Shown: positions 1-64,000 of the stretch, in pieces
How the letters are laid out: each line of letters begins with the position of its first letter
How positions within the stretch are numbered: position 1 is the first letter of the stretch
DNA from: an uncultured Coriobacteriaceae bacterium
GTDB lineage: Bacteria; Actinomycetota; Coriobacteriia; Coriobacteriales; QAMH01
Assembly (NCBI GenBank): GCA_900544245.1
Contig: UQUH01000001.1
Coordinates: 5,928 to 69,927, forward strand
DNA length: 64,000 bases
Reading direction: 5' to 3'
Made by a program: the position numbers and the translations under genes
The notes under the pieces: generated by a model
Databases searched by the model: none
What the model was told of the DNA's origin: nothing
The model's input: only the letters and a program-made list of their open reading frames with translations

Positions 1-926
1 TGCGCGATGATGGTGGCCGGGAAGCGCTCGTCCTCGTCGAGCTGCTTGCGCACGTAGTCGATGAAGTAGGGCGCGATGTCGGAGATGGTCTCGTCATCGA
101 GCGTCTGGTCGGAGAGCACGGGCGTGTCGTTGAGTGCATCGTCGTATTCCGTTTGCGTGATATAGCCGTTGGAGAGCATGCGCTGCAGCACGACCGCGCG
201 ACGTGCCATGGCCTTGTCCATGTGCTCGCGGGGGTTGTACGCGTTGGGGGATTGCGGAATGCCGATGAGCAAGGCGGCTTCGGAAAGCGTGAGCTCGCTT
301 GCGTGCTTGCCGAAGTAATCGCGGCTCGCGGCCTCGATGCCGTAGCAGCCGTCACCGTAGTTGACGACGTTGATGTACATCATGAGGATCTCGTCCTTGG
401 TGTACTGTCGCTCGACCTGCGAGGCGATGTACATCTCACGGACCTTGCGCCTGATGCTGCGGTCGGTCATCTCGTCGAGCAGGACGGTGTTGCGCACGAG
501 CTGCTGGGTGATGGTGGAGGCGCCCTCGGAAGTGCCTCCGGAGGCCGCATTCACGATCACCGCACGCGCGATGCCGATGGGATCTATGCCGCCATGTTCG
601 TAAAAGCGCTCGTCTTCGGTTGCGACGGTGCCCTCGAGCACGTATTCGGAGACCTCGTCTTGCGAAATCTCGATGCGGTTCTCCAGGTAGAGCTTCGCGA
701 GGACCGTCTCGCGGTCGTTTGCGTAGATGGTGGTGATGCCCGTGTTTGCGTAGGAGCTGATTCCGCTGTAATCGGGCAGGCCCATGAGCCACGTCGCGCC
801 CACCACGCAGGCGAGGACGACCACCAGGCAGAATGCCCCGGCGATGCATCCGAGAATGGTGAGGAGATTGACTGAGCGGCGCTGCGCTTTCTCACGGCGT
901 TTGCGGTTACGGCTAGACGAAGGCAA
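1..926 (-). CDS. Class A penicillin-binding protein (PBP1A-like), N-terminal part: membrane anchor plus GT51 transglycosylase domain; the rest lies left of the window
   Basis: This reverse-strand frame is missing from the ORF track because it has no in-window stop. TTG at 926 sits 6 nt after AAAGGAG. My translation gives a basic N-terminus, a TM helix (LLTILGCIAGAFCLVVVLACVV), then GT51 motifs EDERFYEHGGID, GASTITQQLVRN, RKVREMY and GIPQSPNAYNP. Confidence 0.85.
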   Translation of the reverse strand, partial: MPSSSRNRKRREKAQRRSVNLLTILGCIAGAFCLVVVLACVVGATWLMGLPDYSGISSYANTGITTIYANDRETVLAKLYLENRIEISQDEVSEYVLEGTVATEDERFYEHGGIDPIGIARAVIVNAASGGTSEGASTITQQLVRNTVLLDEMTDRSIRRKVREMYIASQVERQYTKDEILMMYINVVNYGDGCYGIEAASRDYFGKHASELTLSEAALLIGIPQSPNAYNPREHMDKAMARRAVVLQRMLSNGYITQTEYDDALNDTPVLSDQTLDDETISDIAPYFIDYVRKQLDEDERFPATIIA

Positions 927-1158
927 CTCGGTCTCCTTTCGATGTGAGCACATTATGCCCTAAAAGCGCGCGCATGGTATTGACCTGCGTTCAAAATTCA
1001 CCAAAGGGAGCCATACCATGCGTCTTGCGTCGGAATGCGATGGGGACGTTTACCGTTCAATGGCCATTCGAGTGGCGTTGTGCCCCTTGCATTGGATACA
1101 ATCTTGCCCATGTTTATTTTCGACAGCCCACGTGGGCTGTGAGAGAAGGAGGATTCAG

Positions 1159-1326
1159 ATGGCTGCTGTTGTTAACGAGGATACCTGCATCGCTTGTGGT
1201 GCGTGCGCTGACGCGTGCCCCGTGGACGCAATCACCATCGGCGATCATGCCGAGGTCAATGCCGACGAGTGCATCGATTGCGGTTCCTGCATCTCCGTGT
1301 GCCCGACCGATTCGATCAGCCTCTAG
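1159..1326 (+). CDS. 2x[4Fe-4S] ferredoxin (55 aa)
   Basis: Two CxxCxxCxxxCP motifs are present (CIACGACADACP, CIDCGSCISVCP). ATG 1159 lies 6 nt after AAGGAGG. The N-terminal extension of the track ORF from 1018 has no support. Confidence 0.9.
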   Translation: MAAVVNEDTCIACGACADACPVDAITIGDHAEVNADECIDCGSCISVCPTDSISL

Positions 1327-1386
1327 GATACGGACATACATGACGGGTCGTCAGAGGGGCAGAGCCCCTTTTGGCGGCCCGTCGTT

Positions 1387-2751
1387 ATGTCTGCGGTCCA
1401 GACGCACATGAATACCGAGACAATTCGCATCGATTCGCTCGCCTACGGGGGAGATGGCGTCGGGCATCTGGCTGATGGCCGCGTCGCGTTCGTGCCGAGG
1501 GGGCTTCCCGGCGACGTTTGTGTAGTCGAGTACGTGGACACCGGCGAGCGTTTCGTGCGCGCAAGACTCGAGAGCATCGTCGAGGAATCCTCCGATCGGG
1601 TGCAGGCGCTCTGTCCCGAAGCCGCGAGCGGCAGATGCGGTGGATGTCCATGGGCGGATCTCGCCTACGAGGCGCAGCTACGCTGGAAGCGCCAGGCGGT
1701 CGTCGACGCCCTCGAGCGAATCGCCCGCATGGACGCCCGGTGGGTCGAGTCGCATGTTCCCGCATGCATCGCGAGCAAGAGGGAATGGCATTACCGCAAC
1801 AAGGTCGAGTTCGAGACCGGGCTCGACGTGGCGGGGCGCTTCACCCTCGGGATGTATGCACGGGGCGGCTCATTCACGCCCCTTTCGAGCTGCGCCCTCA
1901 TTCCCGGCAAGTTCTCCCAGGCTCCCAAGGCTCTTACGGGAGCGCTGCGCTTTGCCGCCGGACAGGACGATTTGGGCATCGAGCGCGTGGGCATACGCGT
2001 ATCGACGCGAACGAACGACGTGGAGGTGGCCCTCTGGACGAGCACGGGACGTTTCCCACGGGCACGTGTCGCGCAGGTGGTGGGCGAGAGCCTGGCCACG
2101 AAGGGTGTCGGTATCACGCGCGTGCTGCTCAAGGGGCCTGCCAAGGAGCGCAAGGTCGCCGGCGTCGAATCGCTGCGCGGTCACGGTTACTGGACCGAGA
2201 CCGTCAATGGCATGACCATGCTTCTGTCGGCGCCGTCATTTTTCCAGGTCAACACGCCCGGTGCCGAAACGCTGACGCGACTCGTCCTCGACGGGCTGTC
2301 TCCCGATGGGCTCGACTACGTACTCGACCTCTATTCGGGTGCCGGAACCTTCACGCTGCCGCTTGCCCGTGAGGCGCATGCCGTCGCGGCGGTCGAGTCT
2401 GCCGGATCGTCGGTGCGGGATTTGCGGCGCAACCTCGAGCGCAACGACCTGGCAGCCGAAGTTATCGGCGGAGATGCGGCGCGCGAGCTCGCCAGTCTGG
2501 GGTCGCCCGATAAGGTCGTTGTCGATCCGCCCCGTAGCGGGCTGGGTGACAAGGCCGTGCGGGGGCTCTGCGAAAGCGGGGCTCGCACGATCGCGTACGT
2601 GTCGTGCAATCCCACGACGCTCGCACGCGACCTGGTCAAGTTGCGGGCCGGGGGCTATGAGGTGGAGTGCGTGACGCCGGTCGACATGTTTCCGCAGACC
2701 TACCATGTCGAGACCGTCGCGATTCTCACGCGGACGTCCCGGATGTGGTAG
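1387..2751 (+). CDS. RumA/RlmD-family RNA (uracil-C5)-methyltransferase (TRAM domain, Fe-S Cys cluster, SAM-MTase)
   Basis: 454 aa. It has an N-terminal TRAM-like segment, a Cys cluster (CPEAASGRCGGCPW) and MTase motifs VLDLYSGAGTFTLPLA, VVVDPPRSG and YVSCNPTTLARD. Confidence 0.85.
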   Translation: MSAVQTHMNTETIRIDSLAYGGDGVGHLADGRVAFVPRGLPGDVCVVEYVDTGERFVRARLESIVEESSDRVQALCPEAASGRCGGCPWADLAYEAQLRWKRQAVVDALERIARMDARWVESHVPACIASKREWHYRNKVEFETGLDVAGRFTLGMYARGGSFTPLSSCALIPGKFSQAPKALTGALRFAAGQDDLGIERVGIRVSTRTNDVEVALWTSTGRFPRARVAQVVGESLATKGVGITRVLLKGPAKERKVAGVESLRGHGYWTETVNGMTMLLSAPSFFQVNTPGAETLTRLVLDGLSPDGLDYVLDLYSGAGTFTLPLAREAHAVAAVESAGSSVRDLRRNLERNDLAAEVIGGDAARELASLGSPDKVVVDPPRSGLGDKAVRGLCESGARTIAYVSCNPTTLARDLVKLRAGGYEVECVTPVDMFPQTYHVETVAILTRTSRMW

Positions 2752-2763
2752 ATTTACTAACCG

Positions 2764-2840
2764 GTCCCCTTAGCTCAGCTGGATAGAGCGTTTGCCTCCG
2801 GAGCAAAAGGCCGCAGGTTCGAATCCTGTAGGGGGCACCA
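2764..2840 (+). tRNA. tRNA-Arg (anticodon CCG), CCA encoded
   Basis: I folded a 77-nt cloverleaf by hand. Acceptor is GTCCCCT/AGGGGGC (one U-G pair) and D arm is GCTC-AGCTGGATA-GAGC. The anticodon arm TTTGC-CTCCGGA-GCAAA gives anticodon CCG. T arm is GCAGG-TTCGAAT-CCTGT, followed by discriminator A and CCA. Confidence 0.9.
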
Positions 2841-2850
2841 GCGCGATCGC

Positions 2851-2881
2851 GGGCCGGGAACCATGGTTCTCGGCCCGTTTT
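2851..2881 (+). terminator. Rho-independent terminator after tRNA-Arg
   Basis: GC-rich hairpin GGGCCGGGAACC/GGTTCTCGGCCC followed by GTTTT. Confidence 0.7.
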
Positions 2882-2986
2882 ACGTTCGCGTGCGGTTTTT
2901 TGCGTTTTCCCAGTCCTCCGAACGCGCTTGTCGCTTCCGCATGCATGCATGTCAACGCTGCTTGCAGGCGTTTCACGGTCGTGTTT

Positions 2987-3015
2987 TTGCCGTGGATTCG
3001 CTTATCGTCTAAAAT
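2987..3015 (+). promoter_or_regulatory. Sigma-70-type promoter candidate for the cyclophilin gene
   Basis: TTGCCG (2987-2992), a 17-nt spacer, then TAAAAT (3010-3015), about 45 nt upstream of ATG 3061. Confidence 0.45.
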
Positions 3016-3060
3016 CATAGAGTTTAGCAACTTCGACATGCACTAGTTTCAGGAGGAATC

Positions 3061-3591
3061 ATGGCTCTGTACACGCCGGAATATAAGCCGAATGGCAAGG
3101 AAATCGCCGTCATCACCACCGATGAGGGCACGATTCGCGTCCAGCTTCACGGCGAGGATGCGCCCATCCACGTCGGCAACTTCGTCGAGCTCGCCCAAAA
3201 GGGCTTCTACGATGGCCTGAAGTTCCATCGCTATGTTCCGGGCTTCGTGATCCAGGGCGGCTGTCCCAACACGCGCGAGATGTCCGCGGCCGATGTCGCC
3301 GCCGGCAAGAGCGGCCCCGACGGCATGCCCGGTACCGGTAATCCCGGTTACTCCATCAAGGGCGAGTGGAAGACCAATCCCAACAACTCGCACGAGGACG
3401 GCACGCTTGCCATGGCACGCAGCTCCATGCCCGACTCGGCAGGCAGCCAGTTCTACTTCTGCCTCGGTCCCCAGCACTTCCTCGACACCGACTACACGGT
3501 CTTCGGTGACACCATCGAGGGCATTGACGTCATCGGCAAGCTTCGTGCTGGCAGCATCATCGAGAACATCACGATCGAGAACGCGGACTAG
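3061..3591 (+). CDS. ppiB: Peptidyl-prolyl cis-trans isomerase, cyclophilin type (cytoplasmic)
   Basis: 176 aa with cyclophilin signatures FHRYVPGFVIQGG and SAGSQFYFCL. No signal peptide. RBS is AGGAGG. Confidence 0.9.
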   Translation: MALYTPEYKPNGKEIAVITTDEGTIRVQLHGEDAPIHVGNFVELAQKGFYDGLKFHRYVPGFVIQGGCPNTREMSAADVAAGKSGPDGMPGTGNPGYSIKGEWKTNPNNSHEDGTLAMARSSMPDSAGSQFYFCLGPQHFLDTDYTVFGDTIEGIDVIGKLRAGSIIENITIENAD

Positions 3592-3624
3592 TAGGCGCAC
3601 GTCTACCAAAGGGAGCCTTCCATC

Positions 3625-5277
3625 ATGAAAGTCGAGGTTTTCAAAGAGGCACAGGAGGCCTACTCGAAGGGTGACTACAAGACCGCCCTCGAGGGCTTCA
3701 TCGCCTGCACGCACGACGTTGCAGGTCTTGCGCCCGCCGACCTCAGCAAGTTCTATCATCTCATCGGCAATTGCTACGTGAAGAGCAACGATCCACGCTC
3801 TGCCGCTGAGTACTACCTCAAGGCGCTCACAGGCAGCCCCGAGAAGCGCAAGCCGTCGCTCTATGTCAATCTGGGCACTGCGTTGCTGGGGACGAAGGAC
3901 TACGAGAACGCGCTCGAGGCCTTTGGTCGCGCTCTCGACTATCCCATCTACACGACGCCCTACAAGGCGTATGCCGGCATTGGCGCCGCGCAGCTCAAGC
4001 TCGGCAACATGGTTGAAGCGGGTGCCGCGTATCGCGAGGCCGCGCTTGACCCGGCCAACCCGGCCCCGGCAAAGTCCCTCGTCAACTTGGGTGTCTGCTT
4101 CATGGAACTCGGACGTCCCGAGGACGCGGTTTCCGTGTACGAGACCGCCCTCGACTTCGACCTCGACGACCGCGCCCGTGCGAAGGCCTACGCGAATCTT
4201 GGTCAGGCCTATATGGCGCAGGGACGTGTGCCGCGCGCGCTCAACGCTTTCGAGAAGGCCGAGGAGATCGGCGGGGAGCTGCCCTCGCTTGCCATGCATG
4301 ACTACGAGATCGCCCGCACGCTCAAGGAGCGTGTCGATTCTCGTGCCCCCGGCATACTCGACACCGGCTACATTCCTCCCGTCGCGACGGACGTGAGCTC
4401 GCCGGAAGACGACGAGGACTTCGATCCGTTCGCCCCGCGCACCGATGCGGACCAGACGGCTCCCCTGGCCACCGATCAGGAGCCGCAGGCGGATGCCGAG
4501 GAGGGGGAGACCCTTGATCCCTCCCAGGCGCAGACGATTGCCATGGAGGCCCTGCCCGTCGAGCTCACCGACGAGGTCGACTTCGGCATGGACGAGGAAG
4601 ACGAGCTCGAGGGGACTCAGGATATCGAGTTTCCCGAGGAAGGCGATCAGGCATACGATTCCGGTCTCGACGAGACTCCCTTCAACTACAACGAGCAGCC
4701 CGGTTACGAATACGGCGTCTCCTTCGACTTTGGCGACGAGTATGCCGATGCCCGCGAAACGGTCGATGTCATGGAATCGACGGAGATGCACATGCCCTCG
4801 CCAGAGGACACGGCCTTCTTCGACATCAGCGAGCAGCAAATCAACAGTAACGCCCGGAAGGGCATGCGTCGTGACAGGCGTGCCCGCGGCTGCGGTCTGA
4901 AAATCGCCATCGTGTTCGTCGTCATCTGCATCCTCATCGCCGCCGCGGCATGTGTCGCCTACGTGCTTGGCTACGGTTATCCGTTGCAGGAGACGGTCAC
5001 CGAGGACTTCTTCGCGGCCGTCCAGGATGACGGCGACACGAGCCAGTACTGGGCCAAGGATGTCAGCCCGAGCATGCAGCGTGCGCAGGAGGCATCGCTT
5101 ACGGACCTGTCCTCGTACAGCGTCGAGGCCGTGCAGCGCAGCATGAACCAGACCGCCGTCTTCGTGAAGGCCACGCTCGCGCAAGGTGGCAACATCGACT
5201 ACGAAGTCGTGTTGACGCGCGATGGCATCTCATGGGCCATCCAGTTCGTCCAGCTCTACTTCCCAAGCGAGCAGTAG
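3625..5277 (+). CDS. TPR-repeat protein with an acidic linker, one TM helix and a C-terminal extracytoplasmic domain
   Basis: 550 aa. The N-terminal ~220 aa show repeated TPR-like A/Y/G patterns (YYLKAL, ALEAFGRAL, AGAAYREAA, AVSVYETAL). A D/E-rich stretch and a TM segment (IAIVFVVICILIAAAACVAYVLG) follow. The 711-aa antisense ORF 3049..5184 is rejected. Confidence 0.75.
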   Translation: MKVEVFKEAQEAYSKGDYKTALEGFIACTHDVAGLAPADLSKFYHLIGNCYVKSNDPRSAAEYYLKALTGSPEKRKPSLYVNLGTALLGTKDYENALEAFGRALDYPIYTTPYKAYAGIGAAQLKLGNMVEAGAAYREAALDPANPAPAKSLVNLGVCFMELGRPEDAVSVYETALDFDLDDRARAKAYANLGQAYMAQGRVPRALNAFEKAEEIGGELPSLAMHDYEIARTLKERVDSRAPGILDTGYIPPVATDVSSPEDDEDFDPFAPRTDADQTAPLATDQEPQADAEEGETLDPSQAQTIAMEALPVELTDEVDFGMDEEDELEGTQDIEFPEEGDQAYDSGLDETPFNYNEQPGYEYGVSFDFGDEYADARETVDVMESTEMHMPSPEDTAFFDISEQQINSNARKGMRRDRRARGCGLKIAIVFVVICILIAAAACVAYVLGYGYPLQETVTEDFFAAVQDDGDTSQYWAKDVSPSMQRAQEASLTDLSSYSVEAVQRSMNQTAVFVKATLAQGGNIDYEVVLTRDGISWAIQFVQLYFPSEQ

Positions 5278-5337
5278 AAAAACGTCAGCAAACCCCCCAA
5301 GACGATGGGGGGGCAAAAGTGAAAGGAATGAAGCAAG

Positions 5338-5739
5338 ATGATCGAGAAGACCTACACCATGATCAAGCCGGATGGCGTTCGCAACGGGCACATCGGCGAG
5401 ATAGTGAATCGCTTCGAGCGCGTGGGCCTCACCGTCGAGCGCATGGAGCTCGGCATGGTGACCGAGGAGCTCGCCAAGGCGAACTACGCCGAGCATGAGG
5501 GCAAGCCCTTCTACGATGGCCTCATTGCCTACATCACGAGCGGTCCGGTCGTGAAGATGGTCGTGAGCGGCGAGAACGCGGTCGCCACCGTGCGCAAGCT
5601 CATGGGTGCCACCAATCCCGCGGACGCTGCCCCCGGCACCATTCGCGGTGATTTCGGCCTGACCATGGACGAAAACGTCATCCATGGCAGCGACTCCGTC
5701 GCCAGCGCCGAGCGCGAGATAGGCGTCTTCTTCGGCTAG
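5338..5739 (+). CDS. ndk: Nucleoside diphosphate kinase
   Basis: 133 aa with TYTMIKPDGV, GPVVKMVVSGENAV, TIRGDFG and NVIHGSDS (catalytic His region). Confidence 0.92.
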   Translation: MIEKTYTMIKPDGVRNGHIGEIVNRFERVGLTVERMELGMVTEELAKANYAEHEGKPFYDGLIAYITSGPVVKMVVSGENAVATVRKLMGATNPADAAPGTIRGDFGLTMDENVIHGSDSVASAEREIGVFFG

Positions 5740-5750
5740 GAGATTATCCG

Positions 5751-5792
5751 GACGGGGCCCGTCTGCAAAAGGCGGGTCCCGTCCGTCTTTTG
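5751..5792 (+). terminator. Rho-independent terminator after ndk
   Basis: Hairpin GGACGGGGCCCG/CGGGTCCCGTCC followed by GTCTTTTG. Confidence 0.7.
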
Positions 5793-5923
5793 TATCGTCA
5801 CGCGGACGTGGCCAGTTATGTGGAATAGGTTCAGATTTCGCGACATCTGCAATCGAAAATCCGAGCCATGATACACTTTCATGCCACGCTTCAAATATGA
5901 ACCAGATAAAGTAAGGAGCGACT

Positions 5924-6964
5924 ATGTCGCTGACAGACAGACTCTTCGGCAACTTCGGTAGCGATATGGCTATCGACCTTGGTACGGCCAACACGCTCGT
6001 GTCCGTCCGGGGCCAGGGCATTGTCATCAACGAGCCTTCGGTGGTCGCCATCGAAAAGCAGGACCAGCGCGTCCTCGCCGTCGGTGCCGACGCCAAGGAG
6101 ATGCTCGGCCGCACACCGGGCAGCATCATCGCCATGCGCCCGCTTAAGGACGGCGTCATCGCCGATTTCGACGTGACCGAGGCCATGCTCCGTTACTTCA
6201 TCTCGCGCGCGCAGGGTAAGCGCATGCCCTGGCATCCCAAGCCGCGCGTCGTCGTGTGCGTTCCCAGCGGCGTCACCTCCGTCGAGAAGCGCGCCGTCTT
6301 CGAGGCGACCATCACCGCCGGCGCGCGCCAGGCATTCCTCATCGAGGAGCCCATGGCCGCCGCCATTGGCGCCGGCCTGCCCGTCGACAGCCCGACCGGC
6401 TCCATGGTCGTCGACATCGGTGGCGGTACGACCGAGGTCGCCGTGATCAGCATGGGCGGCATCGTCAACGCGACGTCCATCCGCATCGCGGGCGATGCGT
6501 TCGACGCGGCCGTCGTCCAGTACGCCAAGACCCACTACAACATCGCCATCGGCGAGCGTACGGCAGAGGAAATCAAGATCACCATCGGCTCGGCGGCGCC
6601 GCTCGTCGAGGAAGTCGATGTTGAGGTGCGCGGACGCGACCTCCTCTCGGGGCTGCCGCGCACCGTGCGAATCGAAAGCGAAGACGTGCGAGAGGCTCTC
6701 GAGGAGCCCATTGCCAAGATGATCCAGGCGGTCAAGGACACGCTCGACGAGACCCCGCCCGACCTGGCAAGCGACCTCATGGAATACGGCATCACGCTCA
6801 CGGGCGGCGGTGGCATGCTGCGCGGACTCGACGAGCGCCTGCGTGCCGAAATCGGCGTTCCCGTCCACGTATCCGAAACGGCCCTCATCAACGTCGTCGA
6901 GGGTTGCGCCATGGTGCTCGAGGTCCCTGATTTCCTCTCGCAGTCATACATGCAACAGAGGTAG
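5924..6964 (+). CDS. mreB: Rod shape-determining actin homologue MreB
   Basis: 346 aa with MAIDLGTANTLV, EPMAAAIGAG, VVDIGGGTTEVAV and LTGGGGMLRGLD. Confidence 0.95.
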   Translation: MSLTDRLFGNFGSDMAIDLGTANTLVSVRGQGIVINEPSVVAIEKQDQRVLAVGADAKEMLGRTPGSIIAMRPLKDGVIADFDVTEAMLRYFISRAQGKRMPWHPKPRVVVCVPSGVTSVEKRAVFEATITAGARQAFLIEEPMAAAIGAGLPVDSPTGSMVVDIGGGTTEVAVISMGGIVNATSIRIAGDAFDAAVVQYAKTHYNIAIGERTAEEIKITIGSAAPLVEEVDVEVRGRDLLSGLPRTVRIESEDVREALEEPIAKMIQAVKDTLDETPPDLASDLMEYGITLTGGGGMLRGLDERLRAEIGVPVHVSETALINVVEGCAMVLEVPDFLSQSYMQQR

Positions 6965-6970
6965 CGCTTC

Positions 6971-8074
6971 ATGCCAGGACTCTCGTTTGGCAAACAGAGT
7001 CAGAACAGACGCTCGGGCCTTTGGTGGGTCCCGATTGTTCTGATTGTCATATCCGTCATGCTCATTACGCTCTGCGTGCGTTTTGGGAACTCGGGCCCCT
7101 TCGCGGTCGCACGTGGCGTCGTGCAGACGGTGACCAAGCCCGTCGAGCGGGTCTGCTCGCTCGTGTCGACGCCGTTCTCCAACATAGGGGCCATTGACGT
7201 CGACGAGGAAGTCGCCCGCCTCAAGGAGGAGAACAGCCAGCTGCGCACGCTCGTCGCGGAGCTCGAGGAGTATCGCCAGCAAGACCAGCGTCTCACCGCG
7301 ATGATGCAGTTCGCGGACATCTACGGCCTGGAGACGCTGAGCGCGGAGGTCGTTTCCACGACCACCGGCTGGGATCGCACGGCAACTATCAACAAGGGGT
7401 CGCGCGATGGCGTGCGGGTCGGCATGGCCGTCATGAGCACCTGCGGGCTCTACGGGCAGGTCGAATCGGTGACCGACGCCTCGAGCGTCGTGCGTCTCAT
7501 CAACGACGCGAATTCCTCCGTCGCCGCCATGGTGCAGAACTCCCGTGCGCATGGCATCTTGCATGGCGCCTATGACGGAACCCTCACGCTCGAATACGTG
7601 CCGATTGACATGACCGTGGGCGAGGGTGACATCGTCATCGCATCGGGAAGCGGTGGCGTCTACCCGCGCGGCATAGTCATCGGTACCGTGCGCACCATCG
7701 AGACGGATTCCTCGAAGCTGTATCATCGAATCATCGTCGAGCCCCTCTTCAATATCGAGTCCTGCGAGGAGGTGCTCGTCTTGACCGGTAACGAGACCGA
7801 GACCGAGCGCATCCTCAACGAGGAGCTCCTGCAGACCATCATCGACTCGGCCAATTCGGTGAACGCCTCTTCCGCTCAAGTCGGCGCGGTCGCCAAGGCC
7901 CTGCTCAACGAGGCAAACGAGGCGTACCGCGCCGCCGAGGAGCAGCGCCAGGCCGCCGAACGCGCCGCGCGGGAACAGAGCGCGGGCAATGGGGCCCAGG
8001 GTGCCTCGGGTTCCGGATCAGGTGGCGAAACGGGCTCCGGGTCCGGCACGAGCGGAGGTGGCGCGAATGAGTAA
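6971..8074 (+). CDS. mreC: Rod shape-determining protein MreC
   Basis: 367 aa. It has an N-terminal TM helix, a coiled-coil segment (LKEENSQLRTLVAELEEY) and beta-barrel core motifs (GLYGQV, GIVIGTV). A Gly/Ser-rich tail follows. The gene sits directly after mreB. Confidence 0.88.
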   Translation: MPGLSFGKQSQNRRSGLWWVPIVLIVISVMLITLCVRFGNSGPFAVARGVVQTVTKPVERVCSLVSTPFSNIGAIDVDEEVARLKEENSQLRTLVAELEEYRQQDQRLTAMMQFADIYGLETLSAEVVSTTTGWDRTATINKGSRDGVRVGMAVMSTCGLYGQVESVTDASSVVRLINDANSSVAAMVQNSRAHGILHGAYDGTLTLEYVPIDMTVGEGDIVIASGSGGVYPRGIVIGTVRTIETDSSKLYHRIIVEPLFNIESCEEVLVLTGNETETERILNEELLQTIIDSANSVNASSAQVGAVAKALLNEANEAYRAAEEQRQAAERAAREQSAGNGAQGASGSGSGGETGSGSGTSGGGANE

Positions 8075-8633
8075 GCAGGTCGTATACGCCATCACCATCG
8101 TCTTGTGCATCCTACTGCAGGCGGGCATCTCCCCTGCCATCGCCATCATGGGCTGTTCGCCCAACTTCCTGCTTATTCCCGTCTTGCTGATCAGCATGCG
8201 CTCGGGAACGGGGATGGGGAGCATCGCCGGATTTCTGCTCGGGCTCCTGTACGATCTGATGGGCAGCGGGACGATCGGCTGCATGGCCCTCGTGTTCACG
8301 CTCATCGCCTTCATCGTGGGTGTCGCGGGCGAGAGCATGGACCTACTCACTCCCGTCGCGACGATCATCGTCGCCGCGCTCTCATCGCTCATCCTCGAGG
8401 TCGGCTACGGCATCGCCGCGATTCTCACGTCCTCGGAAGGCGGCGGCGTGATGTCGACGATGCTCAGCTACTCGCTTCCCTCAGCTCTGTACACGGCCGT
8501 TTTCGCCGTGATCGCGCTCGTCACCATCAGCCTGGTGATTGCCGATGACAACGCGGGAATGCCCACTCATCTGGGAGAGCGTCGCGATGGCGGCATGCGC
8601 GGCGGTCCACGCATGAAGTCGCGACTCAAGTAG
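8067..8633 (+). CDS. mreD: Rod shape-determining protein MreD
   Basis: Polytopic membrane protein in the mreC-downstream position. I chose ATG 8067 (MSKQVVYAITIVLCILLQ...), which overlaps the mreC stop by 8 nt, rather than the track start 7989 inside mreC. Confidence 0.8.
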   Translation: MSKQVVYAITIVLCILLQAGISPAIAIMGCSPNFLLIPVLLISMRSGTGMGSIAGFLLGLLYDLMGSGTIGCMALVFTLIAFIVGVAGESMDLLTPVATIIVAALSSLILEVGYGIAAILTSSEGGGVMSTMLSYSLPSALYTAVFAVIALVTISLVIADDNAGMPTHLGERRDGGMRGGPRMKSRLK

Positions 8634-8645
8634 GGAGATGAGTGC

Positions 8646-10685
8646 ATGACGGCAGCAATCTTTGCGGCAATCAGCGTTCTTCTCATAGTCGTGGCCATCG
8701 CCATCATCGTCGTCGTCGTGCGATCGGGCCGCCGCCGGCCCACGCGCATCCCAATCGACACGCGTAGCGCTTCCGAACTCGCCATGAGCACCGAGGCCCA
8801 TGGCGGGCCCGGCGGCGATTCCCAGGGCCCGACGCGTCGTCGCTTCTTCGGCTTCGTCGCCGTCATCGGCGCGTGCATCGGCGCGCTCATCGTCAAGCTG
8901 TGGTCGATGCAGGTCATCTCCGGTGCCGAGTACACGGCCAAGGCAGAGGGCAACCGCATCAACGAGTACACGACCATTGCGCCACGCGGACGCATCTTCG
9001 ATCGCAACGGCGTGGAGCTCGTGGGAAACCGTTCGACCTTCGCCGTGCTCGCGAGTGCCGACGTCCAAAACGACCAGCTGGTGTTGAAACGCCTCTCCGA
9101 TGTCCTGGGCATTCCGTACGAGACCATCTCGTCGCTTGCCGCCTCGCAGACGCAGGGGGCGCAGGCCGACCGCGTTATCGCCCTCGATGTCGATGACCGC
9201 GCAGTCGCATACATCTCGGAGCATCCCAACGCGTTTCCCGGCGTGCGGATCGAAAGCCGCACCGTGCGCACCTACCCCAATGACGACCTGGCGGCGCATG
9301 TACTCGGCTATACGGGCACGATTTCGCAGGAAGAGCTCAAGCGGGAGGCAAACGGCATTACCTACGAGTCGGGCGATATCGTCGGCAAGGATGGCGTGGA
9401 GCAGGCCTTCGAATCGTACCTGCAAGGCGATCGCGGCATCAAACGCGTCGAGGTCAACGCGGCCGGCGAGGTCGTGAACGCCGTCGATTCTGTCGAGCCC
9501 GTCCAGGGAAACGACATCCGCATAACCATCGACGCCAACGTCCAAAAAGTCGCCGAGGAGGCATTGCGGCGCGCGTTCGCCGATGCGGCGATGTCGGGCC
9601 ACGATGGTGCCCGTTCCGGCGCCATCGTCTGCATGAATTGCAATACCGGCGAGGTCATCGCCATGGCATCGGCCCCCTCGTACAATCCGAGCCAGTTCAT
9701 CGGAGGCATCTCGTCCGACGTCTGGGAGGAAATGACGAGCGAGGATTCCGCCTATCCGCTCTCGAATCGCTGCATCGCCGGTCTGTATCCGGCTGCATCA
9801 ACCTTCAAGGGCTTCACGGGTCTGGCGGGGTTGGAATACGGCTTCGTCACCGACAGCTCGACGTGGGAATGCGAGGGCACGTGGACGGGGTTCGGCGAGG
9901 AATGGCCGCAGAAGTGCTGGAAGACGGAGGGCCACGGATCGATTGGCTTCCATAACGGCATCGTCGAAAGCTGCGACGTCGTCTTCTACGAAATCGCCAA
10001 GAACTTCTACCAGTACAACGAAAGCGAGACGGCGCTCCAAGACTATCTCAAGACCTGGGGCTTTGGTTCCAAGACGGGCATCGAGCTCTCCGGCGAGTCG
10101 GAGGGACGCGTGCCCACGCCCGAGTGGAAGAAGAAGTTCAATCGCGACGCACCCGAAAGCCAGGCGTGGTTGCCGGGTGACCTCTCGAACCTCATCATCG
10201 GCCAGGGCGACCTGCTCGTGACGCCGCTGCAGATATGCTGCGGATACGCGGGGCTCGCCACCGGCCGCGTCCCCAAGCCCGTGCTGCTGCATTCCGTCAT
10301 TTCCACCGACGGCACCATGACGGCAGTGGACGGGGCTCGCTACCAGGGCAGCATAGTCCAGCCCGAATTCGACCAGAAGAACATCGACATCATGCGCAGC
10401 GGATTTCGCGGCGTCGTCGAGGATGGCTCGGTATCGGGCGTTTTCGAGGATATGGGCATCGCGACTTCGGGTAAGACGGGCACCGGCGAGGTCGCCGGCA
10501 AGGACGACTATGGTTGGTATGTTGGCTATGGTCCGACGGAAGCGCCCGAATACGTATGCGTCTGCTGCATCGAGGAAGGCGGATCCGGCGCCCTGTGCGC
10601 CGCCCCCGCCGTGCGCTCGGTGCTCGCCGCCGCCTTTGGCCTGTCCGCCGAGCACGTTTCCGGTTCCGCGATCGAGGAGCGCTGA
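8646..10685 (+). CDS. mrdA: Penicillin-binding protein 2 (elongasome class B transpeptidase)
   Basis: 679 aa with an N-terminal TM helix, a dimerisation domain and transpeptidase motifs STFK (AASTFKG) and KTG (SGKTGTGE). It lies between mreD and rodA. Confidence 0.9.
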   Translation: MTAAIFAAISVLLIVVAIAIIVVVVRSGRRRPTRIPIDTRSASELAMSTEAHGGPGGDSQGPTRRRFFGFVAVIGACIGALIVKLWSMQVISGAEYTAKAEGNRINEYTTIAPRGRIFDRNGVELVGNRSTFAVLASADVQNDQLVLKRLSDVLGIPYETISSLAASQTQGAQADRVIALDVDDRAVAYISEHPNAFPGVRIESRTVRTYPNDDLAAHVLGYTGTISQEELKREANGITYESGDIVGKDGVEQAFESYLQGDRGIKRVEVNAAGEVVNAVDSVEPVQGNDIRITIDANVQKVAEEALRRAFADAAMSGHDGARSGAIVCMNCNTGEVIAMASAPSYNPSQFIGGISSDVWEEMTSEDSAYPLSNRCIAGLYPAASTFKGFTGLAGLEYGFVTDSSTWECEGTWTGFGEEWPQKCWKTEGHGSIGFHNGIVESCDVVFYEIAKNFYQYNESETALQDYLKTWGFGSKTGIELSGESEGRVPTPEWKKKFNRDAPESQAWLPGDLSNLIIGQGDLLVTPLQICCGYAGLATGRVPKPVLLHSVISTDGTMTAVDGARYQGSIVQPEFDQKNIDIMRSGFRGVVEDGSVSGVFEDMGIATSGKTGTGEVAGKDDYGWYVGYGPTEAPEYVCVCCIEEGGSGALCAAPAVRSVLAAAFGLSAEHVSGSAIEER

Positions 10686-10692
10686 TACGGGC

Positions 10693-11904
10693 ATGCCGCA
10701 GCTTTCGTTCGGGAAATCCCCCAAGGTCCACGCGCGTACCGCATCGGCCAGCTTGGCCGGTTCGGGCGAGAAGCGCTCGTTTTCGATTCCGGCCAACATC
10801 ATCTTGCTCGTCCTGGTCGTGCTCATCTTGATCTGCGGCCTCGTCACGTTGTATGCGGTGACGAGGACCGAGACGGAGTATTCGATAACGCGCCAGATCG
10901 TCGGCGTCGCGATTGGCGTCGTCGTCATGGTGGGCGTTTGGCTTTTCGACTACCGTCGTCTGGCCAATCTCGTCATCCCCCTCATCGTCCTCGATGCCGT
11001 CCTCATCTTGCTGCCGATGGTTCCCGGCCTCGGATACGAGGTCAATGGCGCGACCTCGTGGATTAGGGTCGGCTCCCTGTCCTTCCAGCCCTCCGAGCTC
11101 GCCAAACCGGTGACCATCTTGGCGATTGGCGCGGCGACGGCACAGTACCAGGGGTCGATCACGAGGGGCATCGACTTCCTGAAGTTGCTCGGCATCCTGC
11201 TCATTCCCTTCGTCTTACTCATGCGCGAGGACCTGGGCACGGCACTCGTCATCCTCATCGTCGGGTTCTGCATTCTGCTCATCGGCGGCGTCGCGCGTCG
11301 CTGGCTCATCATCTCGGTCGTCACGGCAGTGGTCGGCGTAGCGGGCCTGCTTGGCCTCAATGGCGTCGTCAACGATTGGACCGGCGGAGACGTCCAGCTC
11401 ATCAGGCAGTACCAGATGAGCCGCCTGCTCGTCTTCATCGATCCCGACAATCCCGAATATGCCGACGATGCCTACAACCTCAACCAGGCCAAGATCGCTG
11501 TCGGAAGCGGCGAGCTCGTCGGAAAGGGCTGGGGTAACGCGACGCAATCGTCGGGCGGCTTCCTGCCCGAGTCGGCGACGGACTTCATCTTCTGCGTCTT
11601 CGCCGAGCAATTTGGCTTCGTGGGGGCGTTCATATTGCTTGTCCTGTACCTTGCGCTGCTCATGACGGCGCTCGGCATAGGACTTTCGTCATCCGATTTG
11701 TTCGGCTCGCTCATCGCAGCTGGTATCATGGCGATGTGGCTGTTCCAGATTGTCGAAAACATCGGCATGGACTTGGGGCTCATGCCCATCACGGGCATTC
11801 CCCTGCCGTTCATGAGCTACGGCTCGTCGTTCATGTTCACGAACTTCATATGCGTCGGGCTGCTCTTGTCGGTCTGGTCGCGGCGCAACGATGCGATAGG
11901 GTAG
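10693..11904 (+). CDS. rodA: SEDS-family peptidoglycan polymerase RodA
   Basis: FtsW/RodA/SpoVE-type polytopic protein (SELAKP, PESATDFIF, GIPLPFMSYGGS-like PLPFMSYGSS). I chose ATG 10693, just after the mrdA stop. The track start 10423 would overlap mrdA by 263 nt. Confidence 0.88.
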   Translation: MPQLSFGKSPKVHARTASASLAGSGEKRSFSIPANIILLVLVVLILICGLVTLYAVTRTETEYSITRQIVGVAIGVVVMVGVWLFDYRRLANLVIPLIVLDAVLILLPMVPGLGYEVNGATSWIRVGSLSFQPSELAKPVTILAIGAATAQYQGSITRGIDFLKLLGILLIPFVLLMREDLGTALVILIVGFCILLIGGVARRWLIISVVTAVVGVAGLLGLNGVVNDWTGGDVQLIRQYQMSRLLVFIDPDNPEYADDAYNLNQAKIAVGSGELVGKGWGNATQSSGGFLPESATDFIFCVFAEQFGFVGAFILLVLYLALLMTALGIGLSSSDLFGSLIAAGIMAMWLFQIVENIGMDLGLMPITGIPLPFMSYGSSFMFTNFICVGLLLSVWSRRNDAIG

Positions 11905-11926
11905 AAAGAGGAAGGTCGGACACGCT

Positions 11927-12949
11927 ATGCCGAGCATGCCAATTGACGTAAGCAAGCTGTTGAGCGCAATCACGAACATCGGGCAGCAGCGCGACATGCC
12001 CTCGCGCGTCGAGCTCGTCTTCGACCCGACGGCAAGCGACGCTCTCGTCGACAAGGTGATCGACGCCTTTGTGGACGTCTCGTCCAACGCCCACGTCACG
12101 GACACCGTCCTTTCCGAGAAGGTCCCCGCCTTGTCCAAGGATACCGACCTCGTCGTCATCGTCGGCGGCGATTCGCTGCTCCTGGGCGATGTCGCGCACG
12201 CCGCAGAGGAAATCGGCGTTCCCGCGGTTGTCGTCATCGAGCGTGGCAAGACCTATTTCGCCAATGACAGAGGGTCCGCGCAGGCCTACGCCGACATGAC
12301 CCTCGCGGCCAATTCCGCTCCCACCTTGACCGGCACCGCCCAGGCGCCTGGCGTGGGCAGGGGCATCGATCTCGAAGACCTCGTCGATATCGAACTCGAC
12401 GGCGATGTCCCCCGTCCGCTCGAGCAGCTCGGAACGTGGGTCGTCCAGAACGTGCCCGACAAGCGCCTGTCGCTCGCCCGCGCGTTCCCGTTCATGCGCC
12501 ATCCGCTTGCCGTCGAGCTCGCCAAGCAGACGACCATCCAGAACGGTGCCATCGGCCTCGTGTTTTTCGTGCCGGGAGCGGACATGCCGCTCATCGCCCT
12601 CAACCAGGCCAAGATGGTGCTCCAGATCGCGGCCGTTTACGGCAAGGAGATGAACAGGGACCGCATTGGCGAGATTCTGGCTGTGATGGCGGGCGGCTTT
12701 GGCTGCCGTGCGGTGGCACGCCAGCTCGTCGCCCGTGCCCCCGTGCTGGGCTGGGCCATCAAGCCGGCCGTTGCCGCATCGGGGACGATGGCGATGGCCA
12801 TCGCCGCGATCGAGTACTACGAGGAGCACGGCAGGCTGCACGGTCTGTCAGAAGTCGCGGCCAAGGCCGCGGAGAAGGCGGCTCCCATCGTCGACAAGGG
12901 CGCCGATCTGGTCGGCACCGTCGTGAGTGACGCGACCGCGCGCATCTAG
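11927..12949 (+). CDS. Hypothetical protein (340 aa); the C-terminal Ala/Gly-rich hydrophobic half is possibly DUF697-like
   Basis: Long ORF with the local GC3-rich codon pattern and RBS GAGGAAGG upstream of ATG 11927. I recognised no catalytic motif. The family assignment is tentative. Confidence 0.6.
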   Translation: MPSMPIDVSKLLSAITNIGQQRDMPSRVELVFDPTASDALVDKVIDAFVDVSSNAHVTDTVLSEKVPALSKDTDLVVIVGGDSLLLGDVAHAAEEIGVPAVVVIERGKTYFANDRGSAQAYADMTLAANSAPTLTGTAQAPGVGRGIDLEDLVDIELDGDVPRPLEQLGTWVVQNVPDKRLSLARAFPFMRHPLAVELAKQTTIQNGAIGLVFFVPGADMPLIALNQAKMVLQIAAVYGKEMNRDRIGEILAVMAGGFGCRAVARQLVARAPVLGWAIKPAVAASGTMAMAIAAIEYYEEHGRLHGLSEVAAKAAEKAAPIVDKGADLVGTVVSDATARI

Positions 12950-13006
12950 ACGTTGCGGTACGACGCTTCGCATCGTTCGCAGAGCTGATCTGATAGGGGA
13001 GATCGC

Positions 13007-14926
13007 GTGCAGGAATCCAATCTCTGGCAACGATATGCGCAGCTTCTCGATCGCGTCGAGAAGCCTTCGCGCTACCTCGGCCAGGAATGGGGCAGCGTCA
13101 CGCCGGCCGAGAAACGCGAGGCCGACTACCATGCGGTGCTCGTGTATCCGGACACATACGAGATCGGCCAGGCGAACCAGGCCATCGCCATACTCTACGA
13201 TTGCCTGAACGCCGACGAGCGCGTCTACTGCGAGCGCGCCTATCTGCCTTGGATTGACATGATCGCCCTCATGCGCGCCCATGACTTGCCGCTCGCATCG
13301 CTCGAGACGTATACGCCCGTGCGCGATTTCGACTTCGTGGGCATCACCTTGCCCCACGAGCTGTGTGCCACGAACGTCCTCGAGTTCCTCGACTTGAGTG
13401 GCATCCCCCTGCATGCCGGCGAGCGCACCGAGGACGACCCCCTCGTCTTTGGCGGCGGGCCGTGCGCATATAATCCCGAGCCCTTCGCCCCCTTCTTCGA
13501 TGCCATCTTCGTGGGCGAGGGCGAGGAGGTCGACCTCGAGGCGGCGCTCAGGCACCGCGAGCTCAAAGGACGGGGGGCGTCGCGCGCGCAGATCCTGCGC
13601 GAGCTTTCCCGCATCGAGGGCGTCTACGTCCCGGGACTCTACGATGTCGAGGAACATGCGATTCGCGATGATCATCTGGCAAGGGGGTTGCGTGGCTACA
13701 CGACGGTGACTCCCCGCGATGCGGATGTTCCCGCACGCGTCGAAAAGCGCATCATCCGCGACTTCGATGCGCTCAACGCCCTGCCGCGCCAGATCGTGCC
13801 ATATTGCGAACTCGTGCATGACCGCCTTGCTATCGAAATCCTGCGCGGCTGCAACCGTGGATGCCGGTTTTGCCAAGCGGGGATGATTTATCGTCCCGTT
13901 CGCGAGCGAAATGCCGACACGGTCATCGCGGCCGTGATGGACGGTCTCTCGAGTACCGGTTACGACGAAGTCTCCCTCACCTCGCTGTCGTCTACGGACC
14001 ATTCGACCATCGAACGGATGCTCAGACGCTTGAACCACAGCTTTTCGCAGACGGGAAAGAGCGTGAGCCTGCCGAGTCAGCGCGTCGACGCGCTCGGCGT
14101 CGAGCTCGCGCGCCTTGCCGCGGGCGAGAAGAAGGGAAGCCTCACGCTCGCCCCCGAGGCCGGAACCCAGCGCATGCGCGACGTCATCAACAAGGGCGTA
14201 AGCGAAGAGGATCTGATGCGCGCCGTGACGAGCGCCGTCGAGGAGGGGTGGCGCGGATTCAAGCTTTACTTCATGATTGGTCTACCAGGCGAGACCGACG
14301 AGGACGTGGCTGGCATCGGGGCGTTGTGCAGACGCGTCTACGCCGCCGCCAAAAACGCCGTGCCCGAGGGCGAGCCGCGAAACATACGCCTCAACGTCTC
14401 GGTCGCGCTTTTCATTCCCAAGGCGATGACGCCGTTTCAGTGGGACCGCCAGATTTCGTTGTCCGAGATCGCGCATCGTATCGACGTGCTGCGCGCGAGC
14501 TTTCCCAAGAAGGGGATCACCTTGCACTGGCATGATTCGGACACGAGCTACGTCGAGGCCGTTCTCGCCCGTGGTGGCCGCGAGTGCGCGGAGCTCGTCG
14601 AGGAGGCGTGGCGTCGAGGCGCGCGCTTCGACGCATGGACCGAGCAGTTCACGTTTGCCGCCTGGGAGCAGGCCGGTGACGTATGCGGCGTTCCCATCAT
14701 GCAACGCGCGAATTGCGAGTACGAGGAGGGCGCTCCTCTTCCCTGGAGCCATATCTCGGCGGGCGTGAGCGAGGAATTCCTGCGCGCGGAGCGAGCCCGT
14801 GCGCATGCGGAGTCGCTGACACCCGACTGCACCTTCGCGAATTGCGCGCAATGTGGAGTATGTCCGCTGTACGGTATGACGAACGTCATCGAGGGCACGC
14901 GCGTCTTGCGAGGTGAGCGCTCATGA
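13007..14926 (+). CDS. Radical SAM protein of the B12-binding-like/radical-SAM family that is usually paired with DUF2344
   Basis: 639 aa, GTG start. It carries the radical-SAM cluster motif CNRGCRFCQAG. Its 3' end overlaps the DUF2344 gene by 4 nt. Confidence 0.85.
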   Translation: MQESNLWQRYAQLLDRVEKPSRYLGQEWGSVTPAEKREADYHAVLVYPDTYEIGQANQAIAILYDCLNADERVYCERAYLPWIDMIALMRAHDLPLASLETYTPVRDFDFVGITLPHELCATNVLEFLDLSGIPLHAGERTEDDPLVFGGGPCAYNPEPFAPFFDAIFVGEGEEVDLEAALRHRELKGRGASRAQILRELSRIEGVYVPGLYDVEEHAIRDDHLARGLRGYTTVTPRDADVPARVEKRIIRDFDALNALPRQIVPYCELVHDRLAIEILRGCNRGCRFCQAGMIYRPVRERNADTVIAAVMDGLSSTGYDEVSLTSLSSTDHSTIERMLRRLNHSFSQTGKSVSLPSQRVDALGVELARLAAGEKKGSLTLAPEAGTQRMRDVINKGVSEEDLMRAVTSAVEEGWRGFKLYFMIGLPGETDEDVAGIGALCRRVYAAAKNAVPEGEPRNIRLNVSVALFIPKAMTPFQWDRQISLSEIAHRIDVLRASFPKKGITLHWHDSDTSYVEAVLARGGRECAELVEEAWRRGARFDAWTEQFTFAAWEQAGDVCGVPIMQRANCEYEEGAPLPWSHISAGVSEEFLRAERARAHAESLTPDCTFANCAQCGVCPLYGMTNVIEGTRVLRGERS

Positions 14927-15594
14927 GCGAGGGGTTCCGCCTTCGGGTCAAATATCGGATCACGGGCAGACTCGCCTACCTGTCCCATCTCGAGACCGTG
15001 CGGTCGATGGAGCGCGTCGTGCGCAGGGCCGCGTTACCCTTTGCGATAACCGAGGGCTTCAACCCGCACATGAAGATAGCCTTCGGACCTGCCCTGCCCG
15101 TGGGGGCGGGGTCGCGTTCGGAATACTTCGACGTGCGTTTGCGTAGCTACGTTGCACCCGATGAGACGTTGGCGGCGTTGCAGGCAGCGGCTCCGGAGAA
15201 TCTCATGCCCGTCGAGTGCGCGTACCGCGCCCACGGCGACGATGCGATTGACGTCATGTACCCGGTGAGCGTATGGCGTGCCGAACTCGTGTGCGAGCGG
15301 GCGTCTGTTGATGACGTGGCGCGCGCATTCGGGCAGCTCGTGGATCGTGGCTTCATCGAAGTCACGAAGACCAAGGGACGCAAGACGACGGCCAAGCGCG
15401 TCGAGTTCGCAGGCAGGCTCGTGGATGGCCCGCATGTGGTTGACAACGGCGATGCCGTAACGGTCGGATTCTCCACCTTCCAGGGTAACGAGGGGGCGCT
15501 ACGCCCTGACAAGTTCATCGCCGCCGCTTGCGAGCTGATGGATGATCAGGTTACCGTCAGGAGCCTCACCCGGATGGAGCTGCGGGAAGCGTAG
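14923..15594 (+). CDS. DUF2344 (radical SAM-linked) protein
   Basis: 223 aa. The N-terminus RLRVKYRITGRLAYLSHLETVRSMERVVRRAALPFAITEGFNPHMKIAFGPALPVG is typical of the family. It is translationally coupled to the radical SAM gene. Confidence 0.8.
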   Translation: MSEGFRLRVKYRITGRLAYLSHLETVRSMERVVRRAALPFAITEGFNPHMKIAFGPALPVGAGSRSEYFDVRLRSYVAPDETLAALQAAAPENLMPVECAYRAHGDDAIDVMYPVSVWRAELVCERASVDDVARAFGQLVDRGFIEVTKTKGRKTTAKRVEFAGRLVDGPHVVDNGDAVTVGFSTFQGNEGALRPDKFIAAACELMDDQVTVRSLTRMELREA

Positions 15595-15680
15595 TTTCCC
15601 CTGTTTTCATCGTCGCGAGTGGGGCATGATAGCCAACGGGTGCTATGGAGATGTACAGAGCGCTCTGAAATAAAATGAAA

Positions 15681-15839
15681 GGGAGCACGGGATCCGGGGC
15701 ATCTCGAGCAGACTCACTGTGAGCGCGATGCGGTTTTGCGAGGACTGTTTGAGCGCGCGTTCTATGCGCGCGAGTTCCACAGCGGCATCGCGCGAACTGT
15801 GAGTCGGGTGCGAGAGCAAGCCCCCGGTCCCGTGTGCCC
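15681..15839 (+). other. About 160-nt rod-like imperfect hairpin (structured RNA, leader or large terminator) between the DUF2344 gene and rplU
   Basis: The 5' arm GGGAGCACGGGATCCGGGGC..GACTCAC..GCGCGATGC pairs with the 3' arm GCATCGCGC..GTGAGTC..GCCCCCGGTCCCGTGTGCCC. The apical hairpin is CGCGCG-TTCTATG-CGCGCG. GAAATTTTT follows the structure. Strand is not resolved. Confidence 0.55.
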
Positions 15840-15850
15840 GAAATTTTTCC

Positions 15851-15879
15851 TTGCCTCGATTCCATCCTCCTAGTAGACT
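15851..15879 (+). promoter_or_regulatory. Promoter candidate for rplU-rpmA
   Basis: TTGCCT (15851-15856), a 17-nt spacer, then TAGACT (15874-15879), about 80 nt upstream of rplU. Confidence 0.4.
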
Positions 15880-15961
15880 ATTAGCGTTTGCCCCCTCGTG
15901 ACGGTTCTTTTCCCTTTCCCGCACGAAACGGGCATGTCAGAGAGTAATGAAAGGTACGCAC

Positions 15962-16528
15962 ATGTACGCGATTGTCAAAACAGGTGGCAAGCAGTACACC
16001 GTAAAGCCGGGCGACGTGCTCGACGTTGAGAAGATCGAAGGCGAGGCCGGCGACAAGGTCTCCCTCGACGTGCTCTTCCTCAACGACGGCTCCAATGTCG
16101 TCACGGATGCGGGCGCTCTTGCCAAGACCAAGGTCACGGCTGAGATTATCGATCAGCACAAGGGTGACAAGCAGATCGTCTTCAAGTTCAAGAAGCGCAA
16201 GGGCTACAAGCGCACGCGCGGCCATCGCCAGCAGCTTACCCGCCTTTGCATCGTCGACGTGAATGGTGCCAAGGCAAGCGCCCCGGCACCCAAGAAGGCC
16301 GTCGCCGAGAAGCCGGCCAAGGCCGAGAAGCCCGCAAAGGCCGCCAAGCCTGCCGCCGAGAAGCCGGCCAAGGCTGAGGCCAAGAAGGCCGCTCAGCCTG
16401 CGGCAGATGTCGACTTCAACAAGATGACCGTTGCCGAGCTCAAGGATTACGCCAAGGAGCATGACATCAAGCTCCCGAGCGGTGCCCGCAAGGCCGACAT
16501 CATCGAGACCATCACCAGCGCAGAGTAG
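15962..16528 (+). CDS. rplU: 50S ribosomal protein L21 with an ~85-aa C-terminal extension (AKP-rich repeats plus a Rho_N/SAP-like helix-hairpin)
   Basis: MYAIVKTGGKQYTVKPGDVL... is a canonical L21 N-terminus, so I chose ATG 15962. The tail contains AEKPAKAEKPAKAAKPAAEKPAKAEAKKAA and MTVAELKDYAKEHDIKLPSGARKADIIETI. Confidence 0.92.
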   Translation: MYAIVKTGGKQYTVKPGDVLDVEKIEGEAGDKVSLDVLFLNDGSNVVTDAGALAKTKVTAEIIDQHKGDKQIVFKFKKRKGYKRTRGHRQQLTRLCIVDVNGAKASAPAPKKAVAEKPAKAEKPAKAAKPAAEKPAKAEAKKAAQPAADVDFNKMTVAELKDYAKEHDIKLPSGARKADIIETITSAE

Positions 16529-16547
16529 CGAAGGGGGCTGAAGTAGC

Positions 16548-16799
16548 ATGGCACACAAGAAGGGCCTCGGATCCAGCCGCAATGGCCGTGATTCCCACGC
16601 GCAGCGTCTAGGCTGCAAGCGTTTTGCCGGTCAGGTCGTGAACGCGGGCGAGATCCTCGTTCGCCAGCGCGGCACGCACTTCCATCCGGGCGAGAACGTT
16701 GGTCGCGGCAAGGATGACACCCTGTTCGCGATGGTTCCCGGCACGGTGAAGTACACCAAGGGCCTCAAGCGCAAGGTTCACGTGATTCCCCAGGCGTAG
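16548..16799 (+). CDS. rpmA: 50S ribosomal protein L27
   Basis: 83 aa, [22 protein letters not shown]...[10 protein letters not shown]. Confidence 0.95.
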
Positions 16800-16819
16800 C
16801 GCCCTCCCAATCACGCAAC

Positions 16820-16856
16820 AAAAGCCCCGTTGCCATATGGCGGCGGGGCTTTTGTG
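16820..16856 (+). terminator. Rho-independent terminator after rpmA
   Basis: Hairpin AAAAGCCCCG/CGGGGCTTTT with a trailing T-run. Confidence 0.8.
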
Positions 16857-16872
16857 TAGCTGCTCTGAATTA

Positions 16873-16901
16873 TGGCTAGGAGCAGGGGGCTTTGATAGAA
16901 T
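16873..16901 (+). promoter_or_regulatory. Extended -10 promoter candidate for glmS
   Basis: TGATAGAAT (16893-16901) fits TGnTAGAAT. The -35 element is weak (TGGCTA, 16873-16878). Confidence 0.35.
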
Positions 16902-16940
16902 CTATACTTCAAGACTCACCTCTGAAAGGCAGATTTCCAT

Positions 16941-18773
16941 ATGTGCGGAATCGTTGGCTATACCGGCACTGCTCCCGTGCGTGACATATTGCTCGAAGGG
17001 CTGCGCAAGCTCGAGTACCGCGGTTATGACTCGGCCGGCATTGCCGTCGAGACGAACGACAAGATCAGCATCGTGCGCCGCGTGGGCAAGGTTGAGGAGC
17101 TCTCAAACGCGGTCGAGGACTGGGATGTCACGTCGACCTGCGGCATCGGTCACACGCGCTGGGCGACGCACGGGCGTCCCACCGAGCAAAACGCCCACCC
17201 CCATTCCGACTGCTCGGGTAAGGTGGCCGTCGTCCATAACGGCATCATCGAGAACTTCGTGCAGCTACGAGGCCTGCTCGAATCGGAAGGGCACGTGTTC
17301 AGGAGCGAGACGGACACCGAAATCGTCGCGCACCTCATCGAGAAGTACTACAAGGGCGACCTGATCGAAGCCCTCGCGCGCACGACCGATGACCTGCAAG
17401 GTGCGTACGGCCTTGCCGTCATGCACGTCGACCACCCGGGCGAGATAGCGGTGACGCGCAAGGACAGCCCGATCGTCGTCGGGCTTTCCGAAGGGGACGA
17501 GCCGGCCGCCCTCGTGGCGAGCGACATCGTTGCCATAATGGATTTCACGCGCGACGTCGTCTTTCTCGAAGACGGTCAGTTCGCGTTGCTCAGGCCCACG
17601 AGCATCGAGTACTTTAGCGCGCCCGGTCATGCGGTCGAGCTCGAGACCACGCATATCGATTGGGATGCCGAAAACGCCGAGCGCGGCGGCTTCCCCGATT
17701 TCATGCTCAAGGAAATCTTCGAACAGCCGCGTGCCGTGCGCGACACTATCAGCGGTGCCGTCAAGAACGGCTACGTGCTCTTCGACAGCCTCGCGCTCGA
17801 CGACGATGACATCGACGCCATCGACAACGTCTACATCATCGGCTGCGGAACGAGCTACCATGCCGGCCTCGTCGCCCGCGACCTCATCGAGCGCTGGGCG
17901 CGTATCCCGACGACGGTCGAGGTGGCGAGCGAGTTTCGCTATCGCAACCCCATCGTTTCGTCATCGACGCTCGTGATCGCCATCTCGCAATCCGGCGAGA
18001 CGGCCGACACGCTGGCAGCCGTGCGCATCGCCCGCTCCAAGGGCGCGCGTGTCTTCGCCATCACCAACTGCGTCGGTAGCCGCATCACACGCGAGTCCGA
18101 CGGGACGCTCTACGTCAAGGCGAACATGGAGATATCGGTTGCGGCGACCAAGTCCTTTCTCGCCCAGATCTCCTGCCTCGCGCTCATCGCGATGTTCCTC
18201 GGCCAGAAGAAGGGCCGTCTCACCACGCGCCAGGTCAAGTCGTTGTATTACGAGCTGCGCGAGACGCCCTCGCAGATCGAGGATATCCTGCAGGACACGT
18301 CCGTGATCGAGGAGGCGGCCAAGGAGGTCGCCAAGGCCCATTCGGTCATGTACGTGGGACGTGGCATCGGCTCTCCCATCTGCAACGAGGGAGCACTCAA
18401 GCTCAAGGAGATCAGCTACCTGCATGCCGAGGCGTATCCGGCCGGCGAGCTCAAGCACGGTCCGATTGCGCTTCTGGACGAGAACGTTCCCGTCGTCGCC
18501 GTCGTGACCGAATCGCCCACGCGCATGCAGACGTTGAGCAACGTGCAGGAGATTCTCGCACGTGGGTCGCGTGTCGTCGCCGTGGCGACCGAAGGTGACC
18601 AGGAGGTCGCCGATATCGCCGACTACGTCTTCTACATTCCGCCTATCGCAGATTGGTGCACGGCCATCACGGCAAGCGTGCCGCTGCAGTTGTTCGCGCG
18701 CTACATCGCCATCGAGCGCGGATGCGATGTCGACAAGCCGCGCAACCTCGCGAAGTCGGTGACCGTGGAATGA
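16941..18773 (+). CDS. glmS: Glutamine--fructose-6-phosphate aminotransferase
   Basis: 610 aa. The N-terminal MCGIVGY carries the catalytic Cys2. Two SIS domains follow, with the family C-terminus ...NLAKSVTVE. Confidence 0.95.
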   Translation: MCGIVGYTGTAPVRDILLEGLRKLEYRGYDSAGIAVETNDKISIVRRVGKVEELSNAVEDWDVTSTCGIGHTRWATHGRPTEQNAHPHSDCSGKVAVVHNGIIENFVQLRGLLESEGHVFRSETDTEIVAHLIEKYYKGDLIEALARTTDDLQGAYGLAVMHVDHPGEIAVTRKDSPIVVGLSEGDEPAALVASDIVAIMDFTRDVVFLEDGQFALLRPTSIEYFSAPGHAVELETTHIDWDAENAERGGFPDFMLKEIFEQPRAVRDTISGAVKNGYVLFDSLALDDDDIDAIDNVYIIGCGTSYHAGLVARDLIERWARIPTTVEVASEFRYRNPIVSSSTLVIAISQSGETADTLAAVRIARSKGARVFAITNCVGSRITRESDGTLYVKANMEISVAATKSFLAQISCLALIAMFLGQKKGRLTTRQVKSLYYELRETPSQIEDILQDTSVIEEAAKEVAKAHSVMYVGRGIGSPICNEGALKLKEISYLHAEAYPAGELKHGPIALLDENVPVVAVVTESPTRMQTLSNVQEILARGSRVVAVATEGDQEVADIADYVFYIPPIADWCTAITASVPLQLFARYIAIERGCDVDKPRNLAKSVTVE

Positions 18774-19309
18774 CAGGCGCCGCGACTGAGTCGCCCATGA
18801 CGGGGCTCGGGGTGGACATCGTCGAGATCGACCGCATGGACCGGATCCTCCAACGTTCCCCGCGCTTTGCGTATCGCGTCTTCAGCGATGACGAACGCGC
18901 GTATTGCGAGGGGCATCACCGGCCCGCCGTACGCTATGCCACGCACTTTGCCGCCAAGGAAGCCGTCCTCAAGGCGCTCGGCACGGGTTTTGCCGACGGC
19001 ATCGCCTTCACCGACGTCGAGGTCACGCACGATGAGAAGGGCAAGCCAATCGCGCTTTTGCATGGCCGGGCAAAACGGATAGCCGAATCGCTCGGCATCC
19101 TGGAGATTCCCCTGTCGCTTTCCCGCACCAACGAGACGGCTGTCGCAAACGCCATCGCGGTAACGGCGGCGACGCGCCCCGTCGTCGAAGAGAAGGTCAC
19201 GCCTGCCCAGGAACTCGCGATGCGCTTCAGGGAGCTCCGCAGCATGCTGGATGACCTTGAACAGGACATCGAACAGGCTGACGAGGAACCGGAGGACATC
19301 GATGCGTGA
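18770..19309 (+). CDS. acpS: Holo-[acyl-carrier-protein] synthase with an acidic C-terminal extension
   Basis: GLGVDIVEIDRM..FAAKEAVLKALG..HDEKGKP. Start ATG 18770 forms an ATGA overlap with the glmS stop. The track start 18653 lies inside glmS. Confidence 0.85.
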   Translation: MTGAATESPMTGLGVDIVEIDRMDRILQRSPRFAYRVFSDDERAYCEGHHRPAVRYATHFAAKEAVLKALGTGFADGIAFTDVEVTHDEKGKPIALLHGRAKRIAESLGILEIPLSLSRTNETAVANAIAVTAATRPVVEEKVTPAQELAMRFRELRSMLDDLEQDIEQADEEPEDIDA

Positions 19310-20186
19310 GCCCCTGGCACTCGTGCTCGGCGAAGATGACATCCGCGCGCTCGTTCCGCATCCCGCATGGGATACGAACAAGTACGCGCGGGGTACCGTG
19401 GGCGTCGTCGGCGGAAGCGCGGCGTATCCGGGAGCGCCCATCCTCGCCGCCAGTGCAGCCGCGCGCTGCGGAGCCGGCTACGTCCGTCTCGTGACGACGA
19501 GCGGAGCTACGGCCTGCGCCCACGCGCACCTTCTCTCCATTCCCGTTTCAGCATGCGATCAGGGAATCTGGGGCACGCTGTGCGCGACGTCGGCAATCCA
19601 GGCGGCGCAGGATCTCGCCAAAAGCGATGTGATCCTCGTCGGGCCGGGCATGGGCACTTCGGATGATTCGGAGCGTTTTCTCGAGGCGCTTTCACAAGAC
19701 CGCCCCATGGTCTTCGACGCCGACGCCCTCACCCTCATCGCCCGCAATCACGGTTTGCTCGACATGCCGGCGCGGCACCCGCGCATCCTCACGCCACACG
19801 AGGGGGAGGCAGCGCGCTTGCTGGGTCGTAAAATCGCCAATCGCAACGAGGACGCGCTGCAGATCGCCCGTGACTACGAGGCTACCGTCGTCCTCAAGGG
19901 CCCCGAGACGCTTGTCGCGACGCCGCTTGGCGAATTGCGCGCCGTCGCCGAAGGCGGCCCCGAGCTTGCCAAGGCCGGGACGGGTGACGTGCTCGGCGGC
20001 ATGGTCGCGTCCTTTCTCGCGCAGGGGCTCGACGCGCTTGACGCCGCGACGCTCGCGGTGTCCGTCCACGGCCGTGCGGGCAGGGCCGCTGCATGCGAAT
20101 TGAGCGTCCACGCGGTGATGCCTGAGGATATAATCTGTAAAATTGGTTCCGTTCTCCTGGATCTGGAAGCTGAGGACAACTCGTGA
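19302..20186 (+). CDS. nnrD: ADP-dependent NAD(P)H-hydrate dehydratase (YjeF C-terminal type only)
   Basis: KYARGTVGVVGGSAAYPGAP, VGPGMG, TPHEGEAARL, LKGPETLV and AGTGDVLGG. ATG 19302 overlaps the acpS stop. Confidence 0.85.
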   Translation: MREPLALVLGEDDIRALVPHPAWDTNKYARGTVGVVGGSAAYPGAPILAASAAARCGAGYVRLVTTSGATACAHAHLLSIPVSACDQGIWGTLCATSAIQAAQDLAKSDVILVGPGMGTSDDSERFLEALSQDRPMVFDADALTLIARNHGLLDMPARHPRILTPHEGEAARLLGRKIANRNEDALQIARDYEATVVLKGPETLVATPLGELRAVAEGGPELAKAGTGDVLGGMVASFLAQGLDALDAATLAVSVHGRAGRAAACELSVHAVMPEDIICKIGSVLLDLEAEDNS

Positions 20187-21439
20187 GCACGAACGAGGTC
20201 AACTATTTTGGGGCGCATCCCCGCGTGGGCGGTTCGCTCGGCGAAGATGCGATGAACGAGCATGAGCATATCGATCGCAATAAGCTCAAGCTCAAGGAAT
20301 GCTATACCCGTGAGAACGTCCCGCGTGGGGCGTGGGTCGAGGTCGACCTGAACGCGATCGCGCACAACATCCGTGTCATTCGCAAGCGCGTCGGGCTCGA
20401 CCGCCAGATCATGGCAATCGTCAAGGCGGACGGCTACGGGCACGGTTCCGTGCATGTAGCCCGCACGGCGCTTAAGGCAGGCGTCGACCAGCTCGCCGTC
20501 TCTTCGGTCGAGGAGGGCGTCGAGTTGCGCGAGCACGGCATCGAGGCTCCCATTCTCGTGCTCTCGCAGCCACCCATGCGCGCCATTCCCTACGTTCTCG
20601 CGTACGATCTCATCCCCACGGTCATCACCGAGGAATTCGCTCTCGCCCTGGGCGAGGAAGCCGATCTCAACGGGATGGTCGCCAAGTATCACCTTGCAAT
20701 CGATACGGGCATGAACCGCATCGGCATCTTCTATCTGGACGTGGTGGATTTTCTGCAGTCCATCAACTTCCATCGAGGTCTCGAGCTCGCGGGCGTCTTC
20801 ACGCATTTCGCGACGGCGGACGAGGAGAGCGATTGGGATTTTCGCATGCAATTGCAGCGCTTCAACGAGGCGCTCCAGCTCATGCGTAACGCTCGCATCG
20901 ATTACGGTCTCGCGCACAGCGCCAATTCCGCGGCGACGCAGCGCTATCCGGAAAGCTACTTCGACATGGTGCGCGTGGGCATCACGATGTATGGTCTTGC
21001 TCCGAGCCCCATTCTGCGCGAAAGCGACGATCTGCGTCCGGCGATGTCGGTCAAGGCCCAGATCATCCAGGTGCGCGAGCCCCAGATGGGCGAGGGTGTC
21101 TCATACGGTTTCAACTACCGTGTGGCAAGGCCTGTCCAGATCGCCACGGTGCCCATTGGCTATGCCGACGGCGTGCGTCGCATCCTGTCGGGCCGCATGC
21201 GCGTGCTCTACAAGGGACGTCCGTGCAGGCAGGTCGGCAACATCTGCATGGACATGATGATGATCGAGATACCGCTCGACGCATCTGGCGAGAGGGCCGA
21301 GATCGGCGACGAGATCGTGATCCTGGGATCGCAAGGGGACTACGAGATCACCGCCGACATGATGGCCGACGAGATTGACACCATCAACTACGAACTCATC
21401 TGCATGTTCGGCGCGCGGCTTCCGCGCATCTACGTGTAG
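20183..21439 (+). CDS. alr: Alanine racemase
   Basis: AIVKADGYGHG contains the PLP-lysine motif, and the C-terminal domain is PIGYADG..R. GTG 20183 forms a GTGA overlap with the nnrD stop. ATG 20252 is an alternative start. Confidence 0.88.
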   Translation: MSTNEVNYFGAHPRVGGSLGEDAMNEHEHIDRNKLKLKECYTRENVPRGAWVEVDLNAIAHNIRVIRKRVGLDRQIMAIVKADGYGHGSVHVARTALKAGVDQLAVSSVEEGVELREHGIEAPILVLSQPPMRAIPYVLAYDLIPTVITEEFALALGEEADLNGMVAKYHLAIDTGMNRIGIFYLDVVDFLQSINFHRGLELAGVFTHFATADEESDWDFRMQLQRFNEALQLMRNARIDYGLAHSANSAATQRYPESYFDMVRVGITMYGLAPSPILRESDDLRPAMSVKAQIIQVREPQMGEGVSYGFNYRVARPVQIATVPIGYADGVRRILSGRMRVLYKGRPCRQVGNICMDMMMIEIPLDASGERAEIGDEIVILGSQGDYEITADMMADEIDTINYELICMFGARLPRIYV

Positions 21440-21456
21440 CGCATGACGAGAGGCGC

Positions 21457-22101
21457 GTGATGGCGATGGCGGAACCATTGACGGATATGGACGACCACAT
21501 CCACAAGTCGCTGAGCGAGGCGTTGGCGGGTATCGATAATTGCCACAAGTGCGGGTTGGGTGACACGCGCACGAACGTCGTTCCCGGTGCGGGCAACCCG
21601 CGTGCCAAGGTCATGTTCATCGGCGAGGCGCCGGGCAAGAACGAGGACCTGCAAGGCGAGCCCTTCGTGGGCGCCGCGGGCAAGCTGCTCAACCAGATGC
21701 TCGAGCGCATAGGCCTCGCACGCGAGGACATATACATCGCCAACATCCTCAAGTGCCGTCCCCCCGGCAATCGCGATCCCAAACCAGAGGAAATCGAGGT
21801 GTGCACGCCCTGGCTGCGCGAGCAGGTCAAGGCCGTGCATCCCACGGTGCTCGTGACCATGGGCAATTTCTCCACGAAGTTCATCCTGCAGACGAACACG
21901 GGCATTACGCGCCTGCGTGGAAAGATTCACGTCACGGGCCCGTTCAGGGTCATACCGACCTTCCATCCCGCGGCCGCGATATACGATCGCAGCAAGATCG
22001 GGGCAATCGAGCAGGACTTCGACCTGATCAAGCTCCTACTCGACACCGATGCGGCACGCGAGAAGGCAGGACGAGACGATGAGGAGGCGAATCACGATTG
22101 A
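21457..22101 (+). CDS. Uracil-DNA glycosylase, family 4
   Basis: GEAPGKNEDLQGEPFVGAAGKLL, ANILKCRPPGNRDP and the HPAA motif region (TFHPAAAIY). Confidence 0.88.
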   Translation: MMAMAEPLTDMDDHIHKSLSEALAGIDNCHKCGLGDTRTNVVPGAGNPRAKVMFIGEAPGKNEDLQGEPFVGAAGKLLNQMLERIGLAREDIYIANILKCRPPGNRDPKPEEIEVCTPWLREQVKAVHPTVLVTMGNFSTKFILQTNTGITRLRGKIHVTGPFRVIPTFHPAAAIYDRSKIGAIEQDFDLIKLLLDTDAAREKAGRDDEEANHD

Positions 22102-22574
22102 TTCACTGTCGATGTAATTCCGTCGAGGACACCATGAGGCTGGGCGAGAAGGTCGCCGGGCTCGTGCAGATGAACGACTGCATCGTGTTGAGTGGCGACC
22201 TGGGCGCAGGCAAGACGCAATTCGCAAAGGGTTTTGCCGCCGGCCTCGGCGTCGATGACGACATCACCAGCCCCACCTTCAACATCCTGTTCGAGTATGT
22301 CGGCGACGAGTTGCCGCTGCTGCACTTCGACCTCTATAGGCTTGACGAGGAAGACGAGCTGACTGACATCGACTTCTTCGGCTTGCTCGAGAGCGGGGGC
22401 GTATGTCTGATTGAATGGGGCGACAAGTTCGCCGCCGCCATGCCCGAAGACCGCGTTGACGTCAGGATTCTCGTTTCCGATGACGAGACGCGCACGGTCG
22501 ATATCTCGGGCAACGGCGCGCGAGGCACGCAGCTGGAGGCGCAGCTCGCGAAGGTCCTCGATATCGCATCCTAG
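22098..22574 (+). CDS. tsaE: tRNA t6A37 biosynthesis ATPase TsaE
   Basis: P-loop GDLGAGKTQFAKG, then SPTFNILFEY and HFDLYRL. The TTG start overlaps the udg stop. RBS is GAGGAGG. Confidence 0.88.
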   Translation: MIHCRCNSVEDTMRLGEKVAGLVQMNDCIVLSGDLGAGKTQFAKGFAAGLGVDDDITSPTFNILFEYVGDELPLLHFDLYRLDEEDELTDIDFFGLLESGGVCLIEWGDKFAAAMPEDRVDVRILVSDDETRTVDISGNGARGTQLEAQLAKVLDIAS

Positions 22575-22599
22575 GAAAGTCACGGTACAATAGCCAGTC

Positions 22600-23349
22600 A
22601 TGCAGCAAAACGATCCATATTCGGTACTCGGTGTCGCTCGGGGCGCCTCGAAGGAGGAGGTGACCAAGGCCTACCGCAAGCTTGCCAAGAAGTACCATCC
22701 GGACCTCAATCCCGGTGACGAGCAGGCTGCGAAGAAGATGGCCGAGGTGAATGCCGCTTACGATTCCATCATGAACGGCACGCCCTATGGCCCGCGTGCG
22801 AGCGCGGGCAATCCCTATGGCGGCCAGGGTGCGGCTGGCAATCCGTATGCCGGCTATGGCAGCGGACAGGGCGGCCAGGGTGGCCAGCAGCAAGGTGGAT
22901 GGTACTACGGTCCGTTCGCCGGGGGTGGCCAGCAGCAAGGCGGCGGGCAATACTACGATCCGTTCGAGGAGATGTTTCGCCAGTGGCAGCAGGCGACCGA
23001 TTCCGATGCCTACCGCGAAGCGCGCGAGGAACAGCAGCGCCAACAGCGCGAGCAGGCGCGCAATACGGCGAATGGTTGCTTCAGGTGGGTCATGCTCATA
23101 CTCATCATCAACCTCGCCCTCAACATCTTCATGGGCGGATGCTCGGCATGGCGTAACTCGCTGCTCTTCCCCAATGCAAGCACGACGTCAAAGGAGGCGG
23201 CGCCGCCCCTCAACGCCAACGGCGGTTCCGGGGATACGGGCTCGTCATCGTCAAGCAGCTCGGCGGCCACCACGCAGAGACCTTTCTCGTTTGACGTGAT
23301 AGATCGCGCAAGCACCGTTACCTACACGGTCGACTTGCCGCACGAATGA
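22600..23349 (+). CDS. J-domain (DnaJ-like) membrane protein with a Gly/Gln-rich linker
   Basis: [36 protein letters not shown] contains the HPD motif. A G/Q/Y-rich low-complexity stretch, one TM helix ([20 protein letters not shown]) and a Ser-rich tail follow. Confidence 0.8.
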
Positions 23350-23362
23350 TGCCGCATGTGAG

Positions 23363-24280
23363 ATGCGCATGTTCTCGCGGTTCAGGAAAAACGAGGATGC
23401 TCGGCAGGAGATGAAGCTGCGCTCTGCCGCGACCGCGCTCGCCGCGGTGGCGGTCATCATCCTGGGCGCGGGGTTCTTCATGCTGGTCGCGTTGGCGAGC
23501 GGGTATATCAAGACGACCGGCACGTACACGACGACGAAGCTCGTTGCGGGAAGCTACTCGAGCACCGTCGAATGCTCGGGCAGCGTCGAGCCGATCCGCG
23601 TGACGGACGTGAACACGAAGGCCGCCGGGACGGTCACGGCCGTTTACGTGCAAGATGGCCAATACGTGAAGCAGGGCACGGTACTGTTCGAGATTCAGGA
23701 TGCTGGCGCGGACGCGCAGGCGATAACGGCCAGCGTCTCGGGTACGGTGATGAACATGGTGGTTGCGATGGGCATGACGAGCGATCAGCTCGCGCAGGCG
23801 GGCATGGCGATGCAGATCGCGGACATGAACGTGCTCGTTGGCGTCGTGCAGGTGCCGGAGTACGTCTCGGTGCTTCTCGAGGATGGCCAGTACGCGAATG
23901 TCACTTCCACCGTGACCCCCGGAGTTCACTACAAGGGGATGCTCACGGGTCTTTCGAAGGACTCCGGTTCGTCGTCTTTGACCAGCAGCGGGCAGGCGCT
24001 TTACGATGCGTCGATCATGTTCGACGATCCGGGAAGCCTCAAGGTGGGCGACCCCATCGACGCCCAGATGCGCATCGATGATTTCGGACAGGTGTTCTAC
24101 GTGCCCGCGAATGCCGTGCGCGAGATAGATGGCACGGCGTACGTCGATATAGTGCGCTCGAACGGCACGATCGAGCAGCATCAGGTCGAGCTGCTGGGCA
24201 CGGGCGATGACGGCCGCAAGATCATCAAGGGCGACGTGCTGACGAGTGAAACGACCATCCGGGCCGATTTGGGCGAGTAG
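23363..24280 (+). CDS. Membrane-anchored HlyD/periplasmic-adaptor-like barrel-sandwich protein
   Basis: It has an N-terminal TM helix, a lipoyl/barrel-sandwich-like segment (VYVQDGQYVKQGTVLFEIQD) and a C-terminal beta-barrel pattern. No transporter partner is adjacent. Confidence 0.65.
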   Translation: MRMFSRFRKNEDARQEMKLRSAATALAAVAVIILGAGFFMLVALASGYIKTTGTYTTTKLVAGSYSSTVECSGSVEPIRVTDVNTKAAGTVTAVYVQDGQYVKQGTVLFEIQDAGADAQAITASVSGTVMNMVVAMGMTSDQLAQAGMAMQIADMNVLVGVVQVPEYVSVLLEDGQYANVTSTVTPGVHYKGMLTGLSKDSGSSSLTSSGQALYDASIMFDDPGSLKVGDPIDAQMRIDDFGQVFYVPANAVREIDGTAYVDIVRSNGTIEQHQVELLGTGDDGRKIIKGDVLTSETTIRADLGE

Positions 24281-24289
24281 GAGAGGGAC

Positions 24290-26155
24290 ATGAGGGCATT
24301 GGCGCTCGATACCGCGAGCACGCAGACGGTGCTCGCGCTGGCGGATCTCGACGAGATTTCGGGAGAGGCCACCCTGCTCGCATCATGCCAGGTCGATGCG
24401 CCGCGGCAGGCCAACCAGGTCCTGCTCGCACGGGCCGCCCTCCTGCTCGAGGAAGCCGGGCTCGTGACGGGTGATGTCGATGCCGTCGCCGTGGGCCGCG
24501 GCCCCGGGTCGTTCACCGGCGTGCGCATCGGCGTGGCGACTGCCAAGGGAATCGCCTGCGGCCTGGGGGTTGCGCTGTACGGAGTCTCCACGCTCGATTC
24601 GGTTGCCTGGCGTGCTTGGCGTGCCGGCGTGCGTGGCAGGTTGGGCGTCGTGGCCGATGCCATGCGCAAGGAAGTGTACCCCGTGCGCTACGAGCTTGAT
24701 GACGCGGGCATTACGCGGTTGGATCCCGACACGGTGGCCAAGCCGGCGCAAGTCGCGCAGGCGTGGGCTGGTGAGGAAGACGACATCACGCTCACGGGTG
24801 ATGGGCTGCTGAAGTACGCCGAATTCTTCGAGGGAGCGCCGTTCGCGTTTGCGCCCGAGGAACTCTGGTTGCCCGATGGCCAGTCTCTCGTCAGCGCGTT
24901 TGCGCAGGCATTTGCGATGGGGAAGGCCGGGTCCGGAGATGCCGCGGCCCTCGTCCCCGTCTACACGCGCCTGTCGGACGCCGAGGAGAACGAGCAGGCG
25001 CGTCTGGCCAAGATGACCGACCCACGCGATGCGCAGAAGCGCGAGCGTCTGCAGCGCGAGATCGAGCGCACCGATCGTGCGATGCGCGTCTCCCGGCCCA
25101 AATCCGAGGGTGCGACCGAAGGTGCCGCAACGTACGAGCCTCCCTTCATCCTCGCAATCGAGAGCTCATGCGACGAGACGGCCGCCGCCGTCATCGATGG
25201 CGGGCGTGATGTGCTCGCGGATTGCATCGCGAGTCAAATCGACTTTCACAAGCGCTTTGGGGGCGTCGTCCCCGAAATCGCCTCGCGCAAGCACACCGAG
25301 GCCATCGTGCCGACGGTCATGTACACGATGGAGCAGGCTGGTTTGGGCTTCGATGACCTTTCCGCCGTGGCATGCACCATCGGGCCGGGTCTGGTGGGTG
25401 CGCTCGTCGTTGGCGTGGCCTTTGCCAAGGGGCTGTGCTTCGCGACGGGGTTACCCTTCATCGGCGTGAACCATCTCGAGGGACATCTCTACGCGAATCG
25501 CTACGTCGATCCAACGCTCGAGCCACCATTTGTCGCGTTGCTCGTGAGCGGCGGGCATACCATGCTCGTGCACGTGAGGGGCTGGGGCGACTACGAGGTG
25601 CTGGGCAGCACGCTCGACGATGCCGTGGGCGAGGCGTTCGACAAGGTCGCCAAGGCCCTCGAACTGGGGTATCCCGGTGGCCCCGTTCTGAGCAGGTACG
25701 CGAAGGACGGAGACGCGAAGGCCATCGCGTTTCCGCGCGCGATGATGCATAGCGGGGACCTGCGGTTCTCGCTTTCGGGCCTCAAGACAGCCGTCATCAC
25801 GTACATCAACGAGCAGAACAAAGCGGGCATGTCCATCGACATCCCCGATCTCGCGGCGAGCTTCACTGCGGCTGTCGTGGACGTCCTCGTGGCCAAATCG
25901 CTCGACGCATGCAAGCAGACGGGCTCGCGCGTCCTGTGCATTGGCGGAGGCGTCGCGGCCAATCCCGACTTGCGCGAGGCGCTTGCGGCAAGCCTCGGCA
26001 AACGCGGAATCCGCGTCATCATGCCCGAGCTCTCGGACTGTGCGGACAACGCCTCCATGATCGCCTCGGTTGGCCTCGACCTCTTCGAGGCGGGTGAGCG
26101 CACCGGGCTCGATTCCGACCCCCAAGCCCACATGCCCCTGCGCACGAGGGAATAA
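24290..26155 (+). CDS. tsaD: Fused TsaB (YeaZ)-TsaD (Kae1/Gcp) t6A biosynthesis protein
   Basis: The N-terminal ~230 aa are TsaB-like (ALDTAS...GPGSFTGVRIGVATAKG). After a charged linker come the TsaD motifs ILAIESSCDETAAAV, VNHLEGHL, LLVSGGHT and GGGVAAN. Confidence 0.88.
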   Translation: MRALALDTASTQTVLALADLDEISGEATLLASCQVDAPRQANQVLLARAALLLEEAGLVTGDVDAVAVGRGPGSFTGVRIGVATAKGIACGLGVALYGVSTLDSVAWRAWRAGVRGRLGVVADAMRKEVYPVRYELDDAGITRLDPDTVAKPAQVAQAWAGEEDDITLTGDGLLKYAEFFEGAPFAFAPEELWLPDGQSLVSAFAQAFAMGKAGSGDAAALVPVYTRLSDAEENEQARLAKMTDPRDAQKRERLQREIERTDRAMRVSRPKSEGATEGAATYEPPFILAIESSCDETAAAVIDGGRDVLADCIASQIDFHKRFGGVVPEIASRKHTEAIVPTVMYTMEQAGLGFDDLSAVACTIGPGLVGALVVGVAFAKGLCFATGLPFIGVNHLEGHLYANRYVDPTLEPPFVALLVSGGHTMLVHVRGWGDYEVLGSTLDDAVGEAFDKVAKALELGYPGGPVLSRYAKDGDAKAIAFPRAMMHSGDLRFSLSGLKTAVITYINEQNKAGMSIDIPDLAASFTAAVVDVLVAKSLDACKQTGSRVLCIGGGVAANPDLREALAASLGKRGIRVIMPELSDCADNASMIASVGLDLFEAGERTGLDSDPQAHMPLRTRE

Positions 26156-26201
26156 TGGACGAGATGATGTGCCAAAGGGTCTGACCCCCCCTGGCACAGT
26201 A

Positions 26202-26242
26202 CTGACCAGACAAAAGCGCCCCGGTGACAATCGTCTGGTCAG
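26202..26242. other. 10-bp perfect inverted repeat downstream of tsaBD and upstream of groES
   Basis: CTGACCAGAC (26202-26211) and GTCTGGTCAG (26233-26242) flank a 21-nt loop. There is no T-run. Confidence 0.5.
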
Positions 26243-26406
26243 GTCCGGCCCTCCGCTTCATGCCTATAAGGTTCCTACAAGGAAATCTAAGTGCAGCATT
26301 GATAGATAATTTCTTACGGAATGTTAACAAGCATGGCCTCGGGAGATGCTGCGGTCTATTATCAGAGAGTCAATTTTTCGCAGCTCTCAACGAGGAGGCA
26401 CCAAAG

Positions 26407-26691
26407 ATGAATTTGAAGCCGCTGGGCGATCGAGTCATCATCAAGCAGGATGAGGCGGAAGAGACCACCGCATCCGGTCTGATTCTCACGAGCAATTCCA
26501 AGGAAAAGCCGCAACGCGGCAAGGTCATCGCCGTTGGCGAGGGCAAGTACGATCATGGCAAGCTCATCCCGGTTTCCGTCAAGCCGGGCGATACCGTTAT
26601 CTACGGCAAGTACGGCGGACAGGACGTCACCGTCGATGGCGAGGAATACGTCATCCTGCGTGCCGATGACCTGTACGCAGTTGTCGACTAA
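26407..26691 (+). CDS. groES: Co-chaperonin GroES
   Basis: MNLKPLGDRVIIKQDEAEETTASGLIL... gives 94 aa from ATG 26407 with RBS GAGGAGG. The track start 26224 is an unsupported extension. Confidence 0.95.
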   Translation: MNLKPLGDRVIIKQDEAEETTASGLILTSNSKEKPQRGKVIAVGEGKYDHGKLIPVSVKPGDTVIYGKYGGQDVTVDGEEYVILRADDLYAVVD

Positions 26692-26719
26692 ACATCACTT
26701 GTGAAAGGAATGATCATCA

Positions 26720-28354
26720 ATGGCTGCTAAGAACATTAGCTTTGGTTCCGATGCGCGCAGCGCCCTTGCCGCCGGCGCATCCAAACTCGCCGATGCCGTC
26801 AAGGTCACGCTTGGCCCCAAGGGCCGTTACGTCGCCTGCGAGCGCAGCTTCGGTGCACCGCTCATCACCAACGACGGCGTGACCGTCGCCAAGGAGATCG
26901 AGCTCGAGGACAAGGTCGAGAACATGGGCGCGCAGCTCATCCGCGAGGCCGCCGTCAAGACCAACGACGTTGCCGGTGACGGCACCACCACCGCCACGCT
27001 TCTCGCCGATGTCATGATTCGCGACGGTCTCAAGAACGTGACCGCCGGCGCCAATCCCATCGCCATCCGCACGGGCATGAATAAGGCCGTCGACGCATTG
27101 GTCGAGAAGGTCAAGAAGGACGCCAAGGAGGTCAAGACCTTCGACGAGATCAAGAACGTCGGCGCCATCTCCGCGGGCGATCCGCAGATTGGCGAGAAGA
27201 TCGCCGACGCCATGGAGAAGGTCGGCAAGGACGGCGTCATCACCGTCGAGGATTCCAACACCTTCGGCATCGACATCGACGTCGTGGAGGGCATGGAGTT
27301 CGACAAGGGCTACCTGAGCCCCTACATGGTCAACAACACCGAGACCATGAAGGCCGAGCTTTCCAACCCCTACATCCTCATCACCGACCAGAAGATCTCC
27401 ACCATCCAGGACATCCTGCCGCTGCTCGAGGGCATCATGCAGTCCGGCAAGCCGCTCCTCATCATTGCCGAGGACGTGGAGAGCGAGGCGCTGGCCACGC
27501 TCGTCCTCAACAAGATTCGCGGCACGCTCAACGTCGTCGCCGTCAAGGCTCCCGGCTTCGGTGATCGCCGCAAGCGCATGCTCGAGGACATCGCCATCGT
27601 CACCGGCGGCCAGCCCATCATGGAGGAGCTCGGCGTCGCGCTTTCCGACGTCACGCTCGACATGCTCGGTACCGCCAAGAGCGTCAAGGTGACCAAGGAC
27701 GCCACGACCATCGTCGATGGTGCGGGCAAGAAGGCCGATATCGAGGAGCGCATCAACACCATCAACGCGCAGATCGAGGAGACCAGCTCCGATTTCGATC
27801 GCGAGAAGCTCCAGGAGCGCAAGGCCAAGCTTTCCGGCGGTGTTGCCGTCATCAAGGTCGGCGCCGCGACTGAGGCCGAGCTCAAGGAGACCAAGTCTCG
27901 TATCGACGATGCGCTGCAGGCCACGCATGCGGCTGTCGAGGAGGGTATCGTCGCCGGCGGCGGCGCCGCGCTCATCGATGCTATGACCGTTCTCGACGAT
28001 CTTAAGGCCGAGGACGTCGACGAGCAGGTCGGCATCAACATCGTGAGCAAGGCTTGTGAGGCCCCGATGCGCGCCATTGCCGAGAACTCCGGCTTCGAGG
28101 GCTCTGTCGTCATCGACAAGATCAAGAACTCCAAGACCGGCTATGGCCTGAACGCCGCGACTGGCGAGTACGGCAAGATGATCGACATGGGTGTCATCGA
28201 CCCGGTCAAGGTCGTCCGCTCGGCGCTGCAGAACGCCACTTCCGTGGCGACCATGCTGCTCATCACGGCTGCCACCGTGTCCGATGTCCCCAAGGAAGGT
28301 CCGGACATGGCCGAGATGGCCGCTGCCATGCAGGGTGCCGGCGGCATGATGTAA
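26720..28354 (+). CDS. groEL: Chaperonin GroEL
   Basis: 544 aa with [20 protein letters not shown] and a C-terminal GGMM tail. Confidence 0.97.
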
Positions 28355-28383
28355 GTCTCGCGATATATCGCAACGACTCGGAG

Positions 28384-28414
28384 GAAGGGTTCGCGTTATG
28401 CGGGCCCTTCTTTT
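28384..28414 (+). terminator. Rho-independent terminator after groEL (convergent with the EamA gene end)
   Basis: Hairpin GAAGGGTTCGCG..TGCGGGCCCTTC followed by TTTT. Confidence 0.7.
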
Positions 28415-29294
28415 ATTGTTCTCTTGGCTTCACGGTGACCGTGAGGATTGAGATCACGACGAGCAACGCGCCGATTGCCTGGAAGCCATCGATTGTCTCG
28501 CCGAGGATGAGCCAGGCGAGTAGCAGTGACGAGGGTGTCTCGATGATGCTGATGATGGAGGCCTTGGTTGCGCCAATGCGCCCGATGGCGAAGATGTAGA
28601 GCACGATGGGCAAGATGGTGGCGAGTATGGACAGGCCGCTTCCGAGTGCGATTTCTCTCGGGCCGATGAGGGTCAGCCCACCGAGCTCGCCGGCGAAGAA
28701 GACGAGTGACCCCGCAAGGCACACGAGCGAAATCGTGAAGGTCGCCGTGAACGAGCTCTCGACCCGTGCCGTCTTCTGTATGAGTACGGAGTAGATCGCG
28801 AACGAGATGCAGGCTCCGATGGCGAGGGCGACGCCGAGGAGGTCGATCGTGCCCTGCCCGGGAGAGAGCACTCCCGAAATGAGGACGATGCCGCACAGCG
28901 AGAGTGCGAGCGCGATGACGATGCGTGCCATGAGCCTCTCGTGAAAGACGAAGACGTTCATGACGGCGACGATGGCGGGAAACGTGTAGAAGAGGACGGT
29001 CGTCAAGCCGGCGCTGATGCGTTCGACTGCGAGGAAGTACAGCCAGGCGGAGAGGAAGAAGAAAATCGACTGCACGTACACGGCGGGCTGGCGGCTGATG
29101 AACTTGCGCTCGTGGAAAAGGAGTATGTAGAGCCCGAGAAAGATCACGGTGCAGATGAAGCGCAGCACCATGACGAGTTGCGCATCCAGGCCGGCTTCGT
29201 AGAGCAACTTGGCGAAGATGCCCATGGTTGCGTAGAGCACTGCCTGTATGATGCCGGCAATGTATCCGGCTGCCTGCGATTGAGCCTTGTCCAC
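28413..29294 (-). CDS. EamA/DMT-superfamily transporter
   Basis: 293 aa with ten predicted TM helices in two EamA-like halves. Confidence 0.8.
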   Translation of the reverse strand: MDKAQSQAAGYIAGIIQAVLYATMGIFAKLLYEAGLDAQLVMVLRFICTVIFLGLYILLFHERKFISRQPAVYVQSIFFFLSAWLYFLAVERISAGLTTVLFYTFPAIVAVMNVFVFHERLMARIVIALALSLCGIVLISGVLSPGQGTIDLLGVALAIGACISFAIYSVLIQKTARVESSFTATFTISLVCLAGSLVFFAGELGGLTLIGPREIALGSGLSILATILPIVLYIFAIGRIGATKASIISIIETPSSLLLAWLILGETIDGFQAIGALLVVISILTVTVKPREQ

Positions 29295-29301
29295 GGATGC
29301 C

Positions 29302-29712
29302 TCAGTGAGTCGTGCGCATTACGGTCGCGCTCATGCGGGCGACGAGGTTGCCGGGTTCGTCGAAGAGGTCAATCGTGAAGAAGGCGAGATTGCGACCGAG
29401 CTTGTCGGGATGGGCGACAGCCTTGAGCTTGTTGCCCTTGACGCGACGCATGTGGGCGATGCTGGAATTGGTCGAGGCCGACGGAGGTTGGTTGACGTTG
29501 CTCGCGACGGCGAGCGCGTAATCCGCAAGCGAGAAGAAGACGCCACCCATCACGAAGCCCTGGGCATTGTGATGGCGGTCGTCGATTTCCATGCTCACGG
29601 TCGCGATGCCGGTTTCGAAGTCGTAGTCGTCGATGGTCGCCCCCAGGCACTTGCGTGCGAACTCGTCGTCGGCGAAGTACGCGCGAATGCCCTCGATACT
29701 GTCGAAATCCAC
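29302..29712 (-). CDS. PaaI-family hotdog-fold thioesterase
   Basis: NAQGFVMGGVFFSLADYALAVA and GNKLKAVAHPDKLGRNLAFF. I chose GTG 29712, which lies 5 nt after AAGAGGAG. The longer track ORF to 29817 has an Arg-rich, non-protein-like N-terminus. Confidence 0.75.
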   Translation of the reverse strand: MDFDSIEGIRAYFADDEFARKCLGATIDDYDFETGIATVSMEIDDRHHNAQGFVMGGVFFSLADYALAVASNVNQPPSASTNSSIAHMRRVKGNKLKAVAHPDKLGRNLAFFTIDLFDEPGNLVARMSATVMRTTH

Positions 29713-29869
29713 GGTCGCTCCTCTTTTCTCGCGGACAGTACCACCAGTGTAGACCAACAGATAACGACTTGGTACATGTGTTCGGGATTGACGCGTCCGA
29801 GATGCCCGAAAACGCATTATTCGCTAGAATAGGGGCGCATGGTCGTAGTTAAGGAGCCGCGCAACAAAA

Positions 29870-31223
29870 ATGTTTACCGTGATCAGCATTCTGCTCGTCA
29901 TCTTTTTCCTCTTGATGAACGCCTTCTTCGTCATTGCAGAATTCGCCCTGGTACGTGTCCGCAAGTCGCAGATCGAGCTCGCCGTCGAAGAGAAGAAGCC
30001 CGGCGCGCGAGCTGCCAAGAAAATCGCCGAAAACATAAACGCGTATCTCTCGGCCTGCCAGCTTGGCATCACGCTTGCGTCGCTTGCCATAGGCTGGGTG
30101 GGGGGGGCTGCCGCGGCCGCGGGTCCGGATCATGCCTGCCGTGTCCGCGGTTCTCGAGATGCCGCTTCTTGCAGCGGGGCTGCCCGAGAGCACCATCTAT
30201 CCCATTTGCGTCGGCGTCGGCTTCTTCATCGTGACGACGCTGCACGTCGTGGTGGGTGAGCTCATTCCCAAGTCCTTCGCGATCTTCTCGACCGAGAAGT
30301 ACGCGTTGGCGACCGCGGGTCCCCTCGCGCTCTTCTACAAGATTACCTATCCGTTCATGTGGCTGTTCAACGGAATAACCAACCTCGTCGTCCGTGCGAC
30401 CGGTCATGATCCGGCAAAGGAGCACGAGGTCTACACCGACGAGGAGATCAAGCTGCTCATCGACGAGTCGACGGAAAGCGGCCTCATCGACCCCGAGCAA
30501 AACGAGTACGTCGACAACATCTTCGACTTGGGAGATAAGGACGCCGAGGCCATCATGACCCCGCGCATGGACATGATCTGCCTCGACACCGAGGACACGC
30601 TCGATGAGAATCTCGAACTCATCCACGAGCACAAGTACACGCGCTATCCCGTGTGTAGCGGCTCCAAGGATAACGTCATCGGGTTTGTGCACGTGAAGGA
30701 TCTCTTCGATCAGGAGCGGGGCCTGCCCCTCGAGGACTGGAACATCCGCGAGCTTCCCGCGGTGCCCGAGACGCTGCCCATCGCACGCCTGCTCGACACG
30801 CTGAGGGAAAACCGTACGGGCATCTGCCAGGTAATCGACGAGCACGGTGGCACGGCCGGAATCGTGACCATGTCAGACGTGTTCGAGCAGATCGTGGGCC
30901 GTGTCGATGACGAGTACTATCACGACGACGAGGAAGAGGAGGTCGTCGAGCTTTCCGACGGTAACTTCGAGATTGACGGCGCGCTTGCCATCGACGACCT
31001 CGAGGAGATCATCGGGTTCAGGCCCGAGCAAGCCGACGAGGTCGAGACCGTGGGCGGCCTGTTCATGGCGCTTACCGATGGCATTCCCGACGAGGGCGAT
31101 GTCGCGGAGATGGACCACTACGACAAGCATGTCAAGTTCACCGTGCTGAGCATGGATCGTCACCGCATCGACAAGATCAGGTGCGTCGTCACCGTGGCCG
31201 AGTCCGAGGACGAAGAGGACTAG
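29870..31223 (+). pseudogene. CNNM/TlyC-family membrane protein (DUF21, CBS pair, CorC_HlyC) interrupted by a +1 frameshift
   Basis: Track ORFs 29870..30259 (DUF21 N-terminus ...SACQLGITLASLAIGWVGG) and 30132..31223 (...VVGELIPKS, CBS pair, C-terminal transporter-associated domain) are the two halves of one family. The downstream frame is open from 30093 and the upstream frame closes at 30259. Confidence 0.8.
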
Positions 31224-31246
31224 GCGGGAACACGGCGAAAAAGTTC

Positions 31247-31275
31247 TTGCATTTTCATGTGTCCGCGCGTAGTAT
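31247..31275 (+). promoter_or_regulatory. Sigma-70-type promoter for the initiator tRNA
   Basis: TTGCAT (31247-31252), a 17-nt spacer, then TAGTAT (31270-31275), about 35 nt upstream of the tRNA. Confidence 0.55.
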
Positions 31276-31310
31276 AGTCAAACGCGCTTGAAGCGCACTG
31301 CTCAACATAT

Positions 31311-31387
31311 TGCGGGGTGGAGCAGTCTGGTAGCTCGCCGGGCTCATAACCCGGAGGTCGTCAGTTCAAATCTGGCCCCCGCGACCA
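31311..31387 (+). tRNA. Initiator tRNA-fMet (anticodon CAT), CCA encoded
   Basis: It is near-identical in layout to the E. coli tRNA-fMet as I recall it. GCGGGGTGGAGCAG is present, and the anticodon stem has three G-C pairs (GGGCTCATAACCC). T arm is GTCAG-TTCAAAT-CTGGC. Position 1:72 is U:G rather than C:A. Confidence 0.88.
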
Positions 31388-31396
31388 AGAAACCGT

Positions 31397-31430
31397 AGGT
31401 CAGAGGCTATTTTCTCTGACCTGCTTTTTT
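31397..31430 (+). terminator. Rho-independent terminator after tRNA-fMet
   Basis: Hairpin AGGTCAGAG/CTCTGACCT followed by GCTTTTTT. Confidence 0.8.
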
Positions 31431-31553
31431 CTTCTTTCCTAAGAAATCTCATAAAATGGGACAAAAACGGGGCAACTGAATTGTTTCTGAAGGGATCAGT
31501 CCCGAAAGTCCTATCTTTCGAATCCGTGCTCTCCGCCCGCTCCGCGCCCAGAA

Positions 31554-32351
31554 TCAACGGAGGGGCGAATGAAAGGTCAGCTCGCCGATTAGATGCTCTC
31601 CCCAGGAGTATTCGGAGAGGAATTCTCCCTCGAATTGGCTTCTGAAGCCCATCGTCTCGTCTTTCCACTCGTAGAAATCGCAATCGAACAGGTCCGTGTT
31701 GGCCATCTGCCCACGGGCGGTCGAGATCAGCAGATCGTCGAGGCCGTATTTCTCGAGTGAGTTCCTCAGGCGTCTGAGGGCGTTGTAGTAGACACCCATG
31801 GATTCGTTGTCGCAGGGACGGTCTTCCCAAATCGTGCTGTAGATCTCCTCGTTGCCGATCTCCTTGCCGCATCTCGTGACGACCAGGGCGAGGATCTCCT
31901 TCGCCTTTCCAGTGAGCGGAACGGGCTTGCCATCCTTCTTGACGACGAAGCGACCGAAGGTCTGTATGTAGATGCTCTTGCCTTGTCGGCCGGCTATCAG
32001 CCTGAGCCTTCCCATCATTTTTTCGAGCACCTCGGTCGTATAGGGTTTGACGACGTAGTAGTCGACGCCCACCCGGTTAGCCTCGAAGATGTAGCTCTCG
32101 TAGGCGGTTACGGGAACGATGAGAACGTCGCTGCGTATCTCCTTCAACCTATGGGCGAGTTCGAACCCGTCCATGTCGGGCATCTCCACGTCGAGAAAGG
32201 CCGCCTCGATTTCGTTGTCACGGAAGAAGGCGATGGCACTTTCGGCATCCGTGAAATGCCCTACGACGTCGAGGTCGGAGATGTTCTTTGCCAGGCGCAC
32301 GAACTTGCGCACCATCAACGGCTCATCATCGACGATAATCGCCCTTATCAT
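31554..32351 (-). CDS. Two-component response regulator (receiver plus winged-helix/BTAD-like output)
   Basis: The receiver has IIVDDEP...DVEMPDMDGFEL...VTAY. The C-terminal half resembles OmpR/SARP-type DNA-binding plus activator regions. It overlaps the kinase gene by 4 nt. Confidence 0.8.
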   Translation of the reverse strand: MIRAIIVDDEPLMVRKFVRLAKNISDLDVVGHFTDAESAIAFFRDNEIEAAFLDVEMPDMDGFELAHRLKEIRSDVLIVPVTAYESYIFEANRVGVDYYVVKPYTTEVLEKMMGRLRLIAGRQGKSIYIQTFGRFVVKKDGKPVPLTGKAKEILALVVTRCGKEIGNEEIYSTIWEDRPCDNESMGVYYNALRRLRNSLEKYGLDDLLISTARGQMANTDLFDCDFYEWKDETMGFRSQFEGEFLSEYSWGEHLIGELTFHSPLR

Positions 32352-33892
32352 CCGGCACCCCCTTTGGGTATGCGTACCGTCATCGTCGTCCCGCGGTCAG
32401 GCACGCTTTCGGCATCCAGAGACGCCCCCATGATATGCTCGAGCCTGAAACGGATGTTTCGCAGTCCCGTAGAATCGGCTTCTCCGCGAGAGACGGACTC
32501 CTCGTACGCCGCCATGTCGAACCCGACACCTGTGTCCTCGACCTGCACGACCCATGCCTTGTCTTCTGCCCAGGTCCGGAGCGTGACAGAGCCTCCCTGG
32601 GGACCCCGACGGTACACGCCGTGCCTGATGGCGTTTTCGACGAGGGGCTGGATACTGAGCGAGAGCACGTCAAACTGGGTCTCGTCGAGCTCGTATCGCA
32701 TGTCGAGGCGATCGCCCAGACGCATCTTCTCTATGTTCGCGTAGGCCACGATGTTATCGAGTTCCTGCGAGAAGGGGATGAGGTGGTCACCATCCATGGC
32801 CTTGATGCATCCGCGCAGATGCATCGTGAAGTCCTCGAGGAGGACGGCTGCCCGACCTGGGTCATCGAGCATGATCTCCTGGATCGAGCCGAGCGCGTTG
32901 TAGATGAAATGGGGTCGCATCTGGCTGGTCGAGTTGTATATGCGACTTAGCTCGAGCGCGGTCTTGAGCTCCTCGAGTTTCTTTTCCTGCTGCTGCTGCT
33001 CCGTAAGGTCGTAAATCACGCACAGGACGTGTACATCGCCCGTTGTCTTTTCACGGTAAAGGTAGAACACGGCACGGCAGGGAATCGCTTCCTGCTCTGC
33101 CGTCATGGCCGAGAAGAGCACCGATGTGCGACCGTCGCCCTTCTCGAAGCAGGCGAACAAGTTGTTTCTACTGCTCGTGCTCAGGAACTTTTCCCGGTTT
33201 TCGCATATCAGGTTTTCGGCGACCCACATTCGAAAGGCGGTATAGCTGGGGATTTCGTCTGGCGAGGGGACGGCCCCGAGTCGTGAATCCGACCGTCCCC
33301 TCATGTCAGCCGATCGTTCGAGTACGCTATCGATTGAGAGGTTCGCTTCGATGCAGGCAGCTGCCGTTGCGAGGATGGCGGCCAGGTAGTTCGCGCTCTT
33401 CTGGCGTTCGAAAGACAACTCGTTTTCGCGAGCGACATTCTGTCGAAGGACTTCGTCGACGTCGCGCACGCCCATGAGAATGTGGTCTTTCCCGTCGATA
33501 TTGGCGAGAGTCGCGCGAAGCTGATGGTATACCTGGCGCCCGTTGCGAGAAGTCCTGTACACGAACGAGTGACGCTTCTTGTTGCGAACGCCGTCTTCGA
33601 GCACTTCTCGGGACAGCATGTGCATGACGCGGCTTCGATCATCGGGGACGACAGCTCGATCAATCTCGCGAACCAGGGCGACGAAAAAATCACCGCCGTT
33701 CTTCGTGAGCTTCAGACTATGGCCCGTCTCGCTTTCGCAATAGACGCTATATCCAGACGTTTCCAAGTCGAGGTCGCAGATGCTCTCGTAGTTCTCGAAG
33801 AGGGCGTTTACCAGCGCCTCGTAGGGAATCGTCCGGCCTTCTTCGGACTCTGTCATGTTCCGCTTTCTGGTTGGTGGATTGCGCGTTCCCAA
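32348..33892 (-). CDS. Cytoplasmic sensor histidine kinase, LytS/YesM-type (His_kinase plus HATPase_c) with PAS-like N-terminal modules
   Basis: QMRPHFIYNALGSI is the H-box of this family. LVENAIRHG and EDTGVGFD match the ATPase domain. I see no TM helix. The start is uncertain (TTG 33892 or ATG 33856). Confidence 0.8.
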   Translation of the reverse strand: MGTRNPPTRKRNMTESEEGRTIPYEALVNALFENYESICDLDLETSGYSVYCESETGHSLKLTKNGGDFFVALVREIDRAVVPDDRSRVMHMLSREVLEDGVRNKKRHSFVYRTSRNGRQVYHQLRATLANIDGKDHILMGVRDVDEVLRQNVARENELSFERQKSANYLAAILATAAACIEANLSIDSVLERSADMRGRSDSRLGAVPSPDEIPSYTAFRMWVAENLICENREKFLSTSSRNNLFACFEKGDGRTSVLFSAMTAEQEAIPCRAVFYLYREKTTGDVHVLCVIYDLTEQQQQEKKLEELKTALELSRIYNSTSQMRPHFIYNALGSIQEIMLDDPGRAAVLLEDFTMHLRGCIKAMDGDHLIPFSQELDNIVAYANIEKMRLGDRLDMRYELDETQFDVLSLSIQPLVENAIRHGVYRRGPQGGSVTLRTWAEDKAWVVQVEDTGVGFDMAAYEESVSRGEADSTGLRNIRFRLEHIMGASLDAESVPDRGTTMTVRIPKGGAG

Positions 33893-33894
33893 AA

Positions 33895-35415
33895 TTATAG
33901 GTCCCTTCGGGTTGCCGCGAAGAGCGCGCAGCTCGCGGTAAAGATGGTTGCCAGGACGAATGCGAAGCGTGCGAGCCCGTCACCTGCCTTGGGAGGTGCA
34001 GGCGTTTCTGACGACGTGGAATCTGGCTTGGGTTTGTCCGGTACATGTCGGTCGGTCACGTCAGGGTCGTCAGTTGGGTCGGGGTCGTCAGTTGGCGGCA
34101 AGTCACTTTCGCTCTCTTCGTTCACGATTGTCTTGACGGCGATCTTTTCGCTGTCGAAGTCGCTGGGGTTTACGAGGATGGGCTCTTCGAGGGGCATGTA
34201 TCCATCGGGTGCTTGCGTCTCCTCTATTCGATATGTGCCCTTCAGCAGACCGCTCACTTCGGCTTTGCCTTCGGCATCTGTCGTGATAGTTCCGACGACT
34301 TGGCCGTTTGCGTCTCGAGTCACGTTGAAGACTCCCCCTGCAAGCGCGTTTCCGTTCCGGTCCTCTTTGACGATGCGGATGGTGAAAACGTATCCTTCGG
34401 CGGATCCGCCGGCGGCGAAGTAATACGTGTCCGCCGAAGTCGTGCGCGAGACTGCGTTCGTGCCCTTGATGGCCGCGTCATTTCTAATGACCTCGCCGTC
34501 CGCAAGATCATATGATGCCTCTGCGGTATACCGAATAATGAATCCATCCGTGGCGGCGATGTCTCCCAGATTCAGGGTAAATGATCCGTCTTCGTTCCAC
34601 ACAACATTGTAGGCAGAGGTCACGTCAGACCGGTTTTCCAGTCGCCAGTCTCCGTGCACTATGGTCCAGGTGCCCTTCATGATGACCAGGGAATCCGGCA
34701 GTACGGTAAATCCGGCGCTGGCGATCTTGTCCGTAATGGTGGCGTTGTTGATCGCCTCTCCCTTCGTGTTGACGTAAAGCTGATAGCGAATGGCCCGATC
34801 GCCTATTTCGGCAACCTGCCAACCGCTTTTCGTCAGGTAGCTGCCGGTTGGGTCTTTGATGCCGATGAAATGGAGCGTGTTTCCGATAATCGTCGTTCCG
34901 CTCACGTCAATCTCAATCGGGATGTATTCCTCTTTGTCGACGTTATTTCGGGCAATCTGAACGTAGAAGTAGAAGCTCCCCGTGATGTCGGAGTTGTTCT
35001 CCACGAACTCCGTGTAGGTCAGCGTGAGCGTCTTCGTGCCGCCATCGATCGTGGCGTTTGCGACCACGTTCCCACCCGCATCTTTGATTTCGAAGCTCGA
35101 CGTCTGATTGAATTTCAGCTTGTCGGGAAGCTTCATCGTCGTGATATCTCCGGCGTGGATTGTTCCGTTCGGAAGGGCGAACTCCGCATGCAGGCGAAAG
35201 ACATCCCATTGGCCGGTATCCCCCTGCGGTCCGCTTCCGTCATGGGTCTGCGCTTCGATTTTGGTGATAACGCCATTCTGGACTGCCTGCGTCTTGCCTT
35301 GCGCATCGCTCGCGAGGGCGCTTCCGGCTCCTCCAAGGCAGATGAGAACGAGAAAGATGCTGACCATGACCGAGGTCAAGCGGGGACGGCTCCTTCCCTT
35401 GTTGCGTCTGCGCAT
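33895..35415 (-). CDS. Cell-surface adhesin: collagen-binding/Cna-type N-terminal region, SpaA/CnaB-type domain and a cell-wall sorting-like C-terminus
   Basis: The signal peptide ends ALASDA. The CnaB/SpaA-like module is GGVFNVTRDANGQVVGTITTDAEGKAEVSGLLKGTYRIEETQAPDGY. The C-terminus is PPKAGDG, a hydrophobic helix, then RRDL. Confidence 0.8.
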   Translation of the reverse strand: MRRRNKGRSRPRLTSVMVSIFLVLICLGGAGSALASDAQGKTQAVQNGVITKIEAQTHDGSGPQGDTGQWDVFRLHAEFALPNGTIHAGDITTMKLPDKLKFNQTSSFEIKDAGGNVVANATIDGGTKTLTLTYTEFVENNSDITGSFYFYVQIARNNVDKEEYIPIEIDVSGTTIIGNTLHFIGIKDPTGSYLTKSGWQVAEIGDRAIRYQLYVNTKGEAINNATITDKIASAGFTVLPDSLVIMKGTWTIVHGDWRLENRSDVTSAYNVVWNEDGSFTLNLGDIAATDGFIIRYTAEASYDLADGEVIRNDAAIKGTNAVSRTTSADTYYFAAGGSAEGYVFTIRIVKEDRNGNALAGGVFNVTRDANGQVVGTITTDAEGKAEVSGLLKGTYRIEETQAPDGYMPLEEPILVNPSDFDSEKIAVKTIVNEESESDLPPTDDPDPTDDPDVTDRHVPDKPKPDSTSSETPAPPKAGDGLARFAFVLATIFTASCALFAATRRDL

Positions 35416-35738
35416 CTTTCCTCCGTAAGCCGCGGTCGATATAACGATGTTGCTGGCTATGCGAAGGCTGGCCGTCTCAGCAGTTTGCCATCTCTGTCAG
35501 CAACGCCCGCGTCCCGCTTGATGACGGGACCAAGGCAGCGGCAGCGTAGCAAAGGAGGACTCACGGCCTACAAACGCGCTCTGGACATACCGTTTCATTC
35601 TCGTCTCATGGCATGGGAAGTCGTTGGCCCAAATTCAGCTCCGCGATTGCGAGATCGTAAAGGAAGGCGGGCCCTCGGGATGACCCGATGACCCGCCTGC
35701 TGGAGCTTGGACGCCGGCTATTGCCGGCTTGCGTCCTA

Positions 35739-35858
35739 TTAGTCGCGGAGCTCCTCGGCTTCCTTCTCCTGCTCCTTGGCCTCGTCGACGGAGATGGTCT
35801 CGTCGGCGTCGCTCTCGAAGCTCTCGAACTCCACGCTCTTGCCCTTTTCTTCTGCCAT
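35739..35858 (-). CDS. Possible small acidic protein (39 aa)
   Basis: It is below the track's ORF size cut-off. My translation is MAEEKGKSVEFESFESDADETISVDEAKEQEKEAEELRD. GGAAGGGTG lies 6 nt upstream and third positions are GC-rich. An extended -10-like TGGTATTAT sits about 105 nt upstream, and a hairpin lies downstream at 35667-35700. Confidence 0.35.
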   Translation of the reverse strand: MAEEKGKSVEFESFESDADETISVDEAKEQEKEAEELRD

Positions 35859-36052
35859 GACAATCACCCTTCCAAATCATCGTACGTACGCTTGATGCTG
35901 ATGGCGCTGGGTGCTTTGGCCGCCTGTAGGCCGGATTGAAGTCTCCTGCCAATGGCTACCGCGGCGCTCATTTCCTCACACCGATAATATAATACCACTT
36001 ACGGAATGTATGTGAGAAAAAGCATTGAAATTATTTGGAATTATGACTGTTC

Positions 36053-36682
36053 CTATGCTATGGGGATGCGGATAACGGTCTTGAGCTTTTCGGGTGCACA
36101 ACGGCGCGGGTCGGAGAGGTAGATCTCGTGGTGCAGGCGTGTGTCCGTCAAATCAATGGTACGGCCCTGTTCTTCGGCAAAGCGGTGCATGGCCTCGATA
36201 GTCACCGGCTCGTCGTCGTAGGGACCGATGTGCATGCACTGGACGCAAAGTCCCTCGTCTATCGTCAGGAATTCGGCAGGTGAATAGTCCTCGCCCTTCT
36301 TCTCCGCCGCGATGTTCTTTGCTCGCTCGAAGACGTCCGACGTCACGAATTCGGGAAGGCGGATGCAGCTTATCCACTCGAACTCGTCCTTGCGCGACAG
36401 ATCGAATGTCCCGTTGGTGCCGGCCTGCTTCCAGAAGCCCTCGAGCGGCGGTACGACGTAGGGGAAGTAGCCGTCGATGTCCCATCCCGATTTGGGGGAC
36501 ATCTTGATGGTGAAGGAAATGCCGTAGAGCAGTTGCATGGCATGCTGGTATGCACCGCCCTCGACGTTGGGATTGCCCGTACCGCGCACGGCGACGTAGT
36601 TGGCAGGCGGTGCGTCGATGATCGAAGGTGTCTTCTTGGGCTGGTAGAGCTCCTTGCATTCTTTCTTGTAGTCGAATGCCAT
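36053..36682 (-). CDS. GyrI-like small-molecule-binding domain protein (stand-alone, no HTH)
   Basis: 209 aa with MAFDYKKECKELYQPKKTPSIIDAPPANYVAVRGTGNPN and CIRLPEFVT...LHHEIYLSDPRR, typical of GyrI-like/effector-binding proteins. Confidence 0.75.
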   Translation of the reverse strand: MAFDYKKECKELYQPKKTPSIIDAPPANYVAVRGTGNPNVEGGAYQHAMQLLYGISFTIKMSPKSGWDIDGYFPYVVPPLEGFWKQAGTNGTFDLSRKDEFEWISCIRLPEFVTSDVFERAKNIAAEKKGEDYSPAEFLTIDEGLCVQCMHIGPYDDEPVTIEAMHRFAEEQGRTIDLTDTRLHHEIYLSDPRRCAPEKLKTVIRIPIA

Positions 36683-36741
36683 GGATTCGCCTCTCTTAGA
36701 TGACCGGGTCGAATGTGTGCTGCCTTGTCATGATAGCGCAA

Positions 36742-36787
36742 GCTCGCATCGTTGCTTGGATAGAGACGCCGAGCGACTGCCGTGTAC
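36742..36787 (-). repeat. 46-nt conserved intergenic element, copy A
   Basis: Plus-strand GCTCGCATCGTTGCTTGGATAGAGACGCCGAGCGACTGCCGTGTAC matches 40/46 nt of copy B (43380-43425) in the same orientation. The minus-strand hairpin is GCGUC-UCUAUCCAAGCAAC-GAUGC. It starts 36 nt after the stop of the MoeA-like gene. Confidence 0.85.
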
Positions 36788-36822
36788 GTTTCTTTCGATT
36801 ATGCGAAGCGCATGGCGGCGCG

Positions 36823-38217
36823 TCACACGAGCGGCTCGACCATGATGATGTCGCCGGGGGAGGGCATCGTTGCCGATGCGCCAGCTGGTAGCATGTAGAG
36901 CGCATTTGCGCCGTATGTCTGGGGCGACCCGGGACGGCCGGGTAGCGGGGTTGCCACCAGGCACCCGTCGGCGTCGGGGGCAAGCTCGAGGAACTTGATC
37001 GAGAAGAACTCCTCACCCGGCCGTGTCGCCTCTGCCGGACGCTCTTCGCCTGACAGCGGACGGCCGTCCTCTTCCGCCCGCTTGTGCATCTTGCCCTTGG
37101 GAAACTCGGTGCCAAGTCGTGCGGGAACGAGCGTGGGATTTGGATCTAATCCCTGGAACTTCCGCATGATCGGCAGCAAGTAGAAATTCAGGGTGAAGGA
37201 CGCCCCCGCGCTCGGCCCGGAAATACCCACGATGGGCGTATCGCCCACGATGGCATACGAGCTGTGATGTCCTGGTCCGTGGTTGGTCTGATGGCAGATG
37301 ATGCGCCCCATCTCTTCGAGCACCTCCACGGACCAGTCATCCGAGCCTTTCGATGAACCGGCGTTGAGCACGACGATGTCGGCAACGGCACACGCCCGCT
37401 CGACGGCGGTCTGGATTGCATCCCGGTCATCAGGAACGATATCAAAGGGCACGTAGACGCCGCCCCATTGCTCGACTTTACCCTTTACGACAATGCTGTT
37501 CGATTCGTAGACCCGTCCCGCGCCCGCGAATCTGTCCGGCGCGCGCTTCGAGAACGGGACGTTCGGAGAGACGAGCTCGTTGCCCGTCGGGATGAAGGCA
37601 ACGCGCGGCCTTACCATCACCTCGACCGAGGAATGTCCGGCGCTGGCGATGCGCGCGGCCACATCTGGGGTAATGATGCAAGGGGCGGCAACGGCGATAT
37701 CGCTCGCCTTCATCTTCGACCCCGCTGCTCGCGTACCCGCGAACCTTTCGGAGGGCGCCGCGAGTATGGTGACGCGCTCCTCGTCGTCGGATACCTCGAC
37801 GTGCTCGATCACGATTGCCGTGTCAAATCCCTCTGGCATGGCGACGCCTGTGTTCGCGAACTCCCAGTCGACGCCTCGAACCCACGAGCTGGTATCGGGA
37901 ACGGCGCCCGGCTCGAGGTCGGCAAAGTCGTCCCATTTGACGGCTATCGAGTCGAGCGCGCACGTGAGTGCCGAGGGAACGTCGCTCTTGCAGGTGATGT
38001 CTCGTGACAGGACGCGGCCATATGCGTCCTCGAGGGCGACTCGTTCGGGCCGGATTTTGCCAGATGACGCGGAGAGCGCATCGGTCATTTCCGCAACCGC
38101 TTCCTGGCGGGATAGTTCGACATGCAGCGAGTGGTCTCTCATCACCTTCTCCAAAATCGACGTCATGTTCGCGGTGCAATCATGTTCCGCGGCTTGGCCC
38201 ATGCCCCCGGCACCCAT
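36823..38217 (-). CDS. MoeA-like molybdopterin-binding (MoCF biosynthesis domain) protein
   Basis: The domain order resembles MoeA. The central MoCF-type domain has VAFIPTGNELV, DIVPDDRDAI and ADIVVLNAGSSKGSDDW, and the C-terminal beta-domain has PLPGRPGSPQ. The start is uncertain (38217 or ATG 38166). Confidence 0.7.
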   Translation of the reverse strand: MGAGGMGQAAEHDCTANMTSILEKVMRDHSLHVELSRQEAVAEMTDALSASSGKIRPERVALEDAYGRVLSRDITCKSDVPSALTCALDSIAVKWDDFADLEPGAVPDTSSWVRGVDWEFANTGVAMPEGFDTAIVIEHVEVSDDEERVTILAAPSERFAGTRAAGSKMKASDIAVAAPCIITPDVAARIASAGHSSVEVMVRPRVAFIPTGNELVSPNVPFSKRAPDRFAGAGRVYESNSIVVKGKVEQWGGVYVPFDIVPDDRDAIQTAVERACAVADIVVLNAGSSKGSDDWSVEVLEEMGRIICHQTNHGPGHHSSYAIVGDTPIVGISGPSAGASFTLNFYLLPIMRKFQGLDPNPTLVPARLGTEFPKGKMHKRAEEDGRPLSGEERPAEATRPGEEFFSIKFLELAPDADGCLVATPLPGRPGSPQTYGANALYMLPAGASATMPSPGDIIMVEPLV

Positions 38218-38258
38218 TGTATTGCGCCGGGGGCAGCATCGTAAATCGCGGTTGCGCC

Positions 38259-39374
38259 CTATTTGGGAAGCGCGCCCGTGAGCAACTCGCTCATCTCGGC
38301 ATCCGAGAGGTCGTAGTTGTACATCGTCTTGTAGTAGTCCCTCGTGACGTCCTCGATGCTGTCATCGAAGGCATTGAGATAGAGCAACCTGGGGAGCCAC
38401 TGCATGCCCATGAGCTGATTTACGGTCGGGGGATTGTTCATCCAGCACCAGGGATTGTTCGGCACCTCGTAGTAGTTGTCATTGGCGATGGCGGATATTC
38501 CCTGCCAGGCGGGATCATCGCCCACGGTGTTGTAGATGCTCCCCTTCTGGAAGATGATGAGATCCGGGTTCCAGACCGCGATTTGCTCGAGGCTGATCTC
38601 GTTGCCGCTTCCCTTGCCGGATGCGTCATCAACGACGACCACGTTGTTGGCGACCATGTCGATGACCTGCGCTTGGACGGATGTCTTCGCAATGGCGTTC
38701 AGTCCGTTTTCGCCAAGCAGGTAGGCCATGTTGACGCGCTGGGATTCGGGAATCGTCTTCATCGTGTCCTCGACCTTGGAGTACACGCGATTGCAATACT
38801 CGGAGAGCTGATTGCCACGCTCCTCCATGCCGAGTAACTCGCCGAGGGTCTTGTACGCCGAGCCATAGTCCTCCAGATAGGCTTCGACGAACACGACCGG
38901 TATGCCGAGCTGCTCCTGCAGGGCATCGAGGCTCTCCTTCGTGTCCTTCTTCACCTCGCCTGTATCGATGATGACCTGCGGTTTGGCTGCAGCAACTGCC
39001 TCGCGGTTGAAGTCGTCCTTGGCTCCCAGAACCGCGCCGAAGACAGGATAGTCCTTGAACTTGTCGCCGAAGATCTTGAGCTGATCATCGTTGAGCGGCT
39101 GGGAGAGGCCGACCATCTTGTCCGGTGCCATCGTGAGCAATACCTGCTGGGCCGTATGTCCCGACGGACAGATTCTCTCCAGGTTCTTTGGCAGCTCGAC
39201 TTGACGGCCAAGCGAGTCGGTGAATGTCCACGTTTCCTCAGACGAACCGCCCGAGCCTCCGCTGCCCGAGCAGCCGACGAGGCCGATGGCCCCCAGGCTC
39301 AATGCGACGGTGCATGCGAGGGCGAGTATCACGCCTCCGATTCTTTTCAGCGCCTTTCCCTTACCGTGTCTCAT
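38259..39374 (-). CDS. ABC transporter substrate-binding lipoprotein, FecB/BtuF (chelated-metal or corrinoid) class
   Basis: Lipoprotein signal with lipobox LVGC. The periplasmic-binding-protein pattern includes PQVIIDTG and NPDLIIFQKG. Confidence 0.8.
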   Translation of the reverse strand: MRHGKGKALKRIGGVILALACTVALSLGAIGLVGCSGSGGSGGSSEETWTFTDSLGRQVELPKNLERICPSGHTAQQVLLTMAPDKMVGLSQPLNDDQLKIFGDKFKDYPVFGAVLGAKDDFNREAVAAAKPQVIIDTGEVKKDTKESLDALQEQLGIPVVFVEAYLEDYGSAYKTLGELLGMEERGNQLSEYCNRVYSKVEDTMKTIPESQRVNMAYLLGENGLNAIAKTSVQAQVIDMVANNVVVVDDASGKGSGNEISLEQIAVWNPDLIIFQKGSIYNTVGDDPAWQGISAIANDNYYEVPNNPWCWMNNPPTVNQLMGMQWLPRLLYLNAFDDSIEDVTRDYYKTMYNYDLSDAEMSELLTGALPK

Positions 39375-40173
39375 GGTTCATCCTTTCCTGTTGTGTCTCC
39401 ACTTCGCTTCGAGGCACGCAGACGCGCACCCTATCGCCATAGAGAGAGTTGACCTCGACATCGACGCTGTAGAGGCCGCTAATGAGCTCGGAGGTAATCA
39501 CGTCGTGGGGAGGGCCGTACGCATCGATGCGGCCGTCCTTCAAGACGAGCGTCCTGTCGGAATATAGAAACGCGTGGTCGGGGTTATGCGTGGACTGTAT
39601 GATGGAGAGCCCTTCTTGGGCGAGCTGGCGTACGCAGGAGAGCACGCGCACGGTGTTGCCGTAGTCTAGGGCACTCGTGGGTTCGTCCATGACGATCGTA
39701 CGGGCGTTTTGGGCAAGCGCTCTCGCTATGAGAACGAGTTGTTGCTCTCCGCCCGATATCTGCGTGTACATACGGTGGGCGAAATCGGCGATTCCTATGC
39801 GGTCGAGCGCGTCGTAGGCCCGTTTCTGCTGCTCGGGGCCAGGATTGCTGAGCATCTTCAGGTCGCTACCCGTGGCCATGAGCACGACGTCGACCACCTC
39901 ATAGTCGTAGACAGGCGCGTGCGTTTGCGGAATGTAGGATATTTCACGCGCCCGCTCCCGTATCGAGAGTGACTTGACGTCCTTGCCGTTGACCATGACG
40001 GCGCCAGAATAGTTCTGGTTGAGGCCCAGGATGCATCGAAAGAGCGTGGACTTTCCCACGCCGTTGGGTCCCAGCACGTTTACGAGCATGCCATCGGGAA
40101 TCTCGAAGGAAAGACCGTGGAGAATCTGGTGGTTGCCGTAGGAGAAATCCAGGTTTTCGACCAAGATGCTCAT
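39361..40173 (-). CDS. ABC transporter ATP-binding protein (FecE/BtuD-like)
   Basis: Walker A GPNGVGKST, signature ISGGEQQ and Walker B IVMDEPTSALD. ATG 40173 forms an ATGA overlap with the permease stop. The track start 40410 is rejected. Confidence 0.88.
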   Translation of the reverse strand: MSILVENLDFSYGNHQILHGLSFEIPDGMLVNVLGPNGVGKSTLFRCILGLNQNYSGAVMVNGKDVKSLSIRERAREISYIPQTHAPVYDYEVVDVVLMATGSDLKMLSNPGPEQQKRAYDALDRIGIADFAHRMYTQISGGEQQLVLIARALAQNARTIVMDEPTSALDYGNTVRVLSCVRQLAQEGLSIIQSTHNPDHAFLYSDRTLVLKDGRIDAYGPPHDVITSELISGLYSVDVEVNSLYGDRVRVCVPRSEVETQQERMNHETR

Positions 40174-41228
40174 AGCTTCTTCTTTCTCGTGATGAGATAG
40201 AGGAAGAAGGGGGCGCCGACGAAAGCCGTGAGGATTCCTATGGGGATTTCCGCCGTCGTGGCAAGTCGGGCGATGTCGTCTACGACGAGGAGGAATCCGG
40301 CACCCATGAGCATCGAGGCGGGGATGAGCTTGCGGTAATCCGCACCTATCAGCATGCGACACAAGTGCGGAATGACAAGACCGACCCAGCCGATCATGCC
40401 CGTCACGCACACGCAGGCGGCAGTGACGAACGTCGCCGCGATGATGACGATTATGCGGATGAGCCGGGCGTTGACTCCCATGGTAGACGCCTCGTCGTCA
40501 CCCATGGTGAGGATGTTTATGCGCCAGCGCAGGGCAAAGAGCACGATACAACCCACGAGGAGTATGGGAAATATCATCGTGACCTGCGTCATCTTCGCAC
40601 CAGTCAAGCTGCCCATGAGCCAGTACGTGATGTCAGCCAGCTCGTCGGTCGGGTCCGCGATGAGCTTCGCGTATGATACGCCCGCCTGGAACAGGGAACT
40701 CACCATCACGCCCGCGAGTACGACCACCATCATGTGGTTTCCCTTTGCCCGCGCGCTTATGAGAAGCACTAGGAGAACCGTGAGCAAGGCGAAGGCGAAG
40801 GCTGATACCGAAACCATGCCCGCGGTGAAGCCAGCGAGGATGGCGACGGCCGCGCCGAACGCGGCTCCCTGGCTCGCGCCCAGGATGTCGGGGGAGACGA
40901 GCGGGTTCTGGAACGTCCCCTGGTATGCCGCACCTGCCACGGATAGGCAGCATCCCACCATGAGGGCGAGAAGGATGCGGGGAAGGCGCACGTTGAAGAA
41001 GAGCGTCGCCTGTTGCTCCGTCCAGCTCGGCTCGACGGGAACCACACAGTTGACGAGCATGGCAATGGCCTCGAGAGGGTCAATGGGGTAACGACCCAGC
41101 ATGAGGGATACGGCGACTGCCACGATGACGGCGACACCGAGACCGACGATGATGGTGTCGGCTCGTCTGCTCGATCGCGACTTGTCCACGGCAGGAACGC
41201 GTGCGCTCTCAGATGTGATGTCCCTCAT
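40170..41228 (-). CDS. FecCD/BtuC-family ABC permease
   Basis: 352 aa polytopic protein with RLPRILLALMVG, SPDILGASQGAAFG and GWVGLVIPH. Confidence 0.88.
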   Translation of the reverse strand: MRDITSESARVPAVDKSRSSRRADTIIVGLGVAVIVAVAVSLMLGRYPIDPLEAIAMLVNCVVPVEPSWTEQQATLFFNVRLPRILLALMVGCCLSVAGAAYQGTFQNPLVSPDILGASQGAAFGAAVAILAGFTAGMVSVSAFAFALLTVLLVLLISARAKGNHMMVVVLAGVMVSSLFQAGVSYAKLIADPTDELADITYWLMGSLTGAKMTQVTMIFPILLVGCIVLFALRWRINILTMGDDEASTMGVNARLIRIIVIIAATFVTAACVCVTGMIGWVGLVIPHLCRMLIGADYRKLIPASMLMGAGFLLVVDDIARLATTAEIPIGILTAFVGAPFFLYLITRKKKL

Positions 41229-41314
41229 TAACTATCCTTAGAAAACAATAATTACGATGAAGGATTATATATCATAAAGAATAAACTAATCGAAGAACTA
41301 TTCTTTAGGTGGTT

Positions 41315-41926
41315 CTATTCCGCCAGGTGACGTTTGACCAATTCCGCGTCTTGCCGGGTGGGCGCAATGCGTAGGACGCCGTTCCAAGTTTCGGCAAAAA
41401 GGGATTCGGCACGTTCGGCAAAGGTTTCGCGAACTACCACGAGCGCGTCCTTCATACCCGCGCAAGGGCCATTGCGCAGCAACCTCATCGCCTCGATAAG
41501 ACCCGATTCGTGATCGAGCTCGAGGCGCCCCAGCTCGTCGATGACCAGGAGCTTGTGTCTCCTGTCGTCTTCCGCTCGTTTCTCGATCGAGGAAAGGTGC
41601 TCGTTCACGCGTGCGATGGCGGCATCGTCTATGTGCCAACCCAAGCCGACCCTGCCGGCCTGGCTCAAGTCGGCATACGTGCCGTTTGCGCGCGCGATAT
41701 CCGCACGCTGGGCAAAGGGGACCGTGACGTTGTCGGGCAGGAGAAGGTTGTTTATTCCGAGCTTTTCGTAGCCCTGGTCGTTGGCAGCGTCCGTGTTCGA
41801 TTCGACCCAGATACCCGGGGCGATTACGCCATAGCACGTGACGTCAAGGCGGGTAAGGTCATCAGCGAGGCGCTCGAGCCATCGGCTCTTTCCGATTTGA
41901 ATGTTGCCGGTAAGAATGAATAGCAC
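41315..41926 (-). CDS. P-loop NTPase (DUF2478/THEP1-like)
   Basis: Walker A is TGNIQIGKS and Walker B-like is LLVIDELGRLE. 203 aa. Confidence 0.65.
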   Translation of the reverse strand: MLFILTGNIQIGKSRWLERLADDLTRLDVTCYGVIAPGIWVESNTDAANDQGYEKLGINNLLLPDNVTVPFAQRADIARANGTYADLSQAGRVGLGWHIDDAAIARVNEHLSSIEKRAEDDRRHKLLVIDELGRLELDHESGLIEAMRLLRNGPCAGMKDALVVVRETFAERAESLFAETWNGVLRIAPTRQDAELVKRHLAE

Positions 41927-41946
41927 TGAGGGCCTCTATTGTCGAA

Positions 41947-41970
41947 ATATTATCCTTTATAGGATATTAT
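41947..41970. promoter_or_regulatory. Operator-like palindrome in the divergent promoter region between the NTPase and DUF364 genes
   Basis: ATATTATCCT-TTAT-AGGATATTAT has 9/10 complementary arms and a perfect core TATCCT/AGGATA. It sits in a 93-bp AT-rich gap. Confidence 0.5.
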
Positions 41971-42034
41971 AGTTTTAATAATATAGTCTAGGCAAGAAAG
42001 CCAGAAGACAATCACGTGCATGGAGGTGCCCGTT

Positions 42035-42808
42035 ATGCCTTGGACTCTGTACGACGAATTGATCGCAGGAGTACCTGGAGATGTGCTCGTCACCGATTAC
42101 TGCTTGGGGGCAAAATGGAGCTACGTGGAGGCGGAGAGCGGCTTGGGCGTTTCGTTCACGTGCGCGGGCGGCGCGAAAAAGCCGACCGACGATCGCGACT
42201 TTCGCGGTCTGCCGCTCAAGGAGCTTGCCGCCTCCTCGAAATCCTGGCATTTCGAGGAGGCGACGCTCGGAATCGCGGCGTTGAATGCGTGGTACGCACG
42301 AAGGACCCTGATTGACGAGTTCGAAGCCGTCTACGACGATCCTGTCGAGTTGCCGGACGGGTCGCTTCGCAAGCGTGACGCCTTCGAGATGATGCGCCCC
42401 CGTATCGAGATGCACGACAACGCGAAGGTTGTCGTGGTGGGTCATTTTCCCCATGTTGACAGGATAGCCGAGTACGCCGACCTGACGGTCCTCGAGCGAA
42501 GCTGCCGTGATGGACTCGATACGCCCGACCCGGCCTGCGAATATGTCATGCCAAAGGCGGATTTCGCCTTCATCACGGGTGTGACGTTGGAGAACAAGAC
42601 GGCACCGCGCCTGCTCGAACTCGCAAGGAAGGCCTTCGTGACGATGGTCGGTCCTTCGGTCGTCATGGCGCAGCCGCTATTCGACGCAGGCGTGGATATG
42701 GCAGCCGGGAGTATCGTCATGGATCCCGATCTTGTCAGGCATGCCGTGAAATCGGGCGGTGGTATGCCGTTTGGAAGTGCCTTGCAAATGGTGGCGGTCA
42801 CGAAGTAG
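42035..42808 (+). CDS. DUF4213/DUF364 protein (putative heavy-metal/cofactor chelation, enolase-N-like plus Rossmann-like)
   Basis: MPWTLYDELIAGVP...LGAKWSYVE...GLGVSFT...AALNAW and the C-terminal VVVVGHFP...ADFAFITGVTL. I chose ATG 42035 (GGAGGT 8 nt upstream) over 42020. Confidence 0.7.
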   Translation: MPWTLYDELIAGVPGDVLVTDYCLGAKWSYVEAESGLGVSFTCAGGAKKPTDDRDFRGLPLKELAASSKSWHFEEATLGIAALNAWYARRTLIDEFEAVYDDPVELPDGSLRKRDAFEMMRPRIEMHDNAKVVVVGHFPHVDRIAEYADLTVLERSCRDGLDTPDPACEYVMPKADFAFITGVTLENKTAPRLLELARKAFVTMVGPSVVMAQPLFDAGVDMAAGSIVMDPDLVRHAVKSGGGMPFGSALQMVAVTK

Positions 42809-42852
42809 GTGCGCGTTTCCTCGTCTACGATGATTTGCGGATGATTTGGCCC

Positions 42853-42883
42853 TTGACTTGGAGTTGACTCGAGGTGCTATAAG
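42853..42883 (+). promoter_or_regulatory. MerR-type promoter (19-nt spacer containing a dyad) upstream of flavodoxin
   Basis: TTGACT (42853-42858), a 19-nt spacer, then TATAAG (42878-42883). The dyad ACTTGGAGT-TG-ACTCGAGGT (7/9 complementary) starts inside the -35 element, as in MerR-family-regulated promoters. Confidence 0.5.
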
Positions 42884-42936
42884 GTTTCCGCTTGACGGTG
42901 GAGCGCATGCTCTTCTCCCGATGAAAGGAAACGACA

Positions 42937-43401
42937 ATGGAAAGCATCCTCGTGGCATATTTCAGCGCGACGGGCACGACCAAGCGGGCTGCTCTGGCGC
43001 TGGCTGATTACCTAGGCGCGGACACCTTCGAGATCGTTCCGGAGGTTCCCTACTCCTCGGCGGACTTGAACTGGAATGACCGGCAGAGCCGGTCAAGCAA
43101 GGAGATGGATGACGAGGACTCACGCCCCAGCATCATTGGGCAAGTCGATGACATGGGCGCATACGAAACCATTTACGTGGGGTTTCCCATCTGGTGGTAC
43201 GTGGAGCCGCGCATCATCGACACGTTCCTGGAATCCTATGACATGACGGGCAAGACCGTCATTCCCTTCGCCACGTCTGGAGGTAGCGGCCTGGGAAAGA
43301 CCGCCCAGCACATGCAGGGAGTCTGCCCGCAGGCAATCGTCGAGCAAGGCTTCATGCTCAACGATTATTCAGCAGACAGGCTCGCGTCGTTGCTTGGATA
43401 G
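42937..43401 (+). CDS. Flavodoxin (short-chain, FMN-binding)
   Basis: ILVAYFSATGTTKRAA is the FMN phosphate-binding loop. YVGFPIWWY and IPFATSGGSG follow. Confidence 0.85.
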   Translation: MESILVAYFSATGTTKRAALALADYLGADTFEIVPEVPYSSADLNWNDRQSRSSKEMDDEDSRPSIIGQVDDMGAYETIYVGFPIWWYVEPRIIDTFLESYDMTGKTVIPFATSGGSGLGKTAQHMQGVCPQAIVEQGFMLNDYSADRLASLLG

Positions 43402-43425
43402 AGACGCCAGACGACTGCCACGTAC
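43380..43425 (-). repeat. 46-nt conserved element, copy B (overlaps the last codons of flavodoxin)
   Basis: Plus-strand GCTCGCGTCGTTGCTTGGATAGAGACGCCAGACGACTGCCACGTAC matches 40/46 nt of copy A. The minus-strand hairpin is GCGUC-UCUAUCCAAGCAAC-GACGC. It starts 28 nt after the stop of the ABC-2 permease gene. Confidence 0.85.
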
Positions 43426-43452
43426 AAGGCGAGGGCGCGAGCGTTTCTCCAA

Positions 43453-44688
43453 TCACACGAAGGCGGAAGCTTCGGCAGCGCGATTTCCGCCGGCTTCCGA
43501 TGTCTGCAGGCGCTTGCGTCCGGCGACGAGCGAAACGCATAGCAACGCCAAAGCGAAGAGCAGCAGCACGCCAACGTGACCGAGGACGAGCTCCAGGGTG
43601 GCGGAGTCCATGATGGCCGGGGCGTGTGCGGCGGCCGAACATGCCGACGAGTACCAGTATCCCGGCAGCAGATGCGCCAGCGTCACGATTTCGGGTGTCA
43701 TGAGGTCAAGGGAGATCCACGCACCCCCGAAGAACGAGATCACCATGCCGACGATGTTGCCCGTCGCGTTGCAGACGATGCCGTTCGCGCCTACTTGTCC
43801 AAGCAGGAAGCCAAGCGCAAGGGGCACCGTGCAATAGGCGAGCATGCTCAGGGCACACAGCGCGAGGCCGCCGGGTTCAATCTGGCCAGCCGCGTCGGGA
43901 AACGCGACGAGGCCCAGGCAGAACGTCCATGCCCATGCAAGCAAGGTGACGGCCATGCAGGCCGCGCCCAATTGCAGGTTGTAGGAGGCGAAGCTCAGCG
44001 GGGACGAGAGGTTGCGACGGCGCACATCGACGCGACCGAGCGTGGTCACGAGAAGTCCCACGCACACGGTGATGCCGGCAAAGAGCGTGTAGGTACTCCA
44101 CTGCAGGTAGAAGACGAAGCGGTCAGATTTCGAAATGGCGGTCGACTGTTCGATTACCGCAACCTGGGCTCGTTCGGACGAGTAGTTCGCAGCACGATCG
44201 ATGATGTCTGCCATGGGCGTTTCGGGGCTGGCCATGGCAAGCGAGCGCACCATACCCAGAAACCCATTGACACTTTGGTCGACGAGCTCGCCTTCCATGG
44301 AATAGTAGCTGAACACCGTCTCCATGGAAGGTGCGTCCTCGTCGGCATGCGCTGCCTCGACGAAGTCCGTCTCGTATCCTTCGGGAATGATGAGTAGATA
44401 GTCGGTGGCACCCTTGGCCACGGCATCTTGGATGGCCAATGGCGTGTCTTCAACGACGACCTGCGTTCCGTGTTGCGCGAGCTGACTTGCGATGGCATCG
44501 GACAACTCGCTGTCATCGCGGTCAATGACGGAGAAGTTGCAACTATATCGTTCCAAACCGTTCTCGTTCATGTCGAAATCGAACGATGCCGCCATGAAGA
44601 TGCCCATGAAGCTGAGCCCGACAATGTAGATGACGGGAAAGATGATGTTGCCGCGTATGATGCGCATGGCGCACTTAAAGACTTGCAT
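43453..44688 (-). CDS. ABC-2-type exporter permease
   Basis: 411 aa with an N-terminal TM helix, a large extracytoplasmic loop and a C-terminal 5-TM bundle. It overlaps the upstream permease gene by 14 nt. Confidence 0.75.
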   Translation of the reverse strand: MQVFKCAMRIIRGNIIFPVIYIVGLSFMGIFMAASFDFDMNENGLERYSCNFSVIDRDDSELSDAIASQLAQHGTQVVVEDTPLAIQDAVAKGATDYLLIIPEGYETDFVEAAHADEDAPSMETVFSYYSMEGELVDQSVNGFLGMVRSLAMASPETPMADIIDRAANYSSERAQVAVIEQSTAISKSDRFVFYLQWSTYTLFAGITVCVGLLVTTLGRVDVRRRNLSSPLSFASYNLQLGAACMAVTLLAWAWTFCLGLVAFPDAAGQIEPGGLALCALSMLAYCTVPLALGFLLGQVGANGIVCNATGNIVGMVISFFGGAWISLDLMTPEIVTLAHLLPGYWYSSACSAAAHAPAIMDSATLELVLGHVGVLLLFALALLCVSLVAGRKRLQTSEAGGNRAAEASAFV

Positions 44689-45880
44689 AGCGCTGCCTCC
44701 TCAAAGATTGCGCCGACAGCGCGAACAAGACGAGTGCCATGACGAGCAGGATAGCCAGGTGACCTGCCATGGGTGCGAGCGAGTCGTAGTACATGATGCT
44801 ATAGAACGCATGAGATATCTGGACGGCGGGGTTGATGTAGTCGAGTACGGGGAAGTTGGCCGAGACCATGTCGGCGAGCTCCATCGTGGGTTCGCCGTAG
44901 AGACCGGCGAAGAGCGATGCGAAGCAGACGATGCCGGTGAGGATGCCACTCTTGCCGCTTTCGGGAACCTTGGGGATGGCGGAGATAGCGCACCCCAACG
45001 CCGTGGCCGTGAGCGCCGCAATCGCCGTCGTGATCAGGCAGGCGCCATCGCGCCCCCCAAAGTCGATTCCAGCGACGTATCGCATGTAGAGATACGTGAC
45101 GCACAGGCAGGCAAAGGTGATGGTCCAGCTCGCGGCCACGGTTGCGGCCACGGTGCGCCCGTGACTGGTCGCGCCGAGCGCCCTGCGCGCGCCAAGGGGT
45201 GAGGTATTGGGCTTGAGGCGCTGAAACGCGATCATTCCAAGGGTGCCGCCGAAGAGCGCGGCCATGCCGAGCAATGCGAAGTAGAAACGCACGGATTCTT
45301 TCGGCTGGTTTGCCGTGACCGTCGTCCGGACCGTCGCCTCGATGGGCTCGGTCATGGATGCGAGGGTTTCCGCCATATCCGGCTGGGCAACCAGACCGGG
45401 ATTGTCATTCATCAGGTCGCGAATCATCGCGGCATTGGCGACATAGTTGTCCATTGCCATGACGAGGATGGAGGTCTTCAACCACTCCATGCCGGTCAAG
45501 TCGCTGACGCTCGTCACGTGGACGTCAGGGGTACCTTCCAAGAGCTGCACGTAGCCGACGTAAGGGTTCTCTTCTGCCATGTTCCGTTCGACGAGGTCTA
45601 CGGCCTCCTCGGCATTCGGGACATAGGTGATGGCAAAAAGCGACTCTCCGTTCCCGTCATCGCTCAGGGCGTCGAGAAAAGCCTGGAACGACTGCCCCTC
45701 GACGTCATCGGCGGGATCGACTGCGACGAGGGGTATGGGGTCGATTTCGGATTGGTCGTCGAGTGGCCCGAACATCATCATGAAGACGGTCGACAGGATG
45801 AGGGGGAACGCCAGGGCCCAAACGAGCACGCCGGGCATGCGAACCAGCTCGAGGATCGTGTATTTGAACGTGTTCCACAT
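44675..45880 (-). CDS. ABC-2-type exporter permease
   Basis: 401 aa with the same architecture as its neighbour. Confidence 0.75.
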   Translation of the reverse strand: MWNTFKYTILELVRMPGVLVWALAFPLILSTVFMMMFGPLDDQSEIDPIPLVAVDPADDVEGQSFQAFLDALSDDGNGESLFAITYVPNAEEAVDLVERNMAEENPYVGYVQLLEGTPDVHVTSVSDLTGMEWLKTSILVMAMDNYVANAAMIRDLMNDNPGLVAQPDMAETLASMTEPIEATVRTTVTANQPKESVRFYFALLGMAALFGGTLGMIAFQRLKPNTSPLGARRALGATSHGRTVAATVAASWTITFACLCVTYLYMRYVAGIDFGGRDGACLITTAIAALTATALGCAISAIPKVPESGKSGILTGIVCFASLFAGLYGEPTMELADMVSANFPVLDYINPAVQISHAFYSIMYYDSLAPMAGHLAILLVMALVLFALSAQSLRRQRYASL

Positions 45881-45895
45881 GGGGCATCACCTGCG

Positions 45896-46831
45896 CTAGT
45901 CGCGAAGTTCGCGGCCGGTGATTTCCAGGAACACGTCGTTGAGCGTCGGCGGTTCGGCCCAGATGCGCCCGGCACGCACATGGGCTTTCGCAAGCTCGTC
46001 AAGCACGTCCGCGACGTTATGCTCGCCGTTCTCGCAGGTGATGGAGAGCTGACCGGCATCGTATTGAGCGCCCAGCACATGGGGGAGGGACTGGATGCGC
46101 AGGAGCGCGCCTTCGGGCACCTCTGCTTCGATGACGATCTTCTCGCCCGCGGCGACAATTTGCTTGAGCTCCTCGTTGGTGCCGCACGCGAGCGTGCGGC
46201 CCTTGTCCATGATCATGATGCGCGTGCAGATTTCCTCGACTTCCTCCATGTAATGGCTCGTGTAGACGATGGTCGAGCCATTGGCGTTCATCTGCTTGAT
46301 GCCATCGAGGATCGATGCACGGCTCTGCGGGTCGACCGCGACCGTGGGTTCGTCGAAGAAGATGAGCTCGGGCTTGTGGGCGATGCCGCAGGCGATGTTC
46401 AGGCGCCTGAGCAGGCCACCGGAGAGCTTCTTGGGGCGGGATTTCTCGTAGTCCTCGAGACCGACGAATTCGATGGCCTCGTGCACGAGCTTCCTACGTG
46501 TCGTGCTGTCGCTCACGTATAGCCCGCAGAAGTAGTCGATGTTCTCGCGCACGCTGAGTTCCTCGAATACGGCGACGTTTTGCGGAACGATGCCGATTTT
46601 TCGCTTCAGGTCGTAGCTCGACTGTGTCATGGGTTGTCCGAACAGGCGAATCTCTCCGCGATCGTAGGTAAGCAGCTGGAGTATGCAGTTGATGGCGGTG
46701 GTCTTGCCGCTGCCGTTTGGCCCGAGTAATCCGAATATCTCGCCACGCTCGATTTCCATGGTGAAGTGGTCGAGGGCGATCATGTTGCCATAGCGCTTGA
46801 CCAAATCGACTACCGAAACGATGTCTTGCAT
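45896..46831 (-). CDS. ABC transporter ATP-binding protein (ABC-2/DrrA-like)
   Basis: Walker A GPNGSGKTT, signature LSGGLLRR and Walker B IFFDEPTVAVD. I chose ATG 46831 with RBS GGAGGG. The track start 47011 is rejected. Confidence 0.88.
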   Translation of the reverse strand: MQDIVSVVDLVKRYGNMIALDHFTMEIERGEIFGLLGPNGSGKTTAINCILQLLTYDRGEIRLFGQPMTQSSYDLKRKIGIVPQNVAVFEELSVRENIDYFCGLYVSDSTTRRKLVHEAIEFVGLEDYEKSRPKKLSGGLLRRLNIACGIAHKPELIFFDEPTVAVDPQSRASILDGIKQMNANGSTIVYTSHYMEEVEEICTRIMIMDKGRTLACGTNEELKQIVAAGEKIVIEAEVPEGALLRIQSLPHVLGAQYDAGQLSITCENGEHNVADVLDELAKAHVRAGRIWAEPPTLNDVFLEITGRELRD

Positions 46832-46996
46832 GTTCTTCCCTCCGCACGCCTGCCGGCACTGTCGAGTGGCTCCATTTAAGCCCGTATGGGGCTTCAATGT
46901 AAACATGACATTTGTCATCGATGAGGAAAATGACCGGTCAGATGCCGTTTGCCATCGAACATGCGGATAATCACTGGCGCGTGGCCATTTGATATA

Positions 46997-47030
46997 GAGC
47001 CCCGCCATCATCCCGGTGATGGCGGGGCTC
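46997..47030 (-). terminator. Strong hairpin downstream of the GPH transporter gene
   Basis: GAGCCCCGCCATCA/TGATGGCGGGGCTC has 14-bp arms and a 6-nt loop. There is no clear T-run. Confidence 0.5.
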
Positions 47031-47060
47031 CTGATTCTGCAAAGACGAAATTACAAGAGG

Positions 47061-48437
47061 CTAGTCTGCACGGCTCTTCGCGACTAGGTCGCCGCTTCCC
47101 CTGTTTTCTATTTCCTCGCTCATGACCGGTATGTCGCTATCTTTTATTTTAAACATAAAGATAAGCGGGATGAGTGATATGAGAAGCAAAACGATGGGAA
47201 GAAGGAAGTACATTTGAAATATACCGGCTTGTGCTGCCACATTAAAAGTCGTGGCGGCTGCATCATATCCGACAAACGCAAGGAACGCTGGGAGAATAAT
47301 TGCGCGAAGCGTAACACCCACTTTAACGGCCACGGGCATAAGGGACATAGTCACGCCGGTTGTGTTTTCCCCGGTTTTCCAGTAGCTCCAAGTCGCGCAC
47401 ATTGAGTAGAGGTTGACAGTCAGCCCATAGGCAAAGCCGAAGAAGATTTGCGAAGCAAACAGCAAAATGTTGAGCACGAGGTAGTCTGGCTGGATAAAGA
47501 AAGCGATTGCCCACAGGATGAGCCAGCCGGCAACGCCAACAATTGTTGCGGTCTTGGTTCCGATTGCCTTTGCCACGCGCGCGGCAACGAAAGAACCGAT
47601 GAAGCAGCCGATATAGTAAACCATCAGGATGGTTCCGCTCGCCGCCGGATCGCCCAGGACAACTTTTGCATAGTACGCGGTGCCGGCTGCTACGGTGTAG
47701 TAGGCAATAAGACGAAGTAAATCATGTAGCACGACGCCAATTAGATGCGGATTTGTAATGACGTTTTTGCCCATTGCCTTAAAGGAAACCGTCTTCCCCG
47801 CATCTGACTTTGTTTCGGTGTCGTACCCCTTCGTAACTATGTATTGGATGCTCATGCAAGCGATGTAAATGAGCGAGAAGATCGCAGCACAAATGGTGTA
47901 TGCCCCGACACCGCTCACAAGAGTGGCAAGAGCGGCGGTAAGCCAGGGAACGAGCTGGGATGCACATACACGACCGAGAGCCGCACCGGCGCCCAAGCGC
48001 CCCGAGAGGAACGCTCGTTCGCTCGGCTCGTCTGTGAGTACATTGGTGAGGCTGCGGACGGCCGTATAGCTGATGTTCCAGAAGAAATGACTAATAATGT
48101 AGCCAACGGCGATGATGATTCCTGCTGTTATGTCACCACCGATTTTCGTGAAGCAGAGGATAAAGAACACCATGGCACAAAGCGGGGCGTAGAGCAGCCA
48201 TGGACGGTATTTGCCATTCTTAAAGTGAAACTTGTTGATGAAAACGCCGGCAATCGCGGCCGAAATAATATCGACTGCCGAAGCACCACCAGCAATAATA
48301 CCCGAAATTGCAAGTGGCAATTGCGCCACATCAGTCAGAAAGAATATGAAGAAAGCCGTCTCGAGCGTCGCGGTAATCGAGAAGCCCACTTCCGATATGC
48401 CCCAAACCGTTTTGATCTTTGAATTGATCCCCTTCAT
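47061..48437 (-). CDS. Glycoside-pentoside-hexuronide (GPH):cation symporter-family MFS transporter
   Basis: 458 aa with 12 TM helices. The N-terminus GISEVGFSITATLETAFFIFFLTDV and GKYRPWLLYAP is typical of MelB/YicJ-type carriers. Local GC is low. Confidence 0.8.
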   Translation of the reverse strand: MKGINSKIKTVWGISEVGFSITATLETAFFIFFLTDVAQLPLAISGIIAGGASAVDIISAAIAGVFINKFHFKNGKYRPWLLYAPLCAMVFFILCFTKIGGDITAGIIIAVGYIISHFFWNISYTAVRSLTNVLTDEPSERAFLSGRLGAGAALGRVCASQLVPWLTAALATLVSGVGAYTICAAIFSLIYIACMSIQYIVTKGYDTETKSDAGKTVSFKAMGKNVITNPHLIGVVLHDLLRLIAYYTVAAGTAYYAKVVLGDPAASGTILMVYYIGCFIGSFVAARVAKAIGTKTATIVGVAGWLILWAIAFFIQPDYLVLNILLFASQIFFGFAYGLTVNLYSMCATWSYWKTGENTTGVTMSLMPVAVKVGVTLRAIILPAFLAFVGYDAAATTFNVAAQAGIFQMYFLLPIVLLLISLIPLIFMFKIKDSDIPVMSEEIENRGSGDLVAKSRAD

Positions 48438-48679
48438 GCACCCTCCTTTTATTTAGAAGCTTCTTCGGGCGTGTGGCGTTATCTGCCTTTCTCTTTTGCC
48501 AGATGTTCATACGCCCTTTCTGCGCGGGATTACGCGCTACACGAGTTTATGTACCGGGTCAGATGAAAGCATTGGGCTTGATGTTGCATATAAACTGCGA
48601 TTACTTTGTGCCATCCGCATAGAGTGTTTTGCTCGGCATCTTAGTATTGGCGAAACCGCGCAATGAGTATTCGATGTTT

Positions 48680-48694
48680 TGTGCGAATTGCACA
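48680..48694. promoter_or_regulatory. Palindromic site S1 (TGTGC-N5-GCACA) in the GPH/PucR divergent region
   Basis: TGTGCGAATTGCACA lies 92 nt upstream of the PucR-like start. It follows the same pattern as S2 and S3. Confidence 0.55.
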
Positions 48695-48785
48695 ATTTAC
48701 TATGGGTGCATGTAGCTTGGTGCCTATAGCGTGCGTGAAGTTGAGGGGCTAGAATCAACGGACACGGGAACGAATCGCTCGGGGG

Positions 48786-50405
48786 ATGGGAGTCTTCGTG
48801 GGGATTACGTTCAACATAATCGAACATGAGTTGAAGAAGCTGTGGCCTATCCAACGCAGCCTGGATGGGAATCCTTCATTTGATGACGCCCGAATCTACC
48901 ATGACGGCGAGTTGCCGGCTTCGAAAGGCATGCTTTACATATGCGATGATGTCGAATCCTGTGAAAAGGCATCGGAGGACGGCCATGTGGTGATTTACGT
49001 TTGCCGTGAATCGGCCCCCGGCTTGCGTGACGTCATTTACGACCTCCGTGTTCTCGAGTGCCCCGACAAACTTGCGGTCTTGGATGCGTTGCTGGACATC
49101 TTTTCAAAGTACCGGTCTTGGGAAGCGGAACTGAACATGTGCTGCTTCGAAGATGGGGGGCTCCAGGAGCTCTTGGATGTGAGTGCGTCGTTTTTGAAAA
49201 ACCATGTCGTCATTTTGGATGCCGCACTGAAACTACTCGCCTATTCCAAGGATGTTCCCTGCGATGATGAGATAACCATGGAGTTGATCGCACATGGATA
49301 CCACACCGAAGCGAATATCACGAAGTTTAAGTTGCACCGCAGGTTTAAGCCATGGTCAGAGGAGGACGGGTTTGTCATTAATGATTCCTATGAGATATGC
49401 AAGTACATTACTGTCGCATATTCTTTTAAGACAGATGCTTCTTTTTCGATGATTCTGGTAATGATGTGTAACGTCGAAGATCCGCTTCCGTACCTGCTCG
49501 ATACGTTTTCCATTTTTATCAAGTATGTCGAGTACTATGTCAAGCGAGACTATCCGGCTAATAAACCAGCAGGAAATGCCGTCGATACCTTTTTAAGAGA
49601 TCTGTGCTCCGGCTCTCTTCGTGACAGAGCCGTGATTGCCGAGAGATGCGATTATGTGGCTCTTCCATATAATGCGCGCTTCTGCCTCTTCTACGTGGAG
49701 ACAAAGGCGGACTCCGTTCCATTTCTAAGGATACTATCGGATATCACGCTCGCGGTAGCCCCAGCAAAAGTGGTGGCAATAGACGACGCTCTTGTCATCC
49801 TATGTTTCAATTGCTTTCATGAGAGATGCCATCTTCATTGCGAGGCGCAGCATTGCGCCAAGGGCGCTAAGTCAACTTCCTCGCGCTTAAATAGGTTGAT
49901 GGAATCGTATGATTTGTATTGTGGGCGCAGTTCAAAGTTTGCAAACCTGGGAGATAGCCGCGTTGCCTTTCTGCAGGCAAGGGCAGCATATGACATTGGC
50001 ATAAAGAGCGCTTCCGGATTTGCGGGCTGCATGCCGCCGTGGGGACGAATTGTCTCATTTGATACTTGCTACGTAGACTTCCTGAACGATAATCTTCCCG
50101 AGGAAAAACGAGAAATGGCCTTAATGACCTATGCTGGAAGTATCCTGGAAGTCATCGCCGAGTCTGATACCAGCGCCAGGACTGATAATTACGACTTTCT
50201 GTATAAGTATCTTGAATGCGAGAGAAAGGCATCAGTTACGGCAAATGCGCTTCACATGCATCGCAACAATGTCAAATACCGGATTGACCGGATCGAACAA
50301 CAATTTGGAATCGATACCGATGACCCAACGCTTCGTTTTGATCTCATGCTCGCCTATCGCTTGCGCAAAACACACACTGTGCATAATGCACAATCAAACG
50401 AGTGA
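48786..50405 (+). CDS. PucR-family transcriptional regulator
   Basis: 539 aa. The C-terminal HTH ANALHMHRNNVKYRIDRIEQQFGID...RFDLMLAYRL is typical of the PucR C-terminal domain. Confidence 0.8.
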   Translation: MGVFVGITFNIIEHELKKLWPIQRSLDGNPSFDDARIYHDGELPASKGMLYICDDVESCEKASEDGHVVIYVCRESAPGLRDVIYDLRVLECPDKLAVLDALLDIFSKYRSWEAELNMCCFEDGGLQELLDVSASFLKNHVVILDAALKLLAYSKDVPCDDEITMELIAHGYHTEANITKFKLHRRFKPWSEEDGFVINDSYEICKYITVAYSFKTDASFSMILVMMCNVEDPLPYLLDTFSIFIKYVEYYVKRDYPANKPAGNAVDTFLRDLCSGSLRDRAVIAERCDYVALPYNARFCLFYVETKADSVPFLRILSDITLAVAPAKVVAIDDALVILCFNCFHERCHLHCEAQHCAKGAKSTSSRLNRLMESYDLYCGRSSKFANLGDSRVAFLQARAAYDIGIKSASGFAGCMPPWGRIVSFDTCYVDFLNDNLPEEKREMALMTYAGSILEVIAESDTSARTDNYDFLYKYLECERKASVTANALHMHRNNVKYRIDRIEQQFGIDTDDPTLRFDLMLAYRLRKTHTVHNAQSNE

Positions 50406-50622
50406 ATGATATGTCCATACGCAAAGAAAACTACAGCAGCGAAGCGAACTCATCATTCTGACCTGCAGACTCCGCGCTTGCATGAACGATTACTTGGCAA
50501 TGCGTTGCTGTCTCATCGCCCGACGTGTCCTCGTTGGTGCCGTATCTAGATAGCTATTGCTGCGTCAGCCATTTTCTGTCTTTTGCTGAACGCCGCTGAT
50601 TTTTGCAGGTCAGATAACTGAT

Positions 50623-50637
50623 TTGTGCAATTTGCAT
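50623..50637. promoter_or_regulatory. Palindromic site S2 (TGTGC-N5-GCATA)
   Basis: TGTGCAATTTGCATA lies 123 nt upstream of ATG 50760. Confidence 0.55.
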
Positions 50638-50759
50638 ATCACAATCGGGCATATTCGGTGAGTGTTGGACAATGCGGCCTCCTTATTTGCCCCTCTATAG
50701 TTTCGCGTTGCGGCGCGTCAAGTGCCGTGACAGTTATCAAGGCTGAGAGGATGGTTACA

Positions 50760-52307
50760 ATGGCAATTAAGAAGCTTGATGATGTTCGTCTGAATGTTAA
50801 GCCGATATTCCTAACCCTGTATCACGAATACGTGTTTGAGGGTCCCTGCCGTTTTGGCGATGGCATGCAGCTTGAGAAGGAATTCGACTTGATGATGGCT
50901 GCAGAGAAGTTCAAGGGTTGGTACAAGCAGCTTCAGGATGCAATGCCCGAGAACGTTGTCAACCTGCTCGATCCGGTCGAGGTTCAGCGCGACGAGAACT
51001 TCCTGACCACGGATGACATGCTCGAGAAGCTGGCCGAGGGCTGCGAGGATGTTGACCTGTACTACATCGGCTATGCAAGCCGTCCTTACGACTTGGCGCT
51101 CGAGTTCGCCCAGCGTGTCGGCAAGCCCATGGCAATCACTCAGGCCTGCTGCGCCTCTTCTATCACGTCCGCAGAGTTCCTGGCCCGAGGTCTTGAGTTC
51201 TATCCGTTCGAGGAGTGGACGGACGCCACCAGCTACATGACGATTCTGCGCGCTCGCAAGGCCCTGCACGAGGCGAAGTGCCTGTGCGCCGTTCGTGCAA
51301 CCAGCTCTGTTTCCGTGTCTGCTCCCGATTCCATCATCGATCCCGAAACGGCAACTGCCAAGTTCGGTATTCGCTGGCGCTTCATCTCGGCGCACGAGTT
51401 GCTGGACCAGATTTCCTACGATGACCCCATGTCCAACTATAACACCCCGGGTCGCAAGGGTCTCAACTTCACCGAGGAAGATGCTGCGGCGATCGAGAAA
51501 GCGACTCGCGAGTTCATTGACAACGCCCAGGTCAATTATATGAAGGAAGAGTACGTCAAGAAGTCCATCGAGGCTTGGTACGGTATCAACAAGTTCCTGG
51601 AGGCTACGGAGTGCAACTGCTTCACTGCTCCTTGCCCCGACCTGTGCGCAACGCGCCGCTTGAATGAGAAGCAGTTCACCATGTGCCTCAATCATTCCCT
51701 CAACAACGAGGCTGGCATTCCCTCTGCATGCGAGTATGATCTCGGTGCAATCATCTCCAAGGTCATCTTGCAGGAGCTCGGCCGCCGTCCGACCTATATG
51801 GGCAACTGCTTCACCGTTCCCGTTCGCAATGGCAAGCGCAGCCAGCTTCCCAAGGCTCTGTTCTTCACTCCGGAGGAAGTCGATGAGAAGATGGAGCTCC
51901 TGGGTACCGATGGAGATGTTGTCCTGACCTTCCATTCCGTCGCAAACCGTCGTTGGGAGAGCTACGACGAGCCTCTGCGTCCCTACAACATCCGCGAGTT
52001 TGCTCGTTCTGGTTGGGGCGCGACCGTCCGCTATGATTATGCGCAGGACGCCGGCCAGGTAATCACCATGTGCCGCATCGACCCCACCTGCACCAAGCTG
52101 TTCGTTGCCAAGGGCGAGATAGTCGCATCCATGGGCTACGAGTCCACCAATTGCTCTAATGGCGTCTTCTTCAAGGTCAAGGATTCCAAGGACTTCTTCC
52201 AGAAGCAGGCTGCAATCGGAAATCACATGCCGTTGATCTACGGCGATTTCGAGGAGCAGGTTATCGAGCTCGGCAAGCTGCTAGGTCTTGAGGTCATCGT
52301 CGCCTAA
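50760..52307 (+). CDS. Uncharacterised 515-aa protein, distantly L-fucose/L-arabinose isomerase-like (tentative)
   Basis: ATG 50760 lies 9 nt after GAGAGG. IPSACEYDLGAIISKVILQEL and GNHMPLIYGDFEEQVIELGKLLGLEV resemble the metal-site and C-terminal regions of the sugar isomerase superfamily. The 471-aa antisense ORF is rejected. Confidence 0.45.
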   Translation: MAIKKLDDVRLNVKPIFLTLYHEYVFEGPCRFGDGMQLEKEFDLMMAAEKFKGWYKQLQDAMPENVVNLLDPVEVQRDENFLTTDDMLEKLAEGCEDVDLYYIGYASRPYDLALEFAQRVGKPMAITQACCASSITSAEFLARGLEFYPFEEWTDATSYMTILRARKALHEAKCLCAVRATSSVSVSAPDSIIDPETATAKFGIRWRFISAHELLDQISYDDPMSNYNTPGRKGLNFTEEDAAAIEKATREFIDNAQVNYMKEEYVKKSIEAWYGINKFLEATECNCFTAPCPDLCATRRLNEKQFTMCLNHSLNNEAGIPSACEYDLGAIISKVILQELGRRPTYMGNCFTVPVRNGKRSQLPKALFFTPEEVDEKMELLGTDGDVVLTFHSVANRRWESYDEPLRPYNIREFARSGWGATVRYDYAQDAGQVITMCRIDPTCTKLFVAKGEIVASMGYESTNCSNGVFFKVKDSKDFFQKQAAIGNHMPLIYGDFEEQVIELGKLLGLEVIVA

Positions 52308-52427
52308 TCACCTTTTGGCTTGGAAGATTTTTCTTCCTGCACGCTTCAGATCCAAAGTTGGCTGGGCTGCTCGGGAAACCGAGTGGTCCAGCCAAAATAA
52401 TAGAGCGAGCCGTCAAGGAGCTTGGTC

Positions 52428-52856
52428 ATGCAAACACCAGACCAGATTCAAAGCGAGGTTATTCAGAGTTTTCTGGACGCGGGTGATCCATTGGCTCAGT
52501 TTGAATATCTGTTGACTTTGTCCTATCGACTCGAGGAGATGCCGGAGGAAGAGCGCACCAAGGACGTTCTGGTTAAAGGATGTCAAAGCCAGGTTTGGCT
52601 CTATGTTGATTGGCCAGATGGGAAAATGAGTATTCGCGGAGAAAGCGATACGCTCATGGTGCGCGGCGTGATCAATATTTTCAAAATGATGTTTGATGGG
52701 CGTTCCCCGCAAGAAGTGCTCGATTGTCCCATTCGCTTTGTTTCCGAGACGGACCTTGATGCAATTTTCGACCCGCAGCGCAAGGCCGGTGTCGCCTCCA
52801 TTTACGAAACCATATGTGTTTCCGCACGCGGGCAGTTGGCAGATCACGCTAAGTAA
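52428..52856 (+). CDS. sufE: SufE/CsdE-type sulfur acceptor
   Basis: VKGCQSQVWLYV holds the conserved persulfide Cys motif. ATG 52428 lies 7 nt after AAGGAG. Confidence 0.85.
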   Translation: MQTPDQIQSEVIQSFLDAGDPLAQFEYLLTLSYRLEEMPEEERTKDVLVKGCQSQVWLYVDWPDGKMSIRGESDTLMVRGVINIFKMMFDGRSPQEVLDCPIRFVSETDLDAIFDPQRKAGVASIYETICVSARGQLADHAK

Positions 52857-52868
52857 GGAAGGATGCTT

Positions 52869-53291
52869 ATGGCACAAAGGACCTTGAAAGAGCAACTGGA
52901 GGAAGCCGAGCAGCATTCCAAGGAGGTCCTCGATCAGCTCTTGGACGAGAATACAACGCGCGACGAGTTTCGTACGCTCATGAAATCGTATGTCGGGTAT
53001 CGTTTTTTTCTCGAGCCGGAGGAAATGAAGACGGACGTCATTTTGGATCTTGCAGAAGACAGCGTTGAGAAGCTTTTGAGCATCAACGATCTAAGCGTCA
53101 CGCTTTCCGAGGGGTCGCAAACCTGTACTAATCAGAGCTCTACGGACATCAAGAAGGTCCTGCTTTCGCTTACACTGCAACGTGCAATGGGAATCAAGTT
53201 CACGCCCGAGGAGTCTGCCGGTCTGGATACGATCGAAAAGCTCGCCTGCGCGCTTTTCGATGCGAAGAGTGATTCGACGCGCGTAAGATAG
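52869..53291 (+). CDS. Hypothetical protein (140 aa), helical; the C-terminal part is faintly carrier-protein-like
   Basis: The ORF lies between sufE and sufS, with RBS AAGGAAGG. I recognised no family. The spacing pattern SSTDIKKVLLSLTLQRAMGIKFTPEE...LDTIEKLACALF recalls ACP helices II-IV, but this is weak. Confidence 0.5.
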   Translation: MAQRTLKEQLEEAEQHSKEVLDQLLDENTTRDEFRTLMKSYVGYRFFLEPEEMKTDVILDLAEDSVEKLLSINDLSVTLSEGSQTCTNQSSTDIKKVLLSLTLQRAMGIKFTPEESAGLDTIEKLACALFDAKSDSTRVR

Positions 53292-53317
53292 CAAGCTACG
53301 AATGAAGGGAATCTGTT

Positions 53318-53554
53318 ATGACAATGCCAGACACTACGAGGCTCATCAAGCTCACTGTGGTGGATATGAATGGCCCGGACGATCTTGAGAAGCTAAAAGA
53401 TTTCTTTGCCAAAGAATTCGATTCCGATTTCACAATCGACGCAAATTACGACACCGGAATCATTACCATCGATGGACTTTGGGAAGAGGACACCGACATC
53501 ATCGATGCTGTTAACGAAGCGGGCTTCAGAGTCACTTACGCTTTGGCGATATAG
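53318..53554 (+). CDS. Hypothetical small protein (78 aa), ferredoxin-like/HMA-like beta-alpha-beta-beta-alpha-beta pattern without the CxxC motif
   Basis: RBS is GAAGGGA. IKLTVVDMNGPDDLEKLKDFF...GIITIDG...IIDAVNEAGFRV mimics the HMA-domain layout but has no cysteines. Confidence 0.5.
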   Translation: MTMPDTTRLIKLTVVDMNGPDDLEKLKDFFAKEFDSDFTIDANYDTGIITIDGLWEEDTDIIDAVNEAGFRVTYALAI

Positions 53555-53614
53555 CCATCTTTGATTGTCCGTCCTGAAGCAATTAATGGCTTCTTGCGCC
53601 TAGGGGGCATCTGC

Positions 53615-54829
53615 GTGTTCGACGTGAAAAAGGTTCGTAGCGATTTCCCGATTTTGGAGACTCAAGCCAACGGAAGGCCGTTGGTCTATCTGGATAATGC
53701 CGCGACAATGCAGATGCCCTTGCCTGTCATGCAGGCGATGCAGAAGCATTATGAGCTGGAAAATGCGAACGTCCATCGTGGTACGCATTATCTCTCCCAC
53801 GAGTCAACCAGGGCGTATGAGGAGGCGCGTGAGTCCATTGCGCGTTTCCTCAATGCCGCAGATGCGAGTAATATCGTATTCACTCCAGGAACAACCGGTG
53901 CTCTTAATATTGTCGCATCAGGATTACGCAATTACATACAGCCTGGCGACGTGGTGGTTGTGACCGCGCTCGAGCATCACTCTAACTATGTACCCTGGCA
54001 GCAGCTTTGCAAGGAGCGCGGTGCGGATTTTAGATGTGTCGGGATAGATGCCAACGGCGATCTCGACATGTCTGCATTGTGCGAGATGGCCGCTGGCGCA
54101 AAGGTGGTTGCGTGCACATGCTGCTCGAATGTCCTCGGCACTGTTACACCCATCGAGCAGGTTGTCCAGATTGCCCATGAGGCGGGCGCTTTGTGTGTAC
54201 TCGATGCTGCTCAGGGAATTCGCCACGAGCATATTGACGTGCAGAAACTGGATTGTGACTTCTTGGCATTCTCCGGTCACAAGATTGGTGCACCGGCTGG
54301 TATTGGCGTGCTCTATGGCAAACGCGAGACTCTTGAGTTGCTTGAGCCCCGCTGGTTTGGCGGGGAGATGGTTGACATTGTCACCATGAGTGAAACTACC
54401 TGGGAAGATCTGCCTCTTCGTCTGGAGCCAGGCACTCCAAACTACGCGGGTGCTATTGGCTTGGGAGCAGCAATTGATTACCTGGTCTCCATTGACAAGG
54501 ACGAGGCAGCCCAGCACGAAGACGATCTCATTGCGTATGCTGAAAAGCGTCTCGGCGAGATTGACGGCATGAAAATCTACGGCAGCCCCAATCATCGCAG
54601 CGGCTGCCTTTCCTTCAATATTGATGGAGCGCACCCCTTTGATGTCTGCACGCTTGTCGACAAGATGGGTATTGCACTCAGGAGCGGAAACATGTGTGCG
54701 CAGCCACTGCTTAACGAGCTTGGTTGCACTGCTGTCGCTCGTCTGTCACCTGCTTTCTATAACACGAGCGAGGAAATAGATATCACGGTCGAAGCGCTGC
54801 AACGCGCGGTAGTGGTGCTCAAACACTAG
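53615..54829 (+). CDS. sufS: Class II cysteine desulfurase (SufS/CsdA type)
   Basis: DNAATMQMP, HRGTHYLS, FSGHKIGAP (PLP Lys) and RSGNMCAQP (active-site Cys loop). I chose GTG 53615, 7 nt after TAGGGGG. The track TTG start at 53561 is unsupported. Confidence 0.85.
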   Translation: MFDVKKVRSDFPILETQANGRPLVYLDNAATMQMPLPVMQAMQKHYELENANVHRGTHYLSHESTRAYEEARESIARFLNAADASNIVFTPGTTGALNIVASGLRNYIQPGDVVVVTALEHHSNYVPWQQLCKERGADFRCVGIDANGDLDMSALCEMAAGAKVVACTCCSNVLGTVTPIEQVVQIAHEAGALCVLDAAQGIRHEHIDVQKLDCDFLAFSGHKIGAPAGIGVLYGKRETLELLEPRWFGGEMVDIVTMSETTWEDLPLRLEPGTPNYAGAIGLGAAIDYLVSIDKDEAAQHEDDLIAYAEKRLGEIDGMKIYGSPNHRSGCLSFNIDGAHPFDVCTLVDKMGIALRSGNMCAQPLLNELGCTAVARLSPAFYNTSEEIDITVEALQRAVVVLKH

Positions 54830-54869
54830 TGCTCGGGCCAAACCTGAGCAGAACCAAAGACCCATTGAT

Positions 54870-54884
54870 TATGCAAATGGCACA
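54870..54884. promoter_or_regulatory. Palindromic site S3 (reverse complement TGTGCCATTTGCATA)
   Basis: TATGCAAATGGCACA lies 103 nt upstream of ATG 54987. Its reverse complement matches S2 at 14/15 positions. Confidence 0.55.
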
Positions 54885-54986
54885 AGTGTGATGTGAATTC
54901 TAGTTTCATTGCGTAATGGATATCAACTTTTTGCTCCCATAGGATATATCCGTTGGTCGCGATTGGCTCAAGGCGAGGTGTTCACA

Positions 54987-56261
54987 ATGGAGAAATCGCA
55001 ACTGGATGCGTACCTCCGACGCATGGGGCTGGACTGCGCGGGAGACCCAAGCGCAGAATTGCTGAGGGTGCTTCAGGAACGCCATATTTACACGATCCCT
55101 GTTGAGAATCTGGATATCGTCAGAGGCGAGACACCTCCGTCACTCGATATCGATGACCTCTTCGAGAAAATTGTGGTTAGAAGACGAGGAGGAGTGAGTT
55201 TCGAGCTCAATTTGCTATTCGCTGACGCACTGCAAAGCCTTGGATATGACGTTGATCTTCTACTTGCAGAGTGCTTTCAATGCGGGCGCAGACTCAATCA
55301 TGCCCTCCTTCTTGTCCGAGTAAAAGACGGCAGCGAATGGATTGTCGATGTTGGTCATATTGAGAATTTTCACACGCCCCTATTGTTTGAGCCTCGAATC
55401 TGGCAAAGCGACGGCAAGGACGAATACACGTTTAGACGGCATAAAGATGATGAATTAGAGTGGAGTCTTGTGAGGCGAAGGTCCGGCAGAGAGCGGACCG
55501 TCTGCGTTCTGAGTCTCGAGCGCAGGGAGCCAAGTGATTATCGCTTGCAGTGCAATCGGTTTTGCAGTGATAAGAGTAACCGATTTACCTTGAGTCCGTA
55601 CGCATCTATCAAGAGGAGCGAAGGTCGCATCACGCTTCTGCATGACACCGTAATTAACGCCTGTACGAAAGAGATGCCACGTCCTCTCATACGCGATAGG
55701 GAGGAGCTCTGCTCCACGTTACGAGATACTTTTGGAATAGAGCTTGAGGCGGATAATCTGTTCGATGGCGAAGAATCTGATGCTGCCATGCCGACATACA
55801 GGAGGGTGCTCGCAGTTTTGAATGGGGCCTCGAATGCGGAGAGCGTTGTTAGAGCGGCGGCACAGATGGCTCTAGATGAGAATGCCCATCTGAGGTTCGT
55901 TTGCGCTTTGGATGAAGCCGGGAGGCATGACACTAGCATAAGCTTCTCGAAGTATGTGCAAGAGTCACGCCATGCACTTCAAGACTACGTGCACAGCATA
56001 CTTGATTTGATGGGAATTCGCAGTCTACTTATCGGCGCAGAAGTCGTCGTGCAAGGATTCAATAGGCTTGTCGGGGCGACCATAGATATGCCGACTGGAT
56101 TTACGCCACAGATGTTTGCAGAGCACATGGTATTGCCCTTTTGTCCGGATGTCATCATATGCGGCAGAGATTCGCGCTCCAAGGTAAAACGCATGTTCTC
56201 GGGCGATATGGCGAGTTACCTCGACAGACATCTTGAATGTGATGTCAAAGTGATTTCGTAA
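54987..56261 (+). CDS. Arylamine N-acetyltransferase (NAT)-like domain with Ser in the catalytic Cys position, fused to a universal stress protein (Usp) domain
   Basis: The NAT fold is LDAYLRRMGL...HIYTIPVENLDI...RRGGVSFELNLLF (canonical RGGYCFELN)...NHALLLVRV...WIVDVGH. The C-terminal Usp-like part is RVLAVLNGASNAESVV...DVIICGRDSRS...MFSGDMASYLDRHLECDVKVI. ATG 54987 lies 7 nt after GAGGTG. Confidence 0.75.
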   Translation: MEKSQLDAYLRRMGLDCAGDPSAELLRVLQERHIYTIPVENLDIVRGETPPSLDIDDLFEKIVVRRRGGVSFELNLLFADALQSLGYDVDLLLAECFQCGRRLNHALLLVRVKDGSEWIVDVGHIENFHTPLLFEPRIWQSDGKDEYTFRRHKDDELEWSLVRRRSGRERTVCVLSLERREPSDYRLQCNRFCSDKSNRFTLSPYASIKRSEGRITLLHDTVINACTKEMPRPLIRDREELCSTLRDTFGIELEADNLFDGEESDAAMPTYRRVLAVLNGASNAESVVRAAAQMALDENAHLRFVCALDEAGRHDTSISFSKYVQESRHALQDYVHSILDLMGIRSLLIGAEVVVQGFNRLVGATIDMPTGFTPQMFAEHMVLPFCPDVIICGRDSRSKVKRMFSGDMASYLDRHLECDVKVIS

Positions 56262-56324
56262 TCCATATCGCGCTGCTTTAGGCACGCTGGGAGGCTTAGC
56301 GCATCCCTCCACACCCCCTGTACG

Positions 56325-57134
56325 ATGCTGAGCCTCCTACATGCCGTCTTTTGCATGAGCGCTGCCTTCGAATACGTTCACGAGGGCTTTCCGGGTGGGT
56401 ATAATCGCGGCATGGAAGAATACTTCGACGAAATCATCCTGCTTGTCGCATGTGCGGCGGTGTCGCTTTGCTTCGCCGATGCGAATCACGTGGTCATCGG
56501 GATCCTGCTTTCGGTTTCGCTCGTGTGCATATGTGACATGGTAGGGCTTCGGTGGCGAATCATTGCCCAGCTCGCGTTTCTCATCTGCGCGTTCGCGTTT
56601 CCCGCCGTGCTTCCCTTTTTGCCCGTGTGCGCTTACGTCATGCTGCATGAGCGCATGTGGCTCCTACGCGTCGTCTGGGTCGTTCCGCTTGTGGTGGCAC
56701 TGTCTTTTGGCGGATGCGCTGCCGTCGAAGGGGCGGTCATTGCCATCGCATGCGCGGCAGCCGTCCTGATGGGAGTCAAGGATGCTCGCATGCGTGCGGA
56801 GCGCATGGGTATGCGATTCGCGTTCGACGACTTGCGCGAACGCAATCTCGGGCTGCTTTCGGAACGCGAGCTCGACACGAGGACGCAAGGTGTCCAGGGC
56901 GCGTCGGGCATGCAGGCGCAGGATGCGCAAGCGCGGACCGCGGGACCTTTCTGCAATCTCACGGAGCGGGAGTATGCGGTGGCCAAGCTCGTTGCCGAGG
57001 GTATGGACAACCGCGATATCGCGGCGAGTCTCTTCTTGTCCGAGGGCACGGTGCGCAACCACATCAGCTCGATTCTTGGCAAGCTCGAGCTGAGCAATCG
57101 CACGCAAATCGCCATCATGTACTACAAGGGATAG
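56325..57134 (+). CDS. Membrane-anchored LuxR-family transcriptional regulator
   Basis: About 5 N-terminal TM helices precede the C-terminal LuxR HTH LTEREYAVAKLVAEGMDNRDIAASLFLSEGTVRNHISSILGKLELSNRTQ. The start is uncertain (56325 or ATG 56412). Confidence 0.8.
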   Translation: MLSLLHAVFCMSAAFEYVHEGFPGGYNRGMEEYFDEIILLVACAAVSLCFADANHVVIGILLSVSLVCICDMVGLRWRIIAQLAFLICAFAFPAVLPFLPVCAYVMLHERMWLLRVVWVVPLVVALSFGGCAAVEGAVIAIACAAAVLMGVKDARMRAERMGMRFAFDDLRERNLGLLSERELDTRTQGVQGASGMQAQDAQARTAGPFCNLTEREYAVAKLVAEGMDNRDIAASLFLSEGTVRNHISSILGKLELSNRTQIAIMYYKG

Positions 57135-57186
57135 CGGGACAAATGGACAGACCATTTGTCCCATTTCGCTTTCGACAGGAGCAGCA

Positions 57187-57504
57187 ATGGGGTTTCTAGA
57201 GGCGGTTCAGAAGAAAATCGACGAAAGGCAGGCGAAGTGGGATGCCCAAGGGCCGTCGGACTTCGATGCGTGGGACAAGGCCGAGATCGAGTACCTGGAG
57301 GGCATACGTGACGAGCTCGAGCGCGGCGTCGAGCCTAAGGCCGTGTACGAGAGGCTCAAGGCCGAACTTCCCGAGCTCGAGGAACGGGTTGCGGGCGAGG
57401 AGGCGTGCTACACCTTCGATTGGTATGACGATCACCATTACGAGAAGATCTACTCCGGACGCCTTATGGCCTGCCGGGCTCTTCTGGAACTCTACGAGCG
57501 GTAA
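57187..57504 (+). CDS. Hypothetical helical protein (105 aa)
   Basis: The ORF has normal composition and ATG 57187. No family was recognised. Confidence 0.5.
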   Translation: MGFLEAVQKKIDERQAKWDAQGPSDFDAWDKAEIEYLEGIRDELERGVEPKAVYERLKAELPELEERVAGEEACYTFDWYDDHHYEKIYSGRLMACRALLELYER

Positions 57505-57517
57505 AGGCAGTTGCGAC

Positions 57518-58162
57518 TCATGTGATGTAGCGCCAGCAAAGGGAGTCACCCGGCTTCAGGACGTAGTTGCAGGCTGCCGTCATGGGCATGTTCCCGTTGA
57601 CGCTATAGGTCCATCCGCTGGCGGCGCCCATCATCTTTTCGGCCAAGCCGCCGATTGCGGAGACGTACGAGGGCGTCCCCGTAAGGGAAAGCCCGGTGCT
57701 CCTCAGGGCGTCGTAGGCGCTTGAGTTGGCGGGGAGCCGCAACGATTTCGAGGCCATGGCCGCCGGAAACCCGAGTGATTCTGCGGCGGAGCTATCCACG
57801 AGAATCGATACCGTTATCGGGGCGCTTTCCGGCGTTTGCGACGAGGGCTCCGTTTCCGGGACCGGTGACGCCACATTGCCGCCGGCGCCACCGGTCCTGT
57901 CGGAATCCACGGGATTTGTCGCATTGTCGGCGACGGGCAAGGGGCCCTCTCCGGTCGAGCCTGTGATGGCTTGGGAAGACTCGACCGGCGTCGTCTCGCT
58001 TGACGCAAGGCCTCCGACGGTTCCTGTCTGGAATATCGCGACCAGCGAAAGCGCCACGCATGCTAGCGACAGTGCACCAAGAAGCGCACCCGCCGTTCTT
58101 CTATCGGGTTTGCCCGGTTTCACGCTAGCTCTGCTTACGAGTGCCGGAGATGAAGAGGGCAA
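57518..58162 (-). CDS. Membrane-anchored DUF4430 (transcobalamin-like C-terminal domain) protein
   Basis: An N-terminal TM helix (LLGALSLACVALSLVAIF) and a low-complexity linker precede the DUF4430-like core ITVSILVDSS...NSSAYDALRSTGLSLTG..YVSAIGGLAE...GWTYSVNG...LKPGDSLCWRY. The start overlaps the upstream gene by 38 nt. Confidence 0.7.
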   Translation of the reverse strand: MPSSSPALVSRASVKPGKPDRRTAGALLGALSLACVALSLVAIFQTGTVGGLASSETTPVESSQAITGSTGEGPLPVADNATNPVDSDRTGGAGGNVASPVPETEPSSQTPESAPITVSILVDSSAAESLGFPAAMASKSLRLPANSSAYDALRSTGLSLTGTPSYVSAIGGLAEKMMGAASGWTYSVNGNMPMTAACNYVLKPGDSLCWRYIT

Positions 58163-61100
58163 TGGACACCGCTACGCCTCCAAGTGATAGGAACAAAAAG
58201 ACATAGGCCATCAGCCCCTGGTATTTGACAGCGTCTTGCATGGTTGACCCGGCGGCGGCAAGGGGAGTTTCGTTTTCGTAGACCGCTTGCTCGGAAATGG
58301 CGGGGTCTGTCGGCGCGGAAAGCGCGATGGTGGATGACGGACTTGCGGAATATAGCATCGCTTCATCGTCCTGTACGCTGTCTGATTCCTGCCTTTCCCC
58401 TGGTGCATGCCCCCCTTCTCCAGATTCGGCAGGCGAGATCGCAAGGGCAAAGAGCCTGCCCGAATCATTGACGTAATAAAAGCGACCGAGACCATATGCT
58501 ATGGAGCCCATCGAGTAATTGTGCATTCCCGCAGGCGGGTCGAAGGCAAGCGTGGCCTGCGTGCCTCCGAGACGATAGGCGTAAACGCCGCCACCTCCCG
58601 TGTAGTCGGGGTATTCGCCAATCGCTCCGTTGCAGGTGAATAGCGCGATGATGCCGTCAGCATCGCGGATCAGGGTCGGCATGCTCTTGACCTCACCGGG
58701 AAGAGGCGTGCCGTTTGCGGTGTCCGCGCTGCCAAGTAACCTCATGCTCTGCGCGTCGATGGCCGTGAGCATGCCCTGGCCATTCTTGCTGCCCCCGACG
58801 TAGATGACGCCGTCGGCTATGGCAGGACTCGACGTGGAGTAGTCCGCGAAGGTGACGCGTGCCAACTCCCGGGGCTGGCCTGTACTTCCCACCGTGACCT
58901 TGTGCAAGACGCCATCAGTGGTGACCACGTAGGCGACGTCGCTCGAGCTGACGATGGTGGAGCGCACGGGGGCGCCAAGGTCGAGTGTCCCTGAGGCGGT
59001 GCCCGTCATCGAGTCCTTTGCGATAGCGCGAAGTTGTCCGTCGTCCCCTGCCGCGAGAAGGAATCCGTTTAGATGGGCCGCTCCCGTCCAGTAGTATCCG
59101 GCGTCCTGGTTTCTTTGGATCCAGCGTACGGCGCCCGTCTTCAGGTCGACACACAGGGAGTACCCTCCATGGGTTTTCGCCCAATCGGCCTCTGCGGTGA
59201 ATGCGTAGACGCAATCGTCCCCGAGGGTGAGCGTCGAGAGCGATTGCTGCTCATAGACACTCGGGACGGTCGATCCGGAAACGCTGACGGCATGGGCGGG
59301 GAGCGCGTCCGTGAGCCAGACCGTCGTGAGGTCAAGCGCGGAAAGCGCCTGGAGGCGTCCGTTGTTGACGGGCACTATCACCATGCCGTTCGCGTAGACG
59401 GGGCGACATCCGTAAGCGGTCGATTCGGCGAGTGCGGTGCTGGCGACGACGGATCCCGTCACGGCATCGATTTTGAATATCTGGCTGCCCGAGGTGAAGA
59501 AGACGAAGTCTCCGGCCATGACGGGTTCGGACCATGAAGCGTACGATCCTTGGGCAAAGTCCAAGGTCCAATCGCTCGAAAGGCTGGAGATTGTGGTCTG
59601 GATGGTGGCGGGATTGGTGCCAGCAGCCCCGTACGATTTCCACGGCGCGTCCCAGTTGGCGAGAGGGACATCGGGCGTGATGGGGATGTCCGGTTTGGTC
59701 ATCGTGCCCGTGGCGTCGATGTAGACGAGCTCGATCACGTCTCCGTCTTTGGGATAGTATCCGCTCGGGAGAGAACCAGCGTAGACGCCGTTGACGAAGA
59801 AGGACCAGTAGGACCACGGGGCACCTGAGCTCATCGCTAGGGTTTGGGTGCGATCGGGCGTGGTGATGGAATAGGGGCATCCTCCGTTGAGGTTGTAGAA
59901 GTAACCGGCGTCATTGAGCATGCCGGCAAAGATGTCCCAGGCCGAAACGCGCGTCGTCGATGTCACGGTATAGTTGGACGTGGGAATCCATGCGACTTGC
60001 TGGAAGCTCGCGCCCGGGGCGTGCGGGGTGACCCCCGTCACGCGTACGGTGACGTCAAGGGTCATGGGGTTCTTGGGATCTTCGGGCGTGGGATTGACGG
60101 GCTCGACGGGTTCGCCGAGTTGAATCGGCTTGCGTGTGGGTCCGGCTTCCATGACGTTGAAGCCGGCATCGACGAGGCACTTGAGGTACTTCCCAGCATA
60201 GGATTGGGGGATGACGAAGGAGCTCGCGTGGACGTTCTCGTCGTCGAGCTCGACGTAGTCTCCGTCATAGGAGTCTGATATGAGCCAGGTGTAGTTGAGC
60301 TGGTCTGCCGAGAGGTAGTCACCGGCCGTTCCCGCCGCGCTCGTTTCCCGTGCGCTGACGCCGATGGTGCGGCCCGTCCAGAACGTGAAGTTTTCGTCAG
60401 CTGGTGTCTGGTCGAGGGCGGCGTAGTAGAGCTCGCGGGTGCCTGCTTTGCGGAAGGGGCCCGCTGCGTAAACATCAGGGGTCGTCACGGTGTTGTCACC
60501 GGCGTTCGCGCTGACCGCGACCCAGCAGCCTTCGAGGTTTTCGGGGACGGTGAGCTCGGATCCGGCCGCGCCTTCGATCTTGTGCCATTCGGGCTCTACA
60601 GGCCCGTAACCGGGGCGCGTGTCAGTCCAGTACCAGGTGTAGTTGACGTTCTCACTCACTGGAGTTTCGCCCCATGAGCTGTTCGTGTAGGGCTGCGCCA
60701 CGAGCTTGTCGCCGATGAATTTGGCAGAAGAGGCATTGAGGATCTCGATGCGGGAAAGCGTCGTGACTCCACGGGGAAGGATGCGGCCCACCGGGGACTC
60801 GCATTGATCGTGACCGGGAATGCCGTTCTTTGCTGTGGCCACCACCTTGATAAAGCGGCCCGAGGGCTCGTCGGCATGGAATATGGCGCCAGTTGCCACC
60901 TCGGTGAAGGGGCCGTTCTTGGATTCGGCGGTTTGCCAGGAGAAGTCAACCTCGTCGGGGCCGTAGAGGGTGTTCGGGTCATCGAAGTCGTAGGAGGCAG
61001 CTTTCAACGTGTCTCCTACATGGCAATCAGGCGTAGTTTCGAGCTCGGAGCCGAAGTCAGCGCCGTTCGTTGATATCAGCACATAGTCGAGATTGATCTG

Positions 61101-62273
61101 GCCGGGCAGAACAACAGGGCCGGGGGTGTAATAAGAGGTGGAGGAGGGGGTGTCGAACGACCCACTTGGCCCGTATATCGTGCGATCGTCGCCCGTTATA
61201 CGCACGCGGATGTATGCACCGGAAAGTTTTGTCGCGAGCTCTTTGGTGAGCGTGAGAGAAGCCGATGTCTGTCCCTCGATAGGCGTATATTCTGCGTCGG
61301 GTGCTTTTTGATCGAAAGAATAAAGCCATTGGAAGGACCAGCGGTCCTGGGTGGCGATGCGTGCGTCGGGGGACGCTTCGGAGTCGTAGACGTTGGCCCA
61401 AAGGACATCGCCTACTTCGAGGGCGCCGTTTACGGTAGAGGAGGTCGAGGCGGTATCACCTGAACCCTGGATGAGTACGTAGGATTTGCCGTCGAGCGCA
61501 GTCTTTGCGGGAACGGGCTTCTTGATGGGGCCGCAGGCGGTCAGGCTCCTGTAGGCGGTTGGCCGCTTTGGCCCGTCGATGGATACGTCTCCGCAACTAA
61601 TGCGCACGCGCAGGTATTTGCCGTCGAGCTGGGTCCTCAATTCGTCGGTGAGAACGAGGGAAGAGCTCGTCTGGCCTTCGATGGGAGCAAAATCCAGTGC
61701 GCTTGTCGAGGAGCCGTAGAGCCATTGATAGCTCCACGTCGCGTCGTTATCCACGCGTTTGTTCTTCGATGCCCATGCGACGGCATAGAGGGTTTCGTTT
61801 CTTTGCAGATTTCCGCTCAGGGCACTCGTCGTCGCAGGTTTCTGCGACCGTGAGATCATCGCGAAGCTCGCCCTTTCCAGGGAGTTCGATTGGGCTTGGG
61901 CAGCGAGGGCGCTTTCGGTGATGGAGGCGGGGTCTTGCGCGGGTGCAGGAGAGGTGGCCGCGGGCGTGATGGATGGGCTTTCCGGATGGGATGCCACGTG
62001 ATCCAAAGACGCATCCTCGGCGCCGAGGTCACCGTCCCCGTCGGAAATCGCCTTGCCATCGGCATCGGGACCATCGGCCATGTTGCCTTCGCGCGTCATA
62101 GGGGCAGTTTCCTCGATAGCGGCGGAGTCATCGGATGTTTCAGGAGGCTCTGCCGCCCAAGTTACGGCCGGCACCAACGACCAGACGAGGACCAAGCTCA
62201 AGATGATGGAGAGGAACGCGCGGCTGCGCACCGCAAGGGCGCCCTTCTTGGGCGCATGGGTTTGTCTGCTCAT
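58125..62273 (-). CDS. 1382-aa secreted/anchored surface protein: signal peptide, acidic linker, five tandem ~100-aa beta-sandwich repeats, DUF4430-like domain, PQQ-like beta-propeller and C-terminal TM anchor
   Basis: I chose ATG 62273 (MSRQTHAPKKGALAVRSRAFLSIILSLVLVWSLVPAVTWA, a signal peptide). The repeats carry W-x-(Y/F)-x-W...IEGQTS(A/S)SL.LT...G.Y(I/L)RVRI. The DUF4430-like segment is VRVTGV...SAWDIF...YWSFFVNG...PKDGDVIELVY. Repeated propeller strands occur (e.g. GVIYVGG, GRLFALA). The tail is MAYVFLFLSLGGVAVSIALFISGTRKQS. Confidence 0.8.
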   Translation of the reverse strand: MSRQTHAPKKGALAVRSRAFLSIILSLVLVWSLVPAVTWAAEPPETSDDSAAIEETAPMTREGNMADGPDADGKAISDGDGDLGAEDASLDHVASHPESPSITPAATSPAPAQDPASITESALAAQAQSNSLERASFAMISRSQKPATTSALSGNLQRNETLYAVAWASKNKRVDNDATWSYQWLYGSSTSALDFAPIEGQTSSSLVLTDELRTQLDGKYLRVRISCGDVSIDGPKRPTAYRSLTACGPIKKPVPAKTALDGKSYVLIQGSGDTASTSSTVNGALEVGDVLWANVYDSEASPDARIATQDRWSFQWLYSFDQKAPDAEYTPIEGQTSASLTLTKELATKLSGAYIRVRITGDDRTIYGPSGSFDTPSSTSYYTPGPVVLPGQINLDYVLISTNGADFGSELETTPDCHVGDTLKAASYDFDDPNTLYGPDEVDFSWQTAESKNGPFTEVATGAIFHADEPSGRFIKVVATAKNGIPGHDQCESPVGRILPRGVTTLSRIEILNASSAKFIGDKLVAQPYTNSSWGETPVSENVNYTWYWTDTRPGYGPVEPEWHKIEGAAGSELTVPENLEGCWVAVSANAGDNTVTTPDVYAAGPFRKAGTRELYYAALDQTPADENFTFWTGRTIGVSARETSAAGTAGDYLSADQLNYTWLISDSYDGDYVELDDENVHASSFVIPQSYAGKYLKCLVDAGFNVMEAGPTRKPIQLGEPVEPVNPTPEDPKNPMTLDVTVRVTGVTPHAPGASFQQVAWIPTSNYTVTSTTRVSAWDIFAGMLNDAGYFYNLNGGCPYSITTPDRTQTLAMSSGAPWSYWSFFVNGVYAGSLPSGYYPKDGDVIELVYIDATGTMTKPDIPITPDVPLANWDAPWKSYGAAGTNPATIQTTISSLSSDWTLDFAQGSYASWSEPVMAGDFVFFTSGSQIFKIDAVTGSVVASTALAESTAYGCRPVYANGMVIVPVNNGRLQALSALDLTTVWLTDALPAHAVSVSGSTVPSVYEQQSLSTLTLGDDCVYAFTAEADWAKTHGGYSLCVDLKTGAVRWIQRNQDAGYYWTGAAHLNGFLLAAGDDGQLRAIAKDSMTGTASGTLDLGAPVRSTIVSSSDVAYVVTTDGVLHKVTVGSTGQPRELARVTFADYSTSSPAIADGVIYVGGSKNGQGMLTAIDAQSMRLLGSADTANGTPLPGEVKSMPTLIRDADGIIALFTCNGAIGEYPDYTGGGGVYAYRLGGTQATLAFDPPAGMHNYSMGSIAYGLGRFYYVNDSGRLFALAISPAESGEGGHAPGERQESDSVQDDEAMLYSASPSSTIALSAPTDPAISEQAVYENETPLAAAGSTMQDAVKYQGLMAYVFLFLSLGGVAVSIALFISGTRKQS

Positions 62274-62299
62274 GCAGATACACCTACTTCCAGGGCTAT

Positions 62300-62470
62300 C
62301 GTGCAATGGGCAGGTATTCCGACTTTGCCTCGACTGAAGTGTCTGGTGCGCAACCACCATCCCATGCGGCTCGAAAGCCATACGGGACTCGACACCCCAT
62401 CAGCTCATACGGTTCCTGGTAGAGCGGGGGATTCTCACCCCCATTCCCCTCAGTCGGACAACCTCTTGCT
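62300..62470 (-). promoter_or_regulatory. Cobalamin (B12) riboswitch-like leader of the surface-protein operon
   Basis: The minus strand carries GAGGGGAAUGGGGGUGAGAAUCCCCCGC (62424-62451), ACCGUA, GCCGCAUGG and a B12-box-like AAGUCGGAAUACCUGCCC (62308-62325). UCCGACU (62452-62458) can pair with AGUCGGA (62318-62324) to close the aptamer. The RBS GGAAGUAGGUG follows. Confidence 0.7.
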
Positions 62471-62518
62471 CCCCGACCGGCGCGATGCCTCGCGCAGCCC
62501 ATCAAGGCCAATGCGGCA

Positions 62519-62527
62519 AGTATAGCA
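62519..62527 (-). promoter_or_regulatory. Extended -10 promoter candidate for the riboswitch-led operon
   Basis: The minus strand reads TGCTATACT, which fits TGnTATACT. I see no good -35 element. It lies just downstream of the ClC gene stop. Confidence 0.4.
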
Positions 62528-62546
62528 CCCGTATGCGAAGCAGGAG

Positions 62547-63812
62547 CTAGCGGTTTTTGCCGGTACCAAATCCCTTGGGCACGGGGATCACGGATCCAGC
62601 GCAGGCCGCGATGAGCATGAACACGACGGCCTTGACGGGGAAGCACAGGATGAGAAGCAGGGCGACCATGAGCGGCTGGCGCATGACGACGCCCAGCAGC
62701 GCAGCCGTACACACGCAGAGCGCAAACACGGGGTCGACGCCCATGAGGCCGGCGCACGCATAGCCAATCGAGATGCCCGCGAAGATGATGGGGAAGAAAT
62801 GCCCGCCACGCCAGCCGAGGCCAAGGCAGATCTGCGTCGAGAGCACCTTGAGAAAGCCGGTTGCCAGCAGAATGGGAATGCCCATGCCCATCCATTGTTC
62901 GGCGAGCACCTCGGTCTGGGATTCTCCCGCGAACATCGTGAAGGGCAGGAAGATGCCGATACCGCCGAGAACGACCCCCGCGATGACGGCCTTGAGCACC
63001 GGGCGTTCGCCGAGCCTCGTCGAAATCCAGCGCACGCCGGCGCCAAACGCATGGAAGAGCCACCCCGCGCATGCGCCGATGAGCATGATGGGGACCATCC
63101 ATGCGATTTCGTGGATCGAAACGTCCATCTCCGTAAAACGGGGCAGCCCCAAGCCGCTGCCGACAAGGGTGCTGAGGAGCGTGAAGACGCCCAGCGCCCC
63201 CGCAATCGAAAGCAGGTAGACGACGATTTTCAAGGGCCTTGGCACTTCGACGCGTGGAGTGTCTCCCGTCCCTGCCTTGCCTTCGGATTCGTCGGCATAG
63301 CCAAAGAGCGGAGCTGCCAGGCCAAAGAGCGGGGCTGCGAAGATTGCCGAGATGATGGCGGCGGTTCCCGCATTCGCGAGTTCGCGCATCTCGCTCCCCA
63401 CGAACCTGAGCCTGTCGCCAACCCAGGTGCATAGTCCCGCGATGACGCCCGTGAGTCCGGCTTCCGGACCGATGCTCCCGCCAAACATGAGCGGCATGAG
63501 TGCCCCGAGAAACATCGCTTTGATGTGCTTGTACTCGTAGCGCCCGCTTTTTTTGACCTCTGCGAGCACGGTGTTCATGTCATCGGGATACGGTCCGACG
63601 CGCTTCTGGAACAGTCCGATGGCAAGACCTCCCAGGGTGCAGAATACGAGCGGATAGAACAGCGCGGGACATCCGATGCCCCCGAGAAAGGCGGGGGCTT
63701 GGTTCCACAGCAAGTCGATCCCCAGGTTCATGAGGAAGAAAAAGGCCCAGCAAAAGGCACCGGCAAAGGCGCCGAAGGCAATGGTCAAAAGCACGAAGAG
63801 CGCTCGTCTCAC
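62547..63812 (-). CDS. ClC-family chloride channel / H+-Cl- antiporter
   Basis: 421 aa polytopic protein with the selectivity-filter motifs GGSIGPEAG and GHFFPI (GxFxP type). GTG start. Confidence 0.85.
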   Translation of the reverse strand: MRRALFVLLTIAFGAFAGAFCWAFFFLMNLGIDLLWNQAPAFLGGIGCPALFYPLVFCTLGGLAIGLFQKRVGPYPDDMNTVLAEVKKSGRYEYKHIKAMFLGALMPLMFGGSIGPEAGLTGVIAGLCTWVGDRLRFVGSEMRELANAGTAAIISAIFAAPLFGLAAPLFGYADESEGKAGTGDTPRVEVPRPLKIVVYLLSIAGALGVFTLLSTLVGSGLGLPRFTEMDVSIHEIAWMVPIMLIGACAGWLFHAFGAGVRWISTRLGERPVLKAVIAGVVLGGIGIFLPFTMFAGESQTEVLAEQWMGMGIPILLATGFLKVLSTQICLGLGWRGGHFFPIIFAGISIGYACAGLMGVDPVFALCVCTAALLGVVMRQPLMVALLLILCFPVKAVVFMLIAACAGSVIPVPKGFGTGKNR

Positions 63813-63814
63813 GA

Positions 63815-64000
63815 CTATTCCTCCTCGTCGGCCTCGTCAGCTTCGGATTGCGCGCTCAGGGGCAAGCGCCGGTTTCTCTGCGCCCGAAACTCCTCGACGA
63901 ATCCCGCCGAGAAGATGCCCGCCGGGATGGCGACGACGGCAATCGAGAGGACCATGACGACGAAGCCGATGATCCTTCCCAGCGCGGTGATGGGGACGAG
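63815..64000 (-). CDS. Potassium/ion channel protein, C-terminal end only (the gene continues right of the window)
   Basis: My reverse translation is LVPITALGRIIGFVVMVLSIAVVAIPAGIFSAGFVEEFRAQRNRRLPLSAQSEADEADEEE*. This matches the post-filter inner helix of K+ channel pore domains. The stop at 63815-63817 lies 2 nt from the ClC start. Confidence 0.7.
   Translation of the reverse strand, partial: LVPITALGRIIGFVVMVLSIAVVAIPAGIFSAGFVEEFRAQRNRRLPLSAQSEADEADEEE

Follow-up and report, generated by a model that had tools for sequence, protein, structure and literature searches.

The window, by which we mean the whole 64,000-nt stretch analyzed here (uncultured Coriobacteriaceae bacterium, GCA_900544245.1, UQUH01000001.1:5928-69927), carries an inserted GC-poor island of ~9.43 kb (46953-56384, ±30 bp) between an ABC-2 exporter operon and the gene of a LuxR/GerE regulator. 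On the left, the host operon opens with the gene of the 311-aa exporter ATPase (45896-46831, minus strand; Pfam ABC_tran and DrrA1-3_C; also 311 aa in public contigs), which is accompanied by two permease genes. The last conserved host sequence on this side is the palindrome ATGACATTTGTCAT (46905-46918), a putative LuxR operator that belongs to the ancestral LuxR/ABC divergent promoter region, occurs once as an exact match in the window and is identical in three relatives that do not carry the island (L111, L112 and L116). A perfect hairpin (46997-47030, minus strand; 14-bp stem, 6-nt loop, 100% complementary) follows the stop codon of the first island gene and is probably a terminator that shields the ABC operon from read-through. 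At the right junction lies the LuxR promoter, TTCACG-17-TATAAT (56377-56405, plus strand), of which TATAAT-N7-ATG is kept in the same three relatives, followed by the LuxR/GerE regulator gene itself (56413-57134, plus strand; membrane N-terminal part, GerE 6e-18). Judging from the start conserved in the empty sites, LuxR translation probably begins at a leaderless ATG at 56413 (MEEYFDEII).

The first of the eight genes that fill the island encodes a 458-aa GPH/MFS_2-type symporter (47061-48437, minus strand; Pfam MFS_2 2e-53, 181.8 bits), which scores 179.4 bits against the GPH subfamily model TIGR00792, under its cut-off of 231, and whose gene is split in other strains by at least three different lesions. 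Next to it, in the opposite direction, lies the gene of a 539-aa PucR-family regulator (48786-50405, plus strand) with a C-terminal helix-turn-helix (Pfam HTH_30, residues 471-525, 2e-16; 60 bits against a cut-off of 27), and 23 of 24 orthologous loci likewise include a PucR gene. The divergent promoter region between the two contains the operator-like palindrome TTGTGCGAATTGCACAA (48679-48695), and the motif search returned three further operator-like sites: one with two mismatches at the 3′ end of the PucR gene (50380-50393), a palindrome ~120 bp upstream of the start of X515 (50623-50639) and a fourth ~100 bp upstream of the last island gene (54869-54885). All seven motif matches, which make up these four sites, fall inside the island (1.34 expected; none of 100 shuffles reached seven). 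The palindrome occupies matching positions in other genera, being found upstream of PucR in L021, L022, L024, L026, L039, L044 and L047 and upstream of X515 in L021, L022, L024, L039 and L048. These positions suggest that the island forms one PucR-type regulon with the putative operator TGTGCA-N3-TGCACA, and the earlier view of a self-contained regulator and transporter gains support from a conserved palindrome that is, within the window, confined to the island.

The central gene encodes X515, a 515-aa protein of L-arabinose/L-fucose isomerase fold (50760-52307, plus strand), with the start placed by a GAGAGGA ribosome binding site in agreement with public gene calls. The AF2 model of X515 (pLDDT 93.5) has 7chl_B as its best Foldseek match (E 4e-18, TM 0.67), and AraA, FucI and D-arabinose isomerase account for all of its best 41 PDB matches (TM 0.60-0.67). 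At the sequence level, X515 belongs to no Pfam family, its profile finds no PDB isomerase or other PDB sequence, and NCBIfam gives only a faint 53-residue match to SftI (24.5 bits against 700). The "isomerase-like" label of the preliminary description stands for the fold and not beyond it. Across all 93 X515 homologues, some of them divergent tandem paralogues with the potential to form heterodimers, seven cysteines (a single block holds five) and five histidines are invariant, as are acidic residues; the invariant E317, E325, H392 and H489 are candidate Mn2+-binding catalytic residues. X515 shares the three-domain fold of AraA and FucI from end to end (Foldseek E 4e-18 to 8e-12), but is only 10-13% identical to them, and its neighbors are sulfur-transfer proteins rather than the products of kinase and aldolase genes. 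The sugar isomerases AraA and FucI are not known to have the seven invariant cysteines of X515.

Downstream lie the genes of a sulfur cassette. A SufE-type sulfur acceptor of 142 aa (52428-52856, plus strand; Pfam SufE 8e-29) carries the active-site loop GCQSQVW; it passes the Pfam cut-off (100.4 bits against 27) yet reaches only 68 bits against the NCBIfam SufE equivalog, under the cut-off of 160, and is thus a divergent member of the SufE family. It is followed by U140, a 140-aa helical protein (52869-53291, plus strand) with a cysteine on the flexible loop GSxTCTNQSSTDIKKVLL. U140 matches no family in Pfam or NCBIfam, PP-binding included; its AF2 model (pLDDT 74.8) has weak fold matches to acyl carrier proteins (ACPs; E 0.12-1.7, TM 0.68 normalized to the target), and a conserved Ser-Ser precedes a helix. 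Its single invariant cysteine, Cys88, is at least 90% conserved across phyla. Outside the window's species, the 78-aa U78 (53318-53554, plus strand) was found only in L021, and it has no family or structure match. The SufS-family cysteine desulfurase (53594-54829, plus strand; 411 aa in the public call, with the ORF opening at 53561; Aminotran_5 2e-129) exceeds the TIGR01979 cut-off (502.6 bits against 475.1), and its translation holds the PLP-lysine motif SGHK and the active-site motif RSGNMCA, so that the catalytic motifs of SufE and SufS are both intact.

The last island gene encodes a NAT-Usp fusion (54987-56261, plus strand; 424 aa in the public call, with the ORF opening at 54909) with an Acetyltransf_2 domain (9e-39) and a partial Usp domain. 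Like arylamine N-acetyltransferases, it has a full-length Acetyltransf_2 domain and retains two residues of the catalytic triad, His and Asp; unlike them, it carries a fused partial Usp domain and a serine in place of the nucleophilic cysteine (GGVSFELN against GGYCFEHN in an alignment to the solved NATs 2bsz and 4nv7), leaving the Cys-His-Asp triad incomplete. The same substitution is seen in the NAT homologues of L026 and L027, which are 46-47% identical. Profile matches bear out the gene list of the preliminary description (MFS_2/GPH, PucR, SufE, SufS and NAT-Usp), and its two small proteins match no family.

The core of the cassette (X515, SufE, U140 and SufS) recurs across phyla, and we found no published description of it. 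Among orthologous loci with enough downstream sequence (n = 24), SufS is present in 23, SufE in 24 and U140 in 24; in 34 distant loci so qualified, U140 is present in 27, SufS in 21 and SufE in 17. Overall, U140 accompanies X515 in 65 of 80 loci, and in 11 loci, seen in other phyla, it is fused N-terminally to SufS. A TusA-DsrE sulfurtransferase adjoins the cluster in Ellagibacter-type loci; neither a riboswitch, nor an informative enzyme neighbor, nor any clue to the substrate was found. X515 appears to be the core enzyme of the cassette, with a function that we infer only from this context.

Like the SufS-SufE to SufBCD and CsdA-CsdE to TcdA systems of E. coli, the cassette pairs the gene of a type-II PLP desulfurase with that of a SufE-family persulfide acceptor; each protein keeps its active-site cysteine, and the pair lies beside its presumed client. 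It differs in having neither a SufBCD scaffold nor a TcdA-like E1 enzyme, in a presumed client that is Cys-rich, of AraA/FucI fold and of no described family, in the addition of U140 with its one invariant cysteine, and in its regulation by PucR or LysR and its link to a symporter. SufB, SufC and SufD families are also missing from the recurring neighbors clustered across X515 loci. A second parallel is the eukaryotic NFS1-ISD11-ACP complex, where a small helical ACP-like protein is likewise tied to a desulfurase (here by gene fusion), and the 8tvt ACP chain is among the weak fold matches of U140 (E 0.1-1.2). U140 differs by an additional helical hairpin at its N-terminus and by a conserved Cys loop, the cassette lacks an ISD11-like partner, and its desulfurase is of type II (SufS) rather than type I.

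How X515 would use the sulfur admits a second answer, to which we give a substantial minority of our confidence. Instead of feeding sulfur into a metabolite, SufS, SufE and U140 may be a private maturation system that equips X515 with an unusual metal-sulfur cofactor, iron-sulfur or other, comparable to NifS/NifU for nitrogenase, with X515 a redox or dehydratase-type enzyme and not a sulfur-inserting one. The invariance of the seven cysteines and five histidines in 93 of 93 homologues, divergent paralogues included, would suit a cofactor site, as would a dedicated desulfurase encoded beside its client. Against this, the island encodes no SufB/SufC/SufD, SufU, NifU or IscU-type scaffold, and SufS accompanies X515 in only 21 of the 34 distant loci.

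The composition of the island sets it apart from its host. Its GC content is 0.513, compared with 0.610 in the remainder of the window, and sliding 1-kb GC values range from 0.475 to 0.572 over ~46.7-56.3 kb and from 0.548 to 0.661 elsewhere. Eight of nine non-overlapping 1-kb segments of the island lie 3.0-4.8 SD under the host mean (0.611, SD 0.027, n = 53 segments), and leftward of the island every 9.4-kb segment has a GC content of at least 0.580. GC3 is 0.59 in island genes and 0.78 in host genes (Mann-Whitney p = 4e-7), and island genes fit the host's synonymous codon usage worse than host genes do (p = 1e-4). The exception is X515, whose codon usage is host-like (GC3 0.73), which fits high expression or long residence. 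The GC-poor block is thereby confirmed: the hand counts first reported for it were reproduced exactly (38.3, 40.0 and 46.7% inside; 61.7 and 65.0% in the flanks), and sliding GC and codon usage both deviate significantly. Its extent, first given as 47040-56300, needed correction, as comparative alignment with empty sites and with a second form of the island moved the edges to ~46953-56384. The alignment of the window with the empty site of L111 stops at 46918 and resumes at 56398, and that with L004, a strain carrying the second form, stops at 46952 and resumes at 56385.

Among the matches listed for the window's own species, the island is present in 30 of 30 places (three comparisons covering 23, 24 and 23 contigs) and appears fixed. 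It occurs there in two mosaic forms. Form A, that of the window, has as accessory genes the MFS_2/GPH symporter on the left and the NAT(Ser)-Usp fusion on the right; form B comprises PucR, the core, DUF169, MFS_2 and a 191-aa protein, mirrors the closest foreign cluster, and carries a PucR allele only 74% (nt) and 77% (aa) identical to that of the window. The best matches of the island proteins are all within Eggerthellaceae, the same family. Closest is the cluster of L021 (X515 88-89%, SufE 78%, U140 72% and SufS 73%), a MAG in which it sits in DNA of GC ~0.55, which argues for intra-family transfer; L026 and L027, with a cluster GC of 0.50, have homologues 88% identical to the GPH symporter. 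Lower-GC Eggerthellaceae members are thus the likely source, and the donor lineage is only approximate since we found no donor above 89% protein or 73% DNA identity. An identical X515 is absent from GTDB species-representative genomes, though the species is common in metagenomes.

In ten contigs of relatives (L111-L120, L114 being a second contig of the L113 arrangement), which represent at least five sister lineages, the LuxR gene directly adjoins the ABC-2 ATPase gene and the island is absent. The spacer from the conserved palindrome to the LuxR start is only 66-70 bp in these empty sites, the same gap that in the window holds the ~9.43 kb, and their ABC ATPase is 81-97% identical to that of the window. 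The preliminary description had placed the island between the ABC-2 exporter and LuxR; the insertion point is now narrowed to the divergent promoter spacer that separates them, and the clade includes lineages that lack the island. LuxR is only 72-78% identical to the sister lineages at the nucleotide level, compared with 91-93% for the far closer ABC operon and its ATPase gene, so the exchanged tract may exceed the GC-poor part.

Intact empty sites and the composition shift together support the horizontal acquisition proposed at the outset. We consider it improbable that the block instead dates back to the ancestor of the genus and was lost from relatives by precise deletion, with low GC a local property of its genes. 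Orthologous clusters in many Eggerthellaceae genera, an island in every listed contig of the species and the host-like codons of X515 would all suit such a history. It would nevertheless need repeated precise excisions, because at least five distinct island-free lineages keep the homologous spacer intact; moreover, the cluster has different flanks in other genera and, in most other Eggerthellaceae, the GC of those flanks, and the island genes other than X515 fit host codons poorly.

The acquired island could also be what is left of, or cargo carried by, a self-mobile element with site-specific integration (an integrative element, transposon or prophage). Sharp edges within an intergenic spacer and the exchange of accessory genes at both ends agree with this idea, which we rate slightly lower still. 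No integrase, transposase, relaxase or phage gene is among the eight genes of the island, extending the initial failure to see an integrase, transposase or flanking repeats; the only tRNA genes of the window (at 2764 and 31311) are at least 15 kb away; there is no target duplication, and direct and inverted terminal repeats do not exceed chance; and no conserved mobility neighbor was found for the same cassette in other genomes. No such feature thus accounts for the way in which the island entered. Like classical genomic islands, the block has a deviant composition, accessory metabolic genes and mosaic ends, and is restricted to one lineage with the site intact in relatives. It differs from them in its lack of an integrase, tRNA target and direct repeats, its position in a divergent promoter spacer, its apparent fixation rather than strain variability, and a likely donor in the same family. 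An assembly or binning artifact, in which DNA of a lower-GC organism was joined to this genome in a chimeric contig, is barely credible, even for a host known from metagenome assemblies only, given that contigs (some of 0.9-2.0 Mb) from many independent samples, projects and pipelines show both junctions with identical bases, and that a 17.7-kb stretch of L011 spanning the island and its two junctions is 99.97% identical to the window.

Taken as a whole, an acquired island that forms one regulon and carries a sulfur-relay cassette feeding X515 is the account that we regard as likely. The non-self-mobile ~9.4-kb island would have passed from a lower-GC Eggerthellaceae member to an ancestor of the window's species, an uncultured member of the gut Coriobacteriia, and there into the divergent promoter spacer beside the ABC-2 exporter operon, which is probably under LuxR control. 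The insertion would have left the LuxR operator on the exporter side and the LuxR -35/-10 elements and start on the other. The island would then have become fixed and later been remodeled at both ends, form A gaining a different MFS_2/GPH symporter and the NAT(Ser)-Usp gene. The PucR-type regulator would bind its operator in front of the transporter and regulator genes, of the core operon and of NAT-Usp. Within the cassette, SufS may draw persulfide sulfur from cysteine and pass it to SufE and/or the invariant cysteine of U140, which would hand it to X515; the latter may spend it on its own metal-sulfur site or on modifying a sugar-like small molecule that the symporter imports.

As a horizontal-transfer event the locus is ordinary, whereas its enzyme system is moderately novel. 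We propose, tentatively, that X515, U140, SufS and SufE may constitute an undescribed multi-phylum system in which a sugar-isomerase scaffold has been repurposed for sulfur-handling catalysis: X515 would either insert cysteine-derived sulfur into a sugar-like metabolite or hold a new metal-sulfur cofactor assembled by its own desulfurase, and U140 would be a new desulfurase-bound carrier or adaptor.

The ~9.4-kb GC-poor block lying between the ABC-2 exporter ATPase gene and the LuxR gene (hereafter, the island) has a GC content of 0.513 versus 0.610 in the remaining window, and all five of the 60-nt hand counts from which the preliminary description had read a drop in GC were reproduced exactly. 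In 1-kb windows, GC ranges from 0.475 to 0.572 at ~46.7–56.3 kb and from 0.548 to 0.661 outside, with eight of the nine non-overlapping 1-kb windows in the island falling 3.0–4.8 SD under the host mean, and left of the island no stretch of 9.4 kb drops under a GC of 0.580. Codon usage deviates as well, with a GC3 of 0.59 in the island genes versus 0.78 (p = 4e-7) and a poor fit to host synonymous codon usage (p = 1e-4). The exception among the island genes is that encoding X515, an unclassified 515-aa protein, which has a GC3 of 0.73 and a host-like codon fit; across genera, its conservation at the amino-acid level is far higher (75–79%) than that of SufE, U140, SufS, and PucR (45–60%).

Family searches of the eight island genes returned the gene content that had been listed from the sequence. 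An MFS_2/GPH-type symporter (47061–48437) is encoded on the reverse strand, followed on the forward strand by a PucR-type regulator (48786–50405), X515 (50760–52307), SufE (52428–52856), the unclassified 140-aa and 78-aa proteins U140 (52869–53291) and U78 (53318–53554), a SufS-family desulfurase (53594–54829; TIGR01979 above cut-off), and a fusion of an NAT domain with a partial Usp domain (NAT-Usp, 54987–56261). U78 matched no family or structure, and an initially suspected resemblance to a metal-binding domain, though one lacking cysteines, was dropped.

The proposal that the island was inserted horizontally between the exporter and LuxR is supported by this deviating composition and by the presence of empty sites in related genomes. 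In ten contigs from relatives the island is missing, and the LuxR and ABC ATPase genes are adjacent and divergently transcribed. The ABC ATPase at these empty sites shares 97% (L116), 95% (L111), 90% (L112), 84% (L113 and L114, a second contig with the same arrangement), and 81% (L115) protein identity with that of the window; the remaining four (L117–L120), recovered through a scan for the empty junction pattern, share 89–93% nucleotide identity across the ABC operon. At empty sites, 66–70 bp separate a conserved palindrome (ATGACATTTGTCAT; 46905–46918 in the window) from the LuxR −10 box and start (TATAAT-N7-ATGGAAGAATAC; 56400–56424 in the window). Using a strain with the second form of the island as a further reference, the island extends over ~46953–56384. 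The ancestral spacer seems to have been split between both island junctions, although this spacer evolves too fast for in-silico excision to place the cut more closely than ±30 bp. The LuxR promoter (56377–56405) is intact.

An assembly artefact was excluded because the same junctions recur across independent assemblies, one contig (L011) being 99.97% identical to the window over 17.7 kb. The exact island and flank proteins are present on hundreds of public metagenome contigs, some of the island-bearing ones 0.9–2.0 Mb long, and the island lies between the ABC ATPase and LuxR genes at all 30 of the places displayed (reads of 23, 24, and 23 contigs). As the preliminary description had noted, no integrase, transposase, or flanking direct repeat is apparent. 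The eight genes, none of which is a mobility gene, fill the island; no terminal repeats above chance occur at its ends, and the closest tRNA gene, at 31311, lies over 15 kb from the island. A 14-nt repeat (47281 and 56280, 93% identity) was rejected as a flanking repeat, being inside genes and at chance level. The region is established as an inserted regulon of foreign composition. A transfer event of this type is ordinary and known in kind; it nonetheless provides a clean, well-bounded case of a metabolic regulon, without visible mobility machinery, in a common uncultured human-gut actinobacterium, with a history of landing in a promoter spacer, then fixation, then swaps of transporter and accessory genes.

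Taxonomic best matches assigned all of the closest relatives of the genes in the island to the Eggerthellaceae. The best relative is the metagenome-assembled genome L021, with identities of 88–89% (X515), 78% (SufE), 72% (U140), and 73% (SufS), in DNA with a GC of ~0.55. The GPH symporter shares 88% identity with its counterpart in two Eggerthellaceae from the mouse gut (L026 and L027), whose cluster has a GC of 0.50 and also includes NAT-Usp. The orthologous cluster of most other genera lies in different surroundings and matches its flanks in GC (0.58–0.64), so the low GC of the island reflects its source and not the genes themselves. Tracing the X515 family with one genome per species, we found no X515 more than 89% identical to that of the window among GTDB species-representative genomes; the exact protein is indexed in 409 blocks of a public assembly collection and was seen on 216 contigs. 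Either the species has no GTDB representative, or its representative lacks this region.

Within the species, the island occurs in two forms sharing a core of X515, SufE, U140, and SufS. Form A, seen in the window, has the order GPH, PucR, core, and NAT-Usp; form B has the order PucR, core, DUF169, a different MFS_2 transporter (28% identical to GPH), and a 191-aa protein. Form B is probably the older, because its gene order follows that of L021, to which its MFS_2 transporter and 191-aa protein are 81% and 70% identical, respectively. The two forms share 94% identity in the core, compared to only 74% for their PucR alleles. Both forms carry the island with left flanks ~96% identical, and it is missing from lineages whose neighbouring ABC operon is ~92–93% identical. 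As the LuxR gene beside the island shares only 72–78% nucleotide identity with sister lineages, versus 91–93% for the ABC operon, more DNA than the GC-poor part may have been exchanged.

Some genes of form A vary among strains. GPH is intact in the window and split into two ORFs in other strains by at least three different lesions (L002, L007/L110, and L012; 237 + 231, 264 + 164, and 237 + 219 aa), the fragments occurring on 6–33 contigs each versus 132 for the intact protein, and PucR is called at only 417 aa in three strains (L002, L009, and L104). The split GPH and short PucR suggest that parts of form A are under relaxed selection. In NAT-Usp, a serine (motif RRGGVSFELN) occupies the position of the catalytic cysteine of arylamine N-acetyltransferases, with the other two triad residues, His and Asp, retained. 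The same serine is present in the L026 and L027 homologues (46–47% identical), and is therefore a stable subfamily trait, not a one-off loss.

Other segments of the flanks are also variable. The TATAAT-N7-ATG arrangement of the LuxR gene (56413–57134) is conserved at empty sites, and translation probably proceeds from a leaderless mRNA, which would give a LuxR of 240 aa rather than 259–269 aa; the codon fit of this gene is the poorest of all window genes. A second presence/absence block (57499–63859) is located on the right just beyond LuxR and an adjacent 105-aa protein; of this block, the DUF4430, 1418-aa PQQ_2-repeat protein, and CLC channel genes are missing from L111, L116, L119, and L120, and the first two from L112. 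The PQQ_2 protein measures 1324, 1348, 1382, or 1418 aa among strains, and in L026 and L027 the PQQ_2 and DUF4430 genes directly follow NAT-Usp. In the left flank, indels occur at 36.7–43.4 kb: a Flavodoxin_4 gene (42937–43401) is missing from L111, and a DUF364, NTPase, FecCD, ABC, binding-protein, and MoeA block (~36.7–42.9 kb) from the same-species strain L104. The mildly GC-poor (0.55–0.58) segment at 31389–35742, which adjoins a tRNA-Met gene (31311–31387), encodes a response regulator, a histidine kinase, and a 494–506-aa protein, has no counterpart in L112, and may be another variable segment.

The island constitutes one regulon. A TGTGCA-N3-TGCACA-type palindrome is located upstream of GPH/PucR (48679), at the PucR 3′ end (50380), upstream of X515 (50623), and upstream of NAT-Usp (54869). 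All seven motif matches in the 64-kb window lie inside the island, where 1.34 were expected, a result reached in none of 100 shuffles. Orthologous clusters of other genera display a matching palindrome upstream of PucR and of X515, and we infer that PucR recognises this putative operator. The regulator accompanying the cluster is of the PucR type in Eggerthellaceae and, in other groups, usually of the LysR type. A perfect hairpin 3′ of GPH (46997–47030) probably insulates the ABC operon, and the long intergenic regions of the island had no Rfam match (E ≤ 1) to a riboswitch or other RNA element.

X515 matched no Pfam or NCBIfam family and showed no sequence link to solved PDB structures, even at E ≤ 10. 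Its predicted model is confident (pLDDT 93.5), and its structural matches are confined to isomerases of L-arabinose, D-arabinose, and L-fucose (TM 0.60–0.67, lowest E 4e-18), at 10–13% identity. In all 93 full-length homologues, tandem paralogues of <42% identity among them, the invariant residues include seven cysteines (C30, C285, C292, C296, C309, C324, and C465) together with five histidines and several acidic residues. The family, a moderately large one, comprises 152 clusters at 50% identity (E ≤ 1e-30), with members in Eggerthellaceae, Oscillospiraceae, Lachnospiraceae, and Erysipelotrichaceae, as well as Geopsychrobacteraceae, Syntrophorhabdaceae, Dehalococcoidales, and Spirochaetia, among others.

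In Eggerthellaceae, Clostridia, Desulfuromonadales relatives, and others, X515 consistently sits beside a private SufS/SufE pair and a cysteine-bearing partner. Counting only loci with enough downstream sequence, SufS, SufE, and U140 accompany X515 in 23, 24, and 24 of 24 orthologous loci and in 21, 17, and 27 of 34 distant loci, respectively. The catalytic motifs of SufS and SufE are intact. U140 is fused to the SufS N-terminus in 11 loci, and a single cysteine and a KKVLL segment of it are conserved across phyla. In its predicted model, the helices form a bundle and the cysteine is placed on a flexible loop; its matches to ACP-like folds, one of them the ACP subunit of the human NFS1 complex, are weak. 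These findings establish the core as a conserved unit in which U140 links X515 with the cysteine desulfurase pair. Ellagibacter-type loci additionally carry a TusA-DsrE sulfurtransferase.

Many genomes (L062–L064, L067, L069, L071, L077, L081, L087, L090, L094, L096, and others) encode tandem divergent X515 paralogues, one ~45% and one 31–36% identical to the window protein, often with two U140 copies and sometimes with molybdopterin oxidoreductases alongside; some genomes have at least two clusters. The tandem paralogues suggest heteromeric enzymes and a diversified X515 family.

The closest analogues of the core are the SufS-SufE and CsdA-CsdE relays with dedicated acceptors. Unlike the SUF operon, the island lacks SufBCD, and its cassette is therefore not a SUF operon; likewise, X515 falls outside the AraA/FucI sequence families, and the island NAT domain differs from known NATs in lacking the catalytic cysteine. 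The cargo is a cysteine-desulfurase relay variant with an undescribed putative client and adaptor. In the proposed scheme, an inducer would act on PucR, and a small molecule, probably sugar-like, would be imported through the MFS_2 symporter. SufS would form a persulfide from cysteine and pass it to SufE and/or Cys88 of U140, which may then serve X515. Whether X515 modifies its substrate with sulfur or builds its own metal-sulfur site appears about equally likely.

Neighbours, RNA elements, and literature gave no clue to the substrate, and a full-text literature search found no published work on the cassette. In 45 distant loci, the neighbours were generic LysR regulators, a few old-yellow-enzyme-type reductases, and MetE, and were rejected as a clue: the LysR proteins fit no sulfur-specific subfamily, and MetE belongs to a metE-metR pair adjoining X515 by chance. 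Molybdopterin oxidoreductases are abundant in Eggerthellaceae, and those beside paralogous clusters were set aside as evidence for this reason.

The cargo matters more than the transfer event. If sulfur enters a metabolite or new cofactor, the cassette would represent a new client class in bacterial sulfur trafficking, and a sulfur-insertion or cofactor role, if true, would point to an undescribed activity of gut Eggerthellaceae.

Follow-up and report, generated by a model that had tools for sequence, protein, structure and literature searches.

The question raised by this locus is which protein reads a short palindrome that recurs in a low-GC island located at 48.6-54.9 kb of the window, that is, of the whole 64-kb stretch of DNA that was analysed. 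An initial annotation had described three copies of the palindrome upstream of plus-strand transcription units, and had proposed that the island forms one regulon controlled either by its own PucR regulator or by a CRP/FNR-type factor. The copies are real, but there are five of them, and the comparisons presented here lead us to predict that they are operators of the island's own local PucR-family activator, a reading that we consider probable.

Palindromic sites of the island

The pattern TRTGC-N5-GCAYA has five exact copies in the window, all of them within the island. The first site, S1, has its core TGTGCGAATTGCACA at 48680-48694, exactly where it had been placed, within the 19-mer TTTGTGCGAATTGCACAAT (48678..48696; PWM score of 25.7 bits), the predicted operator of the regulator gene; its centre is 99 nt from the start codon of that gene. 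S2, the predicted operator for the promoter of the operon that runs from the isomerase-like gene to SufS, has its core TGTGCAATTTGCATA at 50624-50638 (the originally reported 50623-50637 is one base too far to the left), within TTTGTGCAATTTGCATATC (50622..50640; 21.6 bits), and its centre is 129 nt from the start codon of the isomerase-like gene. S3, the predicted NAT-Usp operator, has its core TATGCAAATGGCACA at 54870-54884, in agreement with the initial coordinates, within ATTATGCAAATGGCACAAG (54868..54886; 25.0 bits), with its centre 110 nt from the NAT-Usp start codon (54987). Its reverse complement matches S2 at 14 of 15 positions, as already noted in the annotation. Measured from the end of the site to the start codons at 48786, 50760 and 54987, the previously given spacings of 92 and 103 nt hold for S1 and S3, while the 123 nt given for S2 is 122 nt because the coordinates of that site were off by one base.

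The two copies that had been missed lie at 48607 and 50378. The former is a distal, operator-like site on the GPH-proximal side of the GPH/PucR intergenic region, with the core TGTGCCATCCGCATA at 48607-48621 and the 19-mer TTTGTGCCATCCGCATAGA at 48605..48623 (15.8 bits); its centre is 177 nt from the GPH start codon. The latter is intragenic, a perfect palindrome in the last codons of the PucR gene with the core TGTGCATAATGCACA at 50378-50392, and its 19-mer, ACTGTGCATAATGCACAAT (50376..50394), which encodes ..TVHNAQ.., has the best PWM score of the window, 27.2 bits. The window therefore contains paired sites, 48607/48680, which are 73 bp apart, and 50378/50624, which are 246 bp apart.

Five exact matches compare with 0.18 expected per 64 kb, none of 100 shuffles reached five, and the PWM scores of the five sites (15.8-27.2 bits) are followed by a next best match of only 11.8 bits. 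The island has a GC content of ~50%, compared with ~62% elsewhere, which raises the chance rate of a pattern containing A and T, and the matches might accordingly be accidents or a by-product of this composition. However, shuffling the AT-richer island alone gives 0.047 expected matches against the five observed, and the position and flanks of the sites are conserved across 60 loci, observations that refute such an origin and leave it a negligible probability.

The comparison of these 60 related Coriobacteriia loci extends the motif to about 19 bp, ATTGTGCAwwwTGCACAAT, with 83 matches in 737 kb, where 2.3 were expected, and 82 matches with PWM scores of at least 20 bits, where 0.1 was expected. 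Positions beyond the search pattern are also kept, with T at position 0 in 85% of the sites, A at -1 in 64%, and A at +6 in 70%. All 71 unique sites are of the form TRTGC/GCAYA with 5 nt between the half-sites.

Palindromes of this kind could also represent RNA or DNA hairpins acting as terminators, attenuators or processing sites. A terminator-like scan flags three of them, with short stems followed by T-rich tails, and the palindrome at 48607 folds at -10.6 kcal/mol (z = -5.3); nevertheless, S3 forms no hairpin and the other palindromes are weak (-5 to -7 kcal/mol). The stems are conserved in sequence without covariation, since positions 2 and 14 change independently of each other (Fisher p = 0.37) and carry an A..C mismatch in 23 of the 71 sites, and a comparison with Rfam gave no match. 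Moreover, most sites precede the inferred promoters and therefore would not be transcribed. The hairpin explanation is largely refuted, and we regard it as very improbable.

Genes and putative promoter architecture

The gene for a GPH/MFS_2 sugar-type symporter (47061..48437, minus strand; PF13347, TIGR00792) is divergent from the regulator gene (48786..50405, plus strand), is syntenic in about 18 loci, and is likely a member of the regulon. The core operon, on the plus strand, begins with U515 (50760..52307), a protein of 515 aa with an L-arabinose/L-fucose isomerase fold. U515 has no Pfam match and no PDB sequence match, and its only NCBIfam match is a partial one to sulfoquinovose isomerase, with 25 bits against a cut-off of 700. 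Its AF2 model (pLDDT of 92.7) shares the three-domain isomerase fold along almost its entire length (Foldseek E 2e-18 to 5e-12, TM 0.60-0.67); with AraA, the values are E 2e-18, TM about 0.65 and 10-13% identity. The "isomerase-like" label of the initial annotation is consequently appropriate at the level of the fold and not at that of the sequence, and we rejected U515 as a sequence-level member of the isomerase superfamily given its unmatched profiles and its low identity to AraA. Seven of its cysteines are invariant (C30, C285, C292, C296, C309, C324 and C465). The rest of the operon (52428..54829, plus strand), whose synteny is kept in about 30 loci and whose gene calls were taken from the identical contig L061, encodes SufE (52428-52856; PF02657), two unknown proteins of 140 aa (52869-53291) and 78 aa (53318-53554), and the cysteine desulfurase SufS (53594-54829; TIGR01979 sufS, 502 bits). 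It is followed by NAT-Usp (54987..56261, plus strand), a fusion of 424 aa between an arylamine N-acetyltransferase and a Usp-like domain (PF00797 plus PF00582).

When 31 unique upstream regions were aligned without gaps on their sites, conserved blocks appeared at +41 and about +64 from the site, and both the four promoters of the window and their orthologues contain an AATG block at about +40 and a TAnnnT box at about +64. In the window, the site centre is 63-65 nt upstream of the TAnnnT box and would therefore be at about -76 from the transcription start, an activator-type position as judged from a start placed by phylogenetic footprinting alone. The putative -10 box of the regulator promoter is TAGAAT (48750..48755, plus strand), which starts at +63 from the S1 centre. 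The U515 promoter has AATG at 50671-50674 and the putative -10 box TATAGT at 50696..50701 (plus strand), starting at +65 from the site centre, and the NAT-Usp promoter has AATG at 54915-54918 and TAGGAT at 54940..54945 (plus strand), starting at +63 from the S3 centre. For GPH, the candidate box is TAAACT (48544..48549, minus strand), at +65 from the centre of the 48607 site. In two related loci (L001/L002), the corresponding boxes are TAAGAT for NAT-Usp and TATTCT for GPH, at identical offsets. Each transcription unit (GPH, the PucR gene, isomerase-like-to-SufS, and NAT-Usp) thus has a site with the same geometry, which supports the earlier proposal that the island is one regulon. No AATG or TAnnnT block was found at +40/+64 from the 50378 site, which is therefore probably an auxiliary or relic site in the source genome.

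A scan with the generic sigma-70 consensus found 8 promoters against 6.1 expected, and the inferred island promoters were not among them. The blocks of the -35 region match TTGACA poorly, as is expected of activator-dependent promoters. Alternatively, the PucR-family protein could bind the sites mainly as a repressor or as a dual regulator, for example by looping between the paired sites 48607/48680 and 50378/50624. Such pairs exist in the window, the transcription starts are inferred ones, the octameric GabR binds to two repeats (PMC7652997), and B. subtilis PucR both activates and represses; nevertheless, all the other characterised PucR-type regulators are exclusively activators (PMC7652997, PMC13599513). 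The sites also precede the conserved -35-region and -10 blocks instead of overlapping them, and most related loci have a single site per promoter. Together with the poor -35 match, these features make a mainly repressing or dual role unlikely, and activation by the island's regulator is the reading that we retain.

Conservation of the sites and the probable identity of the binding protein

Conservation in homologous islands had been named as the decisive check, and the sites are kept there. The isomerase-like gene has a site 120-156 nt upstream in all 36 Coriobacteriia loci that possess the gene, and the regulator gene has one about 80-120 nt upstream in most related loci, the regulators of the compared loci being only 41-78% identical. 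In most loci, the predicted operator of the downstream operon sits in the last six codons of the regulator (IVQNAQ), where protein-coding constraint could partly account for its conservation. In L001/L002, a second site is present 74 bp from the main one and about 180 nt from GPH, and the orthologue of NAT-Usp (47% identity) has a site at -107 with the geometry found in the window. In L060, from a sister genome, a DUF169 gene replaces NAT-Usp and the site is still present. Sites precede the NAT-Usp, GPH/MFS and DUF169 genes wherever these occur; NAT-Usp, which occurs with its site in the window and L001/L002 alone, is an accessory member of the regulon.

The same core motif occurs next to regulator paralogues that adjoin a double URO-D protein and next to those that adjoin corrinoid protein/RACo genes, so that the motif accompanies this clade of regulators into clusters of three types, whose target genes are unrelated. 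With the motif core also present at paralogues whose neighbours are unrelated corrinoid-methyltransferase genes, the only gene common to all motif-bearing clusters is the regulator. Paralogues within one genome apparently share the core motif, which does not account for their specificity.

Site density is 2.84 per 10 kb within the cluster spans and 0.16 outside them, and the seven sites outside the spans are all within 2.9 kb of a regulator cluster. Neither the 427 kb of flanking DNA nor the 53.9 kb of window that lies beyond the island contains a site remote from a regulator cluster, which argues against a global CRP/FNR-type factor; since the loci were chosen by the presence of the regulator, this contrast between local and global control applies to the flanks, scanned up to 8-10 kb per locus.

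CRP sites have the form TGTGA-N6-TCACA and FNR sites TTGAT-N4-ATCAA. A CRP/FNR-type or other global factor encoded elsewhere might bind the sites, the PucR-family protein being a bystander. The half-site does start with TGTG like CRP sites, and the palindromes precede the -35 region at about the promoter distance at which class I activators usually bind. The likeness to a CRP site pointed out by the initial annotation goes no further than this TGTG, because the island palindrome has an odd length, an N5 instead of an N6 spacer, and C instead of A as its inner base; the 71/71 sites with 5-nt spacing led us to reject a CRP/FNR-type identity. In addition, the motif is restricted, in the loci compared, to clusters with PucR-type genes, is present in the regulator's own promoter, and follows the regulator clade as described above, whereas no CRP/FNR-type gene was found in the island. 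A scan of metagenomes for the exact consensus 19-mer yielded 109 stretches in 32 sequence contexts, none of which has the island-type regulator in its vicinity. One of them, a LacI/ABC/GH53 locus of an unrelated organism that lacks a neighbouring PucR-type gene, has the 19-mer at the same spacing to the promoter as in the island, so that other protein families may recognise it; the 19-mer is not exclusive to regulator clusters. We rejected a global CRP/FNR-like regulon, all the sites that make up the density of 0.16 per 10 kb in the flanks being next to a regulator paralogue, and control by any factor encoded elsewhere seems quite improbable to us. Of the two regulators first suggested, the PucR-family protein is the one that these observations favour.

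This protein, the proposed binder of the sites, has 539 aa, with a GAF-like part at its N-terminus, a Cys-rich segment (C340-x2-C-x4-C-x3-C-x4-C357) and an HTH at its C-terminus. Residues 471-525 match PF13556 HTH_30 (E 2e-16; 60 bits, where the cut-off is 27), and the recognition region of the HTH, LHMHRNNVKYRIDRIE, is nearly invariant in 33 homologues. Most characterised members of the PucR family have a GGDEF-like middle domain (PF17853). This domain is not reported for the window regulator at E <= 0.001, although it is precomputed for many homologues, and the regulator model matches the Rv2242 161-414 fragment and 3onq over the GGDEF-like region plus the HTH; Rv2242/MabR (9f80) and BAD_0249 (3onq) are its best PDB fold matches. 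What PMC7652997 cites from Pfam as "the PucR family" is the N-terminal PucR domain PF07905, for which a Pfam profile search found no match in the regulator. As its N-terminal part has instead a fold similar to that of the CodY GAF domain, the regulator belongs to the HTH_30 (PucR-type HTH) group and not to the PF07905 subgroup.

Proposed regulation and comparison with known systems

In the mechanism that we propose, a dimer or higher oligomer of the regulator would recognise two TTGTGC half-sites through its C-terminal helix-turn-helix, at operators situated at about -76, upstream of the core promoters of GPH, the regulator gene, the isomerase-like/SufE/SufS operon and NAT-Usp. It would most likely activate transcription, including that of its own gene, once its sensor part, presumably the GAF-like plus Cys-rich segment, binds an effector. 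The fifth site (50378) would be auxiliary or a relic here, at the place where most relatives have the predicted operator of the downstream operon.

A wider reading, tentative and rather doubtful, is that a Cys-rich PucR-type clade of gut Coriobacteriia connects redox, metal or sulfur sensing, through one common 19-bp operator at about -76, to several uncharacterised anaerobic modules, which it would turn on. The conserved C-x2-C-x4-C-x3-C-x4-C segment could then bind an iron-sulfur cluster. The modules would be a Cys-rich enzyme of arabinose-isomerase fold with its own SufE/SufS sulfur-transfer pair and corrinoid methyltransferase systems, and in most genomes a single stretch of DNA would double as the tail of the protein and a control site.

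The prediction is of the standard local-regulator type and describes an ordinary local gene switch and no new principle. It provides a concrete predicted operator, promoter architecture and regulon for an uncharacterised regulator clade that is common in gut Eggerthellaceae and Coriobacteriaceae, and it ties together a conserved set formed by a transporter, an isomerase-fold Cys-rich enzyme, SufE, two small unknown proteins and SufS. As this set has no known function, the prediction gives experimenters one unit to work with, and Ellagibacter isourolithinifaciens DSM 104140 (L025) is a culturable carrier of the cluster.

The inverted repeats recognised by characterised PucR-type regulators span 17-24 bp (PMC7652997, PMC13599513). 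Structurally, the regulator model is matched best by the C-terminal fragment of Mycobacterium MabR/Rv2242, at only about 16% identity. Rhodococcus IppR, each monomer of which binds with the third helix of its C-terminal HTH, has a motif with a 5-N5-5 inverted repeat like that of the island, ATGCG-ACCTG-CGCAT (PMC13599513), but its half-site sequence is different, with TGC..GCA separated by 7 nt instead of 5. Both proteins differ from the island regulator in their effector domains. B. subtilis PutR/PrcR and AdeR are described as activators with a single palindrome upstream of a catabolic operon, of 17 bp for PutR and 24 bp for AdeR (PMC7652997, PMC13599513); their targets are proline and alanine catabolism, and they belong to a different phylum. 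[quoted passage not shown] Like the island regulator, GabR is a local PucR-type actinobacterial regulator encoded divergently from an adjoining target gene, and it binds two copies of a 21-bp inverted repeat upstream of the target promoter (-87 to -23), with apparent positive autoregulation (PMC7652997).

Palindromic sites and genes of the island

An exact scan of the window for the pattern TRTGC-N5-GCAYA gives five matches. Three of them had been described in the initial annotation, which took them as the total: S1 (48680-48694) and S3 (54870-54884) lie at the coordinates reported there, and S2 is present one base further to the right, at 50624-50638. The two additional sites are found at 48607-48621, between the GPH and regulator genes, and at 50378-50392, where a perfect palindrome occupies the last codons of the regulator gene. 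Chance alone would give about 0.18 matches per 64 kb, and five were reached in no shuffle of the window. Because the GC content of the island (~50%) is below that of its surroundings (~62%), the island was also shuffled by itself, which gave an expectation of 0.047 matches against the five observed. When scored with a position weight matrix (PWM), the five sites range from 15.8 to 27.2 bits, while the next-best match in the window reaches 11.8 bits.

The island begins with a GPH/MFS_2 symporter gene on the minus strand (47061-48437), followed on the plus strand by the genes of a regulator with a PucR-type HTH (48786-50405), the isomerase-like 515-aa protein (50760-52307), SufE (52428-52856), two unknown proteins of 140 aa (52869-53291) and 78 aa (53318-53554), SufS (53594-54829), and NAT-Usp (54987-56261), a fusion of an arylamine N-acetyltransferase with a Usp-like domain. 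The uncharacterised gene set from the 515-aa gene to SufS (50760-54829) is kept together in about 35 related loci. The 515-aa protein lacks a Pfam domain, as do its homologues, which are common across anaerobes; seven of its cysteines are invariant. A PDB sequence search with this protein returned nothing useful, and it was a fold search with its structure model (pLDDT 92.7) that showed it to share the fold of the L-arabinose and L-fucose isomerases, to which it is 10-13% identical.

Conservation of the sites across related loci

Regulator homologues are numerous in Coriobacteriia. Our set comprises 59 loci from a scan that took one genome for each species, to which we added a locus from a sister genome (L060, regulator 78% identical) and a contig identical to that of the window (L061). 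The order regulator, 515-aa gene, SufE, 140-aa gene and SufS is kept in about 35 loci, often accompanied by a divergent GPH gene. Exact matches to the pattern number 81 in the 59 loci, and inclusion of the sister genome raises them to 83 over 737 kb, where chance would give 2.3; PWM matches of at least 20 bits number 82 in the 737 kb of related loci, against 0.1 expected. Since the bases beyond the search pattern are likewise conserved, the consensus extends to 19 bp, ATTGTGCAwwwTGCACAAT.

The initial annotation had proposed conservation in homologous islands as a check on the sites, and in the related loci they do occupy fixed positions upstream of the 515-aa and regulator genes. Each of the 36 Coriobacteriia loci that contain the 515-aa gene has a site whose centre precedes the start of this gene by 120-156 nt, and in most loci another site precedes the regulator start by 80-120 nt. 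Two loci (L001 and L002) carry a NAT-Usp orthologue, 47% identical, with its site at -107 compared with -110 in the window, and also a counterpart of the 48607 site of the GPH/regulator region at equal distances. In the sister genome a site follows SufS, ahead of a DUF169 gene, and in another locus (L051) the MFS_2 gene is preceded by weak sites. No motif was found in the Dethiobacter locus (L055), where the regulator is 29% identical and the gene order different.

In most loci (L003-L013, L019, L024-L034 and others), the predicted operator for the operon behind the regulator gene overlaps the regulator stop codon. Translated in the regulator frame, the consensus ATT GTG CAA AAT GCA CAA encodes IVQNAQ, the conserved C-terminal tail of the regulator family; therefore, in most genomes the last six regulator codons would serve both as coding sequence and as operator for the operon that follows. 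The 50378 site of the window keeps this position (feature 50376-50405, encoding TVHNAQSNE and the stop codon). A search for promoter blocks downstream of it found none, and S2, the predicted working promoter site, lies 246 bp beyond. Compared with most relatives, the stretch from the regulator stop to S2 (50406-50621) is extended by about 215 nt, and it carries no annotated feature.

The chromosomal flanks of the sister genome are the same as those of the window, and its island is at the same chromosomal place. It is without the divergent GPH gene and, 3' of SufS, has the DUF169 gene, an MFS_2 transporter and a 191-aa gene where the window has NAT-Usp. Because of these other accessory genes at the same place and the GC content of ~50% vs ~62%, the island core (~47000-56300) looks like a mobile or exchangeable module. 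In L051 (6815-12586), identity to the window is 73-89% for the operon proteins and just 42% for the adjoining regulator; operon and regulator have separate histories there, and the motif is nonetheless kept.

The predicted binding protein

According to the initial annotation, the sites define one regulon, controlled either by the island's own PucR-family protein or by a CRP/FNR-type factor. Our comparison supports the regulon and points to the island's own regulator as the predicted binder. Paralogues of the regulator occur in two further cluster types besides the 515-aa/Suf type: in one (L014, L022), the regulator is followed by a 720-aa protein with two URO-D domains; in the other (L050, L058), the genes of a corrinoid protein and a URO-D methyltransferase are divergent from a RACo-DUF2284-regulator operon. 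Both types share the core motif, in part with flanks specific to their clade, such as CCATTGTGC-N5-GCACAATGG, and the regulator is the sole gene common to all three cluster types. L014 shares one contig with L005, a locus of the compared set; one genome therefore harbours two paralogues whose predicted operators are similar. The recognition region of the regulator, LHMHRNNVKYRIDRIE, is nearly invariant, and the best structure matches of its model are the PucR-type proteins Rv2242 and BAD_0249.

A global factor such as CRP or FNR, the other binder considered in the initial annotation, is argued against by the N5 spacing and by the confinement of the sites to the regulator clusters and the island of the window. 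Site density is 2.84 per 10 kb within cluster spans vs 0.16 per 10 kb outside them in the locus flanks (10 kb or less), the seven sites outside are each no more than 2.9 kb from a regulator cluster, and no site was found in the 53.9 kb of the window scanned outside the island. Two other candidate binders were discarded: the adjacent LuxR/GerE gene (56355-57134), found among the related loci only in L060 and L061, is part of the conserved chromosomal flank, as seen in the sister genome, and the two small unknown proteins are not seen in the motif-bearing paralogous clusters.

With the island's own regulator as the predicted binder, the palindromes are a new predicted operator of an uncharacterised clade of a known regulator family. 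Our literature search for PucR-type regulators in Eggerthellaceae and for the PutR operator sequence yielded nothing usable. The regulator also carries cysteines that are nearly invariant in 33 homologues (C300, C340-x2-C343-x4-C348-x3-C352-x4-C357 and C379), and the loop 349-358 has a pLDDT below 50 in the model. This segment (residues 300-379) may bind a metal or an iron-sulfur cluster. The operon adjoining the gene of this cysteine-bearing regulator encodes SufE and SufS.

Predicted promoter geometry and known PucR-type regulators

The palindromes could also be read as hairpins in RNA. This reading was rejected, as the two variable palindrome positions do not covary (Fisher p = 0.37), the pair being mismatched in 23 of 71 sites; RNA folds of the sites are weak, S3 forms no hairpin, and an Rfam search gave no match. 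Apart from the palindromes, every 5' UTR of the 515-aa gene, in the window (50707-50745) and in 21 related loci, has a GC-rich stem-loop near its predicted 5' end. The stem sequences vary between loci, with a modest mean z of -1.6 in single-sequence folding, and RNAalifold gave no consensus for these 5' UTRs, the variable stems having defeated the MAFFT alignment.

For the sites as DNA operators, footprinting by ungapped comparison of upstream regions, anchored on the site centre, indicates a common geometry. Upstream of the 515-aa gene (31 unique regions), the blocks are of ccATGAc type at +41 and TAnnCT at about +64; upstream of the regulator (15 unique regions), conserved blocks lie at those same offsets. 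A TAnnnT box starts at +63 to +65 in all four predicted window promoters and their orthologues, and an AATG block starts at +38 to +41 in the GPH, 515-aa and NAT-Usp promoters of the window, where the regulator promoter has CTATAG. A generic scan for sigma-70 promoters and terminators was not above chance and missed the promoters inferred by footprinting.

In a reverse test, metagenome contigs were searched for the 19-mer ATTGTGCAAAATGCACAAT without mismatches. The 109 stretches obtained fall into 32 distinct contexts, a number that by a rough estimate is near chance for an AT-rich 19-mer; none of the 109 had the regulator or the isomerase-like gene, and the Coriobacteriia loci were not recovered. 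The largest context consists of 59 near-identical contigs with a LacI/ABC/GH53 locus (L131, 7158-7236) of another organism, of ~48% GC and mostly from human gut samples. Here a TTGACA-17-TAAACT promoter lies between the LacI-family gene and the genes for a sugar ABC transporter and GH53, and the 19-mer precedes this promoter by 31 nt, a spacing equal to that of the Coriobacteriia promoters. The motif sequence alone is therefore not diagnostic, and the case for an operator rests on co-localisation and fixed position.

With transcription starts predicted near 48537 (minus strand), 48762, 50708 and 54952, the footprints would put the site centre at a position of about -76, ahead of the core promoter, as would suit an activator. 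The characterised PucR-type regulators, whose binding sites are inverted repeats of 17-24 bp, are activators only, with the exception of B. subtilis PucR; the binding span of GabR extends from -87 to -23 (PMC7652997, PMC13599513).
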